A DNA stretch of 64,000 nt, taken from Blasia pusilla (taxonomy: Eukaryota). Below are positions 1 to 64,000 of this stretch, piece by piece. Every line of letters begins with the position of its first letter. Within the stretch, counting starts at the first letter, position 1. The notes under the pieces are model-generated. The model saw only the letters and a list, made by a program, of their open reading frames with translations. It had not been told where the DNA came from and did no database searches. The position numbers were made by a program, and so were the translations under genes. The DNA lies in the NCBI GenBank assembly GCA_050084515.1, contig CM114271.1, positions 11,532,001-11,596,000 of the forward strand, given 5' to 3'.

Positions 1-1532
<1,532 letters not shown>

Positions 1533-2219
1533 GGAGCGGCTCAACTAAGGTCCGAAAATTCACTCTCATTTTCCATACGGCAGTCCTTGCACCTTATCTT
1601 AACTTGAACTTTTACCCATATCCCTAGTGCTAAACCATACTCGTACCCCTCTATAAGCGGCATACATAGGCTTGCAAGATTTTGAGGCAAATCGGAAATT
1701 CCATGAATCCAAGACAAATGCGGGTAAGATGTGTGCTATCTACGGAGCAATAGTTGTTGTAAGGTTTGTTGGTTTTTCATAGTGTCTGGTGGTGTAGTGA
1801 CGACAAAGTGTGGGGTTTAACAAGATATCCATTCACTTGTCATCATTTCTTTTTTTGTGCGGTTGTGCAACGCGGGTGGCTCTGATGTTTTACTTGTGTC
1901 CCTTGTGTCAATGGATAGTATGTTGTGACACCTGAGATCGCATTGTTTCGCCACTCTTTGCCATGAAAGGCTGAAATATTATACTTCGAGTGGTTGGAAG
2001 TTCATGTTTTGAAGTGCTATGAGTCTCGCTTGGCTGATGTGGCCAAGCCTCTCATATCACAAAACAACATTAGTTGTTGTAGAGAGAGCAGTGACCTCCT
2101 TGTAGGTGGAATCTCTGGTTGATTGCTTAGGTGTTATGGACTCACCTAGGATATACAACTTGTTTTTCATCCTGCAATTTGCTATTGTTACGCCTGCTTT
2201 GTTGGTCAAGGTACAACGA

Positions 2220-2565
2220 TCAGAGAGAGCAAAGCGAATCGCATAAGCTCGGGAGGAAAACATGGAAATCATCGCCACAAAAGATGTCTAGAGTGGCAAT
2301 GGAATGGGAAGGGTGTATTGGGTCAGGAACAACACTGTAAATTTAAGTGTCACAGGGGTGTTTATGGTGCACATCTGTTGCTTTCTCACATGTTCTTGTG
2401 ATGACTTTGTCCACAGAGAGACAAGTGGGAAAAGGTATTTCCCTTGTAAGCACATGTAATATGTGTTGCTTGTAGTTTTAAGAGAGTCGGAGGTAGGAGT
2501 AGGTATCCACAAACCAATTCTGTCCCTCAAAGAAGTGCAAAGTACTTTAAACAAACCACTTTGAG
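2220..2565 (+). pseudogene. SWIM zinc-finger gene relic
   Basis: Manual translation: ERAKRIA*AREENMEII...GRVYWVRNN...GVFMVHICCFLTCSCDDFVHRETSGKRYFPCKHM*YVLLVVL. This is the CxC-x(n)-CxH SWIM signature with in-frame stops. Confidence 0.6.
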
Positions 2566-4439
2566 GATGCAAAATGAGGGGGGCTGGTATTTTGGCAGGA
2601 GAGAGTAAGAGAGGAGAGGAAGAGAGGAAGAGAGGAGAGTCTCTCTTCAAAAAAAAGGGCCAAATCCGCCTCCTCTCTTCAAAACTTTATGATATATTTG
2701 AAATTTTTGTTTGCTTTCAAATCCATGAAATCTTTAGAAGAGAGTAGGTAGTGGTCCACATTTGGCCCTAAAAAAACCTCCTTTTTCCTTGGGGCAAAAA
2801 AAAAGTAGACATCATAAGACCACCACAAACATTTTTCCATCACTCTCCATGTGAGCCTAAGTTTCTTAACATCTCCTCATCTCGGTCAACAAAAAGCAGT
2901 GCCCTTGGTATTTTTGTTGGAGGACCACCCGGATGCCAACCCTAAGCATCTACTCCAAGGCATCTTGCCTGAAATTTCTACCTCATCTACTTACAGAACC
3001 TGCCCTAACTAAAGCCTCTTGAGCAACATTGATGGCATAGGCTTGACTGTCTCTTGGACATGCTTGAAGGTGAGATCTACCTCTATATTCTTCCCATGCT
3101 TGCTTCTTCTCAATCTGGTTCGAGCCCCGCCCTCGTTCACACCTCCACTTAGCTCCACCTGCACAAATCTTCGAAATCACTCCTTGGATCCTCTCAACTC
3201 TATAGATCTCTCCTTGGATTCTCAAGCTTTATGGCCTTCAAATGAGGTCCTCTAGGCTTCCATGAGGAATCTTCTAGCCCACAAGAGTCCAAGCATTTGA
3301 GCTCAGCCTCCATTGACCTCTTCTTAGCCCCTTATTCTTCATTTCTTGGCCCTAACAATCAGATCCACCCCTTGGTTCAAACCCTCCTCTACAACAAAGC
3401 AATCAAGCACTCTATCTCCTTCATTGGATACCCTGGAGACTCCCTAGTGCCTACACCATCTCCCTTGTCTCCTCTAGGCTTGAGGTCAATGGAGTGACTT
3501 GGCTGCATTATCACCTTGTACAATCTTCTTGACTTGTTCTTGGACGACTTCTTCTTTGGGCCTTTCTCTTGCACCACCTCCACAAGTCCAAAAACATATT
3601 CAGAAAACTTTTACAAACACCATTATGGGTTCAAAAATCTCGTCCTTTATTACCTCCGAAGGAACTCGAAATGTACATTGAACCTAGTCTATGATTTCTT
3701 CCTCGTCATCTATAAATTTACTCCTAACTCTCCTCGGTGACAGTACCAAAGGAATGTCCTGGGATTCAAGTGGCTCCTCTGGCCGGTTGTAGACGGGGAT
3801 CGAAAATGTTGGCAAATTCGAGAGCCTTGGCCCCCCCCTAGGTACACCTTAACGGTCCCATGTAACCTGTCTCGAGTCCCACCGCCTTCCTCGGCAAAAG
3901 ATACCTTGCACGCTCCGCAATGTGACACCCATGCAGTATCAATATCTGCTCCGTCCCCGGTAATACCACTATGGCAACCGTACAGGTAGAAGGAATCCAA
4001 CACGTCTGAGAGAAGAAAAGAATCCTACGCCTGCCTTTACGAGTTGAGGGGAAGGTGCCAAGGGAAGAAGCCCGCCAGACTGCCTGATCCGAAAGGGTCC
4101 GATCAGGCAACCTGTCGGAATCAAACAGGTTGCCTAGAGGTGGTAAAAAGGGTCCAGTGGTCAAAAAGAGAAAAGTTGCAAGGAGGAGAAATCCGACGGG
4201 TTGCGATGGTCATAAAGTGAAAATTGCAAGCGAGGAGAAATCCGACGGGTTGCAAAGTAGAAGACCGTGGAGTACATAGACGATCACATTCAAAAAGAAA
4301 AATGATCACCAAACATTTACAAGCACCACCATCGATCGAAAAAATCTCTTGCTTTATATCATCCGAAAAAGCTCAGAATCAGACATTTGATCTATTCTAT
4401 GAAATCTTTTGCCAAATTATCAAAAACTCCCTACTCCAA

Positions 4440-5014
4440 ACGCCGCTGCAGTCAAGTGGTCGTTGAGTTCTTTGAACTCACTCGTCATCGCCCCTGAGCT
4501 CTTGCAAAATCACTTTCGCCTTGCCCTCCCGATTTTGGGAATCGTTGGAAGTGACGATGGAGTCACTACCAAGGATGGCTCTGGAACCGAGCTCTCGGCC
4601 GGTGGAGAGTTTACGCCCCAACGAGCCTTTCGATTACGCCTTTGCCTCCTTGCAAAGGTAAAACGATTCTCGCCTTCCTCGAGGCGAGAGAATGTTCTGC
4701 CACTCTGCCAGCGCCTCGATACTCGCCCCTGAAAGGCCCACTAAGTCGAACACCAAGTCACCCGGCCTTGAGCAGAGCTCGATGAGCGTTTGCATCGGGT
4801 GGCGACTTTTCCTTCCCCGAAGCGGGTAGTCTTGTCTTGCATGTAAATTCCGAGGGGAATTGTACAAACTATCTAAGTGCACCCATCGAGCATGGATCCA
4901 CAGGATCCTGGATCTTGAACACCTGGAAATTGTGCTCGGGCGGAACGGGCAAAGACACGTAGGAGTGGTCCATCTAAATCAAAGACGAAACAATGTCGAA
5001 ACTAAAGAAGTCGC
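4440..5014 (-). CDS. Probable last exon: C-terminal SAM-binding half of an N6/N4 methyltransferase-like fold (frameshifted)
   Basis: RGRKSRHPMQTLIELCSRPGDLVFDLVGLSGASIEA, then after small indels WQSGR(N)IL.ALEE. Matches the LI..S.PGD.VLDPF.GSG.T..A...GR..IG.E pattern. The 3' end is approximate. Confidence 0.6.
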
Positions 5015-5039
5015 CTTGAGAAGATTTTCAATAATCGAC

Positions 5040-5420
5040 TTTGGATCAACTGCCGAGTCCGACGGGTTGTTTGTCCCGACCCACCAGCCGGAACCCGACC
5101 GGGTTGCGCTTGCTTTTGGGTTTTCCAAGTTGATTTTGGTTTTCGGATGCAACCCGTCGGAAGGCGTCGGGTTCTTTGGCCTAGACCAGCCCATGCTTGC
5201 CTGAGAGCAACCCGTCTGATAGCAACCCGTCGCTATTAGACGGGTTGCATCCAAAACCCAAAATCAACTGCAACCCGTCGGGTTCCGACGGGTGCAGTCA
5301 CACCGCGGTTTTCCCTCTGTATGTGGGAAAGATGCAACCCGTCGGAAACCGACGGGTTGCTCTCAACCGAGCATGGGCTGCTCTAAGCCAGCAACCCGTC
5401 GCCTTCTGACGGGTTGCTCA
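5040..5420. repeat. Intronic cluster of about 7 palindromic repeats
   Basis: For example tgcaacccgtcggaaaccgacgggttgc at 5333 and gcaacccgtcgccttctgacgggttgc at 5391. Confidence 0.9.
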
Positions 5421-5498
5421 CGGACAAAAAAAACCCAGACTGACTCTCATTCATCATTTTAAGATAATTGAAATTATTGTACAGGAATTGAGCCTTAC

Positions 5499-7506
5499 CC
5501 GAATCTGACTCGTTGCGGATCGGAGTGGGTACTCGTTTTTGATGATCCATGATTGTGCCGTCCTCCACTTTAGCGACCTCTTGACGCACTGGAGGTTGAA
5601 GAGCTCGTTCTCGCTCCCTCCAGTCAACACCAAGAAGCAACCCCTGTCACTCATATAGGCGTCTGCAAAGGAAAACAAAAGTACAATCTGGTCATAAGTG
5701 AGCGGCAGATTCCACTCAGGTACCTCGTCCGCCGGATTTTTGCCCCAAAGTCGCAACCTCGAGGGCAGATCGGCGATCAAGAGATCCACCGCAACCTCTT
5801 CCATCACTCCATTCACCGTCCAGGCAGCGTGCCCGTTTCGTTGGAGCTTCCGTCCCAGCGTTGTCAATTTTTCGATGGCAGTTGTCGACGCTTGAGAACT
5901 GAAGCTGTTTAGCTCATCCAGTAAAGAGGTGAACTGAAGGAGGACGCTTGTCCGGGTCGTTGTTTGTTTGTGTCTTCCCAAGGATGATGGGTTGTATTCT
6001 CCTTGGGACAACCCGGGCACCTCTCGCTTCCGCTTCTCCCTAGTCTGGGGACGGCTTGTCGGGGTTTCTATGACCTCGGATTCTCGTGGCGTTTTCTTCG
6101 CCGAGGACCTGGTCCGACCCTCTCTTCCCGCTCGTCCGGACGATTTCGCCTCTGGCCTCTCATCTTCAGGCTCTCTTTGGGAAGTCTCGCCTCTGAATTT
6201 TTCCCTCCCCTCGCCTTGCCTTTGAGACCCGCTGTGGATTTGTCTTTGGCTGTCCGGACCTTGAAGCCAACTCGGTGTCTCGTGGGCCTGCTCTTCTGCA
6301 TCTCCTCCGAAGAAGTCTTCAGGCTGGACGAAATTTGGGATGTCGTCTTGTCCTGAGGCCACTGCATCATGGAGCACTCGTAAGTCCTTATCCGTGATGT
6401 CTTCAGGGTTGTTGAAGTCGAGCCAAATGGGGCAATTCTCCACCTCCCAATCCGACATGTGCTGACCCATCTCCACGTCGTACATGGAGAATGTCTCTGC
6501 ATCCGGCGGCGAAGCCCACAATTTCAAGGCTGCCGGTAATTTTCCCCACGTACCTACGTTCTTACACTGGACGAGGTACCTGAATACCATCCGTTGGGCA
6601 GCTTTTAGTCGAACATTATCGGCCGTCTGCTCCTGTAGATCTCGCTTCTTCTTCGCTTGATCCCGTTTGTTACCCTCTACTTCTTCGTCAAGCTCTGCCT
6701 GAGGGAGGACGCAAACCTTGAACATGGTCTTGAATCCTGGGTTCTTGGTTGGCTTGTCCCCGATGTCGTCGAGCCAAACCTCGTAATCTCCAGAACTTTC
6801 AAGGTTTGCTTCCGGCGGAATGGGCTCTAATCTTCTGAGCTCCGCTTGCAGACCGTCCAGCACGGACTTCCCGATTACCCGCAACGCGTCCCAGAACGAC
6901 CATTCGCGTAGCCAATGCGAGATCACTGGATCGGACACACCCGGAGGATGGTGTGCCACCCTCTTCTGGGCCTCTAAGCCCTCGAGACTGATTTTCATCA
7001 GTCGTATCCTCCTGGACTCGCTAATCCCGGATAACGCAAAACGATGCACGCGATCCAGCGACACTTTCTCCCCAATCCGACCATGCGGATCTTCATCCCT
7101 CTTCCGCTGACGCTTGATAATCGCCTTGAGCTCCTTGTAGAACTCCGGACCAAGTTTGGGGTTGAGAATGCTGATGTATCGCTGCATCTTGCTCGCCGTG
7201 TATTTCGTTGCAGCAGATACAACAGCTTGGATGAATTTGGCGCGCTCAGACGCAGATACCTTCTCCCTCCGCTCCAGCTCCAGTGCAGCGCTTTTCTTCG
7301 CGGCCTGTATCTTCGACCAGCAAAGGATGGTTACGGCTGCATCTTGAGAAATAAACTTGTTTGCCCAAGTTTTCTTCTTAATCTGAGCACCCTTTGCAAG
7401 CATCTGATTGACGAGGGCATCGCCCAAGAACCCCCTGTACTCTCCCGGGTACGTCGTAAGCACCTTCCTCATCCAATGGTGGGTGACATTCCCCTCCGAT
7501 ACAATC
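5499..7506 (-). CDS. Large exon: helical region, disordered linker, N-terminal half of a beta-class amino-methyltransferase-like fold
   Basis: Lies in the 686-aa ORF 5454-7514. AG acceptor at 7508-7507 is in phase with the ParB exon and GT donor is at 5498. VDLLIADLPS (about 5761-5790) resembles motif IV D-P-P-Y, followed by AYMSDRGCFLVL and WRTAQSWII. Confidence 0.7.
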
Positions 7507-7519
7507 CTGCACATCCAAA

Positions 7520-8370
7520 CTCAACCCGTCAGGAAATTACATGGGTTCCTGCAACCCGTCGGACTCGACGGGTCGTCACAAGCTCAGGGTCGGATTCTAG
7601 CAACAAGCTAAATGATGCAACCCGTCGGACTCGACAAAGTTGCATTCAGATTTGCTAATGCCAGGTAAGCAACTTTCGCCGGACTCCGACGGGTTCCGGA
7701 TCGCACGCTTTTTCGGATGTTTTTAAGATTGCAATCGGTCGGACTCGGCGACTTGTATGATTGAACATAGATTTAACTAGTTGTTGGCCAAAGCAAACCG
7801 CCGGAGTCCGACGGGTTGCTCGATAGTCGCTTGTGAGGTTGTTTTTAAGAATGCAACTCGTCGGACTTCGACGAAGTTGCTCGAGGATCGACGCGTTTAG
7901 AAGGTTTTGCCCCAAAGCAACCCGTTGAGTCCGACGGGTTGCTTGCCTCGAAGCTATTTTTCCCCATATCAACCCGTCGGAGTCCGATGGGTTGATTTCG
8001 GCCAAAAACAGTTTCGAGGCAAGCAACCCGTCGAACTTCGACCGATTGCTTTGGGGCAAAAACCTTCTAAACCTGTAGTCACTCGAGCAACTCGTCGGAG
8101 TCCGACGAGTTGCATTCTTAAAAAAACAACCTCACAAGGCGGCCTGTCGAGCAACCCGTTGGACTCCGACGATTTGCTTTGGGCCAAAAACTAGTTAAAT
8201 CTATGTTCCATCAAACAAGTCGTCGGAGTCCGACGAGTGTCAATCTTAAAAAAACATTCGGAAAACCGTGCAGTCTAGCAACCCGTCGGAGTCCGATGAG
8301 TTGCTTTCTGCCTAAACAAACCTAACTCATTCATCAATCGAGCAACTCGTCGGAGTCCGACGAGTTGCAA
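7520..8370. repeat. Intronic array of about 14 palindromes at about 52-66 bp spacing, forming a roughly 630-bp foldback
   Basis: Copies near 7550, 7616, 7668, 7730, 7793, 7852, 7917, 7969, 8023, 8087, 8151, 8215, 8278, 8342. Spacers mirror each other around about 7982. Confidence 0.9.
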
Positions 8371-8389
8371 AAGTGTTAAAGATACTTAC

Positions 8390-8788
8390 GTGTTCATGGC
8401 ATGCATTGCCATCTCCACCGTCGCCATGTGATGAGGGTATGGATGAAGGACGATTTGCCTTCACGCAGAAATGTGCCTCCAATGAGTTGGGGCGCTCCTC
8501 CGCAAACTTGGTCCACGCCATGAACCTGTGATTTCCATCCCACATGAAGAAATGCAGATTCCTCATCCAGCTGAATTCCGTGCCCTCAACTTGCCTTCTG
8601 AAGTCCTGATCTCGCATCCTCCAGAATGTGTCGAGATTTTCCAAGTCCTCCTCGGTAACCAGAGCTTGGGTTCCATGCTCGTCGTAAGGCTGAACATAGA
8701 AGGGAGGAAAACTGTCCACGTAGGATGCTGTCGCCGCCGATTGTTTTAGCTTTGCGATGTCCTCGTCGGACTGTATGTCGCCGGACGA
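8390..8788 (-). CDS. Exon encoding a ParB/Sulfiredoxin-like domain (one apparent +1 frameshift near 8455)
   Basis: DEDIAKLKQSAATASYVDSFPPFYV...FFMWDGNHRFMAW. After frame correction against copy 2 it continues VKAIVLHPYPHHMATVEMAMHAMN. GT donor at 8389 (gtaagt). Confidence 0.65.
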
Positions 8789-9083
8789 GTTCAAGATTCA
8801 CCCGACCTTTCATGTGTCATTGTTGAAGAAATATCTTCAAGATAATGGACGTTTCACGCGGAGACAGGTGGTGAGACCGCACCCGGTCATCATAAATGAG
8901 AAGCCAAAGTTTGAGGTGGAGACCATCTTACGTTCGAGGCGTCGGGCCAACAAGTATGAATACTTGGTAAAATGGAAGGGCTACCATGTGAAGGAGGCGA
9001 CTTGGATTGCGGAGGCAGATTTGGAACACGCGCAAGAGTTGTTGCAAGACTTCAAGCGAACACAAGCGAAGCACATGCGTTAG
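8789..9083 (+). mobile_element. Chromovirus (Ty3/gypsy) integrase C-terminus with chromodomain, fragment
   Basis: IHPTFHVSLLKKY then FEVETILRSRRRANKYEYLVKWKGYHVKEATWIAEADLEHAQELL. Confidence 0.85.
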
Positions 9084-9109
9084 TACGAGGAGAAGCTAGA
9101 GACATGACT

Positions 9110-9484
9110 TGTAACCAATGGAATCTTGGGCCGAAGGCCGTTGTAACTAGAATATGCTAGTGTTGCAATAAAGGAGTGTATGAATTTGGAGATTCGATGC
9201 GAGAGTTGATTGCAATTTGTATGTGATAGTGCAAGGCTATGAGTCATTCATCATAGGCTTAGGATGTAAGTCAAGAGGACAGACAAGGAGTATTTGAGGT
9301 GAGAGCTCGTATGTGGATAAGCACCTAGAACACGACCTTGTGTTGGATTACACTCGGGCTCACCCTAGCGTCGGCGTGGCAGATGATGTCTGTCTTGGGG
9401 CTTGGGTGATCTTACTTGTGGCTACATAAGTAAACTTAGTGACGCACCTAAGTCGAATACGAGAGCGACCCAATAGTAGTACAA
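9110..9484 (+). mobile_element. Possible 3' LTR of the chromovirus fragment
   Basis: Follows a purine-rich tract after the chromodomain stop, starts TGT and has a candidate ACA end. No second copy in the window. Confidence 0.3.
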
Positions 9485-10859
9485 TTTGTAGACCAGGTAA
9501 ACATGTGTGATGTTTACAAGAGTGAGCCAGAAGAGTCTAAGGTTGCACACTTAGTTAGCTTATTTGATAGGTTAGTTCTTTGGAACCTGTCTAGGCTTAT
9601 CAAAGAGGAGAGGCTAATAATTCTAAGTGGGGCAAAGCGACAACTATAGACTAAGAGGAATTGCGGGTTAGCCACCTGAACGCAATTCAATGTGAAGGGG
9701 TAGGCTGCCCAGGAGACTTGACATAACAAAGGTTTGCGTTGATGAGGGCATCAACCTCTAAAGAGGGGTGAGTGTCGCGACCCTCATGACCAAACGAGTG
9801 CCAAGCGGAACATCGGAACATTAGCGGGCTCACGCTAAGATGGTTTGCACGTTGGAGTAGTCTCAAAGAGGAGACAAGAGACGAAACGCGAGCGAGGCGT
9901 CGCGTTTCAGATGTTGTGGTCGCGACCGAGAAATCTGGACCAAACGCGGAATGAGACTTGAAAGAAGTTGAGTCTAGGAAGTGGGTTGCCAAAGGAAGAA
10001 TCCGGATTTGGAACGCCACTAGCGTTTGAGAGTTTTTGACTGTATTTATGACCATAACTTTGAGCGCCAAGATGCGTTTGGATTAAATAAGGGTGCATTA
10101 GAAAGCTTATGGAAAGCTGGTTCAAACGCACTAAAGATCTTTGCAAACGCTTTAGCACTGGCTGAGAAACAACCCGGAAACGACTGTAAGTAGAGTTGGG
10201 TTGAGGGCCACAATGAAGGACCCGACCCTCCTTTTCCAAAGGGGGAGGGTTATTGGAGAACCCCAGAAGTACTAGTAAGGGGGAAGGTCTTCGAGAGTGC
10301 TTGGAACCCAAACCCCCACTTTGGGCGCCGTAGGGCGGCTCAAGGGCATGGAACGGAACGCGAGTTTGGGAGTTGGGTTGGAAAACCTGCACCAAGTCTA
10401 TTGAGGCGATTTTAGACATCCCTCTTGGATGTCACACCGCGACTCAATTACTTGGGTCTCGGTTTGGAACTCACACGAGGTCCGTTGAACAGTTGGGATC
10501 GCTAGGCGCGCAAGTGCCGTTTCAGATCCCTGGACTAACCAGGAAGTCTGTTCCAAGTCTTGAAGGACTTGCCGTGTTTTGGAAACTAGGAACTAAGGAA
10601 GGTTGAGCTTGATGAGACGCCGAGTTGAGAACTCGGTGGGTTGGAACGCTGGTTGGCCCGGACCCGACTAACGAGAGTGCGTGTTTGGATGCAGATCGGC
10701 GATGAGATCGTGACCTACTGAACGTACGCTTCCGCAACACTAAAGATTGACGTTCAAGGAGAGTAGGGGCGCAAAAATATGATGTTGATGCCACGGATCC
10801 GACATCGGGTGATCTCAATGCCATAGCGGTAATCTGCTCTGTAGCTGATGTATCTGAGC

Positions 10860-13400
10860 AGCCATCCTAGCCTCACGCTCGACATCTCCCTCGACGCGTC
10901 TAGGTGGTAGGACTCTACCTCCTCCATGGGCTGCTCCACCATCGTGTCGAGCAACTCCAACTCCTCGTTCCCCAAGAGGACCATCTGGTGCACGATCTCT
11001 AAGTCCACCTGGACCGACTACTCGCTCTTGTGCTTTCTCTGGCCCTCGGTCCGGACGTAACTCAGGATGTAAACTGAAACATCTAGCGCGTGTATGACCA
11101 TACCTCTGAAAATAGTCACACTGATAACCTCCTGGTGCAACACCATCTCCTCCTCCATGTTGAGGCTCACGACCATGACCCTAACGAGTGCAATCATGTT
11201 GATGATGGGCTCCACCACATGACCAACAAGTAATAGTAGGCGGCTGTTGCTGAGCCGCATATGAAGGCGCAGGTCTCTATGGCACGGCCTCCCGGTATCC
11301 TCCCTGAGCTCATGGTGCCACAGCCGACCTATCTCAAAGTCCACGTTGCTGCAAAGGTGGTGAAGACAATCGCGACTGCTCTCGTCTAGAACCCATGGTG
11401 GCTACGCTCTCTTATGCCATGTTGCGCTCAATGTTCTCAACGGTCCTAAAAACATCTCTCAACGTAGGGAGGTGTTCATAAGAAGCACCCCCTCATGCAC
11501 TCATGTCCGCAGGGTCCGGTCTAGCATCACGTACCATGACTGGATAGCCTGGGCCTTTGTCACCCCCTTAGTGACGTTGATCAATCAGCGCAAGCGAGTG
11601 TAAACCTCACGCAAACTCTCCCCCGGGCGCCTCTGGAAGTCATGGATGCTCCGCAACTTCCCCGTCCGTACCCCCTGGTAGCTCGCCCTCAACTCAGCAA
11701 AGAACTCGACCACGGGGTTGAATCTGGGATGAACCCGACTAGACGGTGCAACTGCTCCAGTGCGAGTGACCCCTCCTAAAACATCACTAGTGGAAGAGGA
11801 AGTAGCCTCTCTTGACTCCTCCTCCTCATCTGGGAACGGCTCCGGCCATGACACATAGTGTGGGTCATAGTAGAGTCGCCATGCCTCAATCTCCTGGGCA
11901 TATCTGTGGGAGAACTCATAGTAATCGTCCATGGGTGCCCCCTCTAAATGCTGGAACATACCATTCCATGTTGTAAATGGGTTGAACTCTCTAGAGTTCC
12001 TAGCCCGCTGTGAGTCACGCCAACTCCTAAACTCCGCAATGAAGTCGTGTAGCTCTATGGTGCCTACAGCACCCAAAAACCTACGAGGTCCTCTATCCCA
12101 GTCGTCCATCTCGTACGCCCAACTAGTAGGACCACTCAATGTGTATAGTGGATCACTAACACACTCCTCTACACGCTCCCCCTTGTCTGAAGATAACACA
12201 GAAGGAGATCGAGGTGGTCTCTCACGTGGAGATCCTCGAAACCTCGCACCACTCCGAGTAAACCCTCCAGAGCTACTCTCAGGTCCACTACCTTGCCTCT
12301 CAAAATCCTGAAAGGAGGCCATGATGGCCCTCGTGCCCCTCTCACACGATCACTCTCAACCTCGCGAGTAATCCCTCAATCACTTATCCCAAACATGCGG
12401 CACTCAATCTACACTCTCCCTCCCCGAGACGTGTAACATGCGATAACAAGTGGCGTGGTGCGGCAAATCGACCACGCTATCATCTCATCGATAACCTACC
12501 CTTAACTCTAGGCATCCTACACAAGTCTATGTCCCCTAAACCACATACATAAATGATGCTCTGAGCATCCACACAACCCAATATCCCCAAATAAACTACC
12601 AAAATCCCAGAATCCCTCACGCGTGCAGGATAAAGGACCAGAATGGGTAACCTGAACACATGTCGATGTTGCTCCTCAGCAACTGCAAATCTCAACCCCA
12701 ACTCTGTCGTGGAGACAACTCCTCCAATCAGCAAGTCATACTCCTCCCGTACTGACGTTGCTCAAAACTCCTCGATGGACAGTGCGGTTCCAACGGTACG
12801 GAATGGCTATAAACGGCACGGCCCTCGATGGTGGGATGCGGCACTCGAAAACATATCCTCCTCAATCAACAATAAACCCACACTCTGCTCCACAATGATG
12901 GTGCAGCTCTGCGATCGAGACGGTGCGGCCACGAGCGGCACGGTGCGGCAATCGGCGGCGCGTTGCGGCTACGGGCATCACGGCACGGTACTCGATCATT
13001 GTTGAGTGGATACCAATGACAACATAGCAGCATGAAATCAAAACTCAAACACCATAATCGGAGGTCATCTACCATCACTGGTTGATGACGCAACTGCGAT
13101 GACGATGGCGGCCAAACCAAAGTACGTGGTGGCTGCGCAAGTCAGAGAATCAACGGTGGTCGTGGAAGACCCTCCACTTCGTAATGGCGGAAATGGCAAC
13201 CAAAGGGTGGACAACGGCTGAATGCGGTTCTGAGCATCGCTAGGCAACGGCAACGGCAACGACCGACGGTGGCCGATGGACGGTGGATCGTTGACAGTGA
13301 CGATTGACCGTTGATGGTGATGACGGATCGTTGGTGGTGACGGTTGATAGTTGAACATCGATGGTGAAGGTTGACAGGTGATGGTGACTATGACGGCGAC
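10860..13400 (-). mobile_element. Ty3/gypsy gag relic plus 5' leader, related to the element at 43100-51929
   Basis: ORF 11585-12322 has RRFLGAVGTIELHDFIAEF..FQHLEGAPMDDYYEF..YQGVRTGKL, which aligns with RRFLGAMGTIDLDDFIEEF..FQHLEGPPMDDYMEF..YQGVRTDKV at 44280-44730. Boundaries approximate. Confidence 0.75.
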
Positions 13401-16400
13401 GGCCGCCCCGGCGTGGCGGCTGGTTTAGGGTTTGAACAATTTAACCCTAAAAATTGCCTAACAATGGAAATTTTTCAAGATTGATCATAACTTTTTACTC
13501 GCAACTCCAAATTGCGCACTGTTTGTTGCACAACGTGCACAACTTCATGATCTACAACAGCATCAAAAATATTTGGAATTAGAAATTCCAGTAAAAACTG
13601 ACGGGGACTGTCGTAAAGCCCAATGTCTCTTTCTCCTACAAAAAATTTGGCAACGCTTCCGCGCTAATTTCTCCCAATGAAAATGTAAAACCTATAAAAA
13701 TACAAATCAGCAAGCTACATGATGCTCTTAAGAGCACCGGCATGGGGCAACCCGCCCCCATAATCAATCCCTATCAGAAATTGGGCAACGCTTCAGCGCG
13801 CCACTCTTCCACACAAAAATCGGTAAATGCAAAGAACAATCAAAGCAGCCCTTACTCCGGTGAGCACTCCCATAAGCCGCTGAATGGGGAACACGGTCCC
13901 CAACCTGCAAAAATAGCGAGTGACCAACGAGCTCCCCCTGATGATGAGCTCTTACTCTCTCATTCTCTCATTCTCTCATTGTAAAGTAAGATCCAATCTC
14001 TCTCTATACCATCTCACACCATAGCTTTAAAAAGTGTGCACTCTCTCTCATGTCAAACCAAACCCACTCTCCTAATGAGAGGTTTGGATTATACTCACAA
14101 GGCAAGGGACCATAACTCCGCCGCCTTATGCCAAGAGGTTCAACAAAGAGAGAATGAGCTTTCAAGCTCTCTCTCCTTGAGATATATCCCTCCCCTCTCC
14201 CAAACTCTCTCTATGGTAACTTATTCTCCCAAGTCACCTCCTTGGCTCTTGACCTGATGTAGGAGATCAAGGGCCATTTACAAAAAATATAAAGTCGATC
14301 ACATACTCAAAATGGTACTTACCTAAAAAAGTAAGTTTCTCAATATGGCTCCAAATGAACGGAAACGAAGGGGAAACCTGCTCTCTCAGGTTTCCCTGGG
14401 CCTCAACAGGTCATCATCGACTTCATGGGCTTGTCCTCCACTACTCGTGCACACGTTGTGCTAGATCCCACTGATCTATCTTAGCAGTCGTAACAACATT
14501 CCTTAGGATGGATGTGTATCACATTCTCTTGATCTAGTATGGAAGAATGGAATAAATGACGTTGGATGAATAGAACTTTAGCTCAAACTTGTGAGATGAT
14601 AGTACTTAAGAATACAAGAACTTTGATGATGGTCAAATTCATGAAAACCAACCTCATGAAAGGACGGTTGTTATTTCCTCCCGTAACACATTACAACAAA
14701 CTTTTTAACGTTCAAAAACCATAAAGCTACTATATAAGATCATCACCATTTTAGATCTTAAATAAAAATATATATAATAAGACCTAAACGTATTGGAATA
14801 TAGATACAAAATTAGAGCCCATGGGCCTAAATGCATACCTAGCTAGGCCTATAATTACCTATGTTGGTTACAAATTTGTGTAAGTGCCTTAAATGTTCAT
14901 CCCCACCTTCACCCAATGGACCCTCCATAAGTTTTCCTCCCTACTTTATCGAGGCTTAAGGGACATGGAAAATTCTCACATTACGGCCTAAAGTTGCATA
15001 GTCATAAATACTTATTAGAGAAAAACCAAACTATGTTGTTAACTCCCATTGTTTTGTTGTTGAGAGGGTTTCTCTCAACAAAATATCTGCACCTCTACTT
15101 CTCCCAGATTTTAGGGCGTATAGGAAGCTTTGTACGTGCGGATGAACCAATTTCTTCGTCTGTGGCATCCAACATGTCAAGGAGGCTTGGAATTACATCA
15201 TCAAAGCAAGCATCATCAATAGGCCCAATGGTCTAGGCAAATGTTAGACTCCTAATACTTTGGTCTTAATTGATCGTTCTAGGTATGTAGCCCTTGCACA
15301 CACACACACACACACATGGAATCTAGGATTCTTGACCTGGTTCATATTTAACATTGAAATGAGTGTCATTGTGAAATTCGGCATTTTGTAATGACAAGTA
15401 TAAATCTGGCTATCAAGAGAACCAGACAAAGAACTGGTGTTGTAAATATCGGAATTTGGATCACCATGTGGATCAATCAGACAAGACCTTTTGGAAAGTT
15501 CTATGTGGATGCTCCACAACTGGTTGATTATTGAGCTCGCGCAGTGTGATACCCTTTCAGTAGGGGACAACTATCAGGAGGACTTCTTGTTGGAAGCAGT
15601 TCTGTAGTCTGCCGGCTGACCCCATGCGGTGCTTACAAGCTCTGTGATCTCATGGTCAAAGTTACCTGTGTGTGCATCACAAGAGTTCTTGAATACATGC
15701 ATGATACTGATTGAATGTGGAATGACTCACCAATTTCCAACAATTCAGCCACCGCACACACAATCAGGAAGGAGAACACATACTGGACATGGAAACTCCC
15801 CCGCTCAGAATAGGACCCTACACAAGATCAGGGAGGCCTTTCCATAGATGTCATGGTAGCTGCAATTGAAAGGATGGAGCGCCTTTGAACTACAATATCT
15901 ACATGGTCTGCTCTTCCCTTGAGTTAATGAAGAATGTCCACTTGTGTTCCTTGAAAGATAGATGAGTCACTTCAACACGTGGAACAAAGTATCTACAGTC
16001 ATCAGTAGTGGAATCCATCGAGAAGGATCCCGAAATGCCATACAAGCATATTAAGGTTTCTTTATTCCTAGAATGGATCCCTGGAGGTGCAGCTCAGGGT
16101 GAGCAGACTAGCATTGTTGATCCGCATCTTTGGTCATCATGGGTGCTGCGATACCGCTCTCTATTAGCAACAATAGACCACTTGACAATGGAGGAAACTT
16201 TGTTCATGTCTTGCCTCTTTAGATTTGAAATTCCACACTTTCCATCTTTCTACTGCACTATTGACTTGGACAATAAATGAAGATGATGACATCAGAGTCC
16301 AAGGTCTACCAAAGCAGGTCACTGATAATAACATCACGCCATCCACATGCATTTAGCAGATTCGCATCCGGATACTAAGGAAAAATACTTGCTCGAGAAC

Positions 16401-16544
16401 TGAATTGCATGGGAAACTTTTGCCCCCAAGGTGTAGTGATCATGTTTCGGAGTTGGTTGTAATTTCCACTGATAGTTCAGAAACTACTCTTCGAATTGCC
16501 AGTAGAGGGCACCCAATAATGACATATCAAGACTCTGTAGCATA

Positions 16545-17627
16545 CTAAGAGAGTCCATGGACCTTGAAGAATTCTCGAAATCCATATAGACTCACGTCAT
16601 AATTGAACTGCAAAAGAATCACCGAACTTTGATTATCTTTGATAGAAGATACAAGTTCTGAAGCCAGCTTTATACAGGATTTCAAGGAAGTGAAGGACAA
16701 AGAGCAGTGCATGTCACAACAAAATAGCAACCAACTCCCCCACTGTCCACTTCATAAAATAAAGAGTCCCAGTGTTGGTAAGGATCTGTTGACTTACAGG
16801 AAGAACATTGACAGAATAACGGGTTATAGACACATCTCCAGATCCACCTTCAGTTTCTCCCTGTGGGAAGTTTCACCAATAAAGAAGGGTTTATCAAGTT
16901 ATCTAGTGACTTAAATGAGTTAAGATTGGATCAAATTAACTCTTCTGGCAAGACACCACCACTCAACCAATGCCCACCTGCAAGTGAGAAAACTCTTACC
17001 TGCTTTGGACTATGGAAGATCTCAACAAAAGGATAGTCCTTTCTTTGGCGGGCTATGCAGAACCCTGGATACTTGGGACATTCCACCTGTACTGCCAAAC
17101 ACTGTACACTCTTAGCCCATTTCACTTCAACCGTGCCAGAAAGGCAGAATTTAAAGACAGGAAAGGTCGTGCAAGAGAATGACGGTTAGTTAGTATTACA
17201 CGCATGAATTTGATGTGCGGATACCACTTCCAAGCTGCATCTTCAAGTATTTTTTCGAATCGACGTGTCCACGGACATCTTGCACCCACGCAAAGGAATG
17301 TCAGACAAATATTCAAAGAACCGATACACATTATTATTCCTGCACCTCTAACCTTGCCAGGACCAAGAGTTCTATTCAAGCTTCTAGCATTCTTGTATCT
17401 GTTCATCAATCCTCAGGAACTCAAAATTCAAGCGAACATCACCACTTGCTGCCAGAGACAGCTCACCTTAAGGTGAAAGCGACAACCACAGGCGATCCTT
17501 CGTGGAGGAGTTCAACAAATTGTCGTTCAGACTTGAAGTCAATCACCCGTGACCCTTTCATTTCCTGCGGATGCCCTGTGTAATACCTTAGCAAGGATGC
17601 CAGATTAATTTGCGTAGTCCTCTCCAT
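16545..17627 (-). CDS. Conserved plant thioredoxin-fold protein, 150 aa, 5 coding exons: 17627-17467, 17278-17200, 17086-17000, 16860-16798, 16607-16545
   Basis: All introns are GT-AG and in phase, giving 453 nt: MERTTQINLASLLRYYTGHPQEMKGSRVIDFKSERQFVELLHEGSPVVVAFTLRCPWTRRFEKILEDAAWKWYPHIKFMRVECPKYPGFCIARQRKDYPFVEIFHSPKQGETEGGSGDVSITRYSVNVLPFNYDVSLYGFREFFKVHGLS*. From memory it resembles Arabidopsis AT5G57230-type proteins (not verified by search). Confidence 0.88.
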
Positions 17628-19974
17628 CTGTGTCACCGTTAACACCCCGCTTCCTTTCAAAATTGGATGAAAGCCTATAAACCTGATCGAGAACAGGAGT
17701 TAAATGCATGGGCGCTGTGATCATCGTTACATGTTCCAATCACGTCAAGCACCCTATCTTTCAAAGCAAATGAAGAATTTTGCAACAACTGCACAAGTTT
17801 GCCTGGTTTAATCTTTTGCTGCTAGACGTACTCACACTTCACTTGTTAGAGAAAAGCGTCAATAACTTGATTATGTTGATTTAGTAGAGGGTTTGTCGCT
17901 AAGGGGAAAGAAATGTCTGGTTCTGGGGATCTGAGCAACAGTGGAGACAGTAAAAATATTATGAAAGGAAGTGGTGAGCTAAACATGGCCTGCAGAGACA
18001 GAGTGAATACTGATGGCGAAACTGAGATTTTTGTTGAAATTACTTGGAAGGAATAATTATAGTCTATCGGGTGGTAAGCAGGAACAAAACGTGAAACTTG
18101 AACATATTTTACTGAACAGAGCTCTAGCGGTCAACCGAGCCTACTTTCCAGAAAATCCACCGGCACAATAACGGCGGGACCAAGAGAATTGAAGGCTACG
18201 ACTGCAACAACTCTTCTCTTCAACGATTATAGCACCTTGACAAGGCTCTGAAAATATTCAACCCTCACTTCAGATTAAGTTTTCAACAGAGAGCTGTACT
18301 CCGAAGCCACGTCGAAGCAATGCAAATAAGCAAGTAACCATTCCGCACCCAAGGCATCGTTCAGAGTGGCAAGACAGCAGGAGAGGACATCCAATACATG
18401 CATCAGCACGGACTAAAAATGTCAATGAGCAAGCAGAGGTCTAGAGGAATAAGTGCGCACACGTCCACTGGGAAACCTCTCAACAGCGCCTTCAACTGAA
18501 GAATCCCACCCTACTAACCACATGGACAAGCGCACACGCTACCAGCTGGCATGGCTTGATTCCATCAAAAAGAGCTCGCAGGCACTTACAAGAAAACAGA
18601 AAAAAAAAAAAAAAAAAAAAAAGAAGAAGGAAATTCATGACCATTCGCAATCAGACAAGCATAAGCAGCATTCAACACAAGGTTCCCATCTGGAGGGAAT
18701 CAGATGAGTCCCATGACGATCCCTCTCGGTAAATTAGCTACTGGGCACCCTTACTCGTACTATCTGAGCATTTTCACATACCCACGGTGACCAACAGAAT
18801 GAATTTTTTGCTCCGTGGCATAACCCTCACTTTTTATGAAAGTTGTAAAGAATACACCATCGCACTTGAATCTGCTATTGATGTCTCTCTCGGGGCTGCA
18901 AAGTAGAGTTGAGATTGAAAATGCTGCAGTCAACCTGTTATCAAAACACCAGAAGAGGGATCAGCTACTCAAACCCTGAGTTGCCTTGTGTTACGCGAGT
19001 GCTTTCCTAGATTTGCTGCTCAGCACGTCATTCTTACACACGTCCATTCCCCTATGCACGTTAATCCCCACTAATTAAAAAAAATATTAATAGTAAAAGG
19101 AAGAGATTAATGATGTCGTTCATGAATTATAATTTGTCCGTATGTCAAGTGTAGAAATGTTTTCCCGTAGTAATATGTATATCATGAACTTCCAACCCTG
19201 TCCAACCGTGAGCAAATCAACGAATTGCTCATCGTTGCTCCATGTTCCGGCTGATACTCATTCCCCTTAAACGATTCCCAAAATAGTTTATGGACAGACT
19301 TTTTTATCATTTATATTATCATGGGATTGTGTTTTCTTGATTTCTAAATGCTTTTTTATTTGATAAAAAATATTTCACATGTTTCGAATAACAAGAAAAA
19401 AAAATTGAATTTATGTGCCCATCATTAATCTCTTTTCTTCACGGATTATGTACGGACTCTTCAAACAAATTTTTTTTACATTGTACGGATTAATAAAATT
19501 ATTTACACGGAAATGATTTTTTAACACTATATAAATATTTTAACAAATAAAATATTTTCTTTTTTTTATTTTGAAATTTTTTATTAAAATATGACATGAT
19601 AGTTAACTTAAAATTTTTTTTAATATTTTTAATATCAATTTTTTAAATGAAATTTCTAAATGTGGACCTCCAAATGCAATTTTTTTCAAGCTCGTTAGAC
19701 ATGTCCGGGTGTTCAAACCTATTACGTGGAACTCCCAAAACCGTCCGATGCCAATTGTTTGTGATCTATTCTGACGTCTTGCGTGAGGTTGCTCAAATCG
19801 ATGAGTTGCTAGAGCGTACCCATTGATCGCGGCCCTTACTTCTCCTTTATTGTGCGACGCCCTTTGAGAGGAGCCGCGTGTTAGCTTCATTGCTACAATC
19901 ATTTCTTTTGGTTCCACTCGTGTTTGCTTTGAAGCACGCTCTATGGCTTTCCGCTTCTCTACCGGTGCGAGCCC

Positions 19975-20444
19975 AAGTGGTAGCACAAGGGAGATTGCTA
20001 CAAGTAGCGGCGGTCAAGAAGACCCACATTTATAGTCGACTTCATGACGAACATCGATTTACTCCCTAGCCATTGAGATGTACGGGGCGATGGGGGAGAG
20101 GTTTGACTCGTTCCTTACGGATTGCGCCCATCATCTCCAGTCGAGAAATGGGTTGTCCTTAGCCACTACGATACTTTATTGTAGGCAACGGGTCTCCATA
20201 GCTTTGCAGCGCGCCCAGTCAAATGGGCTTCTCAAGCGGTTGGAGACGCCAATGCTAGAGGCCCACTTAGTAGTAGTCATAGTTCTCTAGGTGTTGCTGA
20301 TATTGTCTCTATTGTTGGTGATTTTGGTCGTTAGGGGGAAGGCCCCCTTCTTTCTCCTCGGGACCGGTTCCGGTCTCCTGTGGTCTACTTTTTGGGTCTC
20401 CATGCCCCCTCTTTTGTATCGTGATGGGTTTCCCATCCTTTTTC

Positions 20445-20447
<3 letters not shown>
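19975..20447 (+). mobile_element. 3' fragment of an RLE-type (CRE/R2-group) non-LTR retrotransposon
   Basis: LLQVAAVKKTHIYSRLHDEHRFTP, frameshift, then AIEMYGAMGERFDSFL...YCRQRVSIALQRAQS. Matches the K..KY..F.P.A.E..G..G / QR.S.A.QR restriction-like endonuclease C-terminus. Followed by (TA)n. Confidence 0.65.

Positions 20448-20476
<29 letters not shown>
20448..20476. repeat. (TA)n microsatellite
   Basis: Seen directly. Confidence 0.95.
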
Positions 20477-20480
<4 letters not shown>

Positions 20481-21926
20481 CTTCTCTACCTCTAGATGTA
20501 CCATAGTTCGCGAGGCTACGACGGGTCTGGGATGGATGTGCGTTTTGCTCGTTTCTTCTCACGGTGCTCACCTTTCAATCTCTTGCATTCCTTTGTAGGC
20601 TTTCACGATTACGGTTGTATTTCGAACATGTACGCGCATACTATACTAGCTCATCTGTGCACCCTTTACCCTATGGTTCCATTTCCATCTCTCATTCATT
20701 CTCCCTTTGGCTCACACTCGACTTGACATTCTACCGCACACTAAGAAGAGAACTCTGCTCTACCCCGCTCTACCTCTCAATCTCTTCATTCGATCCTACC
20801 CTATTCACTTTACTGCGAAGACGCCGCTGCGGTGCCTTTATTTCATTTATGGAGATCGGGTTCACACTCTAACTTGCTGCAAACTTCGCTGCTTTGTCTC
20901 ACTCTCAAGTCAGCAGTGTCTTTGTTCATAGAGTGACCCTAATTTTTCACCCGAGATCACACTGTAATCTACCCTAAACATCGGCGTTACTCTATGATCC
21001 TTTGTTTCTACGTTGTCTCCTTTTATACTGTCAGATTTTCCATTTGGCTCCACTCCACAATCTAGGGCATATTGGAGAAACCTTGCTGCTATCTGTCTGT
21101 CATTTCTAATCTGTCTCGGTGGATACAGGGAGATTTTCGTTTGGGCTTCAATGTACAATCTTGTATGTTTTAAGGAAATTTTGCTATCTCTCTGATTTCT
21201 GCCCCGTCTCCATAGCTACGGTGGGATTTTGTTTAGGCTTCGGGTTCTCATTATATCCGACATTGATCACACAATGTTACTATCTCTCTCACTTTTGCTC
21301 TGTCTCCATACACACGGTGAGATTTTTGCATTTTGGCTTCGGGTTCAAATTATTCTGCACATTGACGTCCCTCTACCTTTCTTTCATTTGTGGCTCGATA
21401 CTTGAGGTCTCCGCAGCTTTGGGTGCCGTCACGCCTTTTATGTTTCATTCTCTAAGGCTTTCTCAGGAAGTGTGCCAAAAACAGTGGTCGGTATCTGTGT
21501 TAGAGATAAAGAATTATGCTCGACGAAGATATGTGGTGCGGGGGAACAACAGTCTTGTACAAGATCCGAAACACGTGTTCAAAGCGCCGTTAGAGCAATC
21601 CAGTGTACATTACTGTATAGACAGTCATGACAAAGCGAGCGGCTGGAGAAGCATATGAAAATTGGCAACGGACGCCGTTCCTGCATGTATGGATACTCTA
21701 TTAACCAGATTTGAGTTGGATCTCTTTGGCTTCCTCAATCAAAACGGTACGCCATTCCGGCAATCATCACTGATGTAAGGATGTCGGGAGAGGGGCAGAA
21801 GTCAAAAGCCATAGATAGCCGCGGCCATGCGTTTAAGGCCGCGTAGATTTGGCCTTAGGTGCAGGCGATTCGGCACGGGATTAGGGTCGGTAATACCAGC
21901 AGCGGACAGCGGATATCGAGCTTCAA

Positions 21927-22515
21927 GGACGGATGGACGGCTGGACGACTAGGTGGACGGATGGACGGACGGACGGACGGAGGTAGGGACGGACGGATGG
22001 ACGGACGGAAGGAACCATTTCCGTCCATTTAGGTTTCCGTTCTGTATCGCAGTTCGTCCGTTCGAAATTCCGTTCCGTATCGTAGTCCGTCCCCTCACCC
22101 ATACTCTCCCGCCATCCCATTTTGAAAAAAAAAATGCATCGTCGTCGGTTTACCATGCGGATTAGCAAATGCTTCAGAACCGCTGTTCGTGTTACCATGT
22201 GGATTAGCAAATGCTTTAAAGGAAGATATGACGGATGGACGGACGGACGGATGGACGGACGGACGGATATACGGACGGACGGAGGTATGGACGGACGGAC
22301 GGAACCATTTTCGTCCGTTTAGGTTTCCGATCTGTATCGCAGTTCGTCCGTTCGAAATATATATCATAGTCCGTCCCCTCACCCATACTCTCCCGCCATC
22401 CCATTTTGAAAAAACAAATGCATCGTCGTCGGTTTACCATGCGGATTAGCAAATGCTTCAGAACCGTTGTTCGTGTTACCATGTGGATTAGCAAATGCTT
22501 CAAAGGAAGATATGA
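21927..22515. repeat. Subterminal (GGAC/GGAT)n tracts and a roughly 290-bp tandem duplication
   Basis: About 21955-22230 is repeated at about 22231-22515. Complementary (GTCC)n tract at 33500-33650. Confidence 0.9.
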
Positions 22516-22814
22516 TTAGCGAGGATTAGAGAGGGAGGTTCGGGAAGGTTGGATGAGTGAGGATTAAGAATCATTTTTCGGATTAAGAAGAGCTTTCGTC
22601 GATCAGGGATTGGATGTTCCGAAATGTTCGGGCATTGGATCCGAATACCTGCGTGTTCGGATTAGCTAAACGTAGAAGAAAAAACCAGAGTTTCTTCGAA
22701 TGCAAGCTTTTGACGGATAAAAAGGCTCTGTTTGGTGCACAGAGCGAATGAGCTGAACTTCTACCTGAGTACGTTTTATACTATTTTTAGTGCCGATTAA
22801 GAATCATTCGTCGC

Positions 22815-25740
22815 ATGGGGGGCAAGGGTAGCAGGCCAGAAAACCAGAGCACACGCCTTGGACTATCTCAAGGACGCGGATGCCAATTTCACTTCGCTGT
22901 AGTCTATCCAGCAGATCGTGTTGGTTTCTGTATGATAAGGCATCTTCATTCAAACCATGTGGATGGGGAAGGTCGGATATGCCATGGTGACTTGGATAAG
23001 ACAACAGATATTGCAAATGCAACTGTCGCCCCGAAACTAAGTTTGCACTGCAGGGATTTTGTAGAGCGCTTGTTACGAGTGAATGTAAGCCCCAAGGATA
23101 TCATGAAAGAGCATAGGAGGTGGATTCGCGTACACATCCGTGAAAAACCCAATCAGAAACATGCATGGGGCAGGGACGCCATGTTGAAGCATCAAGACAT
23201 ACTAAATATTAAGCATTCTATGCGAAGGCGAGAAGGGGGGTATGACGGAACCGATGACGCTACTGCAATTCATCACTGGGTACAAGCACATCCTGAGAAT
23301 GTAATTTACTACAGGGAGGCTATTTCCAAGTTGAAACAGTCCTTTTGCCTTGTACTTTCCACACCTTGGATGCTCCAGAATCTCTTAGAGCTAGGGAACG
23401 GCGTGGCCATCTCCATGGACGCAATCCATGGCACCAACACTTACGAGGTTAGCTGGCCTTGATCCTATCATTTGTTGTAGAATTGATGGAGCCATGGAGC
23501 AGGGAACCGGAAATGCTCCTACTTAAGGACTGTTTGGAATGCTGGAAATTTTGAACTTAGTGTAAAGTGTCTTCAAAGAATACATGATTCAAATTTTTAT
23601 TTTTCACTACTTTCAATGGACATTATAGGTGAGTCAATGCATTTATCTTTATCAGTAACCATTCCATTTTGTGCAATTTTTCTTACGTACACCCTGGTGC
23701 ATGTTTTCATTTATCTTCTATTCTGAACATTATGTTATGTGTGTTCACAGTATCAATTATTCAAATTTCTGGGTTTTGATAAGTTCCAGAATGGCCTGCC
23801 ATTGGTATGGGCAATCCTACAACGACATCAACACGAAGATCTGGTGGAGACCTTGTCCCAAATGAAGGACTGGGCACAGAGGAATATACACTCGAGCCTG
23901 CAAGATACAGAGGCAAATGAATGGAAGCCTTTATGCTTCATTGTGGATGATTCGAAAGAGGAACAATCTGCTATTCGAAATGTATTTCCAGGTATCCCTA
24001 TTGACCTCTGCTTATGGCATGTTCGCAAGAACTGGTTAAAGAATCTGCATCAACGAGTGCGTTGTCCAATTACGAAAGCGGACATGAACAGAGACTTGGG
24101 TGGTGTAATGTACTCACGTGATGAAGGTATATCATCAATCAAACAGATAGTACACTTACATGCTTTTCTCTTTCCTGGATGGTTTCCTCCACATACCGTT
24201 CAGTGACTAATAAATAATTTGCATATGGCATTGCAGATCCCATCGACGCCTCCTATCGGTTCATGCGCAAGTGGGTTGGATCATAACAACACTTTATGAA
24301 GTACTATGGAAGCTATTGGCATCCAAAAATTTTGAACTGGGCCAAGGGATACCGTAAGCACGCAAGGTCCAACCAAGATACGAATGCTGCAATCGAAAGG
24401 TGGCACCACACTCTAAAAATGCACCTAGCGTCCAGCATGCCCACGAAGCCAACAAGAAAATTGATATGGCTTGTGCAAATGCTCACTGGTGAAATAGAAG
24501 ATTTCTTCTGGTACCTAGGCTTCTTGAAACGAGAAGGCATGGTGAGAAACAAGGCCATACAAAAAGTTATGCTCATGGCAATTAAAAGGGCAAATGACAT
24601 ACCAGATAATCATGTCACATTTGAATTGGTAGATGGGAGGAAATGTGCGAAGGTGAAAAGTATTTCAAAGCCAGATGTTTGGCATGATGTGGTCGACTAC
24701 GATACAAGAGATGCTTGTACATGTCCTCGTACAACGAAGGGTTCACTTGTAAACATCAGGTCTGTCTTCATACAACTTTGATGTGATTTAGGGTCTTTAC
24801 ATCAGATTTCAGCAAGCTGAATTCCATCTGTTTTAACACACTCCGTCTGGCAGTAAAATGTCTTCTCCTCTGTGGCCACACAGAAGTTCAGTTGTTGTCT
24901 TGCTTAGGAACTCGCTTTGGAAGCAGAGCGGGCGGGTTTGAAAATTTGGTGCAAGAGCCACACAAAGATGAATTACATGAAAAATATCAGGAAGACGAAG
25001 ATGGAGATATTGGGCATGAGGGACAAGACCATGTGCTTGCTGAACCTACAGGAAGAGATCCGCCACCAAAAACCACCACCAAGGATGTTCGAGACATCAT
25101 GGAGAAATGCCTAAACGCTACCCTTGGGGTTCCATTCTCAGATATGCTCCTTGAACACTTGTTTCAACTAGTGCAGAAGGATTTAGATTCAGTTTTGAAC
25201 CTCAAGGCCAGGGTAGAGACTAACACTCACGTTGAAGGTAATGCTAATGACATTGCCACACACTTTCCTGAGCCGTTTGTGGGGAATGAACCACGTAACA
25301 GTAACTGCGCGAGGGCGCTGAATTGGCTAGACCGCTTGCAATTAAAATGAAGGTCTCGTGATCCTGTTAGAACTCAACCGAGTTTCGAAGAGCACCAAGT
25401 GGAATCCTTCCACAGAGCGAGGAAAACTAAGTTTTTGAACATGGAGGCAGAAATGGAAGGGTCGGCATGTATTAGTTTGGACCTAGTGGCACTATTGAGC
25501 CAAGTTGATGAGAACCCGTCCCATGGCTTAAACGCAGATTCCCAATGGCCTTTGCTAAACAACACACCTCATAGTACCTACAGGTCCGGCAGTGTCTCAA
25601 AGAGGACAAAAGTGGACATTATGCTTGATAGCCTTGCTGATTCATCTATTCCATTAGATTGTGAATTACAACCTGGAGCGATAGGAGAAACCAAAGACGC
25701 CATAATTATCTTGGACTCTCAAGAAGAAACTCTTATGTGA
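22815..25740 (+). pseudogene. MULE DDE transposase with SWIM finger, multi-exon, disrupted
   Basis: ISMDAIHGTN (D1), FIVDDSKEE (D2), LCLWHVRKNW (CxxH), TNAAIERWHHTLK (E), CTCPR..CKHQ (SWIM, frameshifted). Introns at about 23448-23750 and about 24127-24236. In-frame TAA near 24284. Confidence 0.88.
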
Positions 25741-26566
25741 AAGCCAATTGAATGTCCTTTAATACTGTGAAGTAAAGCGTTGTAACGTCCTTGTAACACG
25801 AAGTAGGAGGTGTTACTCGGGAACACATGATATATAGTGTTCTGCATGTTTTTAAATCGAACACCTGAAAACATGTGTTCATCCCTTATTATGTTGTGCA
25901 TTCTTGAATAAAACCTTTTGAATCAAGTTTGGTTTCTACCGCGATGGCAGCTCTGACAAGATCCCATTCGGATCCCGTGATCTCATTTATGCACTTCTTA
26001 ACCAGGTCGGGCAGGCATACCGCGTGCGCGCACCATTCCACATCGGAGGCTTAACCACGTACAGGGGGCCGCAGCTATACTGCGTTGTGTTCCACGCCGT
26101 AGAGGCAAAACACCGCCACTTTCGTCATGTAGAGATTCCTCTAAAGTAGTTGTAACTAAAGAAGATAGGCTTGACTAGAAAAAAATGCTTTGGACACGCT
26201 CCCAACCCTACCCTCGAGCCATGTCCCTCTTCGTAAAGTTTTAGCGGCGTCGACCCTACCACGGCTAACTTAGTTGATCCTAAATTCGTCGCTAAAATAA
26301 TCATGTGAAACGATTAGCCGTTAAATAATGTTGAAGTGCAACAACGACTTGTCTATAATACGTGTATGCGGTGATATGCAGTGAAACAAAGCATATGCAA
26401 GATGAACATCGCAGCTCCAGTGTTCATTTTGTTGAACACCTCACAAACAGTGTTCCAAGTCCATGGATATGTACTAGGCCATGTTTAGAACCTCAACAAG
26501 TATAGAAGACTATCAGTAACAAACCAAACATACAGATTTAGATTGTGGACAGGAGTGGTATCGGTT

Positions 26567-27150
26567 GGTTGAATGCGATAAAAGTGTGAAAATGTCGAAC
26601 ACACAATGGTAACAACACATATCACAGTATGCACTTCGGCTTTTCATAAAAAAGGCAATTGCAGAGTACAAGAGGGATTTCTTTAAGTTACATCTAACCC
26701 TGGGGCAACCTGGGAGGAAAGGGATTAGCATACAGAAAAAGAGTGTCGACAGAAACATATTGTCGACAGGACTTGCAGGACTTGGTTGAATGCGATAAGC
26801 CATACAAAATGTCGAACGCACAATGGTAACAACACATATCACAGTATGCACTTCGGCTTTTCATAAAAAAAGGAAATTGCAGAGTACAAGAGGGATTTCT
26901 TTAAGTTACATCTAACCCTGGGGCAACCTGGGAGGAAAGGGATTAGCATACAGAAAAAGAGTGTCGACAGAAACAGATTGTCGACAGGACTTGCAGGACT
27001 TGCTTGAATGCGATAAGCCATACAAAATGTCGAACGCACAATGGTAACAACACATATCACAGTATGCACTTCGGCTTTTCATAAAAAAAGGCAATTGCAG
27101 AGTACAAGAGGGATTTCTTTAAGTTACATCTAACCCTGGGGCAACCGGGG
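26567..27150. repeat. Tandem repeat of about 218 bp, about 2.7 copies
   Basis: Units start near 26567, 26784 and 27002 (ttgaatgcgataa...aaatgtcgaac.cacaatggtaacaacacatatcacagtatgcacttcgg...). Confidence 0.92.
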
Positions 27151-27755
27151 GGGACTAGTATAGAACATTTCCATCCTTCCCTCATTGCCATCATACATCC
27201 CGCATCTGCACAGAACAAATCAACAACTTCACCTTTAGGACATGCCAACATGCCAAATTGCATAAATACATGCACACAACTTCACCTTTAGGACATGCCG
27301 ACATGCCAAATTGCATAAATACAAGGACACCGTCATTGAAGTTATAGAAATAAGGTTGTCTAACCTGTTGTAGCTTCGTGTTGTAGTGCTCAAGGAAGGT
27401 CTGCAAAACTGACAAACTCTAGCAGCCGCCATAGATGAGGAACAAAATTGTCCGACCGATAGCCTCTGTTGGGGTGCTCAATGCAAAACTGCAAAACCGC
27501 CGCCGTCCATCTATAAATTCAAAGCATTCCATGGCACATCAGTATGCAAAGGCCATAGGTTCATCCTCAAAGATAGTCAACATTTTATACAGAGTCTGCA
27601 CAATTTCCAACAGCCGGCTATCTATCACACAATGTACCAACACATGTAAATTTACACTCTTGATTAGGTTCAAAATATGTCTATAGTCTATCAAAATTGT
27701 GAAAGAAGTTTTAGAGGGTCTTGGTTCATGTCATTACATGATGCAGCTGCAACTC

Positions 27756-30700
27756 TAATGTCGCCCCGAAGGAGCTCCACTTGTGGACAAAGTTTCCATT
27801 TCTAACGCATCCAATGCCGGAGTCGAGAAAAGGGGCAGCGGAGTAGAATGAAAGTCTCCGCCATCCACATCAGCATGCTGGTCTTCACTTGGCACCGCCT
27901 CCTCTCGCTGTATGTGTCCAGCTCCAGCCACCTAATTACCACCCGAAGTGTTTCAGCCCTAAATCAGCATTGTACGTTGCAGATTTTGAAGATCATCAAT
28001 CTACTTTACCCTAAAAGATGTGAGAAAGGGATGGAACACAACCTGGTCACTTCCGCTAAGCACGCCATCATTGTCCAAGTTCACAGCAACCGCTACAGGG
28101 TGTCCATCTCCCGTCGGCTCTTGCTGAAAAGCCACATGAATGTGTGAGGCAAGTACAACTCATCCAGAAAAAATAAATATCTCAAAGGATTTAGTATAGG
28201 AATGTTGTGTACCTGCAATCCCGTCTCTAAGTCCGTCTTCTTCTTCATTTCGGCCAGCATGATCCTTCTCCTCCTTTTCAAGGACTCTTTAGTTCTCCCC
28301 GTAGGATACTTGGATCTCACAGTAGGCTCACCTTGCACCACCACTTGGTCCGGGCTAGGCGACTTACGGTATCCACGGGATGCTTGGCGTGCACTGGACT
28401 CTACAGGATGAAGGCGAGGAGATTTCCTTGTATCACGCATGACCCTAGAAGATCTCTCCGTGGTGGGCCTACCGAATCTAGAGGTGGGTCTTAGATTCCG
28501 TGGGTGCACACTGACCAGCTCAATTGGCTCATCTGAAAATACAGGCTCTACGTCAGGCCGCCCCAACCTCTCCTCCATCCTGTGTGTTCCTGCCAAATCT
28601 GGAGATCTATGACCATCATCTACAGAGTCAAAGTCACTGGAGTCCACAATCTCCATATCCACACCTCCCTACACACATGTTTACCAAATGACAAATCATA
28701 TGAAATGCACAAGAGTAGAAAACATGCATAGAATGTACAAACTGTGCCTAGTTTCAATGGAGATGGGATAATTCAAGGACTAGAATGAAAGGACAAGATT
28801 TGTACCCTGGACACAGCATTAGCATGGCTGCAGCCAAGTCCATCCACATACATACGTGTCACTTTCTCTCTCATTTTTGCTACTATAAACGGTTTTTTTG
28901 TAATTATACTTGAATCGAGGGACAAAGTATTGCTCGCTGATGAACCAGGCATGCCGATGCGCTCTACGCATCCCATCTAATACTGCAAGAGACTGCTCAA
29001 CCTGTTGTTTTCTAGTCTCTAAACCTGCATCCCATCGAAAAGGTTTCTGCCTATCCATCATCCACACAGCAGATAAGTGGTGGAACTCAGCTCGACATCT
29101 CCAATATGTCGCACGATGTACCCTATCAGCAGGTACGTGGGAAGGGAGAAGCTTATGACCGGCCTCTATCCATCCCCTCACTATGGTCGTAGGGCGCACC
29201 AAAGCACTCTCCAATTCCTCCCTGGCCTTCTCAAACTCCTCCACCTTGGCTAAGCAAGCCTATGAGGTTTGCTGGAAATCTGCAGTACGATGAGCTTCAA
29301 ATGCAATCAGCAGATCAGTAAGTGCAGGCATGGGGACATACGGCCCGACAGCCCTTGTCGCATGGTCTTTGGCTTTGTTGAGGATAGCATTCTTCTTCGC
29401 CGCCAGTTAGCCCAACGTTGCAAAGATCGTGCCTCTAAGTGAGATTGCCGAGAAGGATGTGTGTGAGTCCTTGCATAGAAGCGTGTGTGTGAGTCCCTGC
29501 ATGGAAATCTGCAGTATGACAGAGATTCTGACCCTTAAGCAAAACCAGGCAATTACATGAGCAATCTATCTAGGATTCAATCACATAGTGGACCCACGCT
29601 TACCCTCGTCTTCATCGTCATCTTCTATGCCTTGAATATCAGCATCTGACTTCTTCTTCCCTGTGATACAAGGTGTTCCAGGCACTGGCCTAAGCCAGTG
29701 TGAAGCAAGGTGGGAGTTGAAAGCTTCCGGCGTGCGGAAAAATTCAATGCACTTGGAGCACAAGCAAACGTACTGCTTGTGCTCCTCGCTGTAGCAATAG
29801 TGGACCCACTCCACTGGATCCCTCCACAGTGATGTTTGGTAAGCCTGCTTTTGAGAAGGGGGTGGGCTTTTGCCCATAAACGCAGCAAACATGTTTAGAG
29901 GCTCAAGGTAGGAGGGCTCTTTCTCCACGTCTCCCTTGTAAAATGGGCCCTATGTAACAACATTATCAACCATACAAGTAAGCATGAAATAGTTACCTTG
30001 GGCATTGAAAGACAACAGGCACGAGATGAGCACACACTTCTCAGGTGGAATTTTATTTTCCCGGATGATAGCATACGCATATCAGGTTTAGGCTTATGTG
30101 TTAACTAGTAAATATGAAACTAAATAGAAAAGGAAGAGCTAGAGGCAGGGCAATGAAAATTCGCCATTCAGAATACTAGTATTCCTAGGACGTGCCCATG
30201 ACCGCCCAAACAAACCATCTAAAAAGTAGAAAGAGAAGCTTATGACCGCCAAGCTCAAGTTGTCTGCAAGGTAGAGGTGAGGCTTGCCCATGACCGCCAA
30301 GCTCAAGTCGTCTGCAAGGTAGACGTGAGGCTTGCCCATGACCGCCCAGCTCAAGTCGTCTACAAGGTAGACGTGAGGCTCGTCCATCACCGCCCAGCTC
30401 AAGTCATCTACAAGGTAGACGTGAGGCTTGCCCATCACCGCCCAAACAAGTCGTCTACAAGGTAGACGTGAGGCTCGTCCATCACCGCCCAGCTCAAGTA
30501 GTCTACAAGGTAGACGTGAGGCTTGCCCATCACCGCCCAAACAAGTCGTCTACAAGGTAGACGTGAGGCTCGCCCATCACCGCCCAGCTCAAGTCGTCTA
30601 CAAGGTAGACGTGAGGCTTGCCCATCACCGCCCAAACAAGTCGTCTAAAAGGTAGACGACTGACTTGCCCATCACCGCCCAAACCCGTCGTCTAAAAGGT

Positions 30701-31320
30701 AGACGTGGGGCTTGTTCGTGATTCTCAGCTTACATGAATACTATCCCTATATTGAAGATCTATATGTAGGTACTTCGGTATATGGTTTACGACAAGAACT
30801 AGGCCTCAAAAAGTAAACACAAACCCTAAATCTCCTAAACATTCCCTAGGATTTCAATATGCAGAAGATTGTCCTCCACGTGCAAGAAGATGAGTCAAGC
30901 ACACCTCATTAGTCACTTAGTTGAATTCGGTCTACCAAGGAACACAACTTGTATGACGAAAGAGGATGAACACACATGCACTATGTGTTAAGAGCTTACC
31001 CCGAGCTAAATTCAGAATGGCCAATGAGCTGATAACTTCAGATAAATCCACATGTTGGTCCTTTTCCAAATGTAGTTGATCATCAATGTCAGTCTGGCCG
31101 ATAAGGTAAACCGTTTTAGGAGTGACCCCAATCACCCAAGGGACGTTGTTGCTATCATCTACATCCTCTGTGGCATTTAACCTCCGCTTTAATCGGATAG
31201 TGCATACTAATTTTGATACCATGTTCTGTTGTGATGCCTCCATCAGATTCCCAGCACGTGGTACCCACGCATCCCTAGCTAAAAGCCACGTGGTACCCAG
31301 CATCCCTAGCTGCCTGTTCT
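27756..31320 (-). pseudogene. Second, convergent multi-exon gene inside the MULE (C2H2-like finger), function unknown
   Basis: Exon-like ORFs at 30932-31303, 29581-29928 (YVCLCSKCIEFFRTPEAFNSHLASHW), 28819-29244, 28093-28662 and a terminal exon ending near 27756, with GT donors such as cgg|gtaagc. Some stops present and the model is approximate. Confidence 0.55.
30241..30716. repeat. 47/48-bp minisatellite, 10 units, each with an internal hairpin CGTCTAC-aag-GTAGACG
   Basis: Unit catcaccgcccagctcaagtcgtctacaaggtagacgtgaggcttgcc. Later units alternate 47 and 48 bp. Confidence 0.95.
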
Positions 31321-34306
31321 ATGCAATGGTATGTATCTAGACCCTTGATTGCTAGACAAGAAACGTGTAACGTTTTCTGGTTTCCTAACTAGCATATTCA
31401 AAGTGTGCATCCTATTTGCATCACAGAACTGGACGATATTGGACATGATGCGATACGTACTACTCTACAAGCCCTACAACTGAGGCAAATTCACATTCAA
31501 GACCTAGGTCCACAGTAGTGGCAGATTTGATAGCAGCAAGGAATTTGAGCGCTTATGTGCTCCCCTGCAAGAATTGCAAATGCTGGTAAGGAACTTGATC
31601 TGTGTGAGCCATATTTCTACATCAGGAAGACATATTCATACCTACATCAAATATTTGGCTTTCTGGTGGGTTGGATCGAGTGGAGATATCCTCTAAATAT
31701 GCCTTGTATTTGTGCAGCAGAGATAGAAGGTCAGCCCACTGGTAAACATATAATGAGACGGAGTCTGAATGACTATTTACCTTATGTCTGTGCTCAAAGA
31801 AGTTCCATACGATGTACAATAGGCGACACGATGGTTCTGTATGGACGCCTAGAAGAGAACAAAGACAGAAAACGTTCAGGTTTTCTTCTCACTTAAATAA
31901 TTCATGACAGGGCAGCAGAACAAAGATTTGCATCAAGCGCCCTACAAATCTTCGCAACTGAAAGTATTCATTCAAAGACGATTAAGTCGATATATCCCTC
32001 ACAACCGCATGTTCAGTAACCAGTTCAAACAAAATTTATATACTGCAAATAGATTCAAATATATTTCCATTGCCTGAAAAGTTGCCACACGTTGTACAAT
32101 AGGCGACACGATGGAGCTGTATGAACGCCTGGAAAAATACAGAAACACCAACCTGGTAATTGTCGAACAAAGTCAGAAAGAGGAGAGAGGAGAAGAGAAG
32201 AGAAGAGAAGAGAACGGGCTCCTTAATTTAGTTCAACCTTTTCACTGAAACTCGGTCTTTCGTAGACCGCCGCACATTCCCTCTATCATGCTCGAGATTT
32301 ATGACCGTCATCGTCGTGATGACAACGGCTGAGGTGATGGGTGTTGCTCCCCTCCTGTGTTACCGAGTGTTACTCCTTCTCCAAACATGGGGTTTCACGC
32401 TTGCCAAACTGGTCTTGCAGTTGGCCGGCCCCTGTTGTTTCGAGATCTAGATGTGGTTGACATGGGACTTGATTGAGCGGGGTTGGGGATCGGAGACGTC
32501 GGCTTCTAGGGTCAAGATTGTGTGCAAAGCGAAGTCGTGAAGTACAGAGAAAATCGAAGAAACGAAGTTTCTCCAATCCTACTTCTGTTTACGGTTTCTA
32601 AGGAACTTTAGGTCCAGACGTCTACAATATTACGGTTGGTCATGATACAGTCCCGGGGATTATTGTAAGAGGGATCTTCATGAAAGGGTTCACATCCTTT
32701 CATGAGATGTGAACCCTGTCATCTCTGATGTTGCACTTCATCCTTAAGCCGGTTAGCTGAGATCGGAGATGAAAGGATGCGGGTGCAAGCTTGTCGCAAT
32801 CGAATCCAACAGGACTAGTTGGGCAGGTTTCTGTGTTTGAGCTCCATAGAGTACAAGTAAGGGGCATGTATACTAGCCTTCCGAGACTGCCGATGTTGCA
32901 CTTGACCCTTAAGCCGACAGGAGCCGCTAACCCGCGCACCATCGGGAAGGGATGTCTGGGAAATTGGGGCATGTATTTATTTGCCACAATCGCATTCCTA
33001 TGCGTTCGGCGTTCTCCTAGTGCTACAAATATGCCCAGAAAACTCTGCAAATTTGATCTCACAGCGGCTTCATTTCTCTTCCTCACAAATAAAGTTCCGG
33101 ATTGTAATGCATATTGCCCGTGGACTCCCTAAGGACATAGAACACCGTTTGCTTCGGCTACTGAAATTCTTAAGTGTACTAAGAGAAGAGAATCACCAAC
33201 TTCATAAACGGATGTCAATGTTGCTGATGCTCGGGTCCAAAGATTCGATTGAATGACTGAGCGGCTGATCAAAGAAAAGAGGAGAAAAAAAGAAAAGAGA
33301 AGAGAAACCCCAACCTCATAGGCCCGAAAGGCGATTTGTGGCAGAAAGAAAGCTCTCAAGGCGGATTTGCGGATTTGTGGCAGGCCGGGATGAAGCCCTC
33401 AAGTCGATCATTGGGACCAATTCCAAAAAGACGTAGCAGACCGAAAAAACGCAGCAGACTGGGTTTCAGGTTTGGCGTTCGGAGGTGAGGGTTCCGTCCG
33501 CCCCGCCCCGCCGTCTGCTCCACCCCGCCGTCCGTCCGTCCATCCGTGAGCTCATCCGTCCATCCGTCCGTCCGTCCAACGGTCCGTCCGTCCATCCGTC
33601 CGCCCATCCGTCCGTTCGTCCACCCGTCCGTCCTCCGTCAGACTCCGTCCGCTCAACCGAACTGCTGTCCGCTGCCGGTATTACCGACCCTAATCCCGTG
33701 CCGAACCGCCTGCGCCTAAGGCCTAATCTACGCGGCCTTAAACGCATGGCCGCGGCTATCTATGGCTTTCAGCAGAAGTAGAAGACTGAAATCATATGGA
33801 GTCTCCACCAAGCTAGCGACGTTTTTTATTCTCCAAGCACGAATGTGCCATTTATTCCGCTTGCCGCTGTGGAGCTCTATGACCCAAAGCTCTTAAAAGA
33901 CGGTCTTACAAGCAGCTCAGTCCTTCGCAACCGGTGCGTAGATTGTGGAGCTCCCCTTTCTCATAATCGGAATATAGTAAGGATGTGTAGGCTTTCCTAC
34001 CAGTGCAACGGCACCTTCTCTTGAAGTTCTACCTCTGCTTTGTCACAAGCATTGTTTATAAGTTTATAACCTAGACGGGTTCGCGCAATCCCAATTCCCG
34101 TTTATTTTGGCTTTGCTTTGAGCTATGATCACTATGTCATAGTGAGATTAAATGTTTGTGCATGGGTTCACTTTACTACTCAGATTAAGGAGACACCGTT
34201 GCTATCTCTCTTCTTTTTCTTTACATTTCTTAGGCTCTATCTCTCTTCTTTTTTTAATTTTCTTAGGCTTTGGAACATAGTGTACCACATTGTAGATGTC
34301 CTCTAT

Positions 34307-40290
<5,984 letters not shown>

Positions 40291-43200
40291 TGTTTACTAT
40301 GTACCTCCTCATCTCCACTAGGAAAGCTTAATTAGTTCTCCTCCGATGGTCCGACCAATATGATTACTTCTTATCACACCTTCACATCAGTGAGTGGTAC
40401 TCCTATGCAATATTCTCTACCTACAAATGTCTTCTCAACTCTCCACTATCAACCACACATGAGGCAAGAGAAGTAGCACTTTAACTTGAAATTCTCTTCA
40501 TGCTTTGAAGAGGATTTTAAAGCCAAATGTACAAAATTTGTACCCTTGAGGAAACCATTGTAGAAGGCAAAAGGTGCCTTTTGCCTTATACAATGGTTTT
40601 CTCACTCAATATATTATACCCAGGGAAGGTGAGTTTTATGCATGTGATCTTTGTACCACTAGTGAACCTAGGATGGCTCATAATGTGTACATGATACCAT
40701 CTTACATCTAGAAAATTCTAGCTATTAATCCCCTTCTAGCTCCTTTCTACAATTGACTCCCGTATTAGCATTATTCAAAAGTACAACGGATTCCACAAGG
40801 GTTTCTTCAACACGACATCACTTATAGACCCCCCTCTAATAGAATGGAACTTAGAATCTACCAGTGTGACTAATCTACAATCCACTATCTCTCGTTTAAC
40901 ATAACTCATGGCCATAAATGGCCTTTATTGGGACTACACATACCTACTTGAACTACCAAATCCGTCTACTGGCCTTGTTTTTCTACCCTCAACGTATTGC
41001 AATGGATGCTATTCTTAAATCATCACAAGATAAGGGCCAGGTAACCCATTGTATGTCTTATGATCCTTACAAGGCAGAACTTAATATGTTACAGGATGTG
41101 ACTTATTCCCTACCCGTACGCACAAGCAATGCTTCTCATATATTGGATAATGATTGCCTATTCTTTAGGAATAAAACTAATTGTAGAGAACCTTTCTTTA
41201 CACACTCATCATGTTCGTCCACTGATCGCGGATTAACCATAGAGATCGGGATATTTCTCTTTCCCTATCTCCAAGGAGTCTTTCAAAGTATTGGATCTTT
41301 CCTAAATTACATGAAATTAAGATCCAAACAACTTTTTATCCCTTTTTCACTTAACAAACCATATCCCCTAGTTATGCACCAATTGTGACATGCTATATCT
41401 CTCTGCTCTACATCTTGTTCTTTTATCCTTAATAGAAATCTAGAAAATTTATGAAGAGCTAAGCCACACAATCCAAAGAAAGACTTACACTACAATTTGT
41501 CGAAACACTCACTCAACCCTCAATTGCCTCAAACTCCAGCTTGGCATCATAGGCACCTGAAAGATCTCAAAGCTATGGTGAGTACATTGAGGATGCCACA
41601 CTTCTTCCTAACTACAATCTACAAGAGGGACAAAGACTGGACACATAGAAGACAAAGTACAAAAGTTCAATAACTCATATATTTGGAGAGATGCATCTGC
41701 AGAGTGTGCACAACTTTTGCACACCAAGTTGCACACATTTCTCACTCAATAGATTATCAGTCATATTCTAGAGTAAGTAATCACATATGAGTTACAATAT
41801 AGGGGCACTCTATACTGGCACATGATTTTTTTGGTTCAACAAAGTGATATCGATAGTGTTACCTCTGAGCTTTGTGCTCATATTCATAGCTTTGCATGTT
41901 CCCCCCCTAGTTTTTGTTTACTCACATGCTACTTGTAGTAGAGCTCATTCAATCCTTGGTGATAACATAACAACTAAAAAAATATACCGATGTTAAGAAG
42001 ATGTATGCATAATTAGGAAAAACCGGCAAAAAACTCAGTGTAGACTAGGTTTTCTTGTTGAGGCGAATATGGTCACAATTCCATTCATCCACCCGCAAAG
42101 TATGCCGTGGACATATTTTAGACCATCCCTCAATAATCGCATCGTTATACCATACCATCCATTAGTTCTATTGCTTTGAAGTGCACACATGAATATACAA
42201 AGAGTCTAAAACATTGATTGGTCCTTCTATCTTATCAAATATGCATTGAAGTCAGAGTTGTGATACCCACTTTTTATGAATTTGGTGCACTTATGTATAT
42301 TTTGGTAGAGAATTAGGGAGAAGTCTTTGTGAATAAAGAACAAAGATCTAGTTTTGTGACAATATGTACATATTGATAAAGGAGGAGAACATTGGAAGGG
42401 TATTAGTAGAATAAATTAAATGGATCTTCGATGAGAAGATGAAGAGTTTTGGAAGAATGAGGATTTGTCTTGGAGAAGTAGAACTTTTGGGTGCATGGAC
42501 TTTGGAATCAAAAAGAAGGCTGGAAAAGTTTAGTAACGAAGAAGGGAATATGAGAAGACTTCTCAAGCTTCTATGTCTATTGAGTTCCCTCGTGTCTTTG
42601 ATGGACAAGAATGTTTTCTCTTTCTTCATTCAGACATGTGGAGGTGTATGCTTGATCTGATTGGGTCCGTAGAGGGAAGGAAGACAGTGAGGGAGATGTA
42701 TGAAATCTCTTAGACAGAGAGTAACCTCCAAGGATAGATGAGTTCTAATATTAGGATGAGTCATCTACTCACTATGATCTAATGAAGGTTCTTTCTTGTT
42801 TACTCACGATTCAAGTCATAAGAATTCATAAAACTAATCCATTGGAGAAGATACCTTGAGGGAAAATACTTTCTACTACTAAAAGAAGTTGTCTTTGTTA
42901 ATTTTATTCTATTGAAAAGAATCTCTGATTCTTGAGTTCTTTCATAAATTATCTCTCTTTTGAAACAACGATAATATTCTTGGGGAATGAATTAGATACT
43001 ACTCGATAAAAAGATTATAATTTTCAAATTCTATGACATTACATAATAGATAAAGAAAGTTTAAGCACCACTAGCGGGGATTACACGCTTATCAATTTTT
43101 CTTAGATTTTGCTGGTGCGGATCGACGGGGGACAGCAGCCGAGTGTAGTGTGCGGTGGGGCGTCGGGTGTACGCGACCGAGGGTGTCGGGAAAGAGCAGG

Positions 43201-46200
43201 AGGCGGCCGGGTCGCGGAAGCGGCCGGAGGTTAGTTAGGGCGCACAGACGGGTGTGGACGGGCGGCGATGGGTGCGGACGGCCCGCCCCCGCCGCCAGCG
43301 CATAGGGAGGCGTGTTGGACGTGGTAGGTGGCCTACATAGTTGGGCAATGAACGTGGTTGGATGGGAACATCGTAGGGCATGGCGTGGTTGAGCGAAGTA
43401 GAAGAAGTGGGTGGGCGTGGACATGGTAGAGTGGGCTTACCTTGGATTTTTTAGGGTTGAGATTTTTTCCGAAAACCTTCATAGTCCATTGGTAGTGGTT
43501 GTTTGTTGCGGATTGGCAGTGAGATGAGTTGTTCGCACCAAAAGTTTGCGGAGGAGAGTGTTTCGACGGAGTGGTTGTGATGGAGACACAAACATTGATG
43601 CCGACGGGAGGTTCAATGTGGTGGTCAAGGAGAGAGTCGTGGTGCAGAGGGTGCCGTACCACATGGAGGAGTGAGTTTTGACGATACGTAGATTGGAGGG
43701 CGTGATCAGGTTACCCATTCGAGTCCCTTTTCCCGCACTTGTCGTGTATGATTGAGAGTGCTGGGTATCGGGTAGTAGCTGGTGCTAGGTGGGTGCAGTG
43801 ATGGTGATGAGTGTAGACTCTTTTCATGTATAGCATGTTGGTGGATATATGGCGGTTGCCAAGTAGGGGTCGCGTGTATGACCCGAGAGAGTGTCTCTAG
43901 GTTAGAAGAGTCAGTTGGGAGGCTCACGGTGAGCGTGAGTGTTGAGTGTGCGTGAGTTTAACATCAATCAGGGGATTGATGTTAGCATAGGTGAGCTAGT
44001 GAGGAGTGTGGGAGACTCTTAGTGAGTATGAGTGCTTGGGCGGGTGAGACAGGGTTGTCATCACGGCGTTCTTCCAGGGTTTGGAAGAACGGGGTAGTGC
44101 GAGTAGTAGTAGTGGAGTGATACGGAGTGGAGTGAGATAGGGAGGGGTTACCAGTGAGGAGCTAACTCGACATCCATCTGTGGCTGGATCGTCATCACTA
44201 GACACTGGGTCTGGTGACGAGATCGTAGACAGAGATGGTATCACTTGGCAGAAGATGGACGACATGGGCCATCGGGGCATGCGTCGTTTCTTGGGTGCAA
44301 TGGGCACCATCGACTTAGATGATTTTATCGAGGAGTTCGACACGTGGTGCGACTTCTAGGAGATACAGAATCCGACACGGTTTAACCCTTTCATGGCATG
44401 AAAGGGGTTGTTCCAGCACTTGGAGGGTCCTCCGATGGATGACTATATGGAGTTTCGATCACTATATTCAATAGAGATCGATGCTTTGAGGATGTATTGG
44501 GCTCCAGGGTATGTGTCCACTAGTGGTCGCGAGGCATATGATGGGATCGTGAGAGGAGAGAGACCCACACCATCAGCCCAGAGACTAGATAGACAGGAGG
44601 GCAGTGAGACAGGCGATGTCGCAAAGACCTCTGGTGGTAGAGGGCCATCTAGCTTCCGTCCCACAGTGGAGTTCTTCCAATAGTTGGGGAAGAGCTACCA
44701 AGGCGTACGCACCGACAAAGTGAAGAGTCTACAGGATTTTTAGCGATGATGGGGTGAGAGTTTGAGAGAGGCATTCAAGCATATGAGGAGGCTGATTATT
44801 GCTACGTATGGAGTGACTGAGGCGCAGTTAGTCCAGTATTGGTACGGGGTTATGGACCAAGAACTATGGAGGAGAGTCCGAGATGCGGTGCTGATTCACA
44901 CAGTGAAGCCCACATTGAAGGTGGTCTTTGAGTTGTCTGAGCGTATTGAGCTCAACATGAGTGAGGAGCAGGTAGTGACCGCTAGATTTTCTTGAGAGTC
45001 GACGGGTCGACGGGTCCACGAGCGATGGTGACCCCACAGGTACCACAGCGAGCACCAGTACCACGGGAGCGGGCTAGTGTGGCCAGAGAGCAGGGCGGGT
45101 ACCGTGAACCTATGAGGCAACGACCCGTACTTACATATGTTGTCCAGGAGGGACTGATGTTGTCTTGCTGGATGTGTAGAGGGGCCCATAGGAAGAGAGA
45201 CTGCACACAATATGGGAGAGGACCACGAGCGCCTGTGATTGCTCAAGAGTCCCAGAGGATGGCCCCACCATAGTGCTAGAGTGACTATTGCCACAGGCCA
45301 TCTATCCCTATGGTCACACTAGGGATAAATGTTATGACCCTCGTCGAGAGGCACGTCCAGAGGTAGGCCGAGGGCTTGGGGGCGGTCTTCTTGGAGGAGG
45401 TCGGGGATTTCTTCTTGGACGTGGTGGTAGAGGACCACCACCAGCCAGAGGAGATGGAGCAAGAGCACCAGAGCCGACACTTCTCTCACGCATCGATTAG
45501 TTGGAGCAGAGGATTTTTGCCATGATGATGATGTAGCTCAGGGAAGGCACGGAACCGCGAGCAGCTAGTGTGGCTCCAGCTTCTACATTTTACCCTGATC
45601 CGGGTGAGGATCTTGCTAGTATGGGGTTTATGTGTAGTGCAACTCATGTTGAGGCAGCTGCAGTGGTGACTCAAGGTGCTGCGAGAGGCACCGAGCCATC
45701 GAGAGGTGGAGTTGAGATTGACCCACCGCAAGGGACTCATGGACGCCACGCCAGGGTTCCACAATCATTCACATTTTCCGAGGCACTACACACACCATCG
45801 ATGGTGCCTCGACAACCAGCGGTGCCTACAGCTCAGGCACTTATGTCGACATCATGAGGAGTTGGAGTGACAACTCCTATGCCGGCTTGAGTGGAGTCAG
45901 TGTCGACCATAGTGTTGGAGGTGGCCACCAGAGTGAGTCAGACTCCACTATTTTCCGCCATAGAGTTGGCGACGTTGGGAGTTGGACCAGCTGAGGTGTT
46001 TTGGCTGGCCGCCACGTTGTGTGAGCGTGGAGAGGTGACTGCTTCTTGTTCAGAGGTAGTTGAGGAGGTGGTGGACTTGCCCTCAGAGCCGGTGCTCAGG
46101 ACGTTCCCCACAGAGTCATGGCATGCGGCGGCGGCGAAGTTGGTAGATATGCCAGTTCGACCGGCCATAGAGCGAATAGTGGTGACACTTGGAGTAGTGT

Positions 46201-46989
46201 TACTAGATAACCGAGCTATAGTATTTCACTTGGTTAGTCCGACATGGATAGTATACCACCCGCAGTGCGTCCTACTTGATTCGGGAGCGCAACCCTTGAT
46301 GTTAGGGAAGGCGGCGTGTTTAGCGTTGGGGTCATGGAAGGCCAACATTGAGACTTGTCCCTTCCAAATGCAGACCTTGATTGGGGTCATGTCACCCATG
46401 TAGTATATGACTTGACAGGAGATAGTTGTCAGAGTCCATCCAGAGCATGCGACGGATATTGCTATGGTGCGCAGACGTGCGAATACGACACCAACTGAGT
46501 CGTACGATGTGTTGGTGGGAAGTATAGTGTTATATCCCCTAGGATTCATCCTTGACTTCTGGGAGGAGACCATTGCTTATCGGCTAGGGAGGCAGTCAGG
46601 TGATGGGCAGATGAGTTAGTTACCGATGCAGTTTGCAGGACGAGGTGGTCGATCACGAGGTGAGTCTGTGACCAGGTTTGCAGCTTTCATAGGTAGTGTT
46701 AGGTGGACAGGAGAGTTGTTGGAGGGGAACGCATATGCGGAGGATGTCCTAGTAGCGAATAGTCCCATGGAGAGACATGCCATGGCGGGTGTCTCTTTCC
46801 ATGTTGGCGAGACCTCTTCACCATTGTGGGGTACGACTCGAGAGCAATAGAGGAGTGTCGATGACCACGTGAGGCATGCGTGGAATCATGCCTTTATCCC
46901 GGAGCAACGAGAGTTAGGTGGCGATCCCACTCTTGGAGTGGGGACGTTAACCCCACTGGATATCACATCTGTTGTGTGGCAGTTTCCAG

Positions 46990-47812
46990 AGGAGGGTGTT
47001 AGATCTCTTCGCAGGGATTAGCACCGGATTGGCTGCAGTATTGCAAGCGGGCATACGGGTGCATCACTACCTTTATGTGGAGAGAGATGAGACTGCGCAA
47101 CAAGTATCATTATGTTACGTGGCGAGATTGGTCCATAGGTATTCTAAGTTGTTGTTGATATTTGCAGTACGGGGATATTAGCATACACTACCCACCGACA
47201 TCTCTTTGGTGGGGGCGTAGGATCTGGATAGAGTTGGCACCATTCATTTGGTGATTGCTGGATGGCCATGTCAGGGTCATTCATCAGCTGGCCGAGGATT
47301 TGGATTGCAGGATCCGAGGTCATGGATGTTTTAGGAGATGCTACGAGTAGTACAACACTTGCAGGAGAGTTAGACATATTCTTCAGCGTACATTTTGGAG
47401 AATGTGCTGTTGTTGGGAGGTACTGAGTCGAGCATACGATGGAGTCCAAAGAGCACCACATCTTATAGTGGACGCTATTTTGGGCTGAGGGCGTCGATCT
47501 CAGGTGGTGACGCGGGATGATAGACCACCTTTGGCGATGGCCAATAGAGTGGGGGAATTGAGGGTAGCCTTACCTATGTTGGTGAGCTTCCCAACATCCC
47601 ATGCCTTTTGTCAGGGAGGGCCATGCATGATTTGGGATAAGGTGACTTGAGCATTAGAGAAGTCTACAGCAGATGAGCGCGAGCGCGCCATGGGGTTTGC
47701 TACAAGTACTACAGCGGTGCCAAGTATGAGTGAGGCATCCCGGAGACAGGTGTTGGGGCAGGCTATTGACTTCAATTGTCTCACATGGATAGTCAGCCTA
47801 GGTATGGCTTAG
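46990..47812 (+). pseudogene. C5-cytosine DNA methyltransferase domain within gypsy pol
   Basis: Motif I VLDLFAGI, II YVERD, IV LVIAGWPCQGHSSAG (about 47250-47290), V GLQDPRS, VI YILENV (about 47390-47406), IX-X ERERAMGF..T..RRQVLGQAID. TAG stops present, and motif VIII appears deleted. Confidence 0.9.
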
Positions 47813-50800
47813 CAGAGATGGATCTGAGTGTCATCCATGAGTTGGACCATTGCCTACAAAGTTTGTACAGGCATTGGCTGGAGGCGGGAAGAGGAGAGAC
47901 AGGCACCCATGGACTTCCTGGGACGTCGTTCGAGCAGAGAGTGCGAAGGCGGCCAGAGTAGCACATGTTCATTTTTTGGATATGGAGCATGGTGTAGGAG
48001 GTCAGAGTGGAGTGGCTATTGCGGAAGTGGCTAGGGTTGCTACATAGCAACCAAAGGCGGAGGTTGCGTCCTCTCCGAGTGAGGTCATGATGGAGACTTG
48101 GGAGCATGTGATAGGTCTCAAATTGATAGGAGGAGAGCAACGGCAAGTTCATAGGTTTTTGAGAGGGCATGTCAGTTGTTTTGCCTTGAGTATGAGAGAC
48201 TTGGGTACGCTGAAGGGTCATGGGATACGGACGGATTGAGTTGGCTAGTGATACGCCGATCTTTCGTCGACCCTAGAGGTATTCTGATATGGAGCAAGCC
48301 TTGATTCAAAGCAGGAGTCAGGACTTGTTGGAGGCAAGACTTGTGGAGTTATCACATGGGGAGTATGCATCTGCCACAGTCATACTAGCAAAGAAGGATA
48401 TGTATGGTAATTGGACGGATAGGCGGATGTGTGGAGATTACCGTCCTATCAACCGACAGACGAGGCCAGATCGGTACGCCATGCCTACTCCTTAGGAGAT
48501 CTTTGATGTGGTAGGGCATGCAAAAATCTTCAATACTTTAGATCTCCATGCAGGCTATCATCAACTTCCTATCGGGTTGGAGGATAGGGAGAAGACATCA
48601 TTCTGGGGGATAGATTGGTTTGGGAGAGATTGCTTGTATCAGTGGCGGTTCTTACCATTTGGGTTGAAGAACGCGCCTGTAGAGTTTTCAGAGAGTGATG
48701 GATAGGATTCTGGCTGGCTTGGATTTTGTACGATGTTACATAGATGATATTTTTATCTTCAGTTCCACGGTTGAGGAGCATGAGCGACACCTGGAGGAGG
48801 TGTTTCAGCAATTTTAGTTACATGGACTGAAGTTACATCCAGGCAAGTGCAGATTCTTTCAAGAGCATATTGAGTACTTGGGACACACCATATACCCAAG
48901 TGGGTTAGGCATTCAACATACAAAGGTGGAGGCTATTGCACAGATTCCACGCCCTACAGATGCGAGTCGAGTCCGAGCGTTTCTTGGATTGGCAAACTTC
49001 TATCGACGGTATGTCAAGGGTTTTAGTGCGATCGTAAAGTCTTTGACCTTGTTGACGAGACTTGATTAGGTTTGGTTGTGGGGAGATGATCAAGAGCGAG
49101 CATTTTAGGAGCTCATGGGCAAGTTGATGTCCTCACCTATTTTACAGAGACCGGTTAGGGGTCACCCATTCCAGTTACAAACGGATTGGAGCATGTTGGG
49201 TCTAGGAGCAGTGCTTACTCAGAGGGATGATGAGGAGAGGGAGTTCGTTGTGGCTTACGCCAGCCGACCAAACAACATTGTAGAGGCAAAGTACAGCTCT
49301 TACAAGGGAGAGTGCTTGGCTACACTGTGGGCCGTGGCACATTTCAGGTGCTATTTATGCGGCAACCCTTTCACACTATTCACTGATCATCAGCCGTTGA
49401 GGTGGTTGATGGAATCCGACAAGCTTACGGGAAAGCTTGTCAGGTGGGCTCTATTACCACAGGAGTATGAGTTTGAGGTGGTTCATAGGCCAGACCGGGT
49501 GAACCAAGATGCGGATGGGTTGAGTCGTAACCCATGTTCGAGTCAGAGAGACGATACAAGAGTTGGATGGCACGGAGAGAGTGATGAGGAGATGGTGCCC
49601 GGTTGGCATGCATCTGCCTATCTTTGTTGGTTGACTATGGTAGGTCAGCCACACGTGATGACTTTAGTGGTGGGGTTGGATAATGAGTCTTTGGATCTAG
49701 AGGTCAGTGAGGAGGCGACAGGTGTCTGTGATATCCATGACGACATGGAGGTTCTGGAGTTCTTGCGCAGTAGCGTCATAGCAAGCACAGCGACTGCTAG
49801 CGAGCGGGATCGGATCCTACAGTGAGCCAGGAGGTTTAGGTGGGAGGGGACTCACATTTTGTGGGTATGGGGAGATGGTAGGATACGAGTGGTACCTCAT
49901 CCTTCTCAACGAGCACGTGTAGTACGACATGCCCAGTAGGCGCGGCTTGCATACTGGGGTAGAGTAGTTTGTGGCCAGATGTATGGTATGTGACAAAGTG
50001 CGAGCATCCTTCAATGCTCCCACTCCGCAATTACATCCTTTGCTGATTATGGGTTTAGGTTATCGGTGGAGTTTAGACTTTGCAGGACCTTTGCCATTGA
50101 CGGGGCGTCATCACAAGTAAGTGTTGGTCATGGTGGAGCATTTCTCCAAGTAGATAGAGTTGGTGGCACTACCAGACAAGGCGAGTGAGGGAACAACTTA
50201 TGCGTTTCTAGATCGTGTGCTTAGTCACTTTGGTGCATCTGCGGAGGTGTTGACTGACCAGGGTACTGAGTTCAAGGGAGAGTTCAAGGCCTTGTGTGAT
50301 CAGACACTGATAGATCACCGCACCACATCCGGAGATCATCCTAAGGCGGATGGGTCGGCGGAGAGAGTAGTACATACGGTGAAGAGAGGATTGCGCAAGT
50401 ATGGCTTGTAGCGAGGACAGTTGAGGGAGTGGAACCTACAGTAGCCATGGTTGGCTATGGGTTATCGCTTTAGTCGACAGGCATCCTAGACGTCATTTTC
50501 ACCATACTTTTTGCTCTTTGGGAGAGAGCCAGATTTACCTGCACCTGTTTGAAGTGACATGGCGGAGGTGTTAGATCTTGATGATCCAGATATGTGGGTA
50601 CAAGCGTGTTCTCAGAGGGCGGGGATTTTTCGTAGAGTTATGCCTATGGCCTTTGAGAACTTAGCTATTGCTCAGCATAGAGATACAATGAGATACGTGA
50701 CCATTTGTGGAGGAGATTATCGTCCAAGGATTTGGAGGTTTCATCCAGGAGATTGCGTGTATTTACAATAGGCGGCACCTACGATGCTAGATGTCACCGC

Positions 50801-50971
50801 AGGGCGCACGATCCTACGTGTGCGCGAGGTATTATTGACCGCAATCCTCATGTTGGAGGGACGAGATGGTATGGTTTGGAAGGATCATATGCAAAATTGT
50901 GCGCCATGTCATCTTCCGAACGTAGATGGGATATTGGATCCGACCTTGGTAGTGGTACTTGTAGGCTTGAG

Positions 50972-51112
50972 GTGTATGTTGTGCAGATCTGCGAGGGGTG
51001 CAGCCACCATGTTGGTATGTGATGATTTTTCTTGAGGGTGGCATATGTCATGTCTGAACCCCCCTTTGATGTAGTTCCCACAAGAAAATGGATGTGTCCG
51101 AGATGTGTATAG
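50972..51112 (+). pseudogene. PHD finger at the integrase C-terminus
   Basis: CMLC..ATMLVCDDFS*GWHMSCLNPPL, frameshift, VVPTRKWMCPRC. C4HC3 pattern with one C replaced by F. Confidence 0.85.
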
Positions 51113-51190
51113 GGTAGTAGGACATATCAGAGAGATGTGATATTTTCTATGTGGAGTTGGGGGAATCCAACCGCCAGCTAGGGGGATGGT

Positions 51191-51929
51191 TGTGTGATCT
51201 CCATATATATGTATGAGTTTATTTTTGTACATGTGTGGATCGACCCGTGTGTGGGGAAGATTGGTGTTGTGTGGTGTAGATGTAACCAACGATGTATGTT
51301 GTTTAGCGATATGTATGCGCACGACAACTGTCACATCTAAGTAGCCGATAGGCCGAGATTTATCAAGGATAGGAGCCAACGGACTATCTTGAGTGTAACT
51401 TTGTCCCACATTGTCGGATGAGGTTGAGGATAGGTCCATTGTGTCAGGAACGTCGTTTCTAGCAACTTTTCTGTTGAGGTTTTTCACACGTGGGTGACTT
51501 GTTGACAAGGTCACCCGCCCCTGGTAACATGTGCACGTAGGTTACCAAGGGGATAGCTATTTCTAGGGAAAGAGCCTTTTGGCTCTTCCCAACCCTATAT
51601 AAGAGAGGAAGATGGCTCTCCTAAGCCATATTTCTCATGTTGGGCCATTGGAGCACCTCTCTTGTATGTGTGTGAGATAGGACTAGGGTGCTAGCATCCG
51701 GATTCCTTGATACCACAGGGTGGACGAGGCTCGATATGCCGATGTAGATTGAGGAGTGGAGTTTTAGGCCGGGTGTGCCATTTTTACATCTCCATTTTTG
51801 TTGTGTGATCTCCATGTATATGTATGAGTTGATTTTTGTACATGTGTGGATTGATCCGTGTGTGGGGAAGATCAGTGTTGTGTGGTGTAGATGTGACCAG
51901 CGATGTATGTTGTGTAGCGATATGTATGC
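51191..51929 (+). repeat. Probable 3' LTR with roughly 130-bp terminal direct repeats
   Basis: Preceded by polypurine tract agggggatgg and starts TG. 51190-51318 is repeated at 51801-51929. TATA-like ccctatataag at about 51593. Confidence 0.65.
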
Positions 51930-52993
51930 CCATAAGAGAGCAAACAATCCCAAAGCTATACACTCAAGAGCGACACGAGAGACTCAAGATGTGAAGTAGA
52001 AGGTGATGAACCCTTGAAAGTCCCTCCTCTTTATATATTCACAAGGGATCCACAAGAGTACGAAATAGGGCTAATCTTATCTTGTGCCACATGGCTTCCT
52101 CTCAAGGCTCAGCCAATCATATTTTGACACAAGTAGATTACCTCTTATCTCTTCCAAAATATCCTCTTTTACTCCCTTCATATCTTCCAAACTACCCCAC
52201 CAACCCTAGCCACCAACCAAGACTTCTTTTGCTTTTGTTTTATTAAAGCACCAACCCCACTACTTTACTTTTCTAATCCCATATTTTATTTATTATATCT
52301 TTTCCTAAAGTTGGGCCCGCGCAAATGAGTCACCCTAAAGAGGTTTAAACATGGGAATTTCATTTTCCTAGGTTAATTTACTTAATACTAATAAAACTCT
52401 CTCTAATACTTAATAATAGAGGATTTTATATAGCGGATGATTTTACTATACGATATTCATCCCCTCCAAACTTGCACATCGGAGAATGTGTAGGTTTGGA
52501 GGATATGAGTATTGTATAGTGTGCCAAAAATATCGAGACTTCTTGCTATTTTACTCACACTTATTTTTGTTGTGCCTCTAGACACATTGAACCGAAATCA
52601 AGAAATCACTCACATCTACGGAAAATCTTGACCCTTTTTCCTGCAATGGGCAGCTTGAGAATTGTGCCATCTAGTTCGCGTAGTTTGTAAGTGGCATTGT
52701 TAAAAGCAAAGACTACAACGTATGGACCAAACCAACGACGTGCAAACTTCTTAATTGTACTATGTTGGTTGTCGAGGATGTTAAAACACCAACCCCACTA
52801 CTTTGCTTTTCTAATCCCATCTTTTATGTATTATCTCTTTTTCTAAAGTTGGGCCCGCGCAAATGAGTCACCCTAAAGAGGTTTAAACATGGGAATTTCA
52901 TTTTCCTAGGCTAATTTACTTAATACTAATAAAACTCTCTCTAACACTTAATGATAGAGGAGTTTACATAGCGGATGATTTTACTATACGACA
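51930..52993 (-). mobile_element. Internally deleted Ty3/gypsy: partial 5' LTR, integrase tail, PPT, 3' LTR
   Basis: About 205-bp direct repeat at 52245-52455 and 52784-52993 (minus strand starts TGTCGTATAG). Between them KKFARRWFGPYVVVFAFNNATYKLRELDG (GPY/F tail) and PPT ggaggggatgaa. Confidence 0.8.
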
Positions 52994-53409
52994 ACGTCCT
53001 CCGTACCGTGCACCCTAACATCCTTGGAAACGAAGATTGTTCCAATTTGGAGAAGAAATCAGAGTGAGAGGAAATTTTCATTTACTTATATGTAAGATTC
53101 CATAACTTGGGGTCGGATTATTTCTGATTGATGAAGGGCCGCTAGATGACTGCCACATGTGAGTTTCATATAATTATCCATTTGCAGATAATTCCACTGG
53201 GAGGAGAATGAGAATGAGAATGAGAATGTTTAATTTATAGTGAATAGTGACCATTATTCTCCTAACATAAATCAACTGACAAGTTGTTGGTTGGTAGGTG
53301 AGATTATGTGACGCTCTGTGCACCAAGGAAAGTGCAATACAAATAAATTTCTCTGGGGATTGATCACGTTGAAGGTTTCTGGATTGCCTCAAGTTAGCCA
53401 TTCACAAGG

Positions 53410-56400
53410 TAAGTTCAACCCGTCGGATTCCAACAAGTTGCAACCCATCGCAATCCGAATGGTTGCAATCTTTCCGAATCCGAATGGTTGTAAATCGTCG
53501 GACTTCGACTAGTTTCAACCTGTCAGATTCCGACGGGTTGCAAAGCGACAAAATCCGTTTGCTTGCAAATCTTCAGAATCTAACTATCTACCACCCAGCT
53601 AAGTGTGACTTCCACCCCGTCGAAGTCCGACGGGTTGCATGGGGTCTTGGGAAGTCCTGTCAATGACTAGAACTTTGCCACCTTTGTCCTTGCAACCCCT
53701 CAGAGATGTACAGGTTGCACGTCGTGCAAACCGTCAGAGTCCGTTGGATTGCACATGGTTCTAGGTCGGTACCCCCTGCCAGTGCAACCGGTATGGTTCC
53801 GTTAGGTTGCACGATGGGTGCTTCTTCCTTGCAACCCGCCGGAGTCGGGTTGCATAAGGACCTCGGATGGATTTCCAATGGCAAGTGAACTGTGCAACCC
53901 GTCGAAGCCCGACGGGTTGCTAGGGGACCTCAACTTGATTTCCCTTGTCGAGGGAAGCGTGCAACCTGTCGAAGACCCGGGTTGCACGGGGATCTCGTCT
54001 TGATGTCCCACGATGAGGGAAGCATGCAACGCGACGGAGACCAACAGGTTGCTCGAGAACCTCGCTTGATGTCCCACAACGAGGGAAGCTTGCAACCCAT
54101 CAAAGTCCGATAGGTTGCAGGTTCAACGAGTCCAATGGGTTGCACGTCCGATGAGTCTGACGGGTTGCACGTCCGGCGAGTCCGACAGGTTGCACGTTTC
54201 CCATGTGCAAAGCACCGTAACGGCTGATGTCGCCATCGGTGCAATAGTTCCCATGAACCAATGGTAAGCTCAACGACTCAAAAAGTATATAAGTCATAAT
54301 TTTTTCTCATTTCCCTTTTTCAATCTGCGATTTCACTTGGAGCTCTTCCTCCACCGACAAGTCCTCCCAATAGTTGAGGTCCCCGCATCCGCTGAACACA
54401 TCGGTTACTCAGAGCCCTTTGTTGGAAGGTAACGACGCTCCAAGACACGATGCTTTGAGAGTTGGGTTTAGGCAAGCCGCTCCGCTGGAAGGTAACGATA
54501 CTCCAAGAAACGACGCTATGAGAGTTGGGTTTAGGCACTCGATCGAAGATCCAAGAGTTTAGCCAGTCGATCAGATTTCTGGAGTGCATAGGTGTAGATA
54601 ACATTGATGAGGAAGAAAACACAAGCAATGAAGGTTGGGAGCGTCACTCCCAAGTCCATTAGAACTCCTGCATTGCCATCGCTTGGCGGTGGAAATTAGG
54701 CAACAAGAAATAGAGGATAGGGAGAGGGAAGCAGAAATGCACAAGCATGAGGTTGTGGCAAAGCTTGCTCTGGAAGAGCTCCCAAGGTAGAACGCGGAGG
54801 CCGAGGCATCTAAGGCCTTGAAGAAAAGAGTTTCGGACGAGAAGCGAGAGAAGAAGCGTCTAGACGTCTCCATCAAGAGAGCAGAATTGGCAAAAGCAGG
54901 GAGGGAAAAAGCTATCGCCGTGGAAGAAAACCCCGCCCATCCAACGGACAATGTTGAGATGGAGGATATGTCCCTGATGAGATCTGGGGACACAATGAAC
55001 TTAAAATTGGTTAAGGAAACCGCAAAAGTTCAAGAGACGGACGAGGAGGTCATGAGGATAGCAAGTGTGGAGATGGTGGACATCTGTGAAGAAGCTGGAG
55101 AAGAGTCGTCATCATCATTGAGCCCGCTGGAAGAAATTGACCTCTATCGCATCAATGAATTTCCTGTGGACTTGCCACCTGCTGTTCGAGAGCAGCTGGC
55201 CGACATCAACACCAACCCAATTTTCGAGCGGGTAAGTAGACAAGGGCATATATGAAATTGCATTCTCAATTCCTTTGTAAATCCGCAAAATCTAAAAAAG
55301 TAGCTTATTGGCATTCCTCGCCATTGTGCCAGGTTGTTAAGCAGATGTCAGTGGTGGACGGTCACAAGTCCCCAAGAATTTCACTTTTTTGACTGCAAAA
55401 AATGGAGTACGTCCGCGAAATTCAGTCGGACGAGGACATCTCAAAGCTGAAGCAGTCGGTTGCGACAACATCCTATATCAACAACTTCCCTCCATTCTAT
55501 GTTTGGCCTTATGATGAACATGGAATGCAGGCTCTGGTGACGGAAGAAGACTTGGAGGCCTTAGACCCATTCTGGAGGATTAGAGACGAGGAATTCATAA
55601 GAGCTATTGAAGGAACCCAATACAGCTAGATGCGGAACCTCTACTTCTTCATCTGAGATGGGAACCACATGTATATGGCCTAGTCACAGTTTGTTGAGGA
55701 GCGCTCGAATTCATTGGAGGCGCATTTCTGCGTGAGGGCAATCGTCCTCCATCCATTTCCACATCACATGGCAACGATGCAGATACGTAAGTTCAAATTT
55801 CTCTCAATAATTTTTGCTTGCTTCAACCCGTCGGAGTCTGACGGGTTGCAAAAATGTTCAGATTGTAGATTGGCATGAATCATAGGAGTCGATAGTCACA
55901 ATCCTTTTTGACGTTGCATGGGAAATTTGGATATAGGGACTTTGACGGATTGAAATCAGGTCTTCCATAAGATTTCGCTTGGCAATCTTGCAACCCGTCG
56001 GTCTCCGACAAGTTGCGAAATGAGAAATTGGTAGCCAATTTTTTGGTTGAATCCGGGCTACTGTAATCCGTCGAAGTCCGACGGGTTGCGAAATGACTTT
56101 GCTTTTGAGTGAGGTTTCTGGATGACGCCTATGTTCAGCAACCTGTTCGAGTCCGACGGGTTGAACAATGGTCTTGTTTACAAATCATCGGAGGTCTAAA
56201 AGCAACCCGTCGGACTCCAACGGGTTGCCAAAGGTAAAGTAACCACCCAATTTTTTGGCACTTTTGGCCTAAAAGAAACCCGTCGGACTCCGATGGGTTG
56301 CATTTTCCCCAAAATTTCTTGCTACTTGGTGATTATTTCACCTTTTGCAACTCGTCGAACACTGACATGTTGCTTTTAGGCCTATGATGACAAGACCATT

Positions 56401-56645
56401 ATGCAATTCGTCAGACTCTGACGGGTTTCTGAACACATGTTTTATCCAAAAACCTCACTCAGAATCGAAGCCATTTGGCAACCCGTCAAAGTCTGACGGC
56501 TTGCAACCAAAATTCTTTTGGGTCAAAATTTGGATTGGACTATACTTCTAGGGTATGCTTGCAACCCGTCGGACTCTGACGGATTGCATCACTTCATGCC
56601 AATGGACATCAATGTGCTACCCGTCAGACCACGATGGGTTGCACA
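53410..56645 (+). mobile_element. Palindrome-rich ParB-like element, copy 2 (5' half)
   Basis: Palindrome arrays at 53410-54200 and 55820-56645 flank exons homologous to copy 1. Confidence 0.7.
54560..55786 (+). pseudogene. 5' exons of the ParB-like gene (coiled-coil/acidic N-terminus plus ParB-like exon 55333-55786)
   Basis: Intron 55232-55332 (gtaagt...ccag). PRISLF*LQKMEYVREIQSDEDISKLKQSVATTSYINNFPPFYV...FFI*DGNHMYMA*. Donor gtaagt at 55787, same position as in copy 1. Start approximate. Confidence 0.7.
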
Positions 56646-56699
56646 CTGTTGCTATTTGCGGATAGTATAACCTGTACATAGAAACCCTCAAGCATTTGA

Positions 56700-59600
56700 C
56701 TTCATTCTTGGGAGTCACCAAACCAGTGATTCAAGAGTTAAGGAAGATTGGGAGCTTGCCCAACCATGCGCCGGTACAGGAGTTCATGGAGGTCCTTAGG
56801 AAAATGCGAAGCATTGCTGTCGAGACTCAAATATAGAGGAAAATCAATGAGTCAATGGAAATATAGAATCGTACGTAGGAGAAGGAGATCAAAGAGCTTA
56901 GGAAGGCTCTTTGCCGGGCTGAAGGAGAAGTGGTAGAAGCCCGGTGTGAATTGCGCAATGCCCGGCAATGGGAGAGCTTGGAAATCGACATCAAGCATGG
57001 AGCATATCACCTCTTTGCGTAATTACAACAGTCTAAGCTCCACATAGAGAAGTTGCAAGAGCGGATCGATCTTCTCCAGGCTTGTCTTTAGAGATGTGGG
57101 AGACTGCGAAGAAAGGGAAGTTGATTATATATTAGCAACAGACGAACACTAATTTGGTATCCCAATGGAGCTAAGCTGCACCAAAGATAGCAGTGTTGGA
57201 GGCCGATTAGAAACTTAGGGTAGAGGTACGCGAAGAACCAGAAGAGGCCCAAGATCTAATCAACAAGGTAATCTAGAATTTTGAAGCCCAAATCACAAAG
57301 GATCTGGAGTATATCGACCAGCACTAGAAGAGGCAGTTTGAGCAGCATATTGCTGCATTACTTGAGGTGGCAGAACCACCCATAGCACCTTTTGCACCTT
57401 TGGAGGTTAGAGTGCAGAACAAAGTATTAGGTTCTTAGAAGATAGTGGCACGGTGGAGAGAGAGGATGAAGAACACAATCCCAAATCTTGTCAACCGACC
57501 CTCGACAATTCACGGCTGACCTCCTCTTGATGTAGAAATTATAGAATTACCAGATGATAGGAGTCCTTAGGAACATCATGGCAGTAGAGTAGAACCAAGA
57601 AGAGTGTTCGCCGGGATGGCTCACATTTGAGTGAGAGGGTATGTAGTGCCCACGTTTTTGAAATTTTGATGGAAAGAGCATTTTTTGTACAGAAGTTTTC
57701 CTTGAGCGACGACTATAGACTCAATATCGAAAGTAAAGAGTCTTACTTTACTGAAATTGTGTGAAAAACTTGACTAACAGAACTCCGATGAGAGTACACA
57801 AAATGTTAGAAGATTAAGGAGTGTCTTGGAAGAGTGAGAATTATGTAAAAATAGGAAAAGAAGGTAGAAGAGGAAGCATGGGTGCTTCGCAAGGAAGACC
57901 GCAGTAAGAATAGTATAAAAGACTGTCAATGAAGACTGGAAAAAAGCTTCTTTGTAAAGAAGACTGAAGGTAGTCTTTGTGCAAAGGCTGGGTACAAAAA
58001 AGAAAGAGCGAAGACCCAAGGGCAAAGACTAAGAACTCTAAGAAGGAAGAGGAAGAAGTAGAAGAAGTCAAAGAGTCTTCACAAAGCGGAAAGGTGTATT
58101 AAGAATAGGAATAGAAAGATAGAGAATGCTTTGAAGAAAATTGATTGAAAGAAAGTAAAAAGGAGGACTCTTTGCAGCGACAGAAGGATAAGAGTTTTCG
58201 CAAAGATAAGACTACAAAGATTGCAAAGAGCGCGAAGGTTGTGAAGACCGAAATGTCGCGGCGGTTTTGGAAGCCGAAAATGGAGCGGCACAGCAGTTTA
58301 AAAAGAAGCGGAACAGAATTGCCAGGGCAACTAACTACCTTGGGAAGATGGAGGGTTGGGAATTTGAATGGAGAAGGTTAGGATTAGCAGTTAGAATTCT
58401 AGATTAGAATAGGACGATCAATCATAAATTGTAAGAGACTATTTAAAGAATAAATTAAAAGAAGAAGCGATCATTCCCTTGTGTCTTGAATTCCCAAGTA
58501 CTATTGGTTAGCATCAGTTCCTTGTATCTTGAGTTTACCAGTAGTCTTGGTGGATTGTGCAAGGAATTCTATGGGGATGATCCAGTGAAGAGTCTTACAT
58601 TTGTGAAGCTTGTAATACTTTCTAGTTCTTTCCACTCTTTGATGCAGAAGAAGAGTCTTCTCTCATGCTTTCTCATGTGCGGAGTTGAATGTAGATCTTA
58701 TTGGGTTGTAGTGTAGATGAGAGTTGAGTCTTGTATTTTCCGAATTCTATAAGATAATCAAGAAAAGCGTAGGAAAGTTTTTAGATAGTGAGTAACCTGC
58801 CATGACAGATTGAGTTCTGAAAGTAGGTTGAGCCGCCATTCTTGAGGTCTCTTTGAGGTCTTCGTTGGTTGTTTGTTATTCAAGATTCAAAAGAGTCTTT
58901 GTCTGCACTTGAGAAGAGTCTTTTCCAAAGGGGGAAGAAAATCCTTTTATTCTTTTGTACTTGTAAGGACAGTGTCGTTGTAGTTAGCAAAAGCAAATAG
59001 AGAGGCATTAGTGGAGGATCTTCTAGAGTCTTTCCAAGACTCTTAAAGAAGTGTGCCATTCAGTGGTATGAGGGGATAGAAGCGAAACACCTGGAAACTT
59101 GGAAAGCCCTACTTAAGGTGTTCCTTCATGAGTTTCGAGACTTGGAATTTGATGATCACTTACTTACAAAGCTTCGTGATCTCAGTAGGAGGAAGAAAGA
59201 GACTCTGAGAGAGTACACTCAAAGATTTTGCAGCTTGGTCGGCAACCTGAAGCACACCACTATGTCATAGTTAATGGATTGGTATGTGTCTGGTTTATCG
59301 AAGGAAATGGATCGTTACTGTCGTAGAGGGCAACGTGACTCATTAGTAGCCGTCATCGCCTCTGCCAAAGCTTACAAGGCCTTGGAGCAGTCTAGGAGAA
59401 CGCGGAAGAAGAGACATCACAGGAAGCGGACAAGCTCTTCATCAGAGGAGTCTTTGTCTTCTTCCAACTCTTCGGATACCTCATCCGACAGCACTAGCAG
59501 CAAAGACTCAGAGTTTGAGGAAGACTCCAAGGGCAAGAAGAAGAAGAAAGAAAGACGCACAAAAAGGTCTTCGTCCTCAGGAAAAGGGTGTAAGGACCAT

Positions 59601-62600
59601 AGCGCAAAGACAGAGAGCCGCAAGTCTGTGAGTCCCACCCGTAAGACTAAGAAGGATGGGGAGAAGTCCGCCATTAGTGAGTTGGCAAAGCAAATGGCCG
59701 AACTAAAGGTACACTTGGCGGCCCAAAAAGATCCTGGAAGAAGGCCTGATCTTATGCGGCCTTACATATGGTGGAGCGCTTGTGGGACTCATGGGCATAT
59801 GGTACCAGAGTGCCTGCTTCAATGGGATTTACGTTGGATACTAGAAGAACCCTCAAGGGAGGAGGGATGGTATGAGCCATATCAGTGGGAAGGATGCTAC
59901 GTGGTTCAGATAGTTCCCGGGGCTAATACTCTTCACAATTGGATTCCCAAATACGTACCGCCTGATTTTGGAGAGCAGAGGCCTCTACGACAAATCATGG
60001 GATCCGCAACATTCACCTCATCAATCAAGAGGAATTTCTATTATAATTGTGGGGCAATCGATCACTGGGCAAAACATTGTCCAAATCCAAAGAGACGAGT
60101 AGGCTTGAATCTCTTGTGTGGTAATGGCAAGAAGGGAGGACACACTGCGGTGGAGTGCAAGGAGCCTCAAGTTCCTAGGATCTTGGTCAAATATGTAACC
60201 ACCCCACAGGCACCAACCGAAGCCAAGAATGATGTTAATGTGCAACTAGTATGTGTAGAAGATATCACTTCACCAAGACAGCCAAGGAAGGTTACCATTA
60301 AGGAAGAAGAACCTGCAAGGAAGATCAAGGAAGAGCCCTCAGACTGGCCCTCAGACATCCTCAACGAGGTCTTTGCAATGGAAACTAGGTCAAAGACTAA
60401 AAAGACCGCAAATGCAAAGACCCCACAGTCGTCATCTTTACGAAGTATCCCGGCTACGAAGAAAGCAGTCGAGACGTTTTGAGCAGAGAAGGCTATTCTG
60501 AAAGGTGATGTGGATCGGATGTTTGATCGTAATCATCGGAAGTACTTCCACCAAGAGGTGGAGGAGTAGATCTGCAACAAGTCCATGAAGAACGAGCAAG
60601 TGGAGTCTTCGCGCAAGGATCCTCACACAAGCAAAAAGAACCAAAGGTGGAGACCTCGATGGCTTCCCCTTTGGTGATGGAAGCCAATGACTTGTTGAAG
60701 GATTTGGAGGCCAGTCTAGCAAATATCTCCCTATTGCAGCTACTTATGGATAATCCCATTCATGGGAAGATTCTACAACAATGGAAGGCTGGGCGTAAGA
60801 AGAACGTAGGAACAAAGAAGCTCCCCGTGGTGAATCTGTTCCGCATAAAAGTTGAAGACCTTGGTGCGCCAGAAGTGGAAGTCAAAATTGAAGGGCATAC
60901 CATCAAGAAGGTCCCTATAGATTCTGGAAGTGGGATCAATATCATGATAGAGCAAATCGCTCATGCTTTGGGGTACACTAAGTATGAACCCACTGATAAG
61001 TAATTACGCTTTGCAGACCAGTCTTGTAAGCAACCTTTGGGGTAGCTTACCAAGATCCCCACAATGATAAGAGGAGTGCTATTTCTATTGGACTATCTTG
61101 TCCTTCAGCCTTTGACGATCACAGGTTACCCCCTACTCATCGGAAGACCGTGGCTCTATGGGGCTCAGGTTAACACGGATTGGGAGAGACAAAGATTCAC
61201 TTTCCAAGCACTGTACAGTACTCCAAAGAGGTTGGTGAAGTTGTCTTGGAAGTCTCTGCCTTCTCAAGGAGAGACACCTGCTGTGGATGAGGAGTATACC
61301 TCGGATCAAGACTTGGCAGCTGACAAGGAGTCCTCATCCTATGTGTGCTATCTGGAATATTATGAGAATAGATGAAGAGTACCTAGAGCTAAAAGAGAGT
61401 AAGTCATTTCCAAGAGAAGAGCGGGCTAGGCTCACTGCCTACCAATTCATAGAGAAGATGGTGCAGGAGAAAGACTACCAAGAAGTCCTTATCACTGACA
61501 CTAAGGCTTTGCATCTATCCACAGATTTGTCTGCGTCTGAACTTTCACAATATAAAACTTTGCTTTGAAGTACCTTGACGTGTTTTCCTACACCATGGAT
61601 GAGATGAAAGGAGTGTCAGCCAAGTATGGAGAGCATAGAATTGATTTACAGCCTGGAGCATCCCCTATAAGGATGAGTCAATATAGGTTGAATCCCAAGT
61701 ATTCGTTAGTGGTTAAGGATGAGATTGACAAGTGGTTGGAAGCAGAAGTCATATGTCTTGTGCTCAATAGTGAATGGGTGTCTCCCATAGTTATTATTCC
61801 AAAGAAATAGTAGGGGAAGATCAGGGTGTGTGAAGACTACAAGAAACTTAATGTAGCCACCCTGAAGGACCATCACCCACTACCCTTTACCGATACTATA
61901 TTAGATAAAGTGGCCGGTCATGAACATTATACGCTCTTGGATGGATGTTCAAGTTACAATCAAGTCTCTATTAGAGAAAAGGACCGGGCCCTGACTACCT
62001 TTCCTACGGATTGGGGCACTTTTGCCTATTGGATGATGCCTTTTGGACTATGCAACGCCCCAGCCACTTTCCAAAGAATGATGATTTCTATCTTTCAGGA
62101 ATACTTGCAAAGATTCATAGAGATCTTCCTGGATGAATTTTATGTCTTCAGTGTGCCATCCGAGCATTTGCAGAAGTTGGAGCTAAGCTTGGCTTAGTGC
62201 AGAGAAGTGCAGATGTCTTTGCACCTGGAGAAGTCTTACATTGTAATGAAGGAGGGTATCCTATTGGGGCATTGAGTGTCTTCACGTGGTATCGAAGTAG
62301 ATAAGGCTAAGGTGGAGATAATTTCAGAGTTGGAAGCACCCACGAGTCTTTGTGAGCTAAGAGGATTCTTGCCGCATGTGGGGTACTATCGCCAGTTCAT
62401 TAAAGATTACGCACTAAAGGCAAAGCCTTTAACTATCCTACTGCAGAAGACCAAGGAGTGGGAGTGGTCTCCAACTTGTCAAGCTGCATTCCAGGAGTTG
62501 AAGCAGGCGCTAATAACAACTCCAGTGCTTCGCCCTCCTGATTGGTCGAAGACGTTCCTGGTGTATGTCGACACCTCTTCGTTTGCAATTGGAGTAGTAC

Positions 62601-63040
62601 TAAGTCAGTTGGATGAGAAAAAAAAAGGATTACCCCGTCTACTATGCACGTCGGTAACTCTCAATTGCGAAGCAAAAGTACACGACTACGGAGAGAAAAG
62701 CCTTAGGAATGGTCTTTGCCTATAAGAAGTTTCGACATTACTTGCTGGGGTATCCGTTTGTCTTTCATGTCGACCATTTTGTGCTTCGTGCCTTAGTGAT
62801 CAAAGCGGAGTTGTCTGGGAGGATTGCTAGGTGAATGTTGTTGTTCCAAGAGTTCACCTTTGATGTAGTAACAAGAGCGGGGAAGATCCATACCAACACG
62901 GACTTCCTGTCGCGCTTGAGGGTGCCCATGACCAATCTCAAAAAGGCCCTGGAAGACAACTTTCCGGATGAAGATCTGTTCTTGGTGAGCAAAGAGATCT
63001 TGCAGGGGGAGGTGGTTGCAGCGACAAATTGGAGGGCGTG
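56700..63040 (+). mobile_element. Ty3/gypsy relic: leader/LTR-like region, gag with CCHC knuckles, PR, RT, RNaseH; integrase missing
   Basis: CGTHGHMVPEC, CGAIDHWAKHC, GHTAVEC (59274-60482). PIDSGSGINIM. SEWVSPIVIIPKK, MPFGLCNAPATFQR, FLDEF. VYVDTSSFAIGVVLSQ. 5' boundary uncertain. Confidence 0.85.
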
Positions 63041-63289
63041 ACGCATGCCCAACTTATCCGCGACACCAGCCCAACCAAGAACGAGCGCCGCACGTCATGC
63101 GCACTGGCCAAGCAAGGGTGGAATGCTCAATGTGTGCGGGCCCGAGTGCGGGCCACAGGCAACGTGGGCTCATGGAGCCCGCACGGACACGGACTTTGTC
63201 TTCGTGCAACCTTGATTCTGGTAGGCTTCTTCACTTTCTCCTCGTTCCCCCATTATCTTCAAACCATTCTTCTCTAACACGTTATTTCT

Positions 63290-63680
63290 AAAACTTGTTG
63301 GATTCCTACCACCTATCGGCATCCGACAGGTTGCATGACTCAAGTAGATTGGCCCTGAAAACGTGAAGAGTAAACATGAAGTGACCATGTGCATCTTCCA
63401 CTTTTTACGTCCTCTAGTACACTCCTAAAATCTGCCTCAATATTAGCCCAGATCTTCCATGCATGCCTACTCTATGGTGACTCTAGGAACACCTTCTTGA
63501 TTGATGCCACGTCTTGCAACAAGTTTGATTCAAATGGGTTGTACATGTTCAAACTTGTGAGAGGAAAGCCCCGGTAACTTGTCTTTATCTTGCAACCCGT
63601 CGGATTCCAACGGCTAGGAAGCTAAAGACAAAAAAAGATAGTGCTTGCAATCTGTCGGATTCTGACAAGTTGCAAGCACT
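63290..63680. repeat. Further degenerate copies of the GCAACCCGTCGGA palindrome
   Basis: tccgacaggttgca at about 63322, tgcaacccgtcggattccaacgg at about 63591, tgcaatctgtcggattctgacaagttgca at about 63646. Confidence 0.75.
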
Positions 63681-64000
63681 TTTAATAATTTCAGTTTCGC
63701 TCGCACCATGGTTGTGTCGAATGGGGTATTTGATATGGGGAATTCGAGATGCCTTCTAATTGGTTGTTAGATTTTCAGAAAGTGTTGGAGATGAGGGTGG
63801 GAGTCTTGGATAAAGAGCCCACTGTAGGGTATTTTCGAACACGGAGATGCAAGTGTTGTTCATTAGTAAATCCACCTATAAGTTCATTCATGATGGTGGG
63901 TTGGTGTCTCTACTAGGAGAGAGATGATGAACTCTCATTCACTTTCATGATTGAGTGTTGATGTAACGTTTCCATCTTCACATTTTGGTCTGAAAAAATG

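Follow-up and report, generated by a model that had tools for sequence, protein, structure and literature searches.

Transposon accessory proteins that bind and mark the DNA of their own element are rare, the anti-silencing factor of VANDAL being the textbook case, and the bdelloid N4CMT is a eukaryotic N4C methylase of prokaryotic origin. Accessory proteins of about 1100 aa that combine a ParB-like part with a DNA methylase have been published for algal giant transposons (PMC12477816; 10.1101/2025.02.11.637652). The Ectocarpus element Sola1-1_Ec32 is described as encoding such a protein of 1104 aa, predicted to make 4mC or 6mA (PMC12477816), ParB-like and methylase parts are reported from the PAG2/PAG3 cassette of red-algal Plavaka elements (10.1101/2025.02.11.637652), and green-algal proteins are credited to Iyer et al. 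2011 by PMC12477816. In Bostrychia, according to the description of its elements, the two parts lie on separate genes, one joining the ParB-like part with a 2OG oxygenase, the other joining the methylase with SET.

Fusions of ParB with N6_N4 methyltransferases from phages and prophages are reported to be enriched in prophages (PMC12704722); together with the prokaryotic examples compared here, Vibrio phage D93 (L003) and 80 prokaryotic loci, this supports a preliminary description of the present locus, in which such fusions were called typical of phages. MpDN4MT1 of Marchantia keeps the motif TSPPY and is described as a two-copy, sperm-specific host gene (10.1101/2021.02.12.428880). DUF3723 (PF12520) of the Starships is described as a conserved accessory gene of giant fungal mobile elements, of unknown function (PMC9156397).

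Here we present a locus from Blasia pusilla, located in a stretch of 64,000 nucleotides (the window; contig CM114271.1, positions 11,532,001 to 11,596,000), which is probably a degenerated copy of a gene that contains introns, is dispersed in many copies and is shared with Riccia liverworts. An ORF check of the window confirmed three minus-strand open reading frames at 8327-8797 (containing WDGNHRFMAW), 5454-7520 (688 aa, containing VDLLIADLPS) and 4634-4978 (containing LIELCSRPGDLVFDLVGLSGASIEA). The three exons of copy 1 (Table 1) are colinear with one full-length protein of Riccia sorocarpa, P0039 (1207 aa), over its residues 200-283, 324-1045 and 1109-1142. This colinearity is far beyond chance and shows that the exons belong to one gene, as had been proposed; relatives that match both exon 1 and exon 2, a common position of intron 2 and two junction reads argue for the same unit.

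Table 1. Coordinates of the gene copies, the palindrome arrays and the adjoining retroelement fragment in the window.
Feature	Position	Strand	Remarks
3' flank of copy 1, palindrome units	4109..4253	.	49-bp tandem repeat
Copy 1, exon 3	4510..4973	-	C-half of methylase-like domain; at least 2 frame changes
Copy 1, intron 2	4974..5498	-	GT 5498-5497, AG 4975-4974; six palindrome units
Copy 1, exon 2	5499..7506	-	669 codons open; middle domain, linker, N-half of methylase-like domain
Copy 1, intron 1 (GT..AG)	7507..8389	-	filled with 64-bp tandem units, one palindrome in each
Copy 1, exon 1, 5'-truncated	8390..8788	-	encodes DGNHR (ParB/Srx-like?) domain
Gypsy integrase C-end and chromodomain fragment	8790..9083	+	adjoins and truncates copy 1; not part of the gene; Pfam Chromo E 3.2e-16
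Palindrome arrays upstream of copy 2	53417..54166	.	65-67 bp period
Copy 2, exon 1 only	55333..55787	+	4 in-frame stops; donor GT after 55787
Palindrome units in copy 2 intron-1 equivalent	55825..56640	.	

Exon 1 of copy 1, cut at its 5' end at about 8788 by the plus-strand gypsy fragment, carries WDGNHR at 8525-8542 and a 1-nt surplus near 8452-8455 that shifts its frame. It matches residues 200-283 of P0039 with 39% identity (E 6.6e-14) and ends at 8390, followed by a donor GT at 8389-8388. Exon 2, bordered by AG at 7508-7507 and GT at 5498-5497, ranks first among 1369 ORF pieces compared with the family profile (E 2.4e-17). Its helical middle domain, with NPKLGPEF at 7140-7163, is separated by a charged disordered linker from the methylase-like N-half, in which the motif IV-like DLLIADLPS (5760-5786), VPEWN (5709-5723) and DRGCFLVL (5625-5648) were located. 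Exon 3 ranks second of the same 1369 pieces (E 0.23) and is 41% identical to residues 1109-1142 of P0039 (E 0.07); a motif X/I-like block, HPMQTLIEL..GDLVFDLVGLSGAS, lies at 4721-4801 and a motif II-like SGRTFSRLEE at 4675-4704, in another frame. Compared with Pfam, the window's own exons gave no match at E<=1.

The borders first given for exon 1 (8390) and exon 2 (7506-5499) were upheld, but exon 3 starts at 4973 and not at 5014, from where an in-phase stop is met; the acceptor AG at 4975-4974 and two RNA reads mark the real start. A single frameshift, originally considered sufficient, does not restore the gene, as at least three frame changes are present, one in exon 1 and at least two in exon 3.

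Both splice junctions had been predicted to appear in RNA. The two reads mentioned above (run X20) link 5499 to about 4973 across the exon 2-exon 3 junction, whereas the portion of about 6-12% read from three RNA runs contained no read across intron 1 (junction 8390/7506). RNA depth at intron 1 was 0-0.33 in the bins 7478-7945. As 282 of the 340 mapped RNA reads are only 90-95% alike to the window, they come from paralogues, and it is from paralogues that the gene is transcribed. First mates lie on the plus strand in 12, 12 and 8 of 13 exon bins in the three runs, respectively, a pattern consistent with minus-strand RNA provided that the library follows the common stranded design.

A phmmer search with exon 2 against 1.84 billion representatives retrieved 36 proteins, 15 of which are matched by exon 1 as well; 20 of these relatives were looked up, and all 15 that carry a name belong to Riccia. 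In Riccia sorocarpa, 38 named gene models, many of them truncated or split, are distributed over 7 contigs that differ in length. The position of intron 2 is common to relatives, with the models P0001 and P0003 running off at the same residue. DNA run X1 contributed 52,482 contig pieces lying on the stretch at a likeness of at least 90%, and these pieces and the R. sorocarpa models support the repeated, mobile-element-like behaviour suggested at first. Two gene copies are present within the window. The second, initially placed at 54560-55786, proved homologous over exon 1 only (Table 1); it does share the intron position as described, its donor lying at the same codon position as that of copy 1. 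Both copies are fragments among nested retroelements, dead and without function of their own. Nothing useful came from word-seeded homologue searches with exon 1 and exon 2 or from scanning JGI metagenome and IMG/VR viral contigs for relatives, and phmmer searches of PDB sequences with exon 1 and with exon 3 gave nothing relevant.

The assignment to the beta class of N6A/N4C methylases, in which motif IV precedes motif I, is well supported, mostly via the relatives, and this is in line with the class originally named. Pfam PF01555 (N6_N4_Mtase) matches 15 of 20 Riccia paralogues at E<=0.01 (best E 1.9e-7), covering only about positions 166-218 of the 221 in the profile; P0039, P0037 and P0040 score 23.7-26.2 bits, just below the cut-off of 26.7. 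In hhalign the family profile (28 rows) aligned with the 80 prokaryotic ParB-methylase fusions at a probability of 94.9% (E 4.3e-8, 190 columns), placing D-L-P-T-G on D-P-P-Y-N and F-A-G-G-W-G on F-G-G-S-G. Family and fusions run in the same order from motif IV through to motif I, which shows the circular permutation; in the window, DLLIADLPS in exon 2 likewise precedes GDLVFDLVGLSG in exon 3. PADLOC type II methylase models match the family (E 1e-4). Foldseek returned 12 PDB matches at E<=1e-3, and the 11 of these 12 that were displayed are all beta-class DNA methylases; with the P0020 model no match at E<=1e-3 was obtained. Family profile A4 gave one irrelevant match against PDB sequences, and P0040 only a weak match to the methylase 2zie (E 2.2). 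These alignments show homology of the fold to prokaryotic N6_N4 methylases. The phage fusions resemble the family in their homologous beta-class methylase and, putatively on the side of the family, in an N-terminal ParB_N-type domain and in being carried by mobile elements; they differ in their length of about 400 aa, in keeping TDPPYNV, HPTMKP and GGSG, and in being devoid of the long helical middle domain and the disordered linker.

The intact protein of about 1200 aa would consist, from N to C, of a WDGNHR domain, a helical domain, a long charged linker and a methylase fold. The first of these would be ParB/Srx-like, and the last would no longer methylate and would serve as a DNA- or SAM-binding module. 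Such a protein would be an accessory factor encoded by a mobile element, in all likelihood by a DNA transposon, like its counterparts in algae. It would attach to the DNA of its own element, with palindromes of 27-29 bp as candidate binding sites, and would shield the element from silencing or aid its propagation. A decayed transposon-accessory gene with ParB-like and dead methylase parts is the best explanation as a whole, and we consider it likely.

Like the algal proteins, those of the family have the domain order ParB-like (putatively so here), then N4C/N6A-type methylase, and a length of about 1100-1200 aa, and are repeated, element-borne (again putatively) and transcribed at low level, a likeness drawn from published descriptions. 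The family differs in that the host is a land plant with relatives in Riccia liverworts. Members of the algal class are placed beside the transposase of a DDE transposon (Sola1, Plavaka or Mutator); no transposase domain was found among the ORFs scanned here, where both copies are fragments. Around neither copy did an ORF domain scan and a self-comparison of the flanks reveal a transposase, terminal repeats or a target-site duplication, and the mobile element is therefore inferred only. Because ParB-like plus methylase proteins had already been reported from algae, the fusion as such is published and the family is a land-plant variant of this class, the novelty of which was overrated in the preliminary description. 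The role of the algal proteins is itself a recent proposal, and the family would extend the class to land plants in a version with the catalytic motif lost in every copy examined, which suggests that it binds DNA or acts as a decoy instead of methylating.

Motif IV, (D/N/S)-P-P-(Y/F/W/H), is kept in none of the 21 relatives with residues at this site, 18 of which have D-[LMIV]-P-x, as does the window with D-L-P-S; the methylase is therefore probably catalytically dead, and the non-enzymatic role suspected earlier from the degenerate motifs gains support. It is unlikely, in our view, that the family is instead an active N6A/N4C methyltransferase marking the DNA of its own element, a function proposed for the algal proteins, and that the window merely contains a dead copy. 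Such activity would be consistent with a fold homologous to active prokaryotic enzymes, with the motif IV Asp in 20 of the 21 relatives, and with a motif X/I block so nearly invariant among paralogues only 50-90% alike that it indicates selection. Of DPPY and FxGxG, the motifs to be sought in other copies according to the preliminary description, G-x-G (in F-A-G-G-W-G) is kept in 18 of 20 Riccia paralogues, most of which also have an acid in motif II, and these paralogues may bind SAM or even have an unusual activity. However, besides the lost PP-aromatic part, the sequence V-G-L-S-G of the window and of the expressed paralogues of its organism has Leu in place of the first Gly of GxG (positions 4733/4735). 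To our knowledge, no characterised amino-methylase can do without the aromatic residue of motif IV, which keeps the flipped base in position. PMC4738411 regards METTL14-type proteins as inactive where their motifs are disrupted. The Ectocarpus protein is predicted to be active, whereas motif IV is degenerate in 21 of 21 relatives here; compared with MpDN4MT1, the family has D-L-P-S/T, many copies and a large N-terminal extension. A horizontally acquired methylase-like gene that was duplicated as a host family in liverwort-like plants and left pseudogenes would account for introns at a conserved position and for the lack of a transposase beside either copy, and liverworts have indeed domesticated the prokaryote-type N4C methylases MpDN4MT1a/b, as described in 10.1101/2021.02.12.428880. 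We regard this origin as quite improbable in view of the very high copy number in run X1, the dispersal on 7 Riccia contigs with many truncated or split models, the fragmentary state of both window copies among nested retroelements and the position of algal proteins of the same architecture within transposons (PMC12477816). A DIRS-type retrotransposon methylase was rejected as a candidate, since those domains are described as Dam-type and the elements as absent from Streptophyta (10.64898/2026.05.21.726589), and the gene here has introns.

Within the transposon-accessory gene, the part that the preliminary description called a ParB/Srx domain is kept as WDGNHR in 12 of the 15 rows covering the site, the other three reading WDGNHQ, WDGNQQ and LDGNHR. 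The motif G-x-x-R / D-G-x-H-R after strand 3 is the nucleotide-binding motif that defines the ParB/Srx superfamily. A ParB/Srx fold of the domain is unproven; none of the sequence methods recovered it, and what speaks for it is DGNHR together with structural hints, which are weak. With Pfam ParB_N (PF02195) none of 18 family members gave a match at E<=1, NCBIfam and PADLOC models of ParB or DndB had no match in the family, and a PDB sequence search with N-domain profile A2 gave 0 matches. By hhalign the similarity to ParB domains is insignificant, with probabilities of 0.1-2.2%: 2.2% (P 0.022) for the N-terminal ParB_N-type domain of the 80 fusions and 0.4% for 9 canonical ParB proteins. The AlphaFold2 model of P0020 is unreliable in this domain (pLDDT below 50 over residues 116-271). 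All this would suit a domain that is not ParB/Srx-like, with DGNHR arisen by chance or convergence on an unrelated, undescribed fold fused to the methylase-like one, which is a serious possibility, although we lean towards the ParB/Srx-like domain. In its favour are the conservation of WDGNHR, with only one or two residues changed in the three deviating rows, and the single local hhalign match, which falls in register on ParB box I in the 80-fusion comparison (insignificant overall). The ESM Atlas search by structure listed ParB clusters in 5 of the 6 rows displayed (TM 0.50-0.58 over 115-124 residues), four with ParB_N as aligned part and one a cluster with HTH_ParB, and PMC12477816 assigns ParB-like and methylase parts to algal proteins that agree with the family in size and domain order. 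The helical middle domain, which folds well, is possibly a ParB-type DNA-binding helix-turn-helix. An ESM Atlas search with it gave a best score of 0.82 (DUF6551, DndB), no higher than shuffled controls can reach. Among language-model look-alikes of the N-domain, DUF3723 comes closest (score 0.96, 181 of 256 features, 9 of 30 matches), a likeness that comes from one unaligned method applied to part of the protein; PF12520 had no match in any relative scanned at E limits of 0.1 or 1.

The palindrome of 27-29 bp that fills the introns and flanks of the gene is a point new in the present analysis: 37 of 38 units lie beside the two copies (Table 1). The palindromes of the two copies were partly inherited along with the intron, and their clustering alone is no proof of function; as arrays they offer a concrete candidate binding site for the family, comparable to the tandem inverted-repeat arrays described as adjoining the ParB-like gene in Bostrychia. 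More speculative, and rather unlikely, is a land-plant mobile element with a ParB/parS-like system of its own, in which a nucleotide-switch domain, a helix-turn-helix and a dead methylase would recognise the palindrome arrays, spread or clamp on the DNA of the element and shield it from silencing methylation; the N-terminal module may then also underlie DUF3723 of the Starships. Intact, expressible genes of the family, such as P0039, exist in Riccia.

The gene is real and its copy in the window is dead; the closest match is already published, and the class, ParB-like and DNA-methylase accessory proteins of giant algal transposons (PMC12477816; 10.1101/2025.02.11.637652), is known from algae. 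What is new is a land-plant, liverwort-related family, with a catalytic motif that is degenerate throughout the family and with palindrome arrays as a candidate binding site open to test. A literature search on ParB with methylase, transposons, DUF3723 and DN4MT1 turned up no account of such a family in land plants. The accessible text of Iyer et al. 2016 (PMC4738411) lists eukaryotic adenine-methylase clades, including ParB-HTH-fused Dam from chlorophytes and chytrids, and none of the eukaryotic clades in that text is a land-plant clade with such an architecture. In the Plavaka elements of Bostrychia, the available part of the source describes a gene for an N6A-methylase-SET protein and one for a ParB-like-2OG-oxygenase, the latter adjoined by tandem inverted repeats (10.1101/2025.02.11.637652). 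The view of ParB-methylase fusions as phage-type agrees with the available text of PMC12704722, in which prophages are enriched in ParB-N6_N4 fusions.

All three minus-strand open reading frames with the motifs quoted in the preliminary description are present in copy 1, the decayed three-exon gene, and splice sites are in place at the three exon borders listed in the table. Exon 2 contains 669 codons without a stop. The start of exon 3 had been placed at about 5014, from where the in-phase reading runs into a stop; the true start is 4973 (AG at 4975-4974). In RNA run X20 two reads span a junction from 5499 to about 4973, and the frame opened there reads ..PEHNFQVFKIQDPVDP.., similar to ..ASHNFIIPKLDMPPFD.. 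of P0039, a relative of 1207 aa from Riccia sorocarpa. The single frameshift claimed earlier is too few, at least three frame changes being needed because exon 1 has a surplus base and exon 3 is spread over three frames. To bring exons 1 and 2 into phase, a single extra base near 8452-8455 has to be left out; past this point the alternative exon 1 frame reads IVLHPYPHHMATVEMAMHAMN, in agreement with the Riccia block ..IPPV..YKQIEVAMHNLN and with copy 2. The exon 3 frame from 4973 ends in a stop at 4871-4869, with the motif X/I block in the second frame and a motif II-like block (SGRTFSRLEE) in the third.

Open reading frames and exon borders of copy 1
Feature	Position	Strand	Evidence
ORF with WDGNHRFMAW	8327-8797	minus	ORF listing of the window
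ORF with VDLLIADLPS, 688 aa	5454-7520	minus	ORF listing of the window
ORF with LIELCSRPGDLVFDLVGLSGASIEA	4634-4978	minus	ORF listing of the window
Exon 1 end	8390	minus	GTAAGT next
Exon 2 start	7506	minus	AG precedes
Exon 2 end	5499	minus	full codon, then GTAAGG

The likeness of copy 1 to copy 2 stops at 8787, beside a gypsy integrase C-end and chromodomain fragment (8790-9083, plus strand; Chromo E 3.2e-16) that adjoins the 5' end head to head; the first 170-200 codons are therefore missing from copy 1. Copy 2 had been given as 54560-55786 and as the source of the N-terminus; exon 1 homology holds over 55333-55787 only (plus strand) and not over the wider extent; this exon carries four in-frame stops, and the copy ends within intron 1. 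Both copies are pseudogene fragments. Two of the stops in copy 2 fall on tryptophan positions: one takes the place of the WDGNHR Trp, the other that of a Trp which relatives carry in the next helix.

The window's own exons have no Pfam match at E<=1, no homologue in word-seeded searches and none in the PDB. With phmmer against 1.84 billion representatives, 36 proteins match exon 2 at E<=1e-3 (15 at E<=1e-10), and 15 of the 36 match exon 1 as well. Among 20 exon 2 relatives examined, 15 are hypothetical proteins of R. sorocarpa or R. fluitans and five are proteins without a name from Logan, ENA or JGI. P0039, a cluster mate, is colinear with all three exons. A search with the C-terminal part added 19 R. 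sorocarpa paralogues, to a total of 38 named gene models on seven contigs of differing length, several of them neighbouring halves of one gene. The Blasia DNA run X1 places 52,482 contig pieces on the stretch analysed at >=90% likeness, with greater depth over exons than introns; together with the 38 Riccia models this bears out the description of the gene as repeated.

RNA reads are thin over the exons. Since likeness is no more than 90-95% for 282 of the 340 reads, the transcripts stem from paralogues. First mates fall mainly on the plus strand, which suggests minus-strand RNA if the library is of the usual stranded kind. A read pile at 4719-4796 continues on both sides into unlike, in-frame sequence and, by hand translation, gives G-R-N-I-L-C-L-E at the window's frameshift; some expressed paralogue is therefore intact at that point.

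The relatives P0039, P0037 and P0040 match the N6_N4_Mtase profile of Pfam (E 5e-5 to 9e-6, profile positions 165-218), as do 15 of 20 paralogues (best E 1.9e-7); NCBIfam and PADLOC methylase models likewise match. In tblastn against phage genomes P0040 matched 106 records, one alignment covering residues 24-226; of the 20 matches listed, 17 coincide with genes annotated as DNA methylases and three fall in unannotated records. The comparison set consisted of 80 prokaryotic relatives of the Vibrio phage D93 ParB_N + N6_N4 fusion protein. The family C-domain (28 rows) aligned by hhalign with the methylase part of these fusions with a probability of 94.9% and E 4.3e-8 over 190 columns (E 1.2e-7 with window exon 2 included). 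A-D-C-L-Y-L-D-L-P-T-G of the family stands opposite motif IV, A-D-x-x-x-T-D-P-P-Y-N; ..R-G-C-L-I-I-L-H falls on the strand-5 block; Y-H-S-K lies opposite Y-H-W-K-H-E-P, K-C-x-G-F-V opposite H-P-T-M-K-P-V, and D-F-A-G-G-W-G-A-T opposite motif I, D-x-F-G-G-S-G-S-T. As the blocks are colinear, motif IV precedes motif I like in beta-class enzymes, and the proposed beta-class fold is upheld by this order, the Pfam matches and the hhalign score.

Motif IV reads D-[LMIV]-P-x in 18 of 21 relatives with residues at that place (D-L-P-S in the window), and none of the 21 has P-P followed by an aromatic residue. Motif I keeps G-x-G in 18 of 20 Riccia paralogues, and most retain the motif II acid; the first Gly of motif I is Leu in the window and its expressed paralogues. 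As they stand in the window, both motifs had rightly been called degenerate. From these motifs we infer that methyl transfer has probably been lost; DNA binding or SAM binding is possibly retained, as a prediction.

For the N-domain, the ParB/Srx-like assignment is tentative. Sequence methods did not bear it out: Pfam ParB_N matched none of 18 family members at E<=1, a PDB search with the N-domain family profile gave no match, and hhalign reached a probability of 2.2% (P 0.022) with the ParB portion of the 80 prokaryotic fusions, over 37 columns in register on box I, and 0.4% against nine canonical ParB proteins. The AF2 model has pLDDT <50 across the domain. In favour are WDGNHR, with its DGNHR motif, almost invariant among relatives, and a low-confidence ESM Atlas model whose nearest structures are ParB_N clusters (TM 0.50-0.58, 115-124 residues aligned; five of the six matches listed). 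On balance the N-domain is somewhat more likely than not to be ParB/Srx-like.

By language-model features, the closest ESM Atlas clusters to residues 105-285 (N-domain) of the relative P0020 are fungal DUF3723 (score 0.96); DUF3723 proteins make up nine of 30 matches, which also include unnamed cnidarian proteins. The Pfam DUF3723 profile does not match the N-domain. DUF3723 is a conserved, unexplained cargo gene of the fungal Starship giant transposons. Residues 272-445 of P0020 (approximately 7499-6980 in exon 2) form a predicted helical domain with pLDDT >90 from 36 sequences only; Foldseek found no PDB match at E<=1e-3, and among its weak VIA matches the only ones of interest are DNA-binding domains of the ParB family.

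The 8-mer AACCCGTC occurs 41 times in the window versus 1.3 expected. There are 38 palindrome units, GCAACCCGTCGG-AGT-CCGACGGGTTGC, at <=3 mismatches, 32 of them with their 8-bp cores set 7 nt apart, and 37 lie within 4109-8366 or 53417-56640. They are arranged in tandem arrays with a period of 64-67 bp, in introns 1 and 2 and the 3' flank of copy 1 and in the upstream region and intron of copy 2; none of the 38 lies in an exon. Some units, e.g. 8089 and 8344, have matching changes on both arms. The clustering is partly explained by the shared ancestry of copies 1 and 2; the occurrence of units at four or more positions relative to the gene suggests an element studded with palindromes. At 8083-8128 reads of all three RNA runs match about 45 bases around one unit and are unlike on both sides, and 19 reads link 8083 to 8086 on opposite strands, a fold-back; either transcripts of the unit arise at other genomic sites, or these are snap-back library artefacts.

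ORF scans identify the window as plant-type, TE-rich DNA with LINE reverse transcriptase, gypsy RNase H, gag-like ORFs and chromodomains. Upstream of the gypsy fragment, minus-strand ORFs at 10818-12349, in which a CxxC..H..C stretch resembles a zinc knuckle, may represent the gag of a retroelement; a 254-aa ORF among them has no Pfam match at E<=0.01. A LINE-like element at 35833-39252 encodes endonuclease, RVT_1 (E 1.4e-30) and zf-RVT, and its 3' part (37848-39398) recurs at the window start (1-1527) with 90% identity. Besides sequencing runs labelled with a single organism, three air-metagenome runs contain 14-28% of the words of the stretch analysed.

Follow-up and report, generated by a model that had tools for sequence, protein, structure and literature searches.

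Palindrome arrays in the introns and flanks of a ParB-like mobile-element gene as candidate recognition sites for the element's own protein

Here, we found that arrays of a 27-bp palindrome fill the introns and flanks of a decayed, highly repeated gene in the window, i.e. the whole 64-kb stretch of Blasia pusilla DNA analysed, and that within this window the motif occurs solely with the two copies of that gene. The explanation that accounts best for the observations is that the arrays are candidate recognition sites for the ParB-like protein encoded by the element itself. We put it forward tentatively, at slightly less than an even chance.

Both by direct reading and by script, the array in the first intron of copy 1 resolves into 14 units of the palindrome GCAACCCGTCGGAnTCCGACGGGTTGC at 7551–8368, with start-to-start spacings of 66, 54, 60, 62, 60, 64, 52, 54, 64, 64, 64, 63 and 64 bp. 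The initial annotation had described about 14 copies spaced by 52–66 bp, with the last five intervals at 63–64 bp, and all of these values were reproduced. Allowing up to three mismatches, the window contains 17 matches to the full 27-bp motif, where 100 shuffles predict 0.00. The 13-nt half-site occurs 68 times with up to two mismatches (expected mean 0.73, largest 3) and 99 times with up to three, where 20 shuffles gave 4–17 each. The features around these arrays are the following.

4107..4253, no strand: small palindrome/half-site cluster, 3' of the stop codon of copy 1
4634..4973, minus strand: exon C of copy 1, frameshifted near 4877, a segment resembling methyltransferase motif I
4974..5498, minus strand: intron 2 of copy 1, 525 nt, GT at 5498 and AG at 4975-4974
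5499..7506, minus strand: exon B of copy 1, aligning with residues 303-660 and 856-1028 of P0024
7507..8389, minus strand: intron 1 of copy 1, 883 nt, GT..AG, phase 2, donor GTAAGT, acceptor CAG
7551..8368, no strand: 14-unit array, its right part a 64/128-bp tandem duplication and the whole an inverted duplication
8390..8787, minus strand: exon A of copy 1, ParB/sulfiredoxin-like domain with a W-D-G-N-H-R motif
53408..54200, plus strand: array upstream of copy 2, 25 half-sites, beginning directly after GTAAGT
54791..55255, plus strand: open frame 5' of exon A of copy 2, candidate N-terminal exon without a family match
55410..55787, plus strand: exon A of copy 2, pseudogene, DNA 77.5% identical to copy 1
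55788..56642, plus strand: start of intron 1 of copy 2, 11 palindrome units
63322..63673, no strand: tail cluster, 3-4 decayed units on the far side of a gypsy gag-pol fragment

Both gene copies in the window are pseudogenes, and the family to which they belong is high in copy number: 27,014 contigs of a single DNA run match 5 kb, at a summed depth of up to 39,542. Exon A of copy 1 is truncated at its 5' end (8787) by a retroelement fragment and carries a 1-nt frameshift near 8455, and at 4877 the RNA reads have one additional base relative to exon C. In exon A of copy 2, three tryptophan codons have become stops and a deletion lies 5' of the donor site; exons B and C of this copy were not found in the window. 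The open frame at 54791–55255 is a weak candidate for the N-terminal exon of copy 2, the array upstream of this copy may lie inside a 5' intron, and the tail cluster at 63322–63673 is probably another fragment of the same element.

That the arrays sit in genuine introns of the gene, as the initial annotation had assumed, is borne out at both sites. The splice of intron 1 places the junction just past the A-M-H-x-x-N motif of the family; because splicing restores this conserved motif in alignment with the intact homologues P0007 and P0024, we regard the intron as real, the RNA reads at this position being too thin to tell either way (depth at most about 1, no joint). The junction of intron 2, which holds an array at 5058–5417, was present in 2 RNA reads from a diverged copy (5499 to ~4973).

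The half-sites are distributed very unevenly. With up to three mismatches, 90 of the 99 fall in non-coding segments of the two pseudogene copies, which have diverged from each other; exons contain 2, and the rest of the window the remaining 7, a number at chance level. Copy 1 contributes 24 in intron 1, 12 in intron 2 and 4 in the 3' flank, copy 2 contributes 25 in the upstream segment and 21 in intron 1, and the tail cluster (63300–63700) another 4. Both exonic half-sites fall in the 2-kb exon B; there are none in exon A of either copy or in what may be exon 1 of copy 2. This map confirms the three further blocks noted at first sight (5040–5420, 53410–54200 and 55820–56645) as well as the remark that the motif had not been noticed in exons. 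Two small clusters, at 4107–4253 and 63322–63673, had not been recorded before.

Between the two copies, the units and the spacers have fared differently. Units average 0.79 identity, on par with exon A (0.775), whereas spacers average 0.45, compared with 0.46 for shuffled spacers.

Two regularities of the array in intron 1 of copy 1 proved to be confined to it. The run of 63–64 bp intervals, at first equated with about six turns of the helix, goes back to tandem duplication at this one place (TRF, with periods of 64 and 128, at 8022–8370). Given the irregular unit spacings in intron 1 of copy 2 (55–167), helical phasing was rejected as a constraint. The same intron of copy 1 folds as a single hairpin of ~0.8 kb (-548.9 kcal/mol, z -34.7), in which the spacers pair as well as the units, the array being an inverted duplication centred near 7982. 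When the units were masked, spacer pairing was seen in this intron only, with 0 matches in the other three arrays, and the giant hairpin was therefore rejected as a conserved feature. Both the phasing and the hairpin are thus local duplications in one copy and are not conserved.

Are palindrome arrays a recurrent companion of this gene family? Our comparison set comprised 30 distant loci (168,266 bp) with relatives at 25–33% identity, and the strict array test asked for at least three same-motif palindromes beside or inside the gene. Four of the 30 loci passed (L004, L008, L017 and L030), while shuffles never gave more than two same-motif palindromes and 0 of 11 gene-free chunks of the window passed. 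In L004, whose gene looks intact over the extent of its contig, the palindrome TGAGGTGCCGGTAAAGGCACCTCA (24 nt) is present 13 times, both upstream and within one later intron. This array is a plain 138-bp tandem repeat, with no inverted repeats of at least 40 nt, and no portion of the repeat is better preserved than the palindrome (0.94 vs 0.76); the intron of L004 at the site and phase of intron 1 is short and empty. In L008 (31% identity), the intron that corresponds to intron 1 in site and phase is taken up by a GAAGCCC/GGGCTTC-type array and folds only locally. In L017, a 20-nt palindrome, AGCATTCGGCGCCGAATGCT, lies in upstream 75-bp repeats, and in L030 three palindrome copies lie upstream, whereas L009 is without an intron at the intron 1 site. 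Nowhere in the 168,266 bp of distant loci does the 27-bp motif of the window occur, the motifs of L004 and L017 are absent from the window, and the exact 27-bp palindrome was found 0 times in viral contigs. Differing arrays beside or inside the gene in distant relatives are what a cognate pair of protein and site predicts. The palindrome centre in the window contains GANTC, the CcrM/HinfI site; this sequence is missing from the motifs of L004, L017 and L008, and for this reason a central GANTC was rejected as a general methylation target.

What is the encoded protein? The exon A model from AlphaFold (mean pLDDT 79.6, pTM 0.65) was compared with 48,161 chains by VIA-align, and 21 chains scored Z of at least 2. 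Seven of these, at ranks 1, 2, 3, 5, 7, 14 and 19, are proteins of the ParB/sulfiredoxin fold, namely sulfiredoxin, Spo0J, KorB with CTP, SerK, PadC and SbnI. Sulfiredoxin was the top match, at a Z of 3.3 that is below the level which the tool treats as meaningful on its own (rmsd 3.8, 61 aligned), followed by Spo0J (Z 3.1) and KorB with CTP (Z 3.1, rmsd 2.7, 62 aligned). The modelled fold of exon A hence appears to resemble ParB/sulfiredoxin proteins weakly. Across 53 family members, N89 is invariant, and 90% or more retain D87, G88, H90 and R91; by the motif patterns of the superfamily together with the fold matches, this D-G-N-H-R may correspond to the Box II / P motif. Exons A and B align with P0024 (1191 aa), and in the Atlas a ParB_N cluster ranks 16th, at 0.92.

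Searches by sequence returned little. No Pfam family matched the exons at E up to 0.01, and at E up to 10 the one sub-threshold match was that of exon A to DUF1015 (E 0.11). PF02195, the ParB N-terminal family, matched no exon at E up to 10, nor, with the cut-off set at E 1, any of the 53 family members; among these members, sub-threshold matches to families of related fold were found for DUF1015 in 5 (best E 0.0056) and for DndB in 2 (E 0.066). For 21 of 24 homologues there was no Pfam match, profile comparison with phage P1 ParB gave a probability of 0.12%, i.e. no similarity, and neither the PDB sequence-profile search nor the search for homologous proteins with exon B gave a match. NCBIfam yielded nothing relevant and Rfam 0 matches over the window. 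Foldseek against the PDB with the exon A model gave a best E-value of 3.4, and a second structure search of the PDB gave nothing. The label ParB-like, proposed in the initial annotation, is therefore weakly supported: the DGNHR-type motif, the sub-threshold DUF1015 and DndB matches and the fold matches at Z 2–3.3 speak for it, whereas the missing PF02195 match, the Foldseek search and the result for P1 ParB speak against it. A ParA-type ATPase did not stand out among the long ORFs listed for the window.

Toward the C-terminus, a methyltransferase-like tail is weakly supported by the sequence. Exon C has three matches to PHROG 'DNA methyltransferase' entries over residues 59-90 of the ORF, all weak (E 0.019, 0.19 and 0.2), and the Atlas gives a lead to MT-A70 (0.88–0.89); the tail has no Pfam match. 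The canonical motif of adenine methyltransferases is D-P-P-Y/W. At the catalytic position the family has D-L/M-P-S instead, with D-L-P-S in the C-terminal part of exon B, and methyl transfer is doubtful because of this replacement.

Taken together, the self-recognition reading of the initial annotation is supported in part, and we tentatively propose that the palindromes are cis-acting sites for a protein that the mobile element encodes in its own gene. This protein would begin with a nucleotide-binding domain of ParB/sulfiredoxin-like type, continue with a long helical stretch and end in a domain resembling adenine methyltransferases, and a two-fold symmetric dimer would bind each 27-bp unit. 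The arrays in the 5' segment, in introns 1 and 2 and in the 3' flank would then concentrate the protein on the DNA of the element, which it might regulate or mark, e.g. by autoregulation, methylation or protection from silencing. The fold assignment, the dimeric binding and any modification are the parts of this explanation that we infer. Counted against the own-protein reading are the weak link to ParB, the small share of relatives passing the strict test (only 4 of 30), the intronless L009, the short, empty intron of L004, the departure from the canonical catalytic motif, a second array that has no such gene next to it (described below) and the pseudogene state of both copies.

A more far-reaching version, in our view rather doubtful, is that of a eukaryotic counterpart of ParB-parS, in which a nucleotide-gated protein would load at intronic and flanking palindromes and then travel over the element, taking a methyltransferase-like domain with it, each lineage having a private motif. 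If true, such an element would mark, regulate or shield its own DNA, and protein and motif would co-evolve.

Could the units instead be bound by another protein, with the host element's transposase as the likeliest candidate, the introns being merely the non-coding space available? In that case the units would be akin to the motif arrays found sub-terminally in CACTA/EnSpm or Mutator elements, and transposon proteins that bind motif arrays are a known pattern (CACTA TnpA, VANDAL). The weak ParB-like assignment fits this view, and so does the genomic setting. Similar accessory genes are carried by Plavaka, Mutator, Zisupton and Sola elements, and a MULE transposase gene lies at 22791–25350, 14 kb from the ParB-like gene (PF10551, E 4.8e-12). 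A second palindromic tandem array with an unrelated motif occupies 30245–30714; it has no ParB-like gene alongside, so palindrome arrays may be common among the transposons of this genome at large. However, in L004, L008 and L017 the arrays follow the accessory gene with no transposase visible, and the arrays are spread over three or four distinct non-coding stretches within the gene instead of lying at the ends of an element, no terminal inverted repeats or element ends being definable in the window. We consider this alternative unlikely. A LINE sequence was also seen, with Ectocarpus and Chlorella as its best named relatives, at no more than 46% identity, and a red alga or a fungus was rejected as the source of the DNA on this ground.

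The arrays might also be minisatellites of palindromic units, either selfish or neutral, or else nested insertions of foldback, MITE or introner-like type, grown by slippage and template switching, so that the units would be alike by homogenisation and not by function. The 64- and 128-bp tandem duplication, the inverted duplication in intron 1 of copy 1, the plain 138-bp repeat of L004 and the irregular spacing in copy 2 all agree with such a history. Yet homogenisation within an array leaves unexplained why units are conserved between the copies while the spacers have become unalignable, and it explains neither the recurrence of differing palindromes with one gene family nor the conserved intron site. 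A separate high-copy MITE is disfavoured by the DNA run mentioned above, in which four array bins reach summed depths of 35–441, compared with thousands and up to 39,542 for the exons, a weak test given the short contigs. An origin of this kind is, in our estimate, quite improbable. Finally, that the arrays act as RNA, their transcribed intronic hairpins modulating splicing or feeding small-RNA silencing in the manner of Mu killer, whose hairpin silences MuDR, is very improbable: the folding energies are indeed very low (z -34.7, -22.2 and, in intron 2 of copy 1, -11.8) and sense RNA reads cover the array of another copy (at least 29 reads of run X20 share a joint from 8010 to 8367), but pairing of the spacers is confined to one of the four arrays, the L004 array and the L008 intron offer no long fold, and a source of small RNA need not keep one short unit while its spacers drift.

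If the protein does bind the units, which the own-protein reading expects, the two would form an experimentally tractable protein-site pair for asking by what means giant DNA transposons of eukaryotes recognise their copies and control them epigenetically; if it does not, the arrays simply add to the kinds of repeat that transposons contain. Self-recognition by ParB-like transposon proteins has already been proposed in print for red and brown algal transposons, the available text of two recent algal genome papers raising the question without tests. Added here are the location of the sites inside the introns of the gene itself at a conserved intron position, the conservation of the unit and not of the spacer, and the differing palindromes in distant relatives. 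These findings give concrete pairs for in vitro binding and specificity-swap assays.

How do the arrays compare with known systems? VANDAL VANC and CACTA TnpA bind short motifs repeated in the non-coding DNA of their own element and alter its epigenetic state or transposition. These proteins are unrelated to the one considered here, and their motifs are short rather than long palindromes and lie outside the introns of the binding protein's own gene. In ParB-parS systems, including the CTP-dependent clamps KorB and Noc, the available text describes a dimer with a ParB/sulfiredoxin nucleotide-binding domain and a conserved arginine motif that recognises palindromic sites, often several, protein and site being carried on one mobile replicon (PMC12704722). 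The units here are 27 bp long instead of 16 bp and number 10–25 per array, the host is a eukaryote with the sites in spliceosomal introns, and the similarity is at Z ~3 only. Phage fusions of a ParB-fold N-terminus with an N6/N4 or MT-A70 methyltransferase likewise join a ParB fold to an adenine-type methyltransferase on a mobile element; they are prokaryotic or viral, with canonical catalytic motifs, and site arrays are not reported in the accessible parts of these sources (PMC12704722, PMC4738411).

Closer in setting is the algal-type accessory protein with ParB-like and DNA-methyltransferase parts, which by its partial description would share the putative two-domain layout, the size of ~1100 aa, the carriage by a giant DNA transposon and the proposal of self-binding and self-modification. 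Its domains are detectable, whereas the family here matches no Pfam model, and the portion of the source available mentions no binding-site arrays for it. In the red alga Bostrychia moritziana, giant Plavaka (CACTA/EnSpm) transposons carry the accessory genes PAG3 and PAG2, and the available text of the preprint, which also cites VANDAL motif arrays, reports for PAG3 a weak ParB-like N-terminus (HHpred E-value 0.29) and mostly degenerate copies, its authors proposing a protein that acts on the element encoding it, by binding and modifying that element (bioRxiv 10.1101/2025.02.11.637652). The likeness to PAG3, PAG2 and the Sola1 accessory proteins is one of published description; for PAG3 it would comprise, as far as that text goes, a transposon accessory protein, the weak ParB-like N-terminus and tandem inverted-repeat arrays adjoining the gene in several families, a feature present in the window, L004, L008, L017 and L030. 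As described there, PAG3 has a 2OG-oxygenase domain and the methylase resides on the separate PAG2 (SET domain), whereas here both parts would belong to one protein; and the PAG3 arrays are described as adjacent to the gene, whereas those found here lie inside its introns.

The palindrome arrays are a genuine feature, non-random and coherent in biological terms, and within the window their 27-bp motif is exclusive to the ParB-like mobile-element gene, whose copy 1 is organised as follows:

8390-8787, minus strand: exon A (ParB/sulfiredoxin-like domain), with an A-M-H-x-x-N motif and a GTAAGT donor
7507-8389, minus strand: intron 1, its junction aligning with the 1191-aa homologue P0024
5499-7506, minus strand: exon B, aligning with P0024
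4974-5498, minus strand: intron 2, with two RNA reads
4634-4973, minus strand: exon C, with a methyltransferase motif-I-like segment

Fourteen units occupy 7551-8368, with start-to-start spacings of 66, 54, 60, 62, 60, 64, 52, 54, 64, 64, 64, 63 and 64 bp, which agree with the spacing of about 52-66 bp and the last five intervals of 63-64 bp noted in the initial annotation. The regularity of 63-64 bp, which had been equated with about six helical turns, is explained by a 64/128-bp tandem duplication local to the copy 1 array and is missing from copy 2. With up to 3 mismatches the full motif was found 17 times in the window (0.00 expected); its 13-nt half-site was found 68 times with up to 2 mismatches (0.73 expected) and 99 times with up to 3 (4-17 in shuffles). 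Of these 99, 90 fall in six non-coding segments that accompany the two copies of the gene and 7 lie away from it, at chance level for the window; the exons, for which the initial annotation had noted no motif, hold 2 in the 2-kb exon B and 0 elsewhere. By these half-site counts all four array blocks proposed earlier are real, and two small clusters (4107-4253 and 63322-63673) had been overlooked. The centre of the palindrome, at 7551-8368 and in the other arrays, is G-A-N-T-C, which adenine methyltransferases of the CcrM/HinfI type target; the motifs of the relatives described below are without it.

Intron 1 of copy 1 is a real phase-2 intron, because past a 1-nt frameshift near 8455 the neighbouring frame of exon A reaches the conserved A-M-H-x-x-N and then the GTAAGT donor, and exon B starts at the exact point where P0024 continues (exon B residues 4-382 matching P0024 303-660, E 2e-24, and 491-661 matching 856-1028, E 7e-10). 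For intron 2, the splice from 5499 to the predicted acceptor is seen in two RNA reads of a diverged copy; RNA reads have one extra base at 4877, and exon C of copy 1 is therefore frameshifted. Copy 1 is truncated 5' at 8787 by a gypsy integrase/chromodomain fragment. Copy 2, on the plus strand, has been reduced to exon A (55410-55787), preceded by the upstream array and a possible first exon and followed by the start of intron 1. The two exons A share 77.5% DNA identity, and in copy 2 three tryptophan codons are now stops (3/3 of its in-frame stops). Both copies are pseudogenes.

In one DNA run, 27,014 contigs matched a 5-kb stretch at a likeness of at least 88%, and the summed depth reached up to 39,542 on the exons vs only 35-441 in four array bins; the gene family is therefore highly repeated, and its arrays differ from copy to copy. 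RNA reads at 7908-8408 cover the palindromes in sense orientation with flanks unlike the window locus, and at least 29 reads of run X20 have one joint (8010 to 8367) in common, so that the array of another copy is transcribed.

The surroundings are eukaryotic and transposon-rich, with spliceosomal introns, long (CT)n runs and the following elements:

22791-25350, plus strand: intron-split MULE-type transposase gene (PF10551, E 4.8e-12, on 23727-24206)
1-1527 and 35833-40267: LINE copies with endonuclease and reverse transcriptase
8790-9083, 44000-51000 and 59271-62725: gypsy-type fragments

The two copies of the ParB-like gene are inverted and face outward, and the MULE gene sits between them. 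Among named proteins, those of Ectocarpus and Chlorella are closest to the LINE reverse transcriptase (at most 46% identity); 1-1527 and 37848-39402 are 90% identical, and (CT)n runs mark LINE ends (1416-1527, 34308-34512, 39276-39422). The gypsy integrase chromodomain adjoins the truncated 5' end of copy 1; of the other gypsy fragments, one is a protease/RNase H region and one a gag-pol fragment that immediately precedes the tail palindrome cluster. The GC skew is positive throughout 42001-52000 (0.22-0.31, ~10 kb), coincident with a plus-strand gypsy element. A 284-bp tandem duplication of GGAC/GACG tetramer runs (21955-22515) has an inverted relative with CCGT runs ~11 kb away (33494-33639), and 21805-22013 matches 33769-33563.

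Besides the exclusivity of the motif, three lines of evidence indicate that the arrays belong to this gene: the conservation of the units, the palindromes of the relatives and the intron site. Between copies 1 and 2 the units have a mean identity of 0.79 and the exon 0.775, vs 0.45 for the spacers and 0.46 for shuffled spacers, and blastn alignments between the copies lie solely in exon A and the units themselves. A family-pattern scan of metagenome contigs identified 30 loci whose products are relatives at 25-33% identity. The window's motif is absent from their 168,266 bp, the motifs of L004 and L017 are absent from the window, and several loci have their own palindromes:

L004: a 24-nt palindrome, 13 copies, located upstream in a 138-bp tandem repeat and also in a later intron
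L017: 75-bp repeats upstream, with a 20-nt palindrome
L008: an 816-nt intron that contains an array
L030: three copies upstream

A strict array test (at least 3 same-motif palindromes within 3 kb) was passed by 4/30 loci, a fraction that may differ from the true one, many loci being only 1-2 kb long; shuffled sequences never exceeded 2 such palindromes, and in window chunks the test was passed by 0/11 without the gene and 4/5 with it. Within the 138-bp repeat of L004 the palindrome is the best-conserved part (0.94 vs 0.76). This locus holds, at 4176-5500, an apparently intact relative with open exons, introns of 73-87 nt and the palindrome-bearing array upstream, and its gene is a candidate for binding tests. 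The site of intron 1 is conserved: the L008 intron follows A-M-H-x-x-N as in copy 1, in identical phase and with its array within, and at seven loci the protein match stops at the intron-site residue. L004 has a short empty intron there, with its arrays elsewhere, and L009 has no intron at this site.

Which protein does the gene encode? Pfam gave no match on the exons at E up to 0.01 and, at E up to 10, a sub-threshold DUF1015 match with exon A alone (E 0.11). Scanned in full with HMMER, 1.84 billion representatives yielded 78 relatives of exon A at E ≤1e-3, 6 of them at ≤1e-10; among 24 relatives, 21 had no Pfam match, 2 had sub-threshold results and 1 had unrelated domains. Pooled sub-threshold matches were to DUF1015 (5/53 family members) and DndB (2/53). 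F-x-V-W-D-G-N-H-R-L-x-A-W and A-M-H-x-x-N are conserved in the family alignment. A PDB profile search returned nothing, no similarity to P1 ParB emerged from a profile comparison, and Foldseek found no match to the AlphaFold model of exon A (pLDDT 79.6). Exhaustive structural alignment of this model gave sulfiredoxin, Spo0J and KorB-CTP as the best three of 48,161 chains (Z 3.1-3.3); the 21 chains with Z ≥2 further include SerK, human sulfiredoxin, PadC and SbnI. We read exon A as a genuine though remote member of the ParB/sulfiredoxin fold, on a low-Z match that is inconclusive by the structural tool's standard. An Atlas search with exon A listed fungal DUF3723 clusters first (0.95, 0.94) and a ParB_N cluster 16th; DUF3723 is often carried by fungal Starship elements, and its nearness in Atlas feature space may indicate a distant link.

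The C-terminal part weakly resembles a permuted adenine methyltransferase: in exon C, the motif-I-like segment is matched by three PHROG 'DNA methyltransferase' families (E 0.019-0.2), and the Atlas lead is MT-A70 (0.88-0.89). P0024 is the only other long homologue extending into this region. Catalysis is doubtful, because P0024 and the window protein both have D-L/M-P-S in the place of D-P-P-Y/W, the canonical motif of adenine methyltransferases.

What stays constant across the arrays is the short palindrome, as a DNA-binding dimer with two-fold symmetry would require. The best-supported reading, which we put forward tentatively, is that the arrays are putative sites by which the element is recognised by the ParB-like protein that it encodes; this protein would dimerise, bind the units and perhaps modify them. 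The same palindromes could be sites for another protein, such as the transposase; we consider this unlikely. Somewhat less likely still are palindromic minisatellites, whether neutral or selfish, and nested foldback elements. An unrelated array at 30245-30714 (~10 copies of a 48-bp unit, each with the 17-bp palindrome CGTCTAC-AAG-GTAGACG) has no ParB-like gene visible beside it and is a caveat for every reading of the 27-bp arrays. With the units masked, spacers pair in inverted order solely in copy 1 intron 1 (3 matches; 0 in each of the three remaining arrays), and the L004 array contains no inverted repeats of at least 40 nt. An action as RNA-level hairpins is improbable. The four arrays fold far better than shuffles (z -34.7, -22.2, -11.8 and -6.7), and the L008 intron shows local folding only.

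The units decay mostly by G>A and C>T (86/149 changes), and the CpG observed/expected ratio is 0.67 in the window and 1.38 in copy 1 intron 1, which fits cytosine-methylation decay; the ratio kept in this intron fits an array of recent origin or one whose motif is under selection. Together with the tryptophan-to-stop changes, the palindrome decay and the window ratio form a signature of cytosine deamination.

In the literature, as covered by the papers apart from their supplements, we found no report of arrays in a gene's own introns at a conserved site, of unit-vs-spacer conservation for such arrays, of lineage-specific motifs across a Pfam-less family, or of arrays paired with a single ParB-like/methyltransferase-like protein. 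The arrays and the gene family offer defined candidate protein-site pairs for direct test. In a preprint on Plavaka transposons of the red alga Bostrychia moritziana (bioRxiv 10.1101/2025.02.11.637652), the accessory gene PAG2 combines an adenine methylase with SET, and PAG3 a weak ParB-like domain with a 2OG oxygenase; in several families PAG3 is flanked by tandem arrays of inverted repeats, and its authors propose that PAG3 binds the element carrying it and modifies it. An Ectocarpus transposon paper describes a 1104-aa accessory protein with ParB-like and methyltransferase parts, for which a like role is proposed. The kind is therefore already known, and the self-recognition system envisaged in the initial annotation is a published hypothesis.

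Follow-up and report, generated by a model that had tools for sequence, protein, structure and literature searches.

[quoted passage not shown] (PMC5890265), in agreement with an earlier sequence-only reading of the DNA discussed here, which had named Klebsormidium and dinoflagellates as sources of such elements. The SymbioDIRS-Dnmt3 domain is of the DNMT3 type and methylates CG de novo in yeast, and the KnitGypsy-Dnmt3 domain yielded no methylation in yeast, a result termed inconclusive by its authors (PMC5890265). The Symbiodinium elements are a tyrosine-recombinase DIRS and a LINE from another host kingdom, whereas the family described below carries a DDE integrase (PF00665 rve, together with PF17921) and no phage-integrase domain, so that the tyrosine-recombinase trait of DIRS elements is absent from it. 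KnitGypsy-Dnmt3 can be likened to our family by description, the text of PMC5890265 being silent on domain order, PHD finger and leaky stop. Both have a non-rearranged DNMT3-type domain within a gypsy-type polyprotein and a DIRS-like split-repeat layout, and in both the methyltransferase shows purifying selection (Ka/Ks < 0.2 for KnitGypsy-Dnmt3, 0.09–0.17 here). They differ in host range, which is K. nitens, with few copies, for the former (PMC5890265) and liverworts and mosses, with a roughly thousandfold presence in the source genome, for the latter. No K. nitens-named protein appeared among the 62, 59 and 104 matches of our searches, which were limited by shared words.

A further group, the EpiLTRs of Cymbomonas and Euglena, resembles our family in being LTR-type retroelements that combine a cytosine methyltransferase with a chromatin reader, but their methyltransferase is reported to be the sister group of DNMT4, and it comes together with an adenine methyltransferase and a chromodomain (10.64898/2026.05.21.726589). 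Our literature search found no DNMT-bearing retrotransposon from a bryophyte or other land plant. This kind of element is thus known, and it is the land-plant range, the copy number and the ORF layout that appear to be new.

A broken methyltransferase domain between protease and reverse transcriptase

The DNA analysed (hereafter the window) is a stretch of 64,000 nt from Blasia pusilla. Positions 46996–47818 (+) contain a DNMT3-type C5 cytosine methyltransferase domain that is broken, and that is flanked by the protease (PR) and reverse transcriptase (RT) of a gypsy-type polyprotein. In a translation with stops masked as X, the frame starting at 46900 matched PF00145 (DNA_methylase) at an E-value of 5.1e-9 and 36.5 bits, against a curated Pfam cut-off of 22 bits, and no methylase match was obtained in the other two frames of the segment. 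This HMMER search of a stop-masked translation had been proposed as a check on the sequence-only reading, and it bears out the claim of a C5 DNA methyltransferase on the pol strand, after the DSG of the protease (46278–46286) and before the RT (RVT_1, 48418–48892). The profile was also matched by 15 of 16 relatives scanned. When the N-terminal half of the window domain was compared with databases, 62 proteins were retrieved at E ≤ 1e-3, with values from 4e-52 to 4e-15 that exclude chance similarity; in tblastn this half is 67 % identical to P0005 and P0073.

By alignment to intact relatives we were able to place motif I (DLFAGISTG, 47002–47028), motif IV (AGWPCQGHS, 47257–47283, with the Cys codon at 47269–47271) and motif VI (ENV, 47398–47406) in frame 1, and motif IX (ERERAMGF, 47675–47698) and motif X (RRQVLGQAID, 47741–47770) in frame 2, all on the plus strand. 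The canonical order and the intact catalytic Cys that had been claimed from the letters are thereby upheld for these motifs. Between the two frames, a deletion at ~47420–47430, of ~45 codons and accompanied by a +1 shift of frame, has removed the motif VIII stretch (GSRAHRxRLWWTN in relatives), such that the full catalytic motif set (I, IV PC, VI ENV, VIII, IX and X) is found in the relatives but not in the window copy. The domain also contains seven in-frame stops: TAG at 47179, 47218, 47332, 47371 and 47810, and TGA at 47486 and 47648. The earlier description of a domain broken by TAG stops and a deletion therefore stands with regard to the deletion, but not with regard to the stops being TAG only.

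Structure of the window element

The copy that contains this domain extends from about 43604 to 51937 (+). Its remaining 5′ untranslated part (43604–44254, +) begins at a jump in genomic read depth, from about 23 (bin 43170–43603) to about 1020 (bin 43604–44037). In intact relatives the first terminal repeat, A1, starts about 1477 nt upstream of gag; the window copy is without A1 and about 500 nt expected upstream, its 5′ part having either been truncated or had that stretch replaced. Neither self-BLAST of the window nor sensitive BLAST of 42200–44400 against 50900–53700 detected a stretch upstream that matches the A2 repeat.

A gag remnant (44255–45222, +) follows, with 56 and 50 % identity to residues 1–247 and 301–320, respectively, of the Marchantia protein P0005 (tblastn) and five stops; it includes a CCHC-like knuckle, CWMCRGAHRKRDC (45163–45222, +), and a zf-CCHC domain is present in the relatives P0073 and L001. 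The aspartic protease remnant (46140–46745, +) was identified by tblastn with residues 701–900 of P0045 and by the sequence LLDSGAQ around its DSG, whilst the Asp_protease_2 matches in relatives are under the Pfam cut-off. Downstream of the methyltransferase, a TAG followed by CAA CCA (48045–48053, +) marks the boundary of ORF1 and ORF2 and is a candidate programmed readthrough site. The RT remnant (48217–48892, +) is spread over two frames (PF00078, 24.1 and 53 bits; 58–69 % identity to P0015 and P0027 by tblastn) and is followed by RNase H (49079–49825, +; PF17917, E 3.5e-29; PF17919, E 1.1e-26), part of which is held by the sole long open frame left in the element (49109–49825, 238 aa). Next is a DDE integrase remnant (49941–50700, +) with its rve core at 50061–50330 (PF00665, E 1.2e-10); over 49944–51089 the window is 63–64 % identical to P0119 and P0114, with 10 stops (tblastn). 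At the integrase C-terminus is a PHD finger with two stops (50973–51107, +), which matched PF00628 at an E-value of 0.0039, compared with 1e-9 to 1e-11 in intact relatives.

The 3′ part of the copy is made up of repeats. B1 (51189–51326, +) is a direct repeat of 92–93 % identity and ends in ...CGCACGACA, the right-end motif of the family; A2 (51329–51794, +) starts 2 nt after B1 with TGTCA, the left-end motif of the family; and B2 (51795–51937, +) forms the 3′ end of the element, as judged by the direct repeat and by comparison with relatives. Across its coding region the window element has accumulated 37–39 stops and at least eight frame changes, and the rest of it is as decayed as its methyltransferase segment. 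In view of these lesions, the deletion of motif VIII and the absence of A1, the window copy is an old, 5′-truncated and non-functional insertion.

The domain is a property of the family

A methyltransferase segment in such a position could be a private accident, a piece or pseudogene of a host DNMT3 having been inserted or captured there, and the many stops and the deletion are features that a passenger fragment might have. The relatives argue strongly against this. Amongst the 62 database proteins, the species is given for 21 (16 Marchantia, three Calypogeia and two Sphagnum), and these liverwort and moss proteins are collinear with the window element at 60–70 % identity: P0005, P0012 and P0030 with 44255–47933, and P0015 and P0027 with 45903–49861. 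The latter two, both from Marchantia, contain DNMT, RVT_1 and RNase H in a single chain. For metagenome loci of ≥ 9 kb, a gag–PR–DNMT match is followed by an RT–RNase H–integrase–PHD match in 29 of 32, the other three stopping at the contig end. Locus L037 possesses an unbroken gag–PR–DNMT frame of 1369 aa, as well as a second frame of 1047 aa, and thus supplies the kind of intact copy that the sequence-only reading had proposed to collect; stop-free frames of ≥ 500 aa were found in only 6 of 80 loci.

Genomic read depth in the source genome gives the same picture, with values of 1035–1170 in the DNMT bins, 960–1330 in gag and PR, and 0.6–1.05 in the flank at 41000–42301. The depth of the element is hence roughly 1000 times that of the flank, a copy-number figure whose reference, the flank, has a depth of only about 0.9. 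An independent insertion, bounded by its own target-site duplication and lacking from other members, is consequently not what was found: the domain is found at this position in the metagenome loci as well as in proteins from Marchantia, Calypogeia and Sphagnum, in L037 it shares one frame with gag and protease, its read depth equals that of gag and PR, and the rest of the window element is just as decayed. Private capture by the window copy is refuted by the collinear domain of the relatives and the equal read depth, and we regard a host-derived passenger fragment as hardly credible. The methyltransferase is integral to a family of retrotransposons. All 21 species-named matches are to liverworts or a moss, and in the DNMT tree the window domain is placed inside the liverwort/moss clade, which points indirectly, by way of transposon relatives, to the land-plant setting that had been suspected from the letters.

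DNMT3 likeness and purifying selection

When the intact Marchantia domain was compared with the PDB by phmmer, the best matches were DNMT3A/B/C (E 1.7e-8 to 2e-5), followed by HaeIII (1e-3), DRM (0.003–0.3) and DNMT2 (0.018–0.09). We also used an AlphaFold model of P0075 (core pLDDT 70–88, pTM 0.68) in a Foldseek search, for which all 36 matches listed among the first 50 ranks were DNMT3A/3B/3C, at E-values of 8e-16 to 2e-13 and TM scores of 0.72–0.77 against methyltransferase-domain-sized chains. As judged by phmmer and by this predicted fold, the family domain is DNMT3-like rather than of the DNMT1/CMT, DRM, DNMT2 or bacterial type, and it is not Dcm-like. Host DNMT3A/3B/3C share its motif order and are its best matches in sequence and fold, but identity to them is only about 21–22 %, and motif IV reads PCQ in the family element compared with PCN in the aligned DNMT3A chains. 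No PWWP or ADD domain was detected in the 16 relatives scanned (E ≤ 0.001). In the ESM Atlas, the Marchantia domain returned generic methylase clusters only, and a 688-aa frame elsewhere in the window (5454–7520) had no match.

These comparisons bear on the possibility that the domain methylates not DNA but RNA, be it a primer tRNA or the genomic RNA of the element. In the bryophyte branch the domain is joined to that half of the element which binds RNA and forms particles (Gag with its CCHC knuckle), RNA methylation was raised by De Mendoza et al. for SymbioLINE-Dnmt, and the KnitGypsy domain produced no DNA methylation in yeast (PMC5890265). Nevertheless, among solved structures the DNA enzymes DNMT3A/B/C are closest (E 1.7e-8), with the tRNA enzyme DNMT2 reaching only 0.018–0.09, and in a sister branch (see below) the domain is placed away from Gag, with RNase H before it and integrase after it. 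We therefore consider an RNA target to be improbable.

The sequences WPCQG, YI.ENVP, G..H..WT and E.E..MGF show no variation across an alignment of 14 domains, which are 42–65 % identical apart from one near-identical pair. For the methyltransferase, dN/dS was 0.13 (L037–L038, dS 0.26), 0.11, 0.09 and 0.15–0.17, and for RT–RNase H it was 0.04, the dS values that exceed 1.4 being mostly near saturation. The young pair L003–L024 (dN/dS 0.89, dS 0.058) shows no selection, as is expected from decay after insertion. An intact methyltransferase domain was present in 7 of 80 loci and an intact RT–RNase H in 5 of 54, indicating that the former decays no faster. A loss of catalysis, with the domain persisting in a structural or binding role, is very unlikely in light of the 14 diverged members, in which the catalytic Cys (PCQ), ENV, the arginine/histidine stretch of motif VIII and the SAM-binding motif I vary little or not at all.

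ORF layout, transcription and a proposed mechanism

In intact members, ORF1 encodes Gag (CCHC), protease and DNMT, and is separated by a single in-frame stop from ORF2, which encodes RT, RNase H, DDE integrase and PHD. The stop is followed by CAR YYN in 48 of 57 loci. The described readthrough consensus is stop-CARYYA (PMC5397192); its strict TAG-CARYYA form occurs at only 4 of the 57 junctions, plus the window, with most being stop-CAACCC and 13 having TAA. Stranded RNA reads are sense to the element, nearly all first mates being on the minus strand. Their depth is 5–16 over ORF1 and 30–110 over ORF2, such that ORF1 coverage is about six times lower; the reads are mostly < 90 % like the window copy and not assignable to intact copies.

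From this layout we propose that intact copies make a methyltransferase which, to go by its conserved motifs, would be catalytically active, and which would be produced in excess together with Gag and protease, whilst RT and integrase would arise only through occasional readthrough. Being made in excess alongside Gag and protease, the enzyme would travel with the particle and methylate the element's new cDNA or the fresh insertion, and the PHD finger may direct the integrase to chromatin in which the H3 tail is unmodified. As the window copy is dead, the idea put forward earlier, that the family is able to pre-methylate its cDNA, could apply to intact relatives only, which may have such an ability. 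Taken as a whole, the window domain is best explained as the wreck of a family-borne DNMT3-type methyltransferase, with presumed activity and packaging in intact copies, and to this reading we assign a probability of about 0.8.

Alternatively, the domain may act on the host, by methylating DNA at the insertion site or elsewhere, or by pairing with or titrating host de novo factors, and so shape or blunt silencing. The DNMT3 fold and the conserved catalytic motifs are compatible with any DNA as substrate, a family of about a thousand copies that is transcribed in sense would constitute a large additional source of enzyme, and effects on the host epigenome were discussed by De Mendoza et al. (PMC5890265). 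Placement within a Gag–PR polyprotein suggests instead that the enzyme acts within the particle or close to it, and not as a free nuclear protein, and we consider action on the host to be unlikely, albeit the least so of the alternatives raised here.

With regard to the proposed role of the PHD finger in packaged, integrating copies, a PHD finger, a histone reader presumed to guide insertion, is likewise found on the pol/integrase part of gypsy elements of green algae such as Gypsy-7a_cRei of Chlamydomonas (PMC9940879). According to the figure legend of that report, the PHD of Gypsy-7a_cRei precedes the integrase and no methyltransferase is shown, both of which differ from our family (PMC9940879). 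Chromoviruses have a chromodomain at the integrase end, whereas the family described here has a PHD finger (PF00628) and no chromodomain.

Split direct repeats and element ends

The order PR–RT–RNase H–DDE integrase, in the window and in the intact L037, is that of Ty3/gypsy elements. Ordinary LTRs, however, are absent from the family, L055, L061 and L036 having instead split direct repeats of the form A1...B1–A2–B2. The same junction of B1, two nucleotides and A2 is found in these three loci and in the window, which retains B1–A2–B2 with the same end motifs. In all three relatives with both ends, the termini are of the TGTCATG...CATGACA type (TG..CA) and are flanked by 4-bp target duplications (CATA, AAGG and TCTC), and similarity between independent loci ends exactly at the start of A1 and the end of B2. 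A repeat screen of 14 loci revealed the full layout in three, the A pair alone in two, the B pair alone in one and neither pair in eight, of which L034, L048, L027, L026 and L074 have ample flanks.

No terminal LTR pair was found in the window by repeat search, whole-window self-BLAST or the sensitive BLAST described above, which is explained by the split-repeat layout and the missing A1. The left-end 10-mer of the family has 62 matches in the window, compared with 69 expected by chance, none of which locates A1.

Chlorophyte relatives and wider significance

Elements with the order RT–RNase H–DNMT–integrase–PHD were found in chlorophytes, with named matches to Scenedesmus, Haematococcus, Chromochloris and Monoraphidium. 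They resemble the bryophyte family in having a methyltransferase of the same family (233–467 bits to the profile), an integrase–PHD tail and a gypsy-type RT/RNase H, but their methyltransferase lies between RNase H and integrase rather than before RT. In the DNMT tree, the bryophyte branch has the chlorophyte methyltransferases as its sister clade, with an SH-aLRT of 98 for either side; the RT–RNase H tree, which comprises three groups and is unrooted, cannot tell whether the two are sisters. It is conceivable, and we offer it only tentatively, that all of these belong to one ancient green-plant lineage, running from chlorophytes via probably Klebsormidium to bryophytes, with a DNMT3 writer and a PHD reader, and that in the land-plant branch the writer moved to the Gag–protease side of a leaky stop, where it would be produced and packaged in bulk and would methylate cDNA before or at integration. 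If so, capture of the methyltransferase would long predate land plants, rather than having occurred 'in the K. nitens lineage' as published (PMC5890265). Furthermore, a writer joined to a PHD finger that reads unmodified H3 tails would combine two functions that are likewise paired in host DNMT3 enzymes, and the family, with its roughly 1000 copies, would still be transcribed in a land plant, as well as being present in the transformable Marchantia polymorpha.

Cytosine methylation is the main means by which plants silence transposons, and a transposon that retains a de novo methyltransferase of its own under purifying selection is therefore a paradox. Since 2018 this paradox has rested on two hosts that are hard to handle, Symbiodinium and Klebsormidium. 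The existence of close relatives in M. polymorpha, for which mutants, methylomes and transformation exist, makes it directly testable whether the cDNA is methylated, whether the enzyme helps or restrains the element, and whether the PHD finger governs the choice of insertion site. In addition, these findings carry a warning for annotation, as many bryophyte gene models named 'DNA (cytosine-5)-methyltransferase' are transposon ORFs and not host epigenetic genes.

A second fragment of the family is located in the window at 10830–12094, on the minus strand. It was considered as a possible member without the methyltransferase, but is uninformative in this respect as it ends inside gag–PR. Finally, strand-specific deamination was rejected as the source of the strong GC skew (+0.23), as the same skew, ranging from +0.11 to +0.23, is present in intact relatives.

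The element in the window and its methyltransferase domain

Six-frame Pfam scans, combined with tblastn using relatives, gave the following domain order, all on the + strand: gag (44255-45000, with a CCHC-like knuckle at 45163-45222), protease (DSG at 46278-46286), DNMT (46996-47818), RT (48217-48892), RNase H (49079-49825), DDE integrase (core 50061-50330) and a PHD finger (50973-51107). The methyltransferase thus lies between the DSG protease and RT on the pol strand, as the sequence-only reading had proposed. The HMMER check suggested there, PF00145 (Pfam DNA_methylase) against a translation with stops read as X, gave a match in the frame starting at 46900 (E 5.1e-9, 36.5 bits; curated cut-off 22 bits), and none to the methylase in the other two frames scanned from 46900. 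By alignment to intact relatives, motifs I (DLFAGISTG, 47002-47028), IV (AGWPCQGHS, 47257-47283; Cys codon 47269-47271) and VI (ENV, 47398-47406) were positioned in frame 1, and motifs IX (ERERAMGF, 47675-47698) and X (RRQVLGQAID, 47741-47770) in frame 2, which together with the Pfam match bears out the domain as first described. The frame shifts at about 47420-47430, and a deletion of ~45 codons, lying between ENV and the next conserved block, has removed motif VIII (GSRAHRxRLWWTN in relatives). The breakage had been ascribed to TAG stops and a deletion; the deletion and five TAG codons (47179, 47218, 47332, 47371 and 47810) are there, and the other two of the seven stops within the domain are TGA (47486 and 47648). 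At position 47012 the window has C but 2068 of 2156 DNA reads of the source organism show G, a base that by codon positions restores the DLFGGI of the relatives in motif I.

With at least eight frame changes and 37-39 premature stops in its coding region, the entire copy, DNMT included, is long dead. Repeat and self-comparison searches found no LTR pair in the element. Its 3' end holds two repeats that are 92-93% alike, B1 (138 nt, 51189-51326) and B2 (51795-51937), which enclose a 466-nt segment, A2; the B1-A2 junction is kept (...CGCACGACA, then AC, then TGTCA..., at 51326-51333). The 5' repeat A1 is absent and read depth steps at about 43604, so that this copy is either 5'-truncated or was replaced there.

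Distribution of the family

The DNMT is a feature of the element's family. Of 672 candidates, 62 proteins matched the N-terminal half of the window domain at E ≤ 1e-3, the best of them 65-71% identical; all 21 of the 62 that bear a species name are from bryophytes (16 Marchantia polymorpha, 3 Calypogeia fissa, 2 Sphagnum). Window positions 44255-47933 are collinear with three gag-PR-DNMT proteins of Marchantia (P0005, P0012 and P0030), and 45903-49861 with two more (P0015 and P0027), in which DNMT, RVT_1 and RNase H are in a single chain. A scan of metagenome contigs yielded 80 loci of the family, and in 29 of the 32 that span at least 9 kb a gag-PR-DNMT match is followed ~110 nt on by an RT-RH-INT-PHD match; the remaining three end at a contig end. 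An independent insertion into this one copy, the alternative raised by the sequence-only reading, implies other members without the domain; it is present in the Marchantia, Calypogeia and Sphagnum proteins and in those 29 loci. The nearest relatives of the window DNMT and RT-RH alike are liverwort and moss proteins, which points to a land plant, most likely a bryophyte, as host, though kinship among transposons does not prove it. An ordinary gypsy element at 59271-64000 provides an internal control, as tblastn with the relatives matched RT/RH there and nothing of DNMT; this + strand element has a gag with CCHC knuckle, a protease ORF and RT/RNase H, and its protease-RT gap is likewise devoid of a methyltransferase match. 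A second fragment of the DNMT-element family (10830-12094, minus strand) comprises gag and the start of the next region only, has 47-51% aa identity to residues 9-235 of P0005/P0012, and ends before protease and DNMT.

A profile of the domain retrieved 9845 cluster representatives at E ≤ 1e-3; of these, 2052 pass 1e-10 and 477 pass 1e-30. Scores of the top 150 are 233-467 bits. Among 24 long representatives, 21 have the order RT-RH-DNMT-INT(-PHD), two that of the window and one DNMT only. Named members with the former order are chlorophyte algae (Scenedesmus, Haematococcus, Chromochloris and Monoraphidium), and one profile match bears a bacterial MAG label. In a tree of 45 domains, hand-picked from 247 full-length ones, plus the window, the two architectures separate (SH-aLRT 98 each side), and an 18-row clade (SH-aLRT 99) holds the window together with every Marchantia, Calypogeia and Sphagnum row. 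Each architecture and the ordinary gypsy elements also stand apart in an RT-RH tree of 42 hand-picked rows, which is unrooted and so does not speak to sister status of the two DNMT-bearing groups. Two chlorophyte-type relatives carry further domains: in P0170 the PHD finger is followed by a PTM/DIR17-like Tudor domain, and in P0229 a G-patch separates DNMT from integrase.

Intact relatives, boundary stop and ends

In the metagenome locus L037, a 1369-aa open frame (Pfam: protease and DNMT) and one of 1047 aa (RT, RNase H, integrase and PHD) share a single reading frame and are parted by just one TAG; L042 and L001 are arranged alike. Across 57 loci the boundary stop is followed by CAR YYN in 48 (35 TAG, 13 TAA), most commonly as stop-CAA-CCC; of the rest, one lacks a stop and the other eight differ in context. 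The strict TAG-CAR-YYA occurs in 4 of the 57 and in the window (TAG CAA CCA, 48045-48053). Stop-CARYYA is linked to tobamovirus-type readthrough. It is described as the consensus readthrough signal in plants, with C after the stop the most important base, in the available text of PMC5397192. Judged by its sequence context, the conserved in-frame stop between DNMT and RT resembles a programmed readthrough site of a plant retroelement, and the shared frame and stop context would make Gag-PR-DNMT abundant and RT-RH-INT-PHD a product of occasional readthrough.

Element ends could be defined in three loci (L055, L061 and L036), among which similarity starts exactly at A1 and ends exactly at B2 (9127-9206 bp). 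Repeat A (307-342 nt) opens the element and recurs close to its 3' end, this second copy having a repeat B (113-117 nt) on either side, giving the layout A1 ... B1-A2-B2. The ends are TGTCATG...CATGACA (TG..CA, inverted), each copy is surrounded by a 4-bp duplication (CATA, AAGG or TCTC), as for DDE-type ends, and the inner B1/2 nt/A2 junction joins the right end to the left. Neither repeat pair was found in 8 of 14 loci screened, five of the 8 with ample flanks, so the split-repeat layout is established for one subfamily only.

Abundance and transcription

Raw reads of the source organism were mapped to window 41000-54000 at ≥ 80% likeness. DNA depth was 0.6-1.05 over the flank (41000-42301), 960-1330 over gag/PR, 1035-1170 in the DNMT bins and 1440-2550 over RT-integrase. 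The DNMT part is therefore as abundant as the rest of ORF1, and copies or fragments of the family number about a thousand in order of magnitude, a rough ratio because flank depth is below 1. In three stranded RNA runs the first mate fell almost solely on the minus strand across the element, which for most library types means sense RNA, at depths of 5-16 over ORF1 and 30-110 over ORF2. As these reads are mostly < 90% like the window copy, it is the family that is transcribed, and not demonstrably this locus. In L001, L037, L042 and window 44255-51100, CpG observed/expected is 0.28-0.70, depleted even in open copies, and G exceeds C on the coding strand by a constant +0.11 to +0.23; the skew, being present in open copies too, is a family trait and no sign of decay.

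Enzyme type, selection and possible function

A phmmer search of all solved chains with a Marchantia protein placed DNMT3A/3B/3C first (E 1.7e-8 to 2e-5), ahead of HaeIII (1e-3), DRM (0.003-0.3) and DNMT2 (0.018-0.09). For P0075, the closest intact domain, AlphaFold (14-sequence alignment) gave a model with a core pLDDT of 70-88 and pTM of 0.68; mean pLDDT is 60 because the tails are disordered. With Foldseek, DNMT3A/B/C made up 36 of the 36 matches listed from the best 50 PDB ranks (E 8e-16 to 2e-13), at TM 0.72-0.77 against methyltransferase-domain-sized chains. The predicted fold is thus that of DNMT3; that the domain methylates RNA seems distinctly unlikely.

The 14 aligned domains are 42-65% identical, except for one near-identical pair, and share invariant WPCQG, YI.ENVP, G..H..WT and E.E..MGF. 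An intact DNMT is kept by 7 of 80 loci and an intact RT-RH by 5 of 54, so DNMT decay is no faster. Pairwise dN/dS among the seven loci with an intact DNMT was 0.13 for L037-L038 (dS 0.26), 0.11 and 0.09 at dS about 1.5, 0.15-0.17 at dS about 1.8, near saturation, and 0.89 in a young pair (dS 0.058); RT-RH gave 0.04 for L037-L042. The conserved catalytic residues are under purifying selection, and a non-catalytic role appears highly improbable.

The PHD finger of L037 is closest to those of CHD4, PHF12, PHF21A, KDM5A/B, ATXR5, KAT6A/DPF3, UHRF1 and AIRE (E 8e-17 to 1e-8). Most PHDs of this set read an H3 tail that is unmethylated at K4 or unmodified at its N-terminus, and the apparent resemblance to unmodified-H3 readers offers a lead to function. 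Active copies might produce Gag-PR-DNMT in large and RT-integrase in small amounts; the methyltransferase could be packaged with the particle and methylate new cDNA or the fresh insertion, with the integrase perhaps guided by the PHD finger. To this cDNA or self-methylation role we assign a probability of roughly 0.4-0.45. Action on host chromatin is rated unlikely, though less so than RNA methylation, and the rest of the weight goes to roles we have not thought of. For the nearest known domain, that of KnitGypsy-Dnmt3, the sole published assay was done in yeast; it detected no methylation and was called inconclusive by its authors, according to the available text (PMC5890265).

Relation to known elements

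The kind of element is known: the available text of de Mendoza et al. 2018 (PMC5890265) describes Klebsormidium gypsy-type elements with DNMT3 domains, Ka/Ks < 0.2 and DIRS-like repeats, a layout to which the split repeats A1...B1-A2-B2 seen here correspond. Capture is set there 'in the K. nitens lineage', later citing papers, in the parts available, write 'streptophytes', and the 96-genome survey, as that text gives it, includes only Physcomitrella and Selaginella as non-seed land plants, Marchantia and Sphagnum both being outside it. Our literature search, which took in the available text of the 2018 paper, found no report of a DNMT-bearing retrotransposon in a bryophyte or any land plant. 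As far as we have checked, the land-plant hosts, a genetic model among them, are new, and so is the finding that the family is transcribed and present in many copies. The same applies to the position of DNMT, which lies with Gag and protease ahead of a conserved leaky-stop context, to the integrase-PHD tail, to the TG..CA ends with 4-bp duplications, and to the large chlorophyte sister group with a different domain order.

Other sequences in the window

The window contains transposons only (LINE, MULE and gypsy). Just 3' of the element, another repeat (51938-53150) includes a 211-nt direct pair (52243-52453 / 52781-52991, 95%) and opposite-strand RNA reads at depth 36-162, many molecules starting at 52195; 'go back 470-474' joints in DNA and RNA reads alike suggest a tandem unit of variable number. 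A MULE-type DNA transposase (22791-25350, +) has several open pieces (PF10551, E 4.8e-12). An uninterrupted 688-aa frame (5454-7520, minus) gave no Pfam family and no usable match in the ESM Atlas. A conserved peptide-coding stretch (SDEDI.KLKQS..T.SY...FPPFYV.PYDEHG.QALVTEEDLE.LD.FWR.RD..F) occurs at 8327-8797 (minus) and 55393-55629 (plus); it has no Pfam match and probably represents a further repeat family. A LINE-like element (35833-38199, +) has two long open frames of 349 and 438 aa (RVT_1, E 1.4e-30); a 90% identical copy of its 3' part (37848-39398) lies at 1-1527, and 38404-39241 / 39423-40237 form a duplicated unit of roughly 1 kb (84%).
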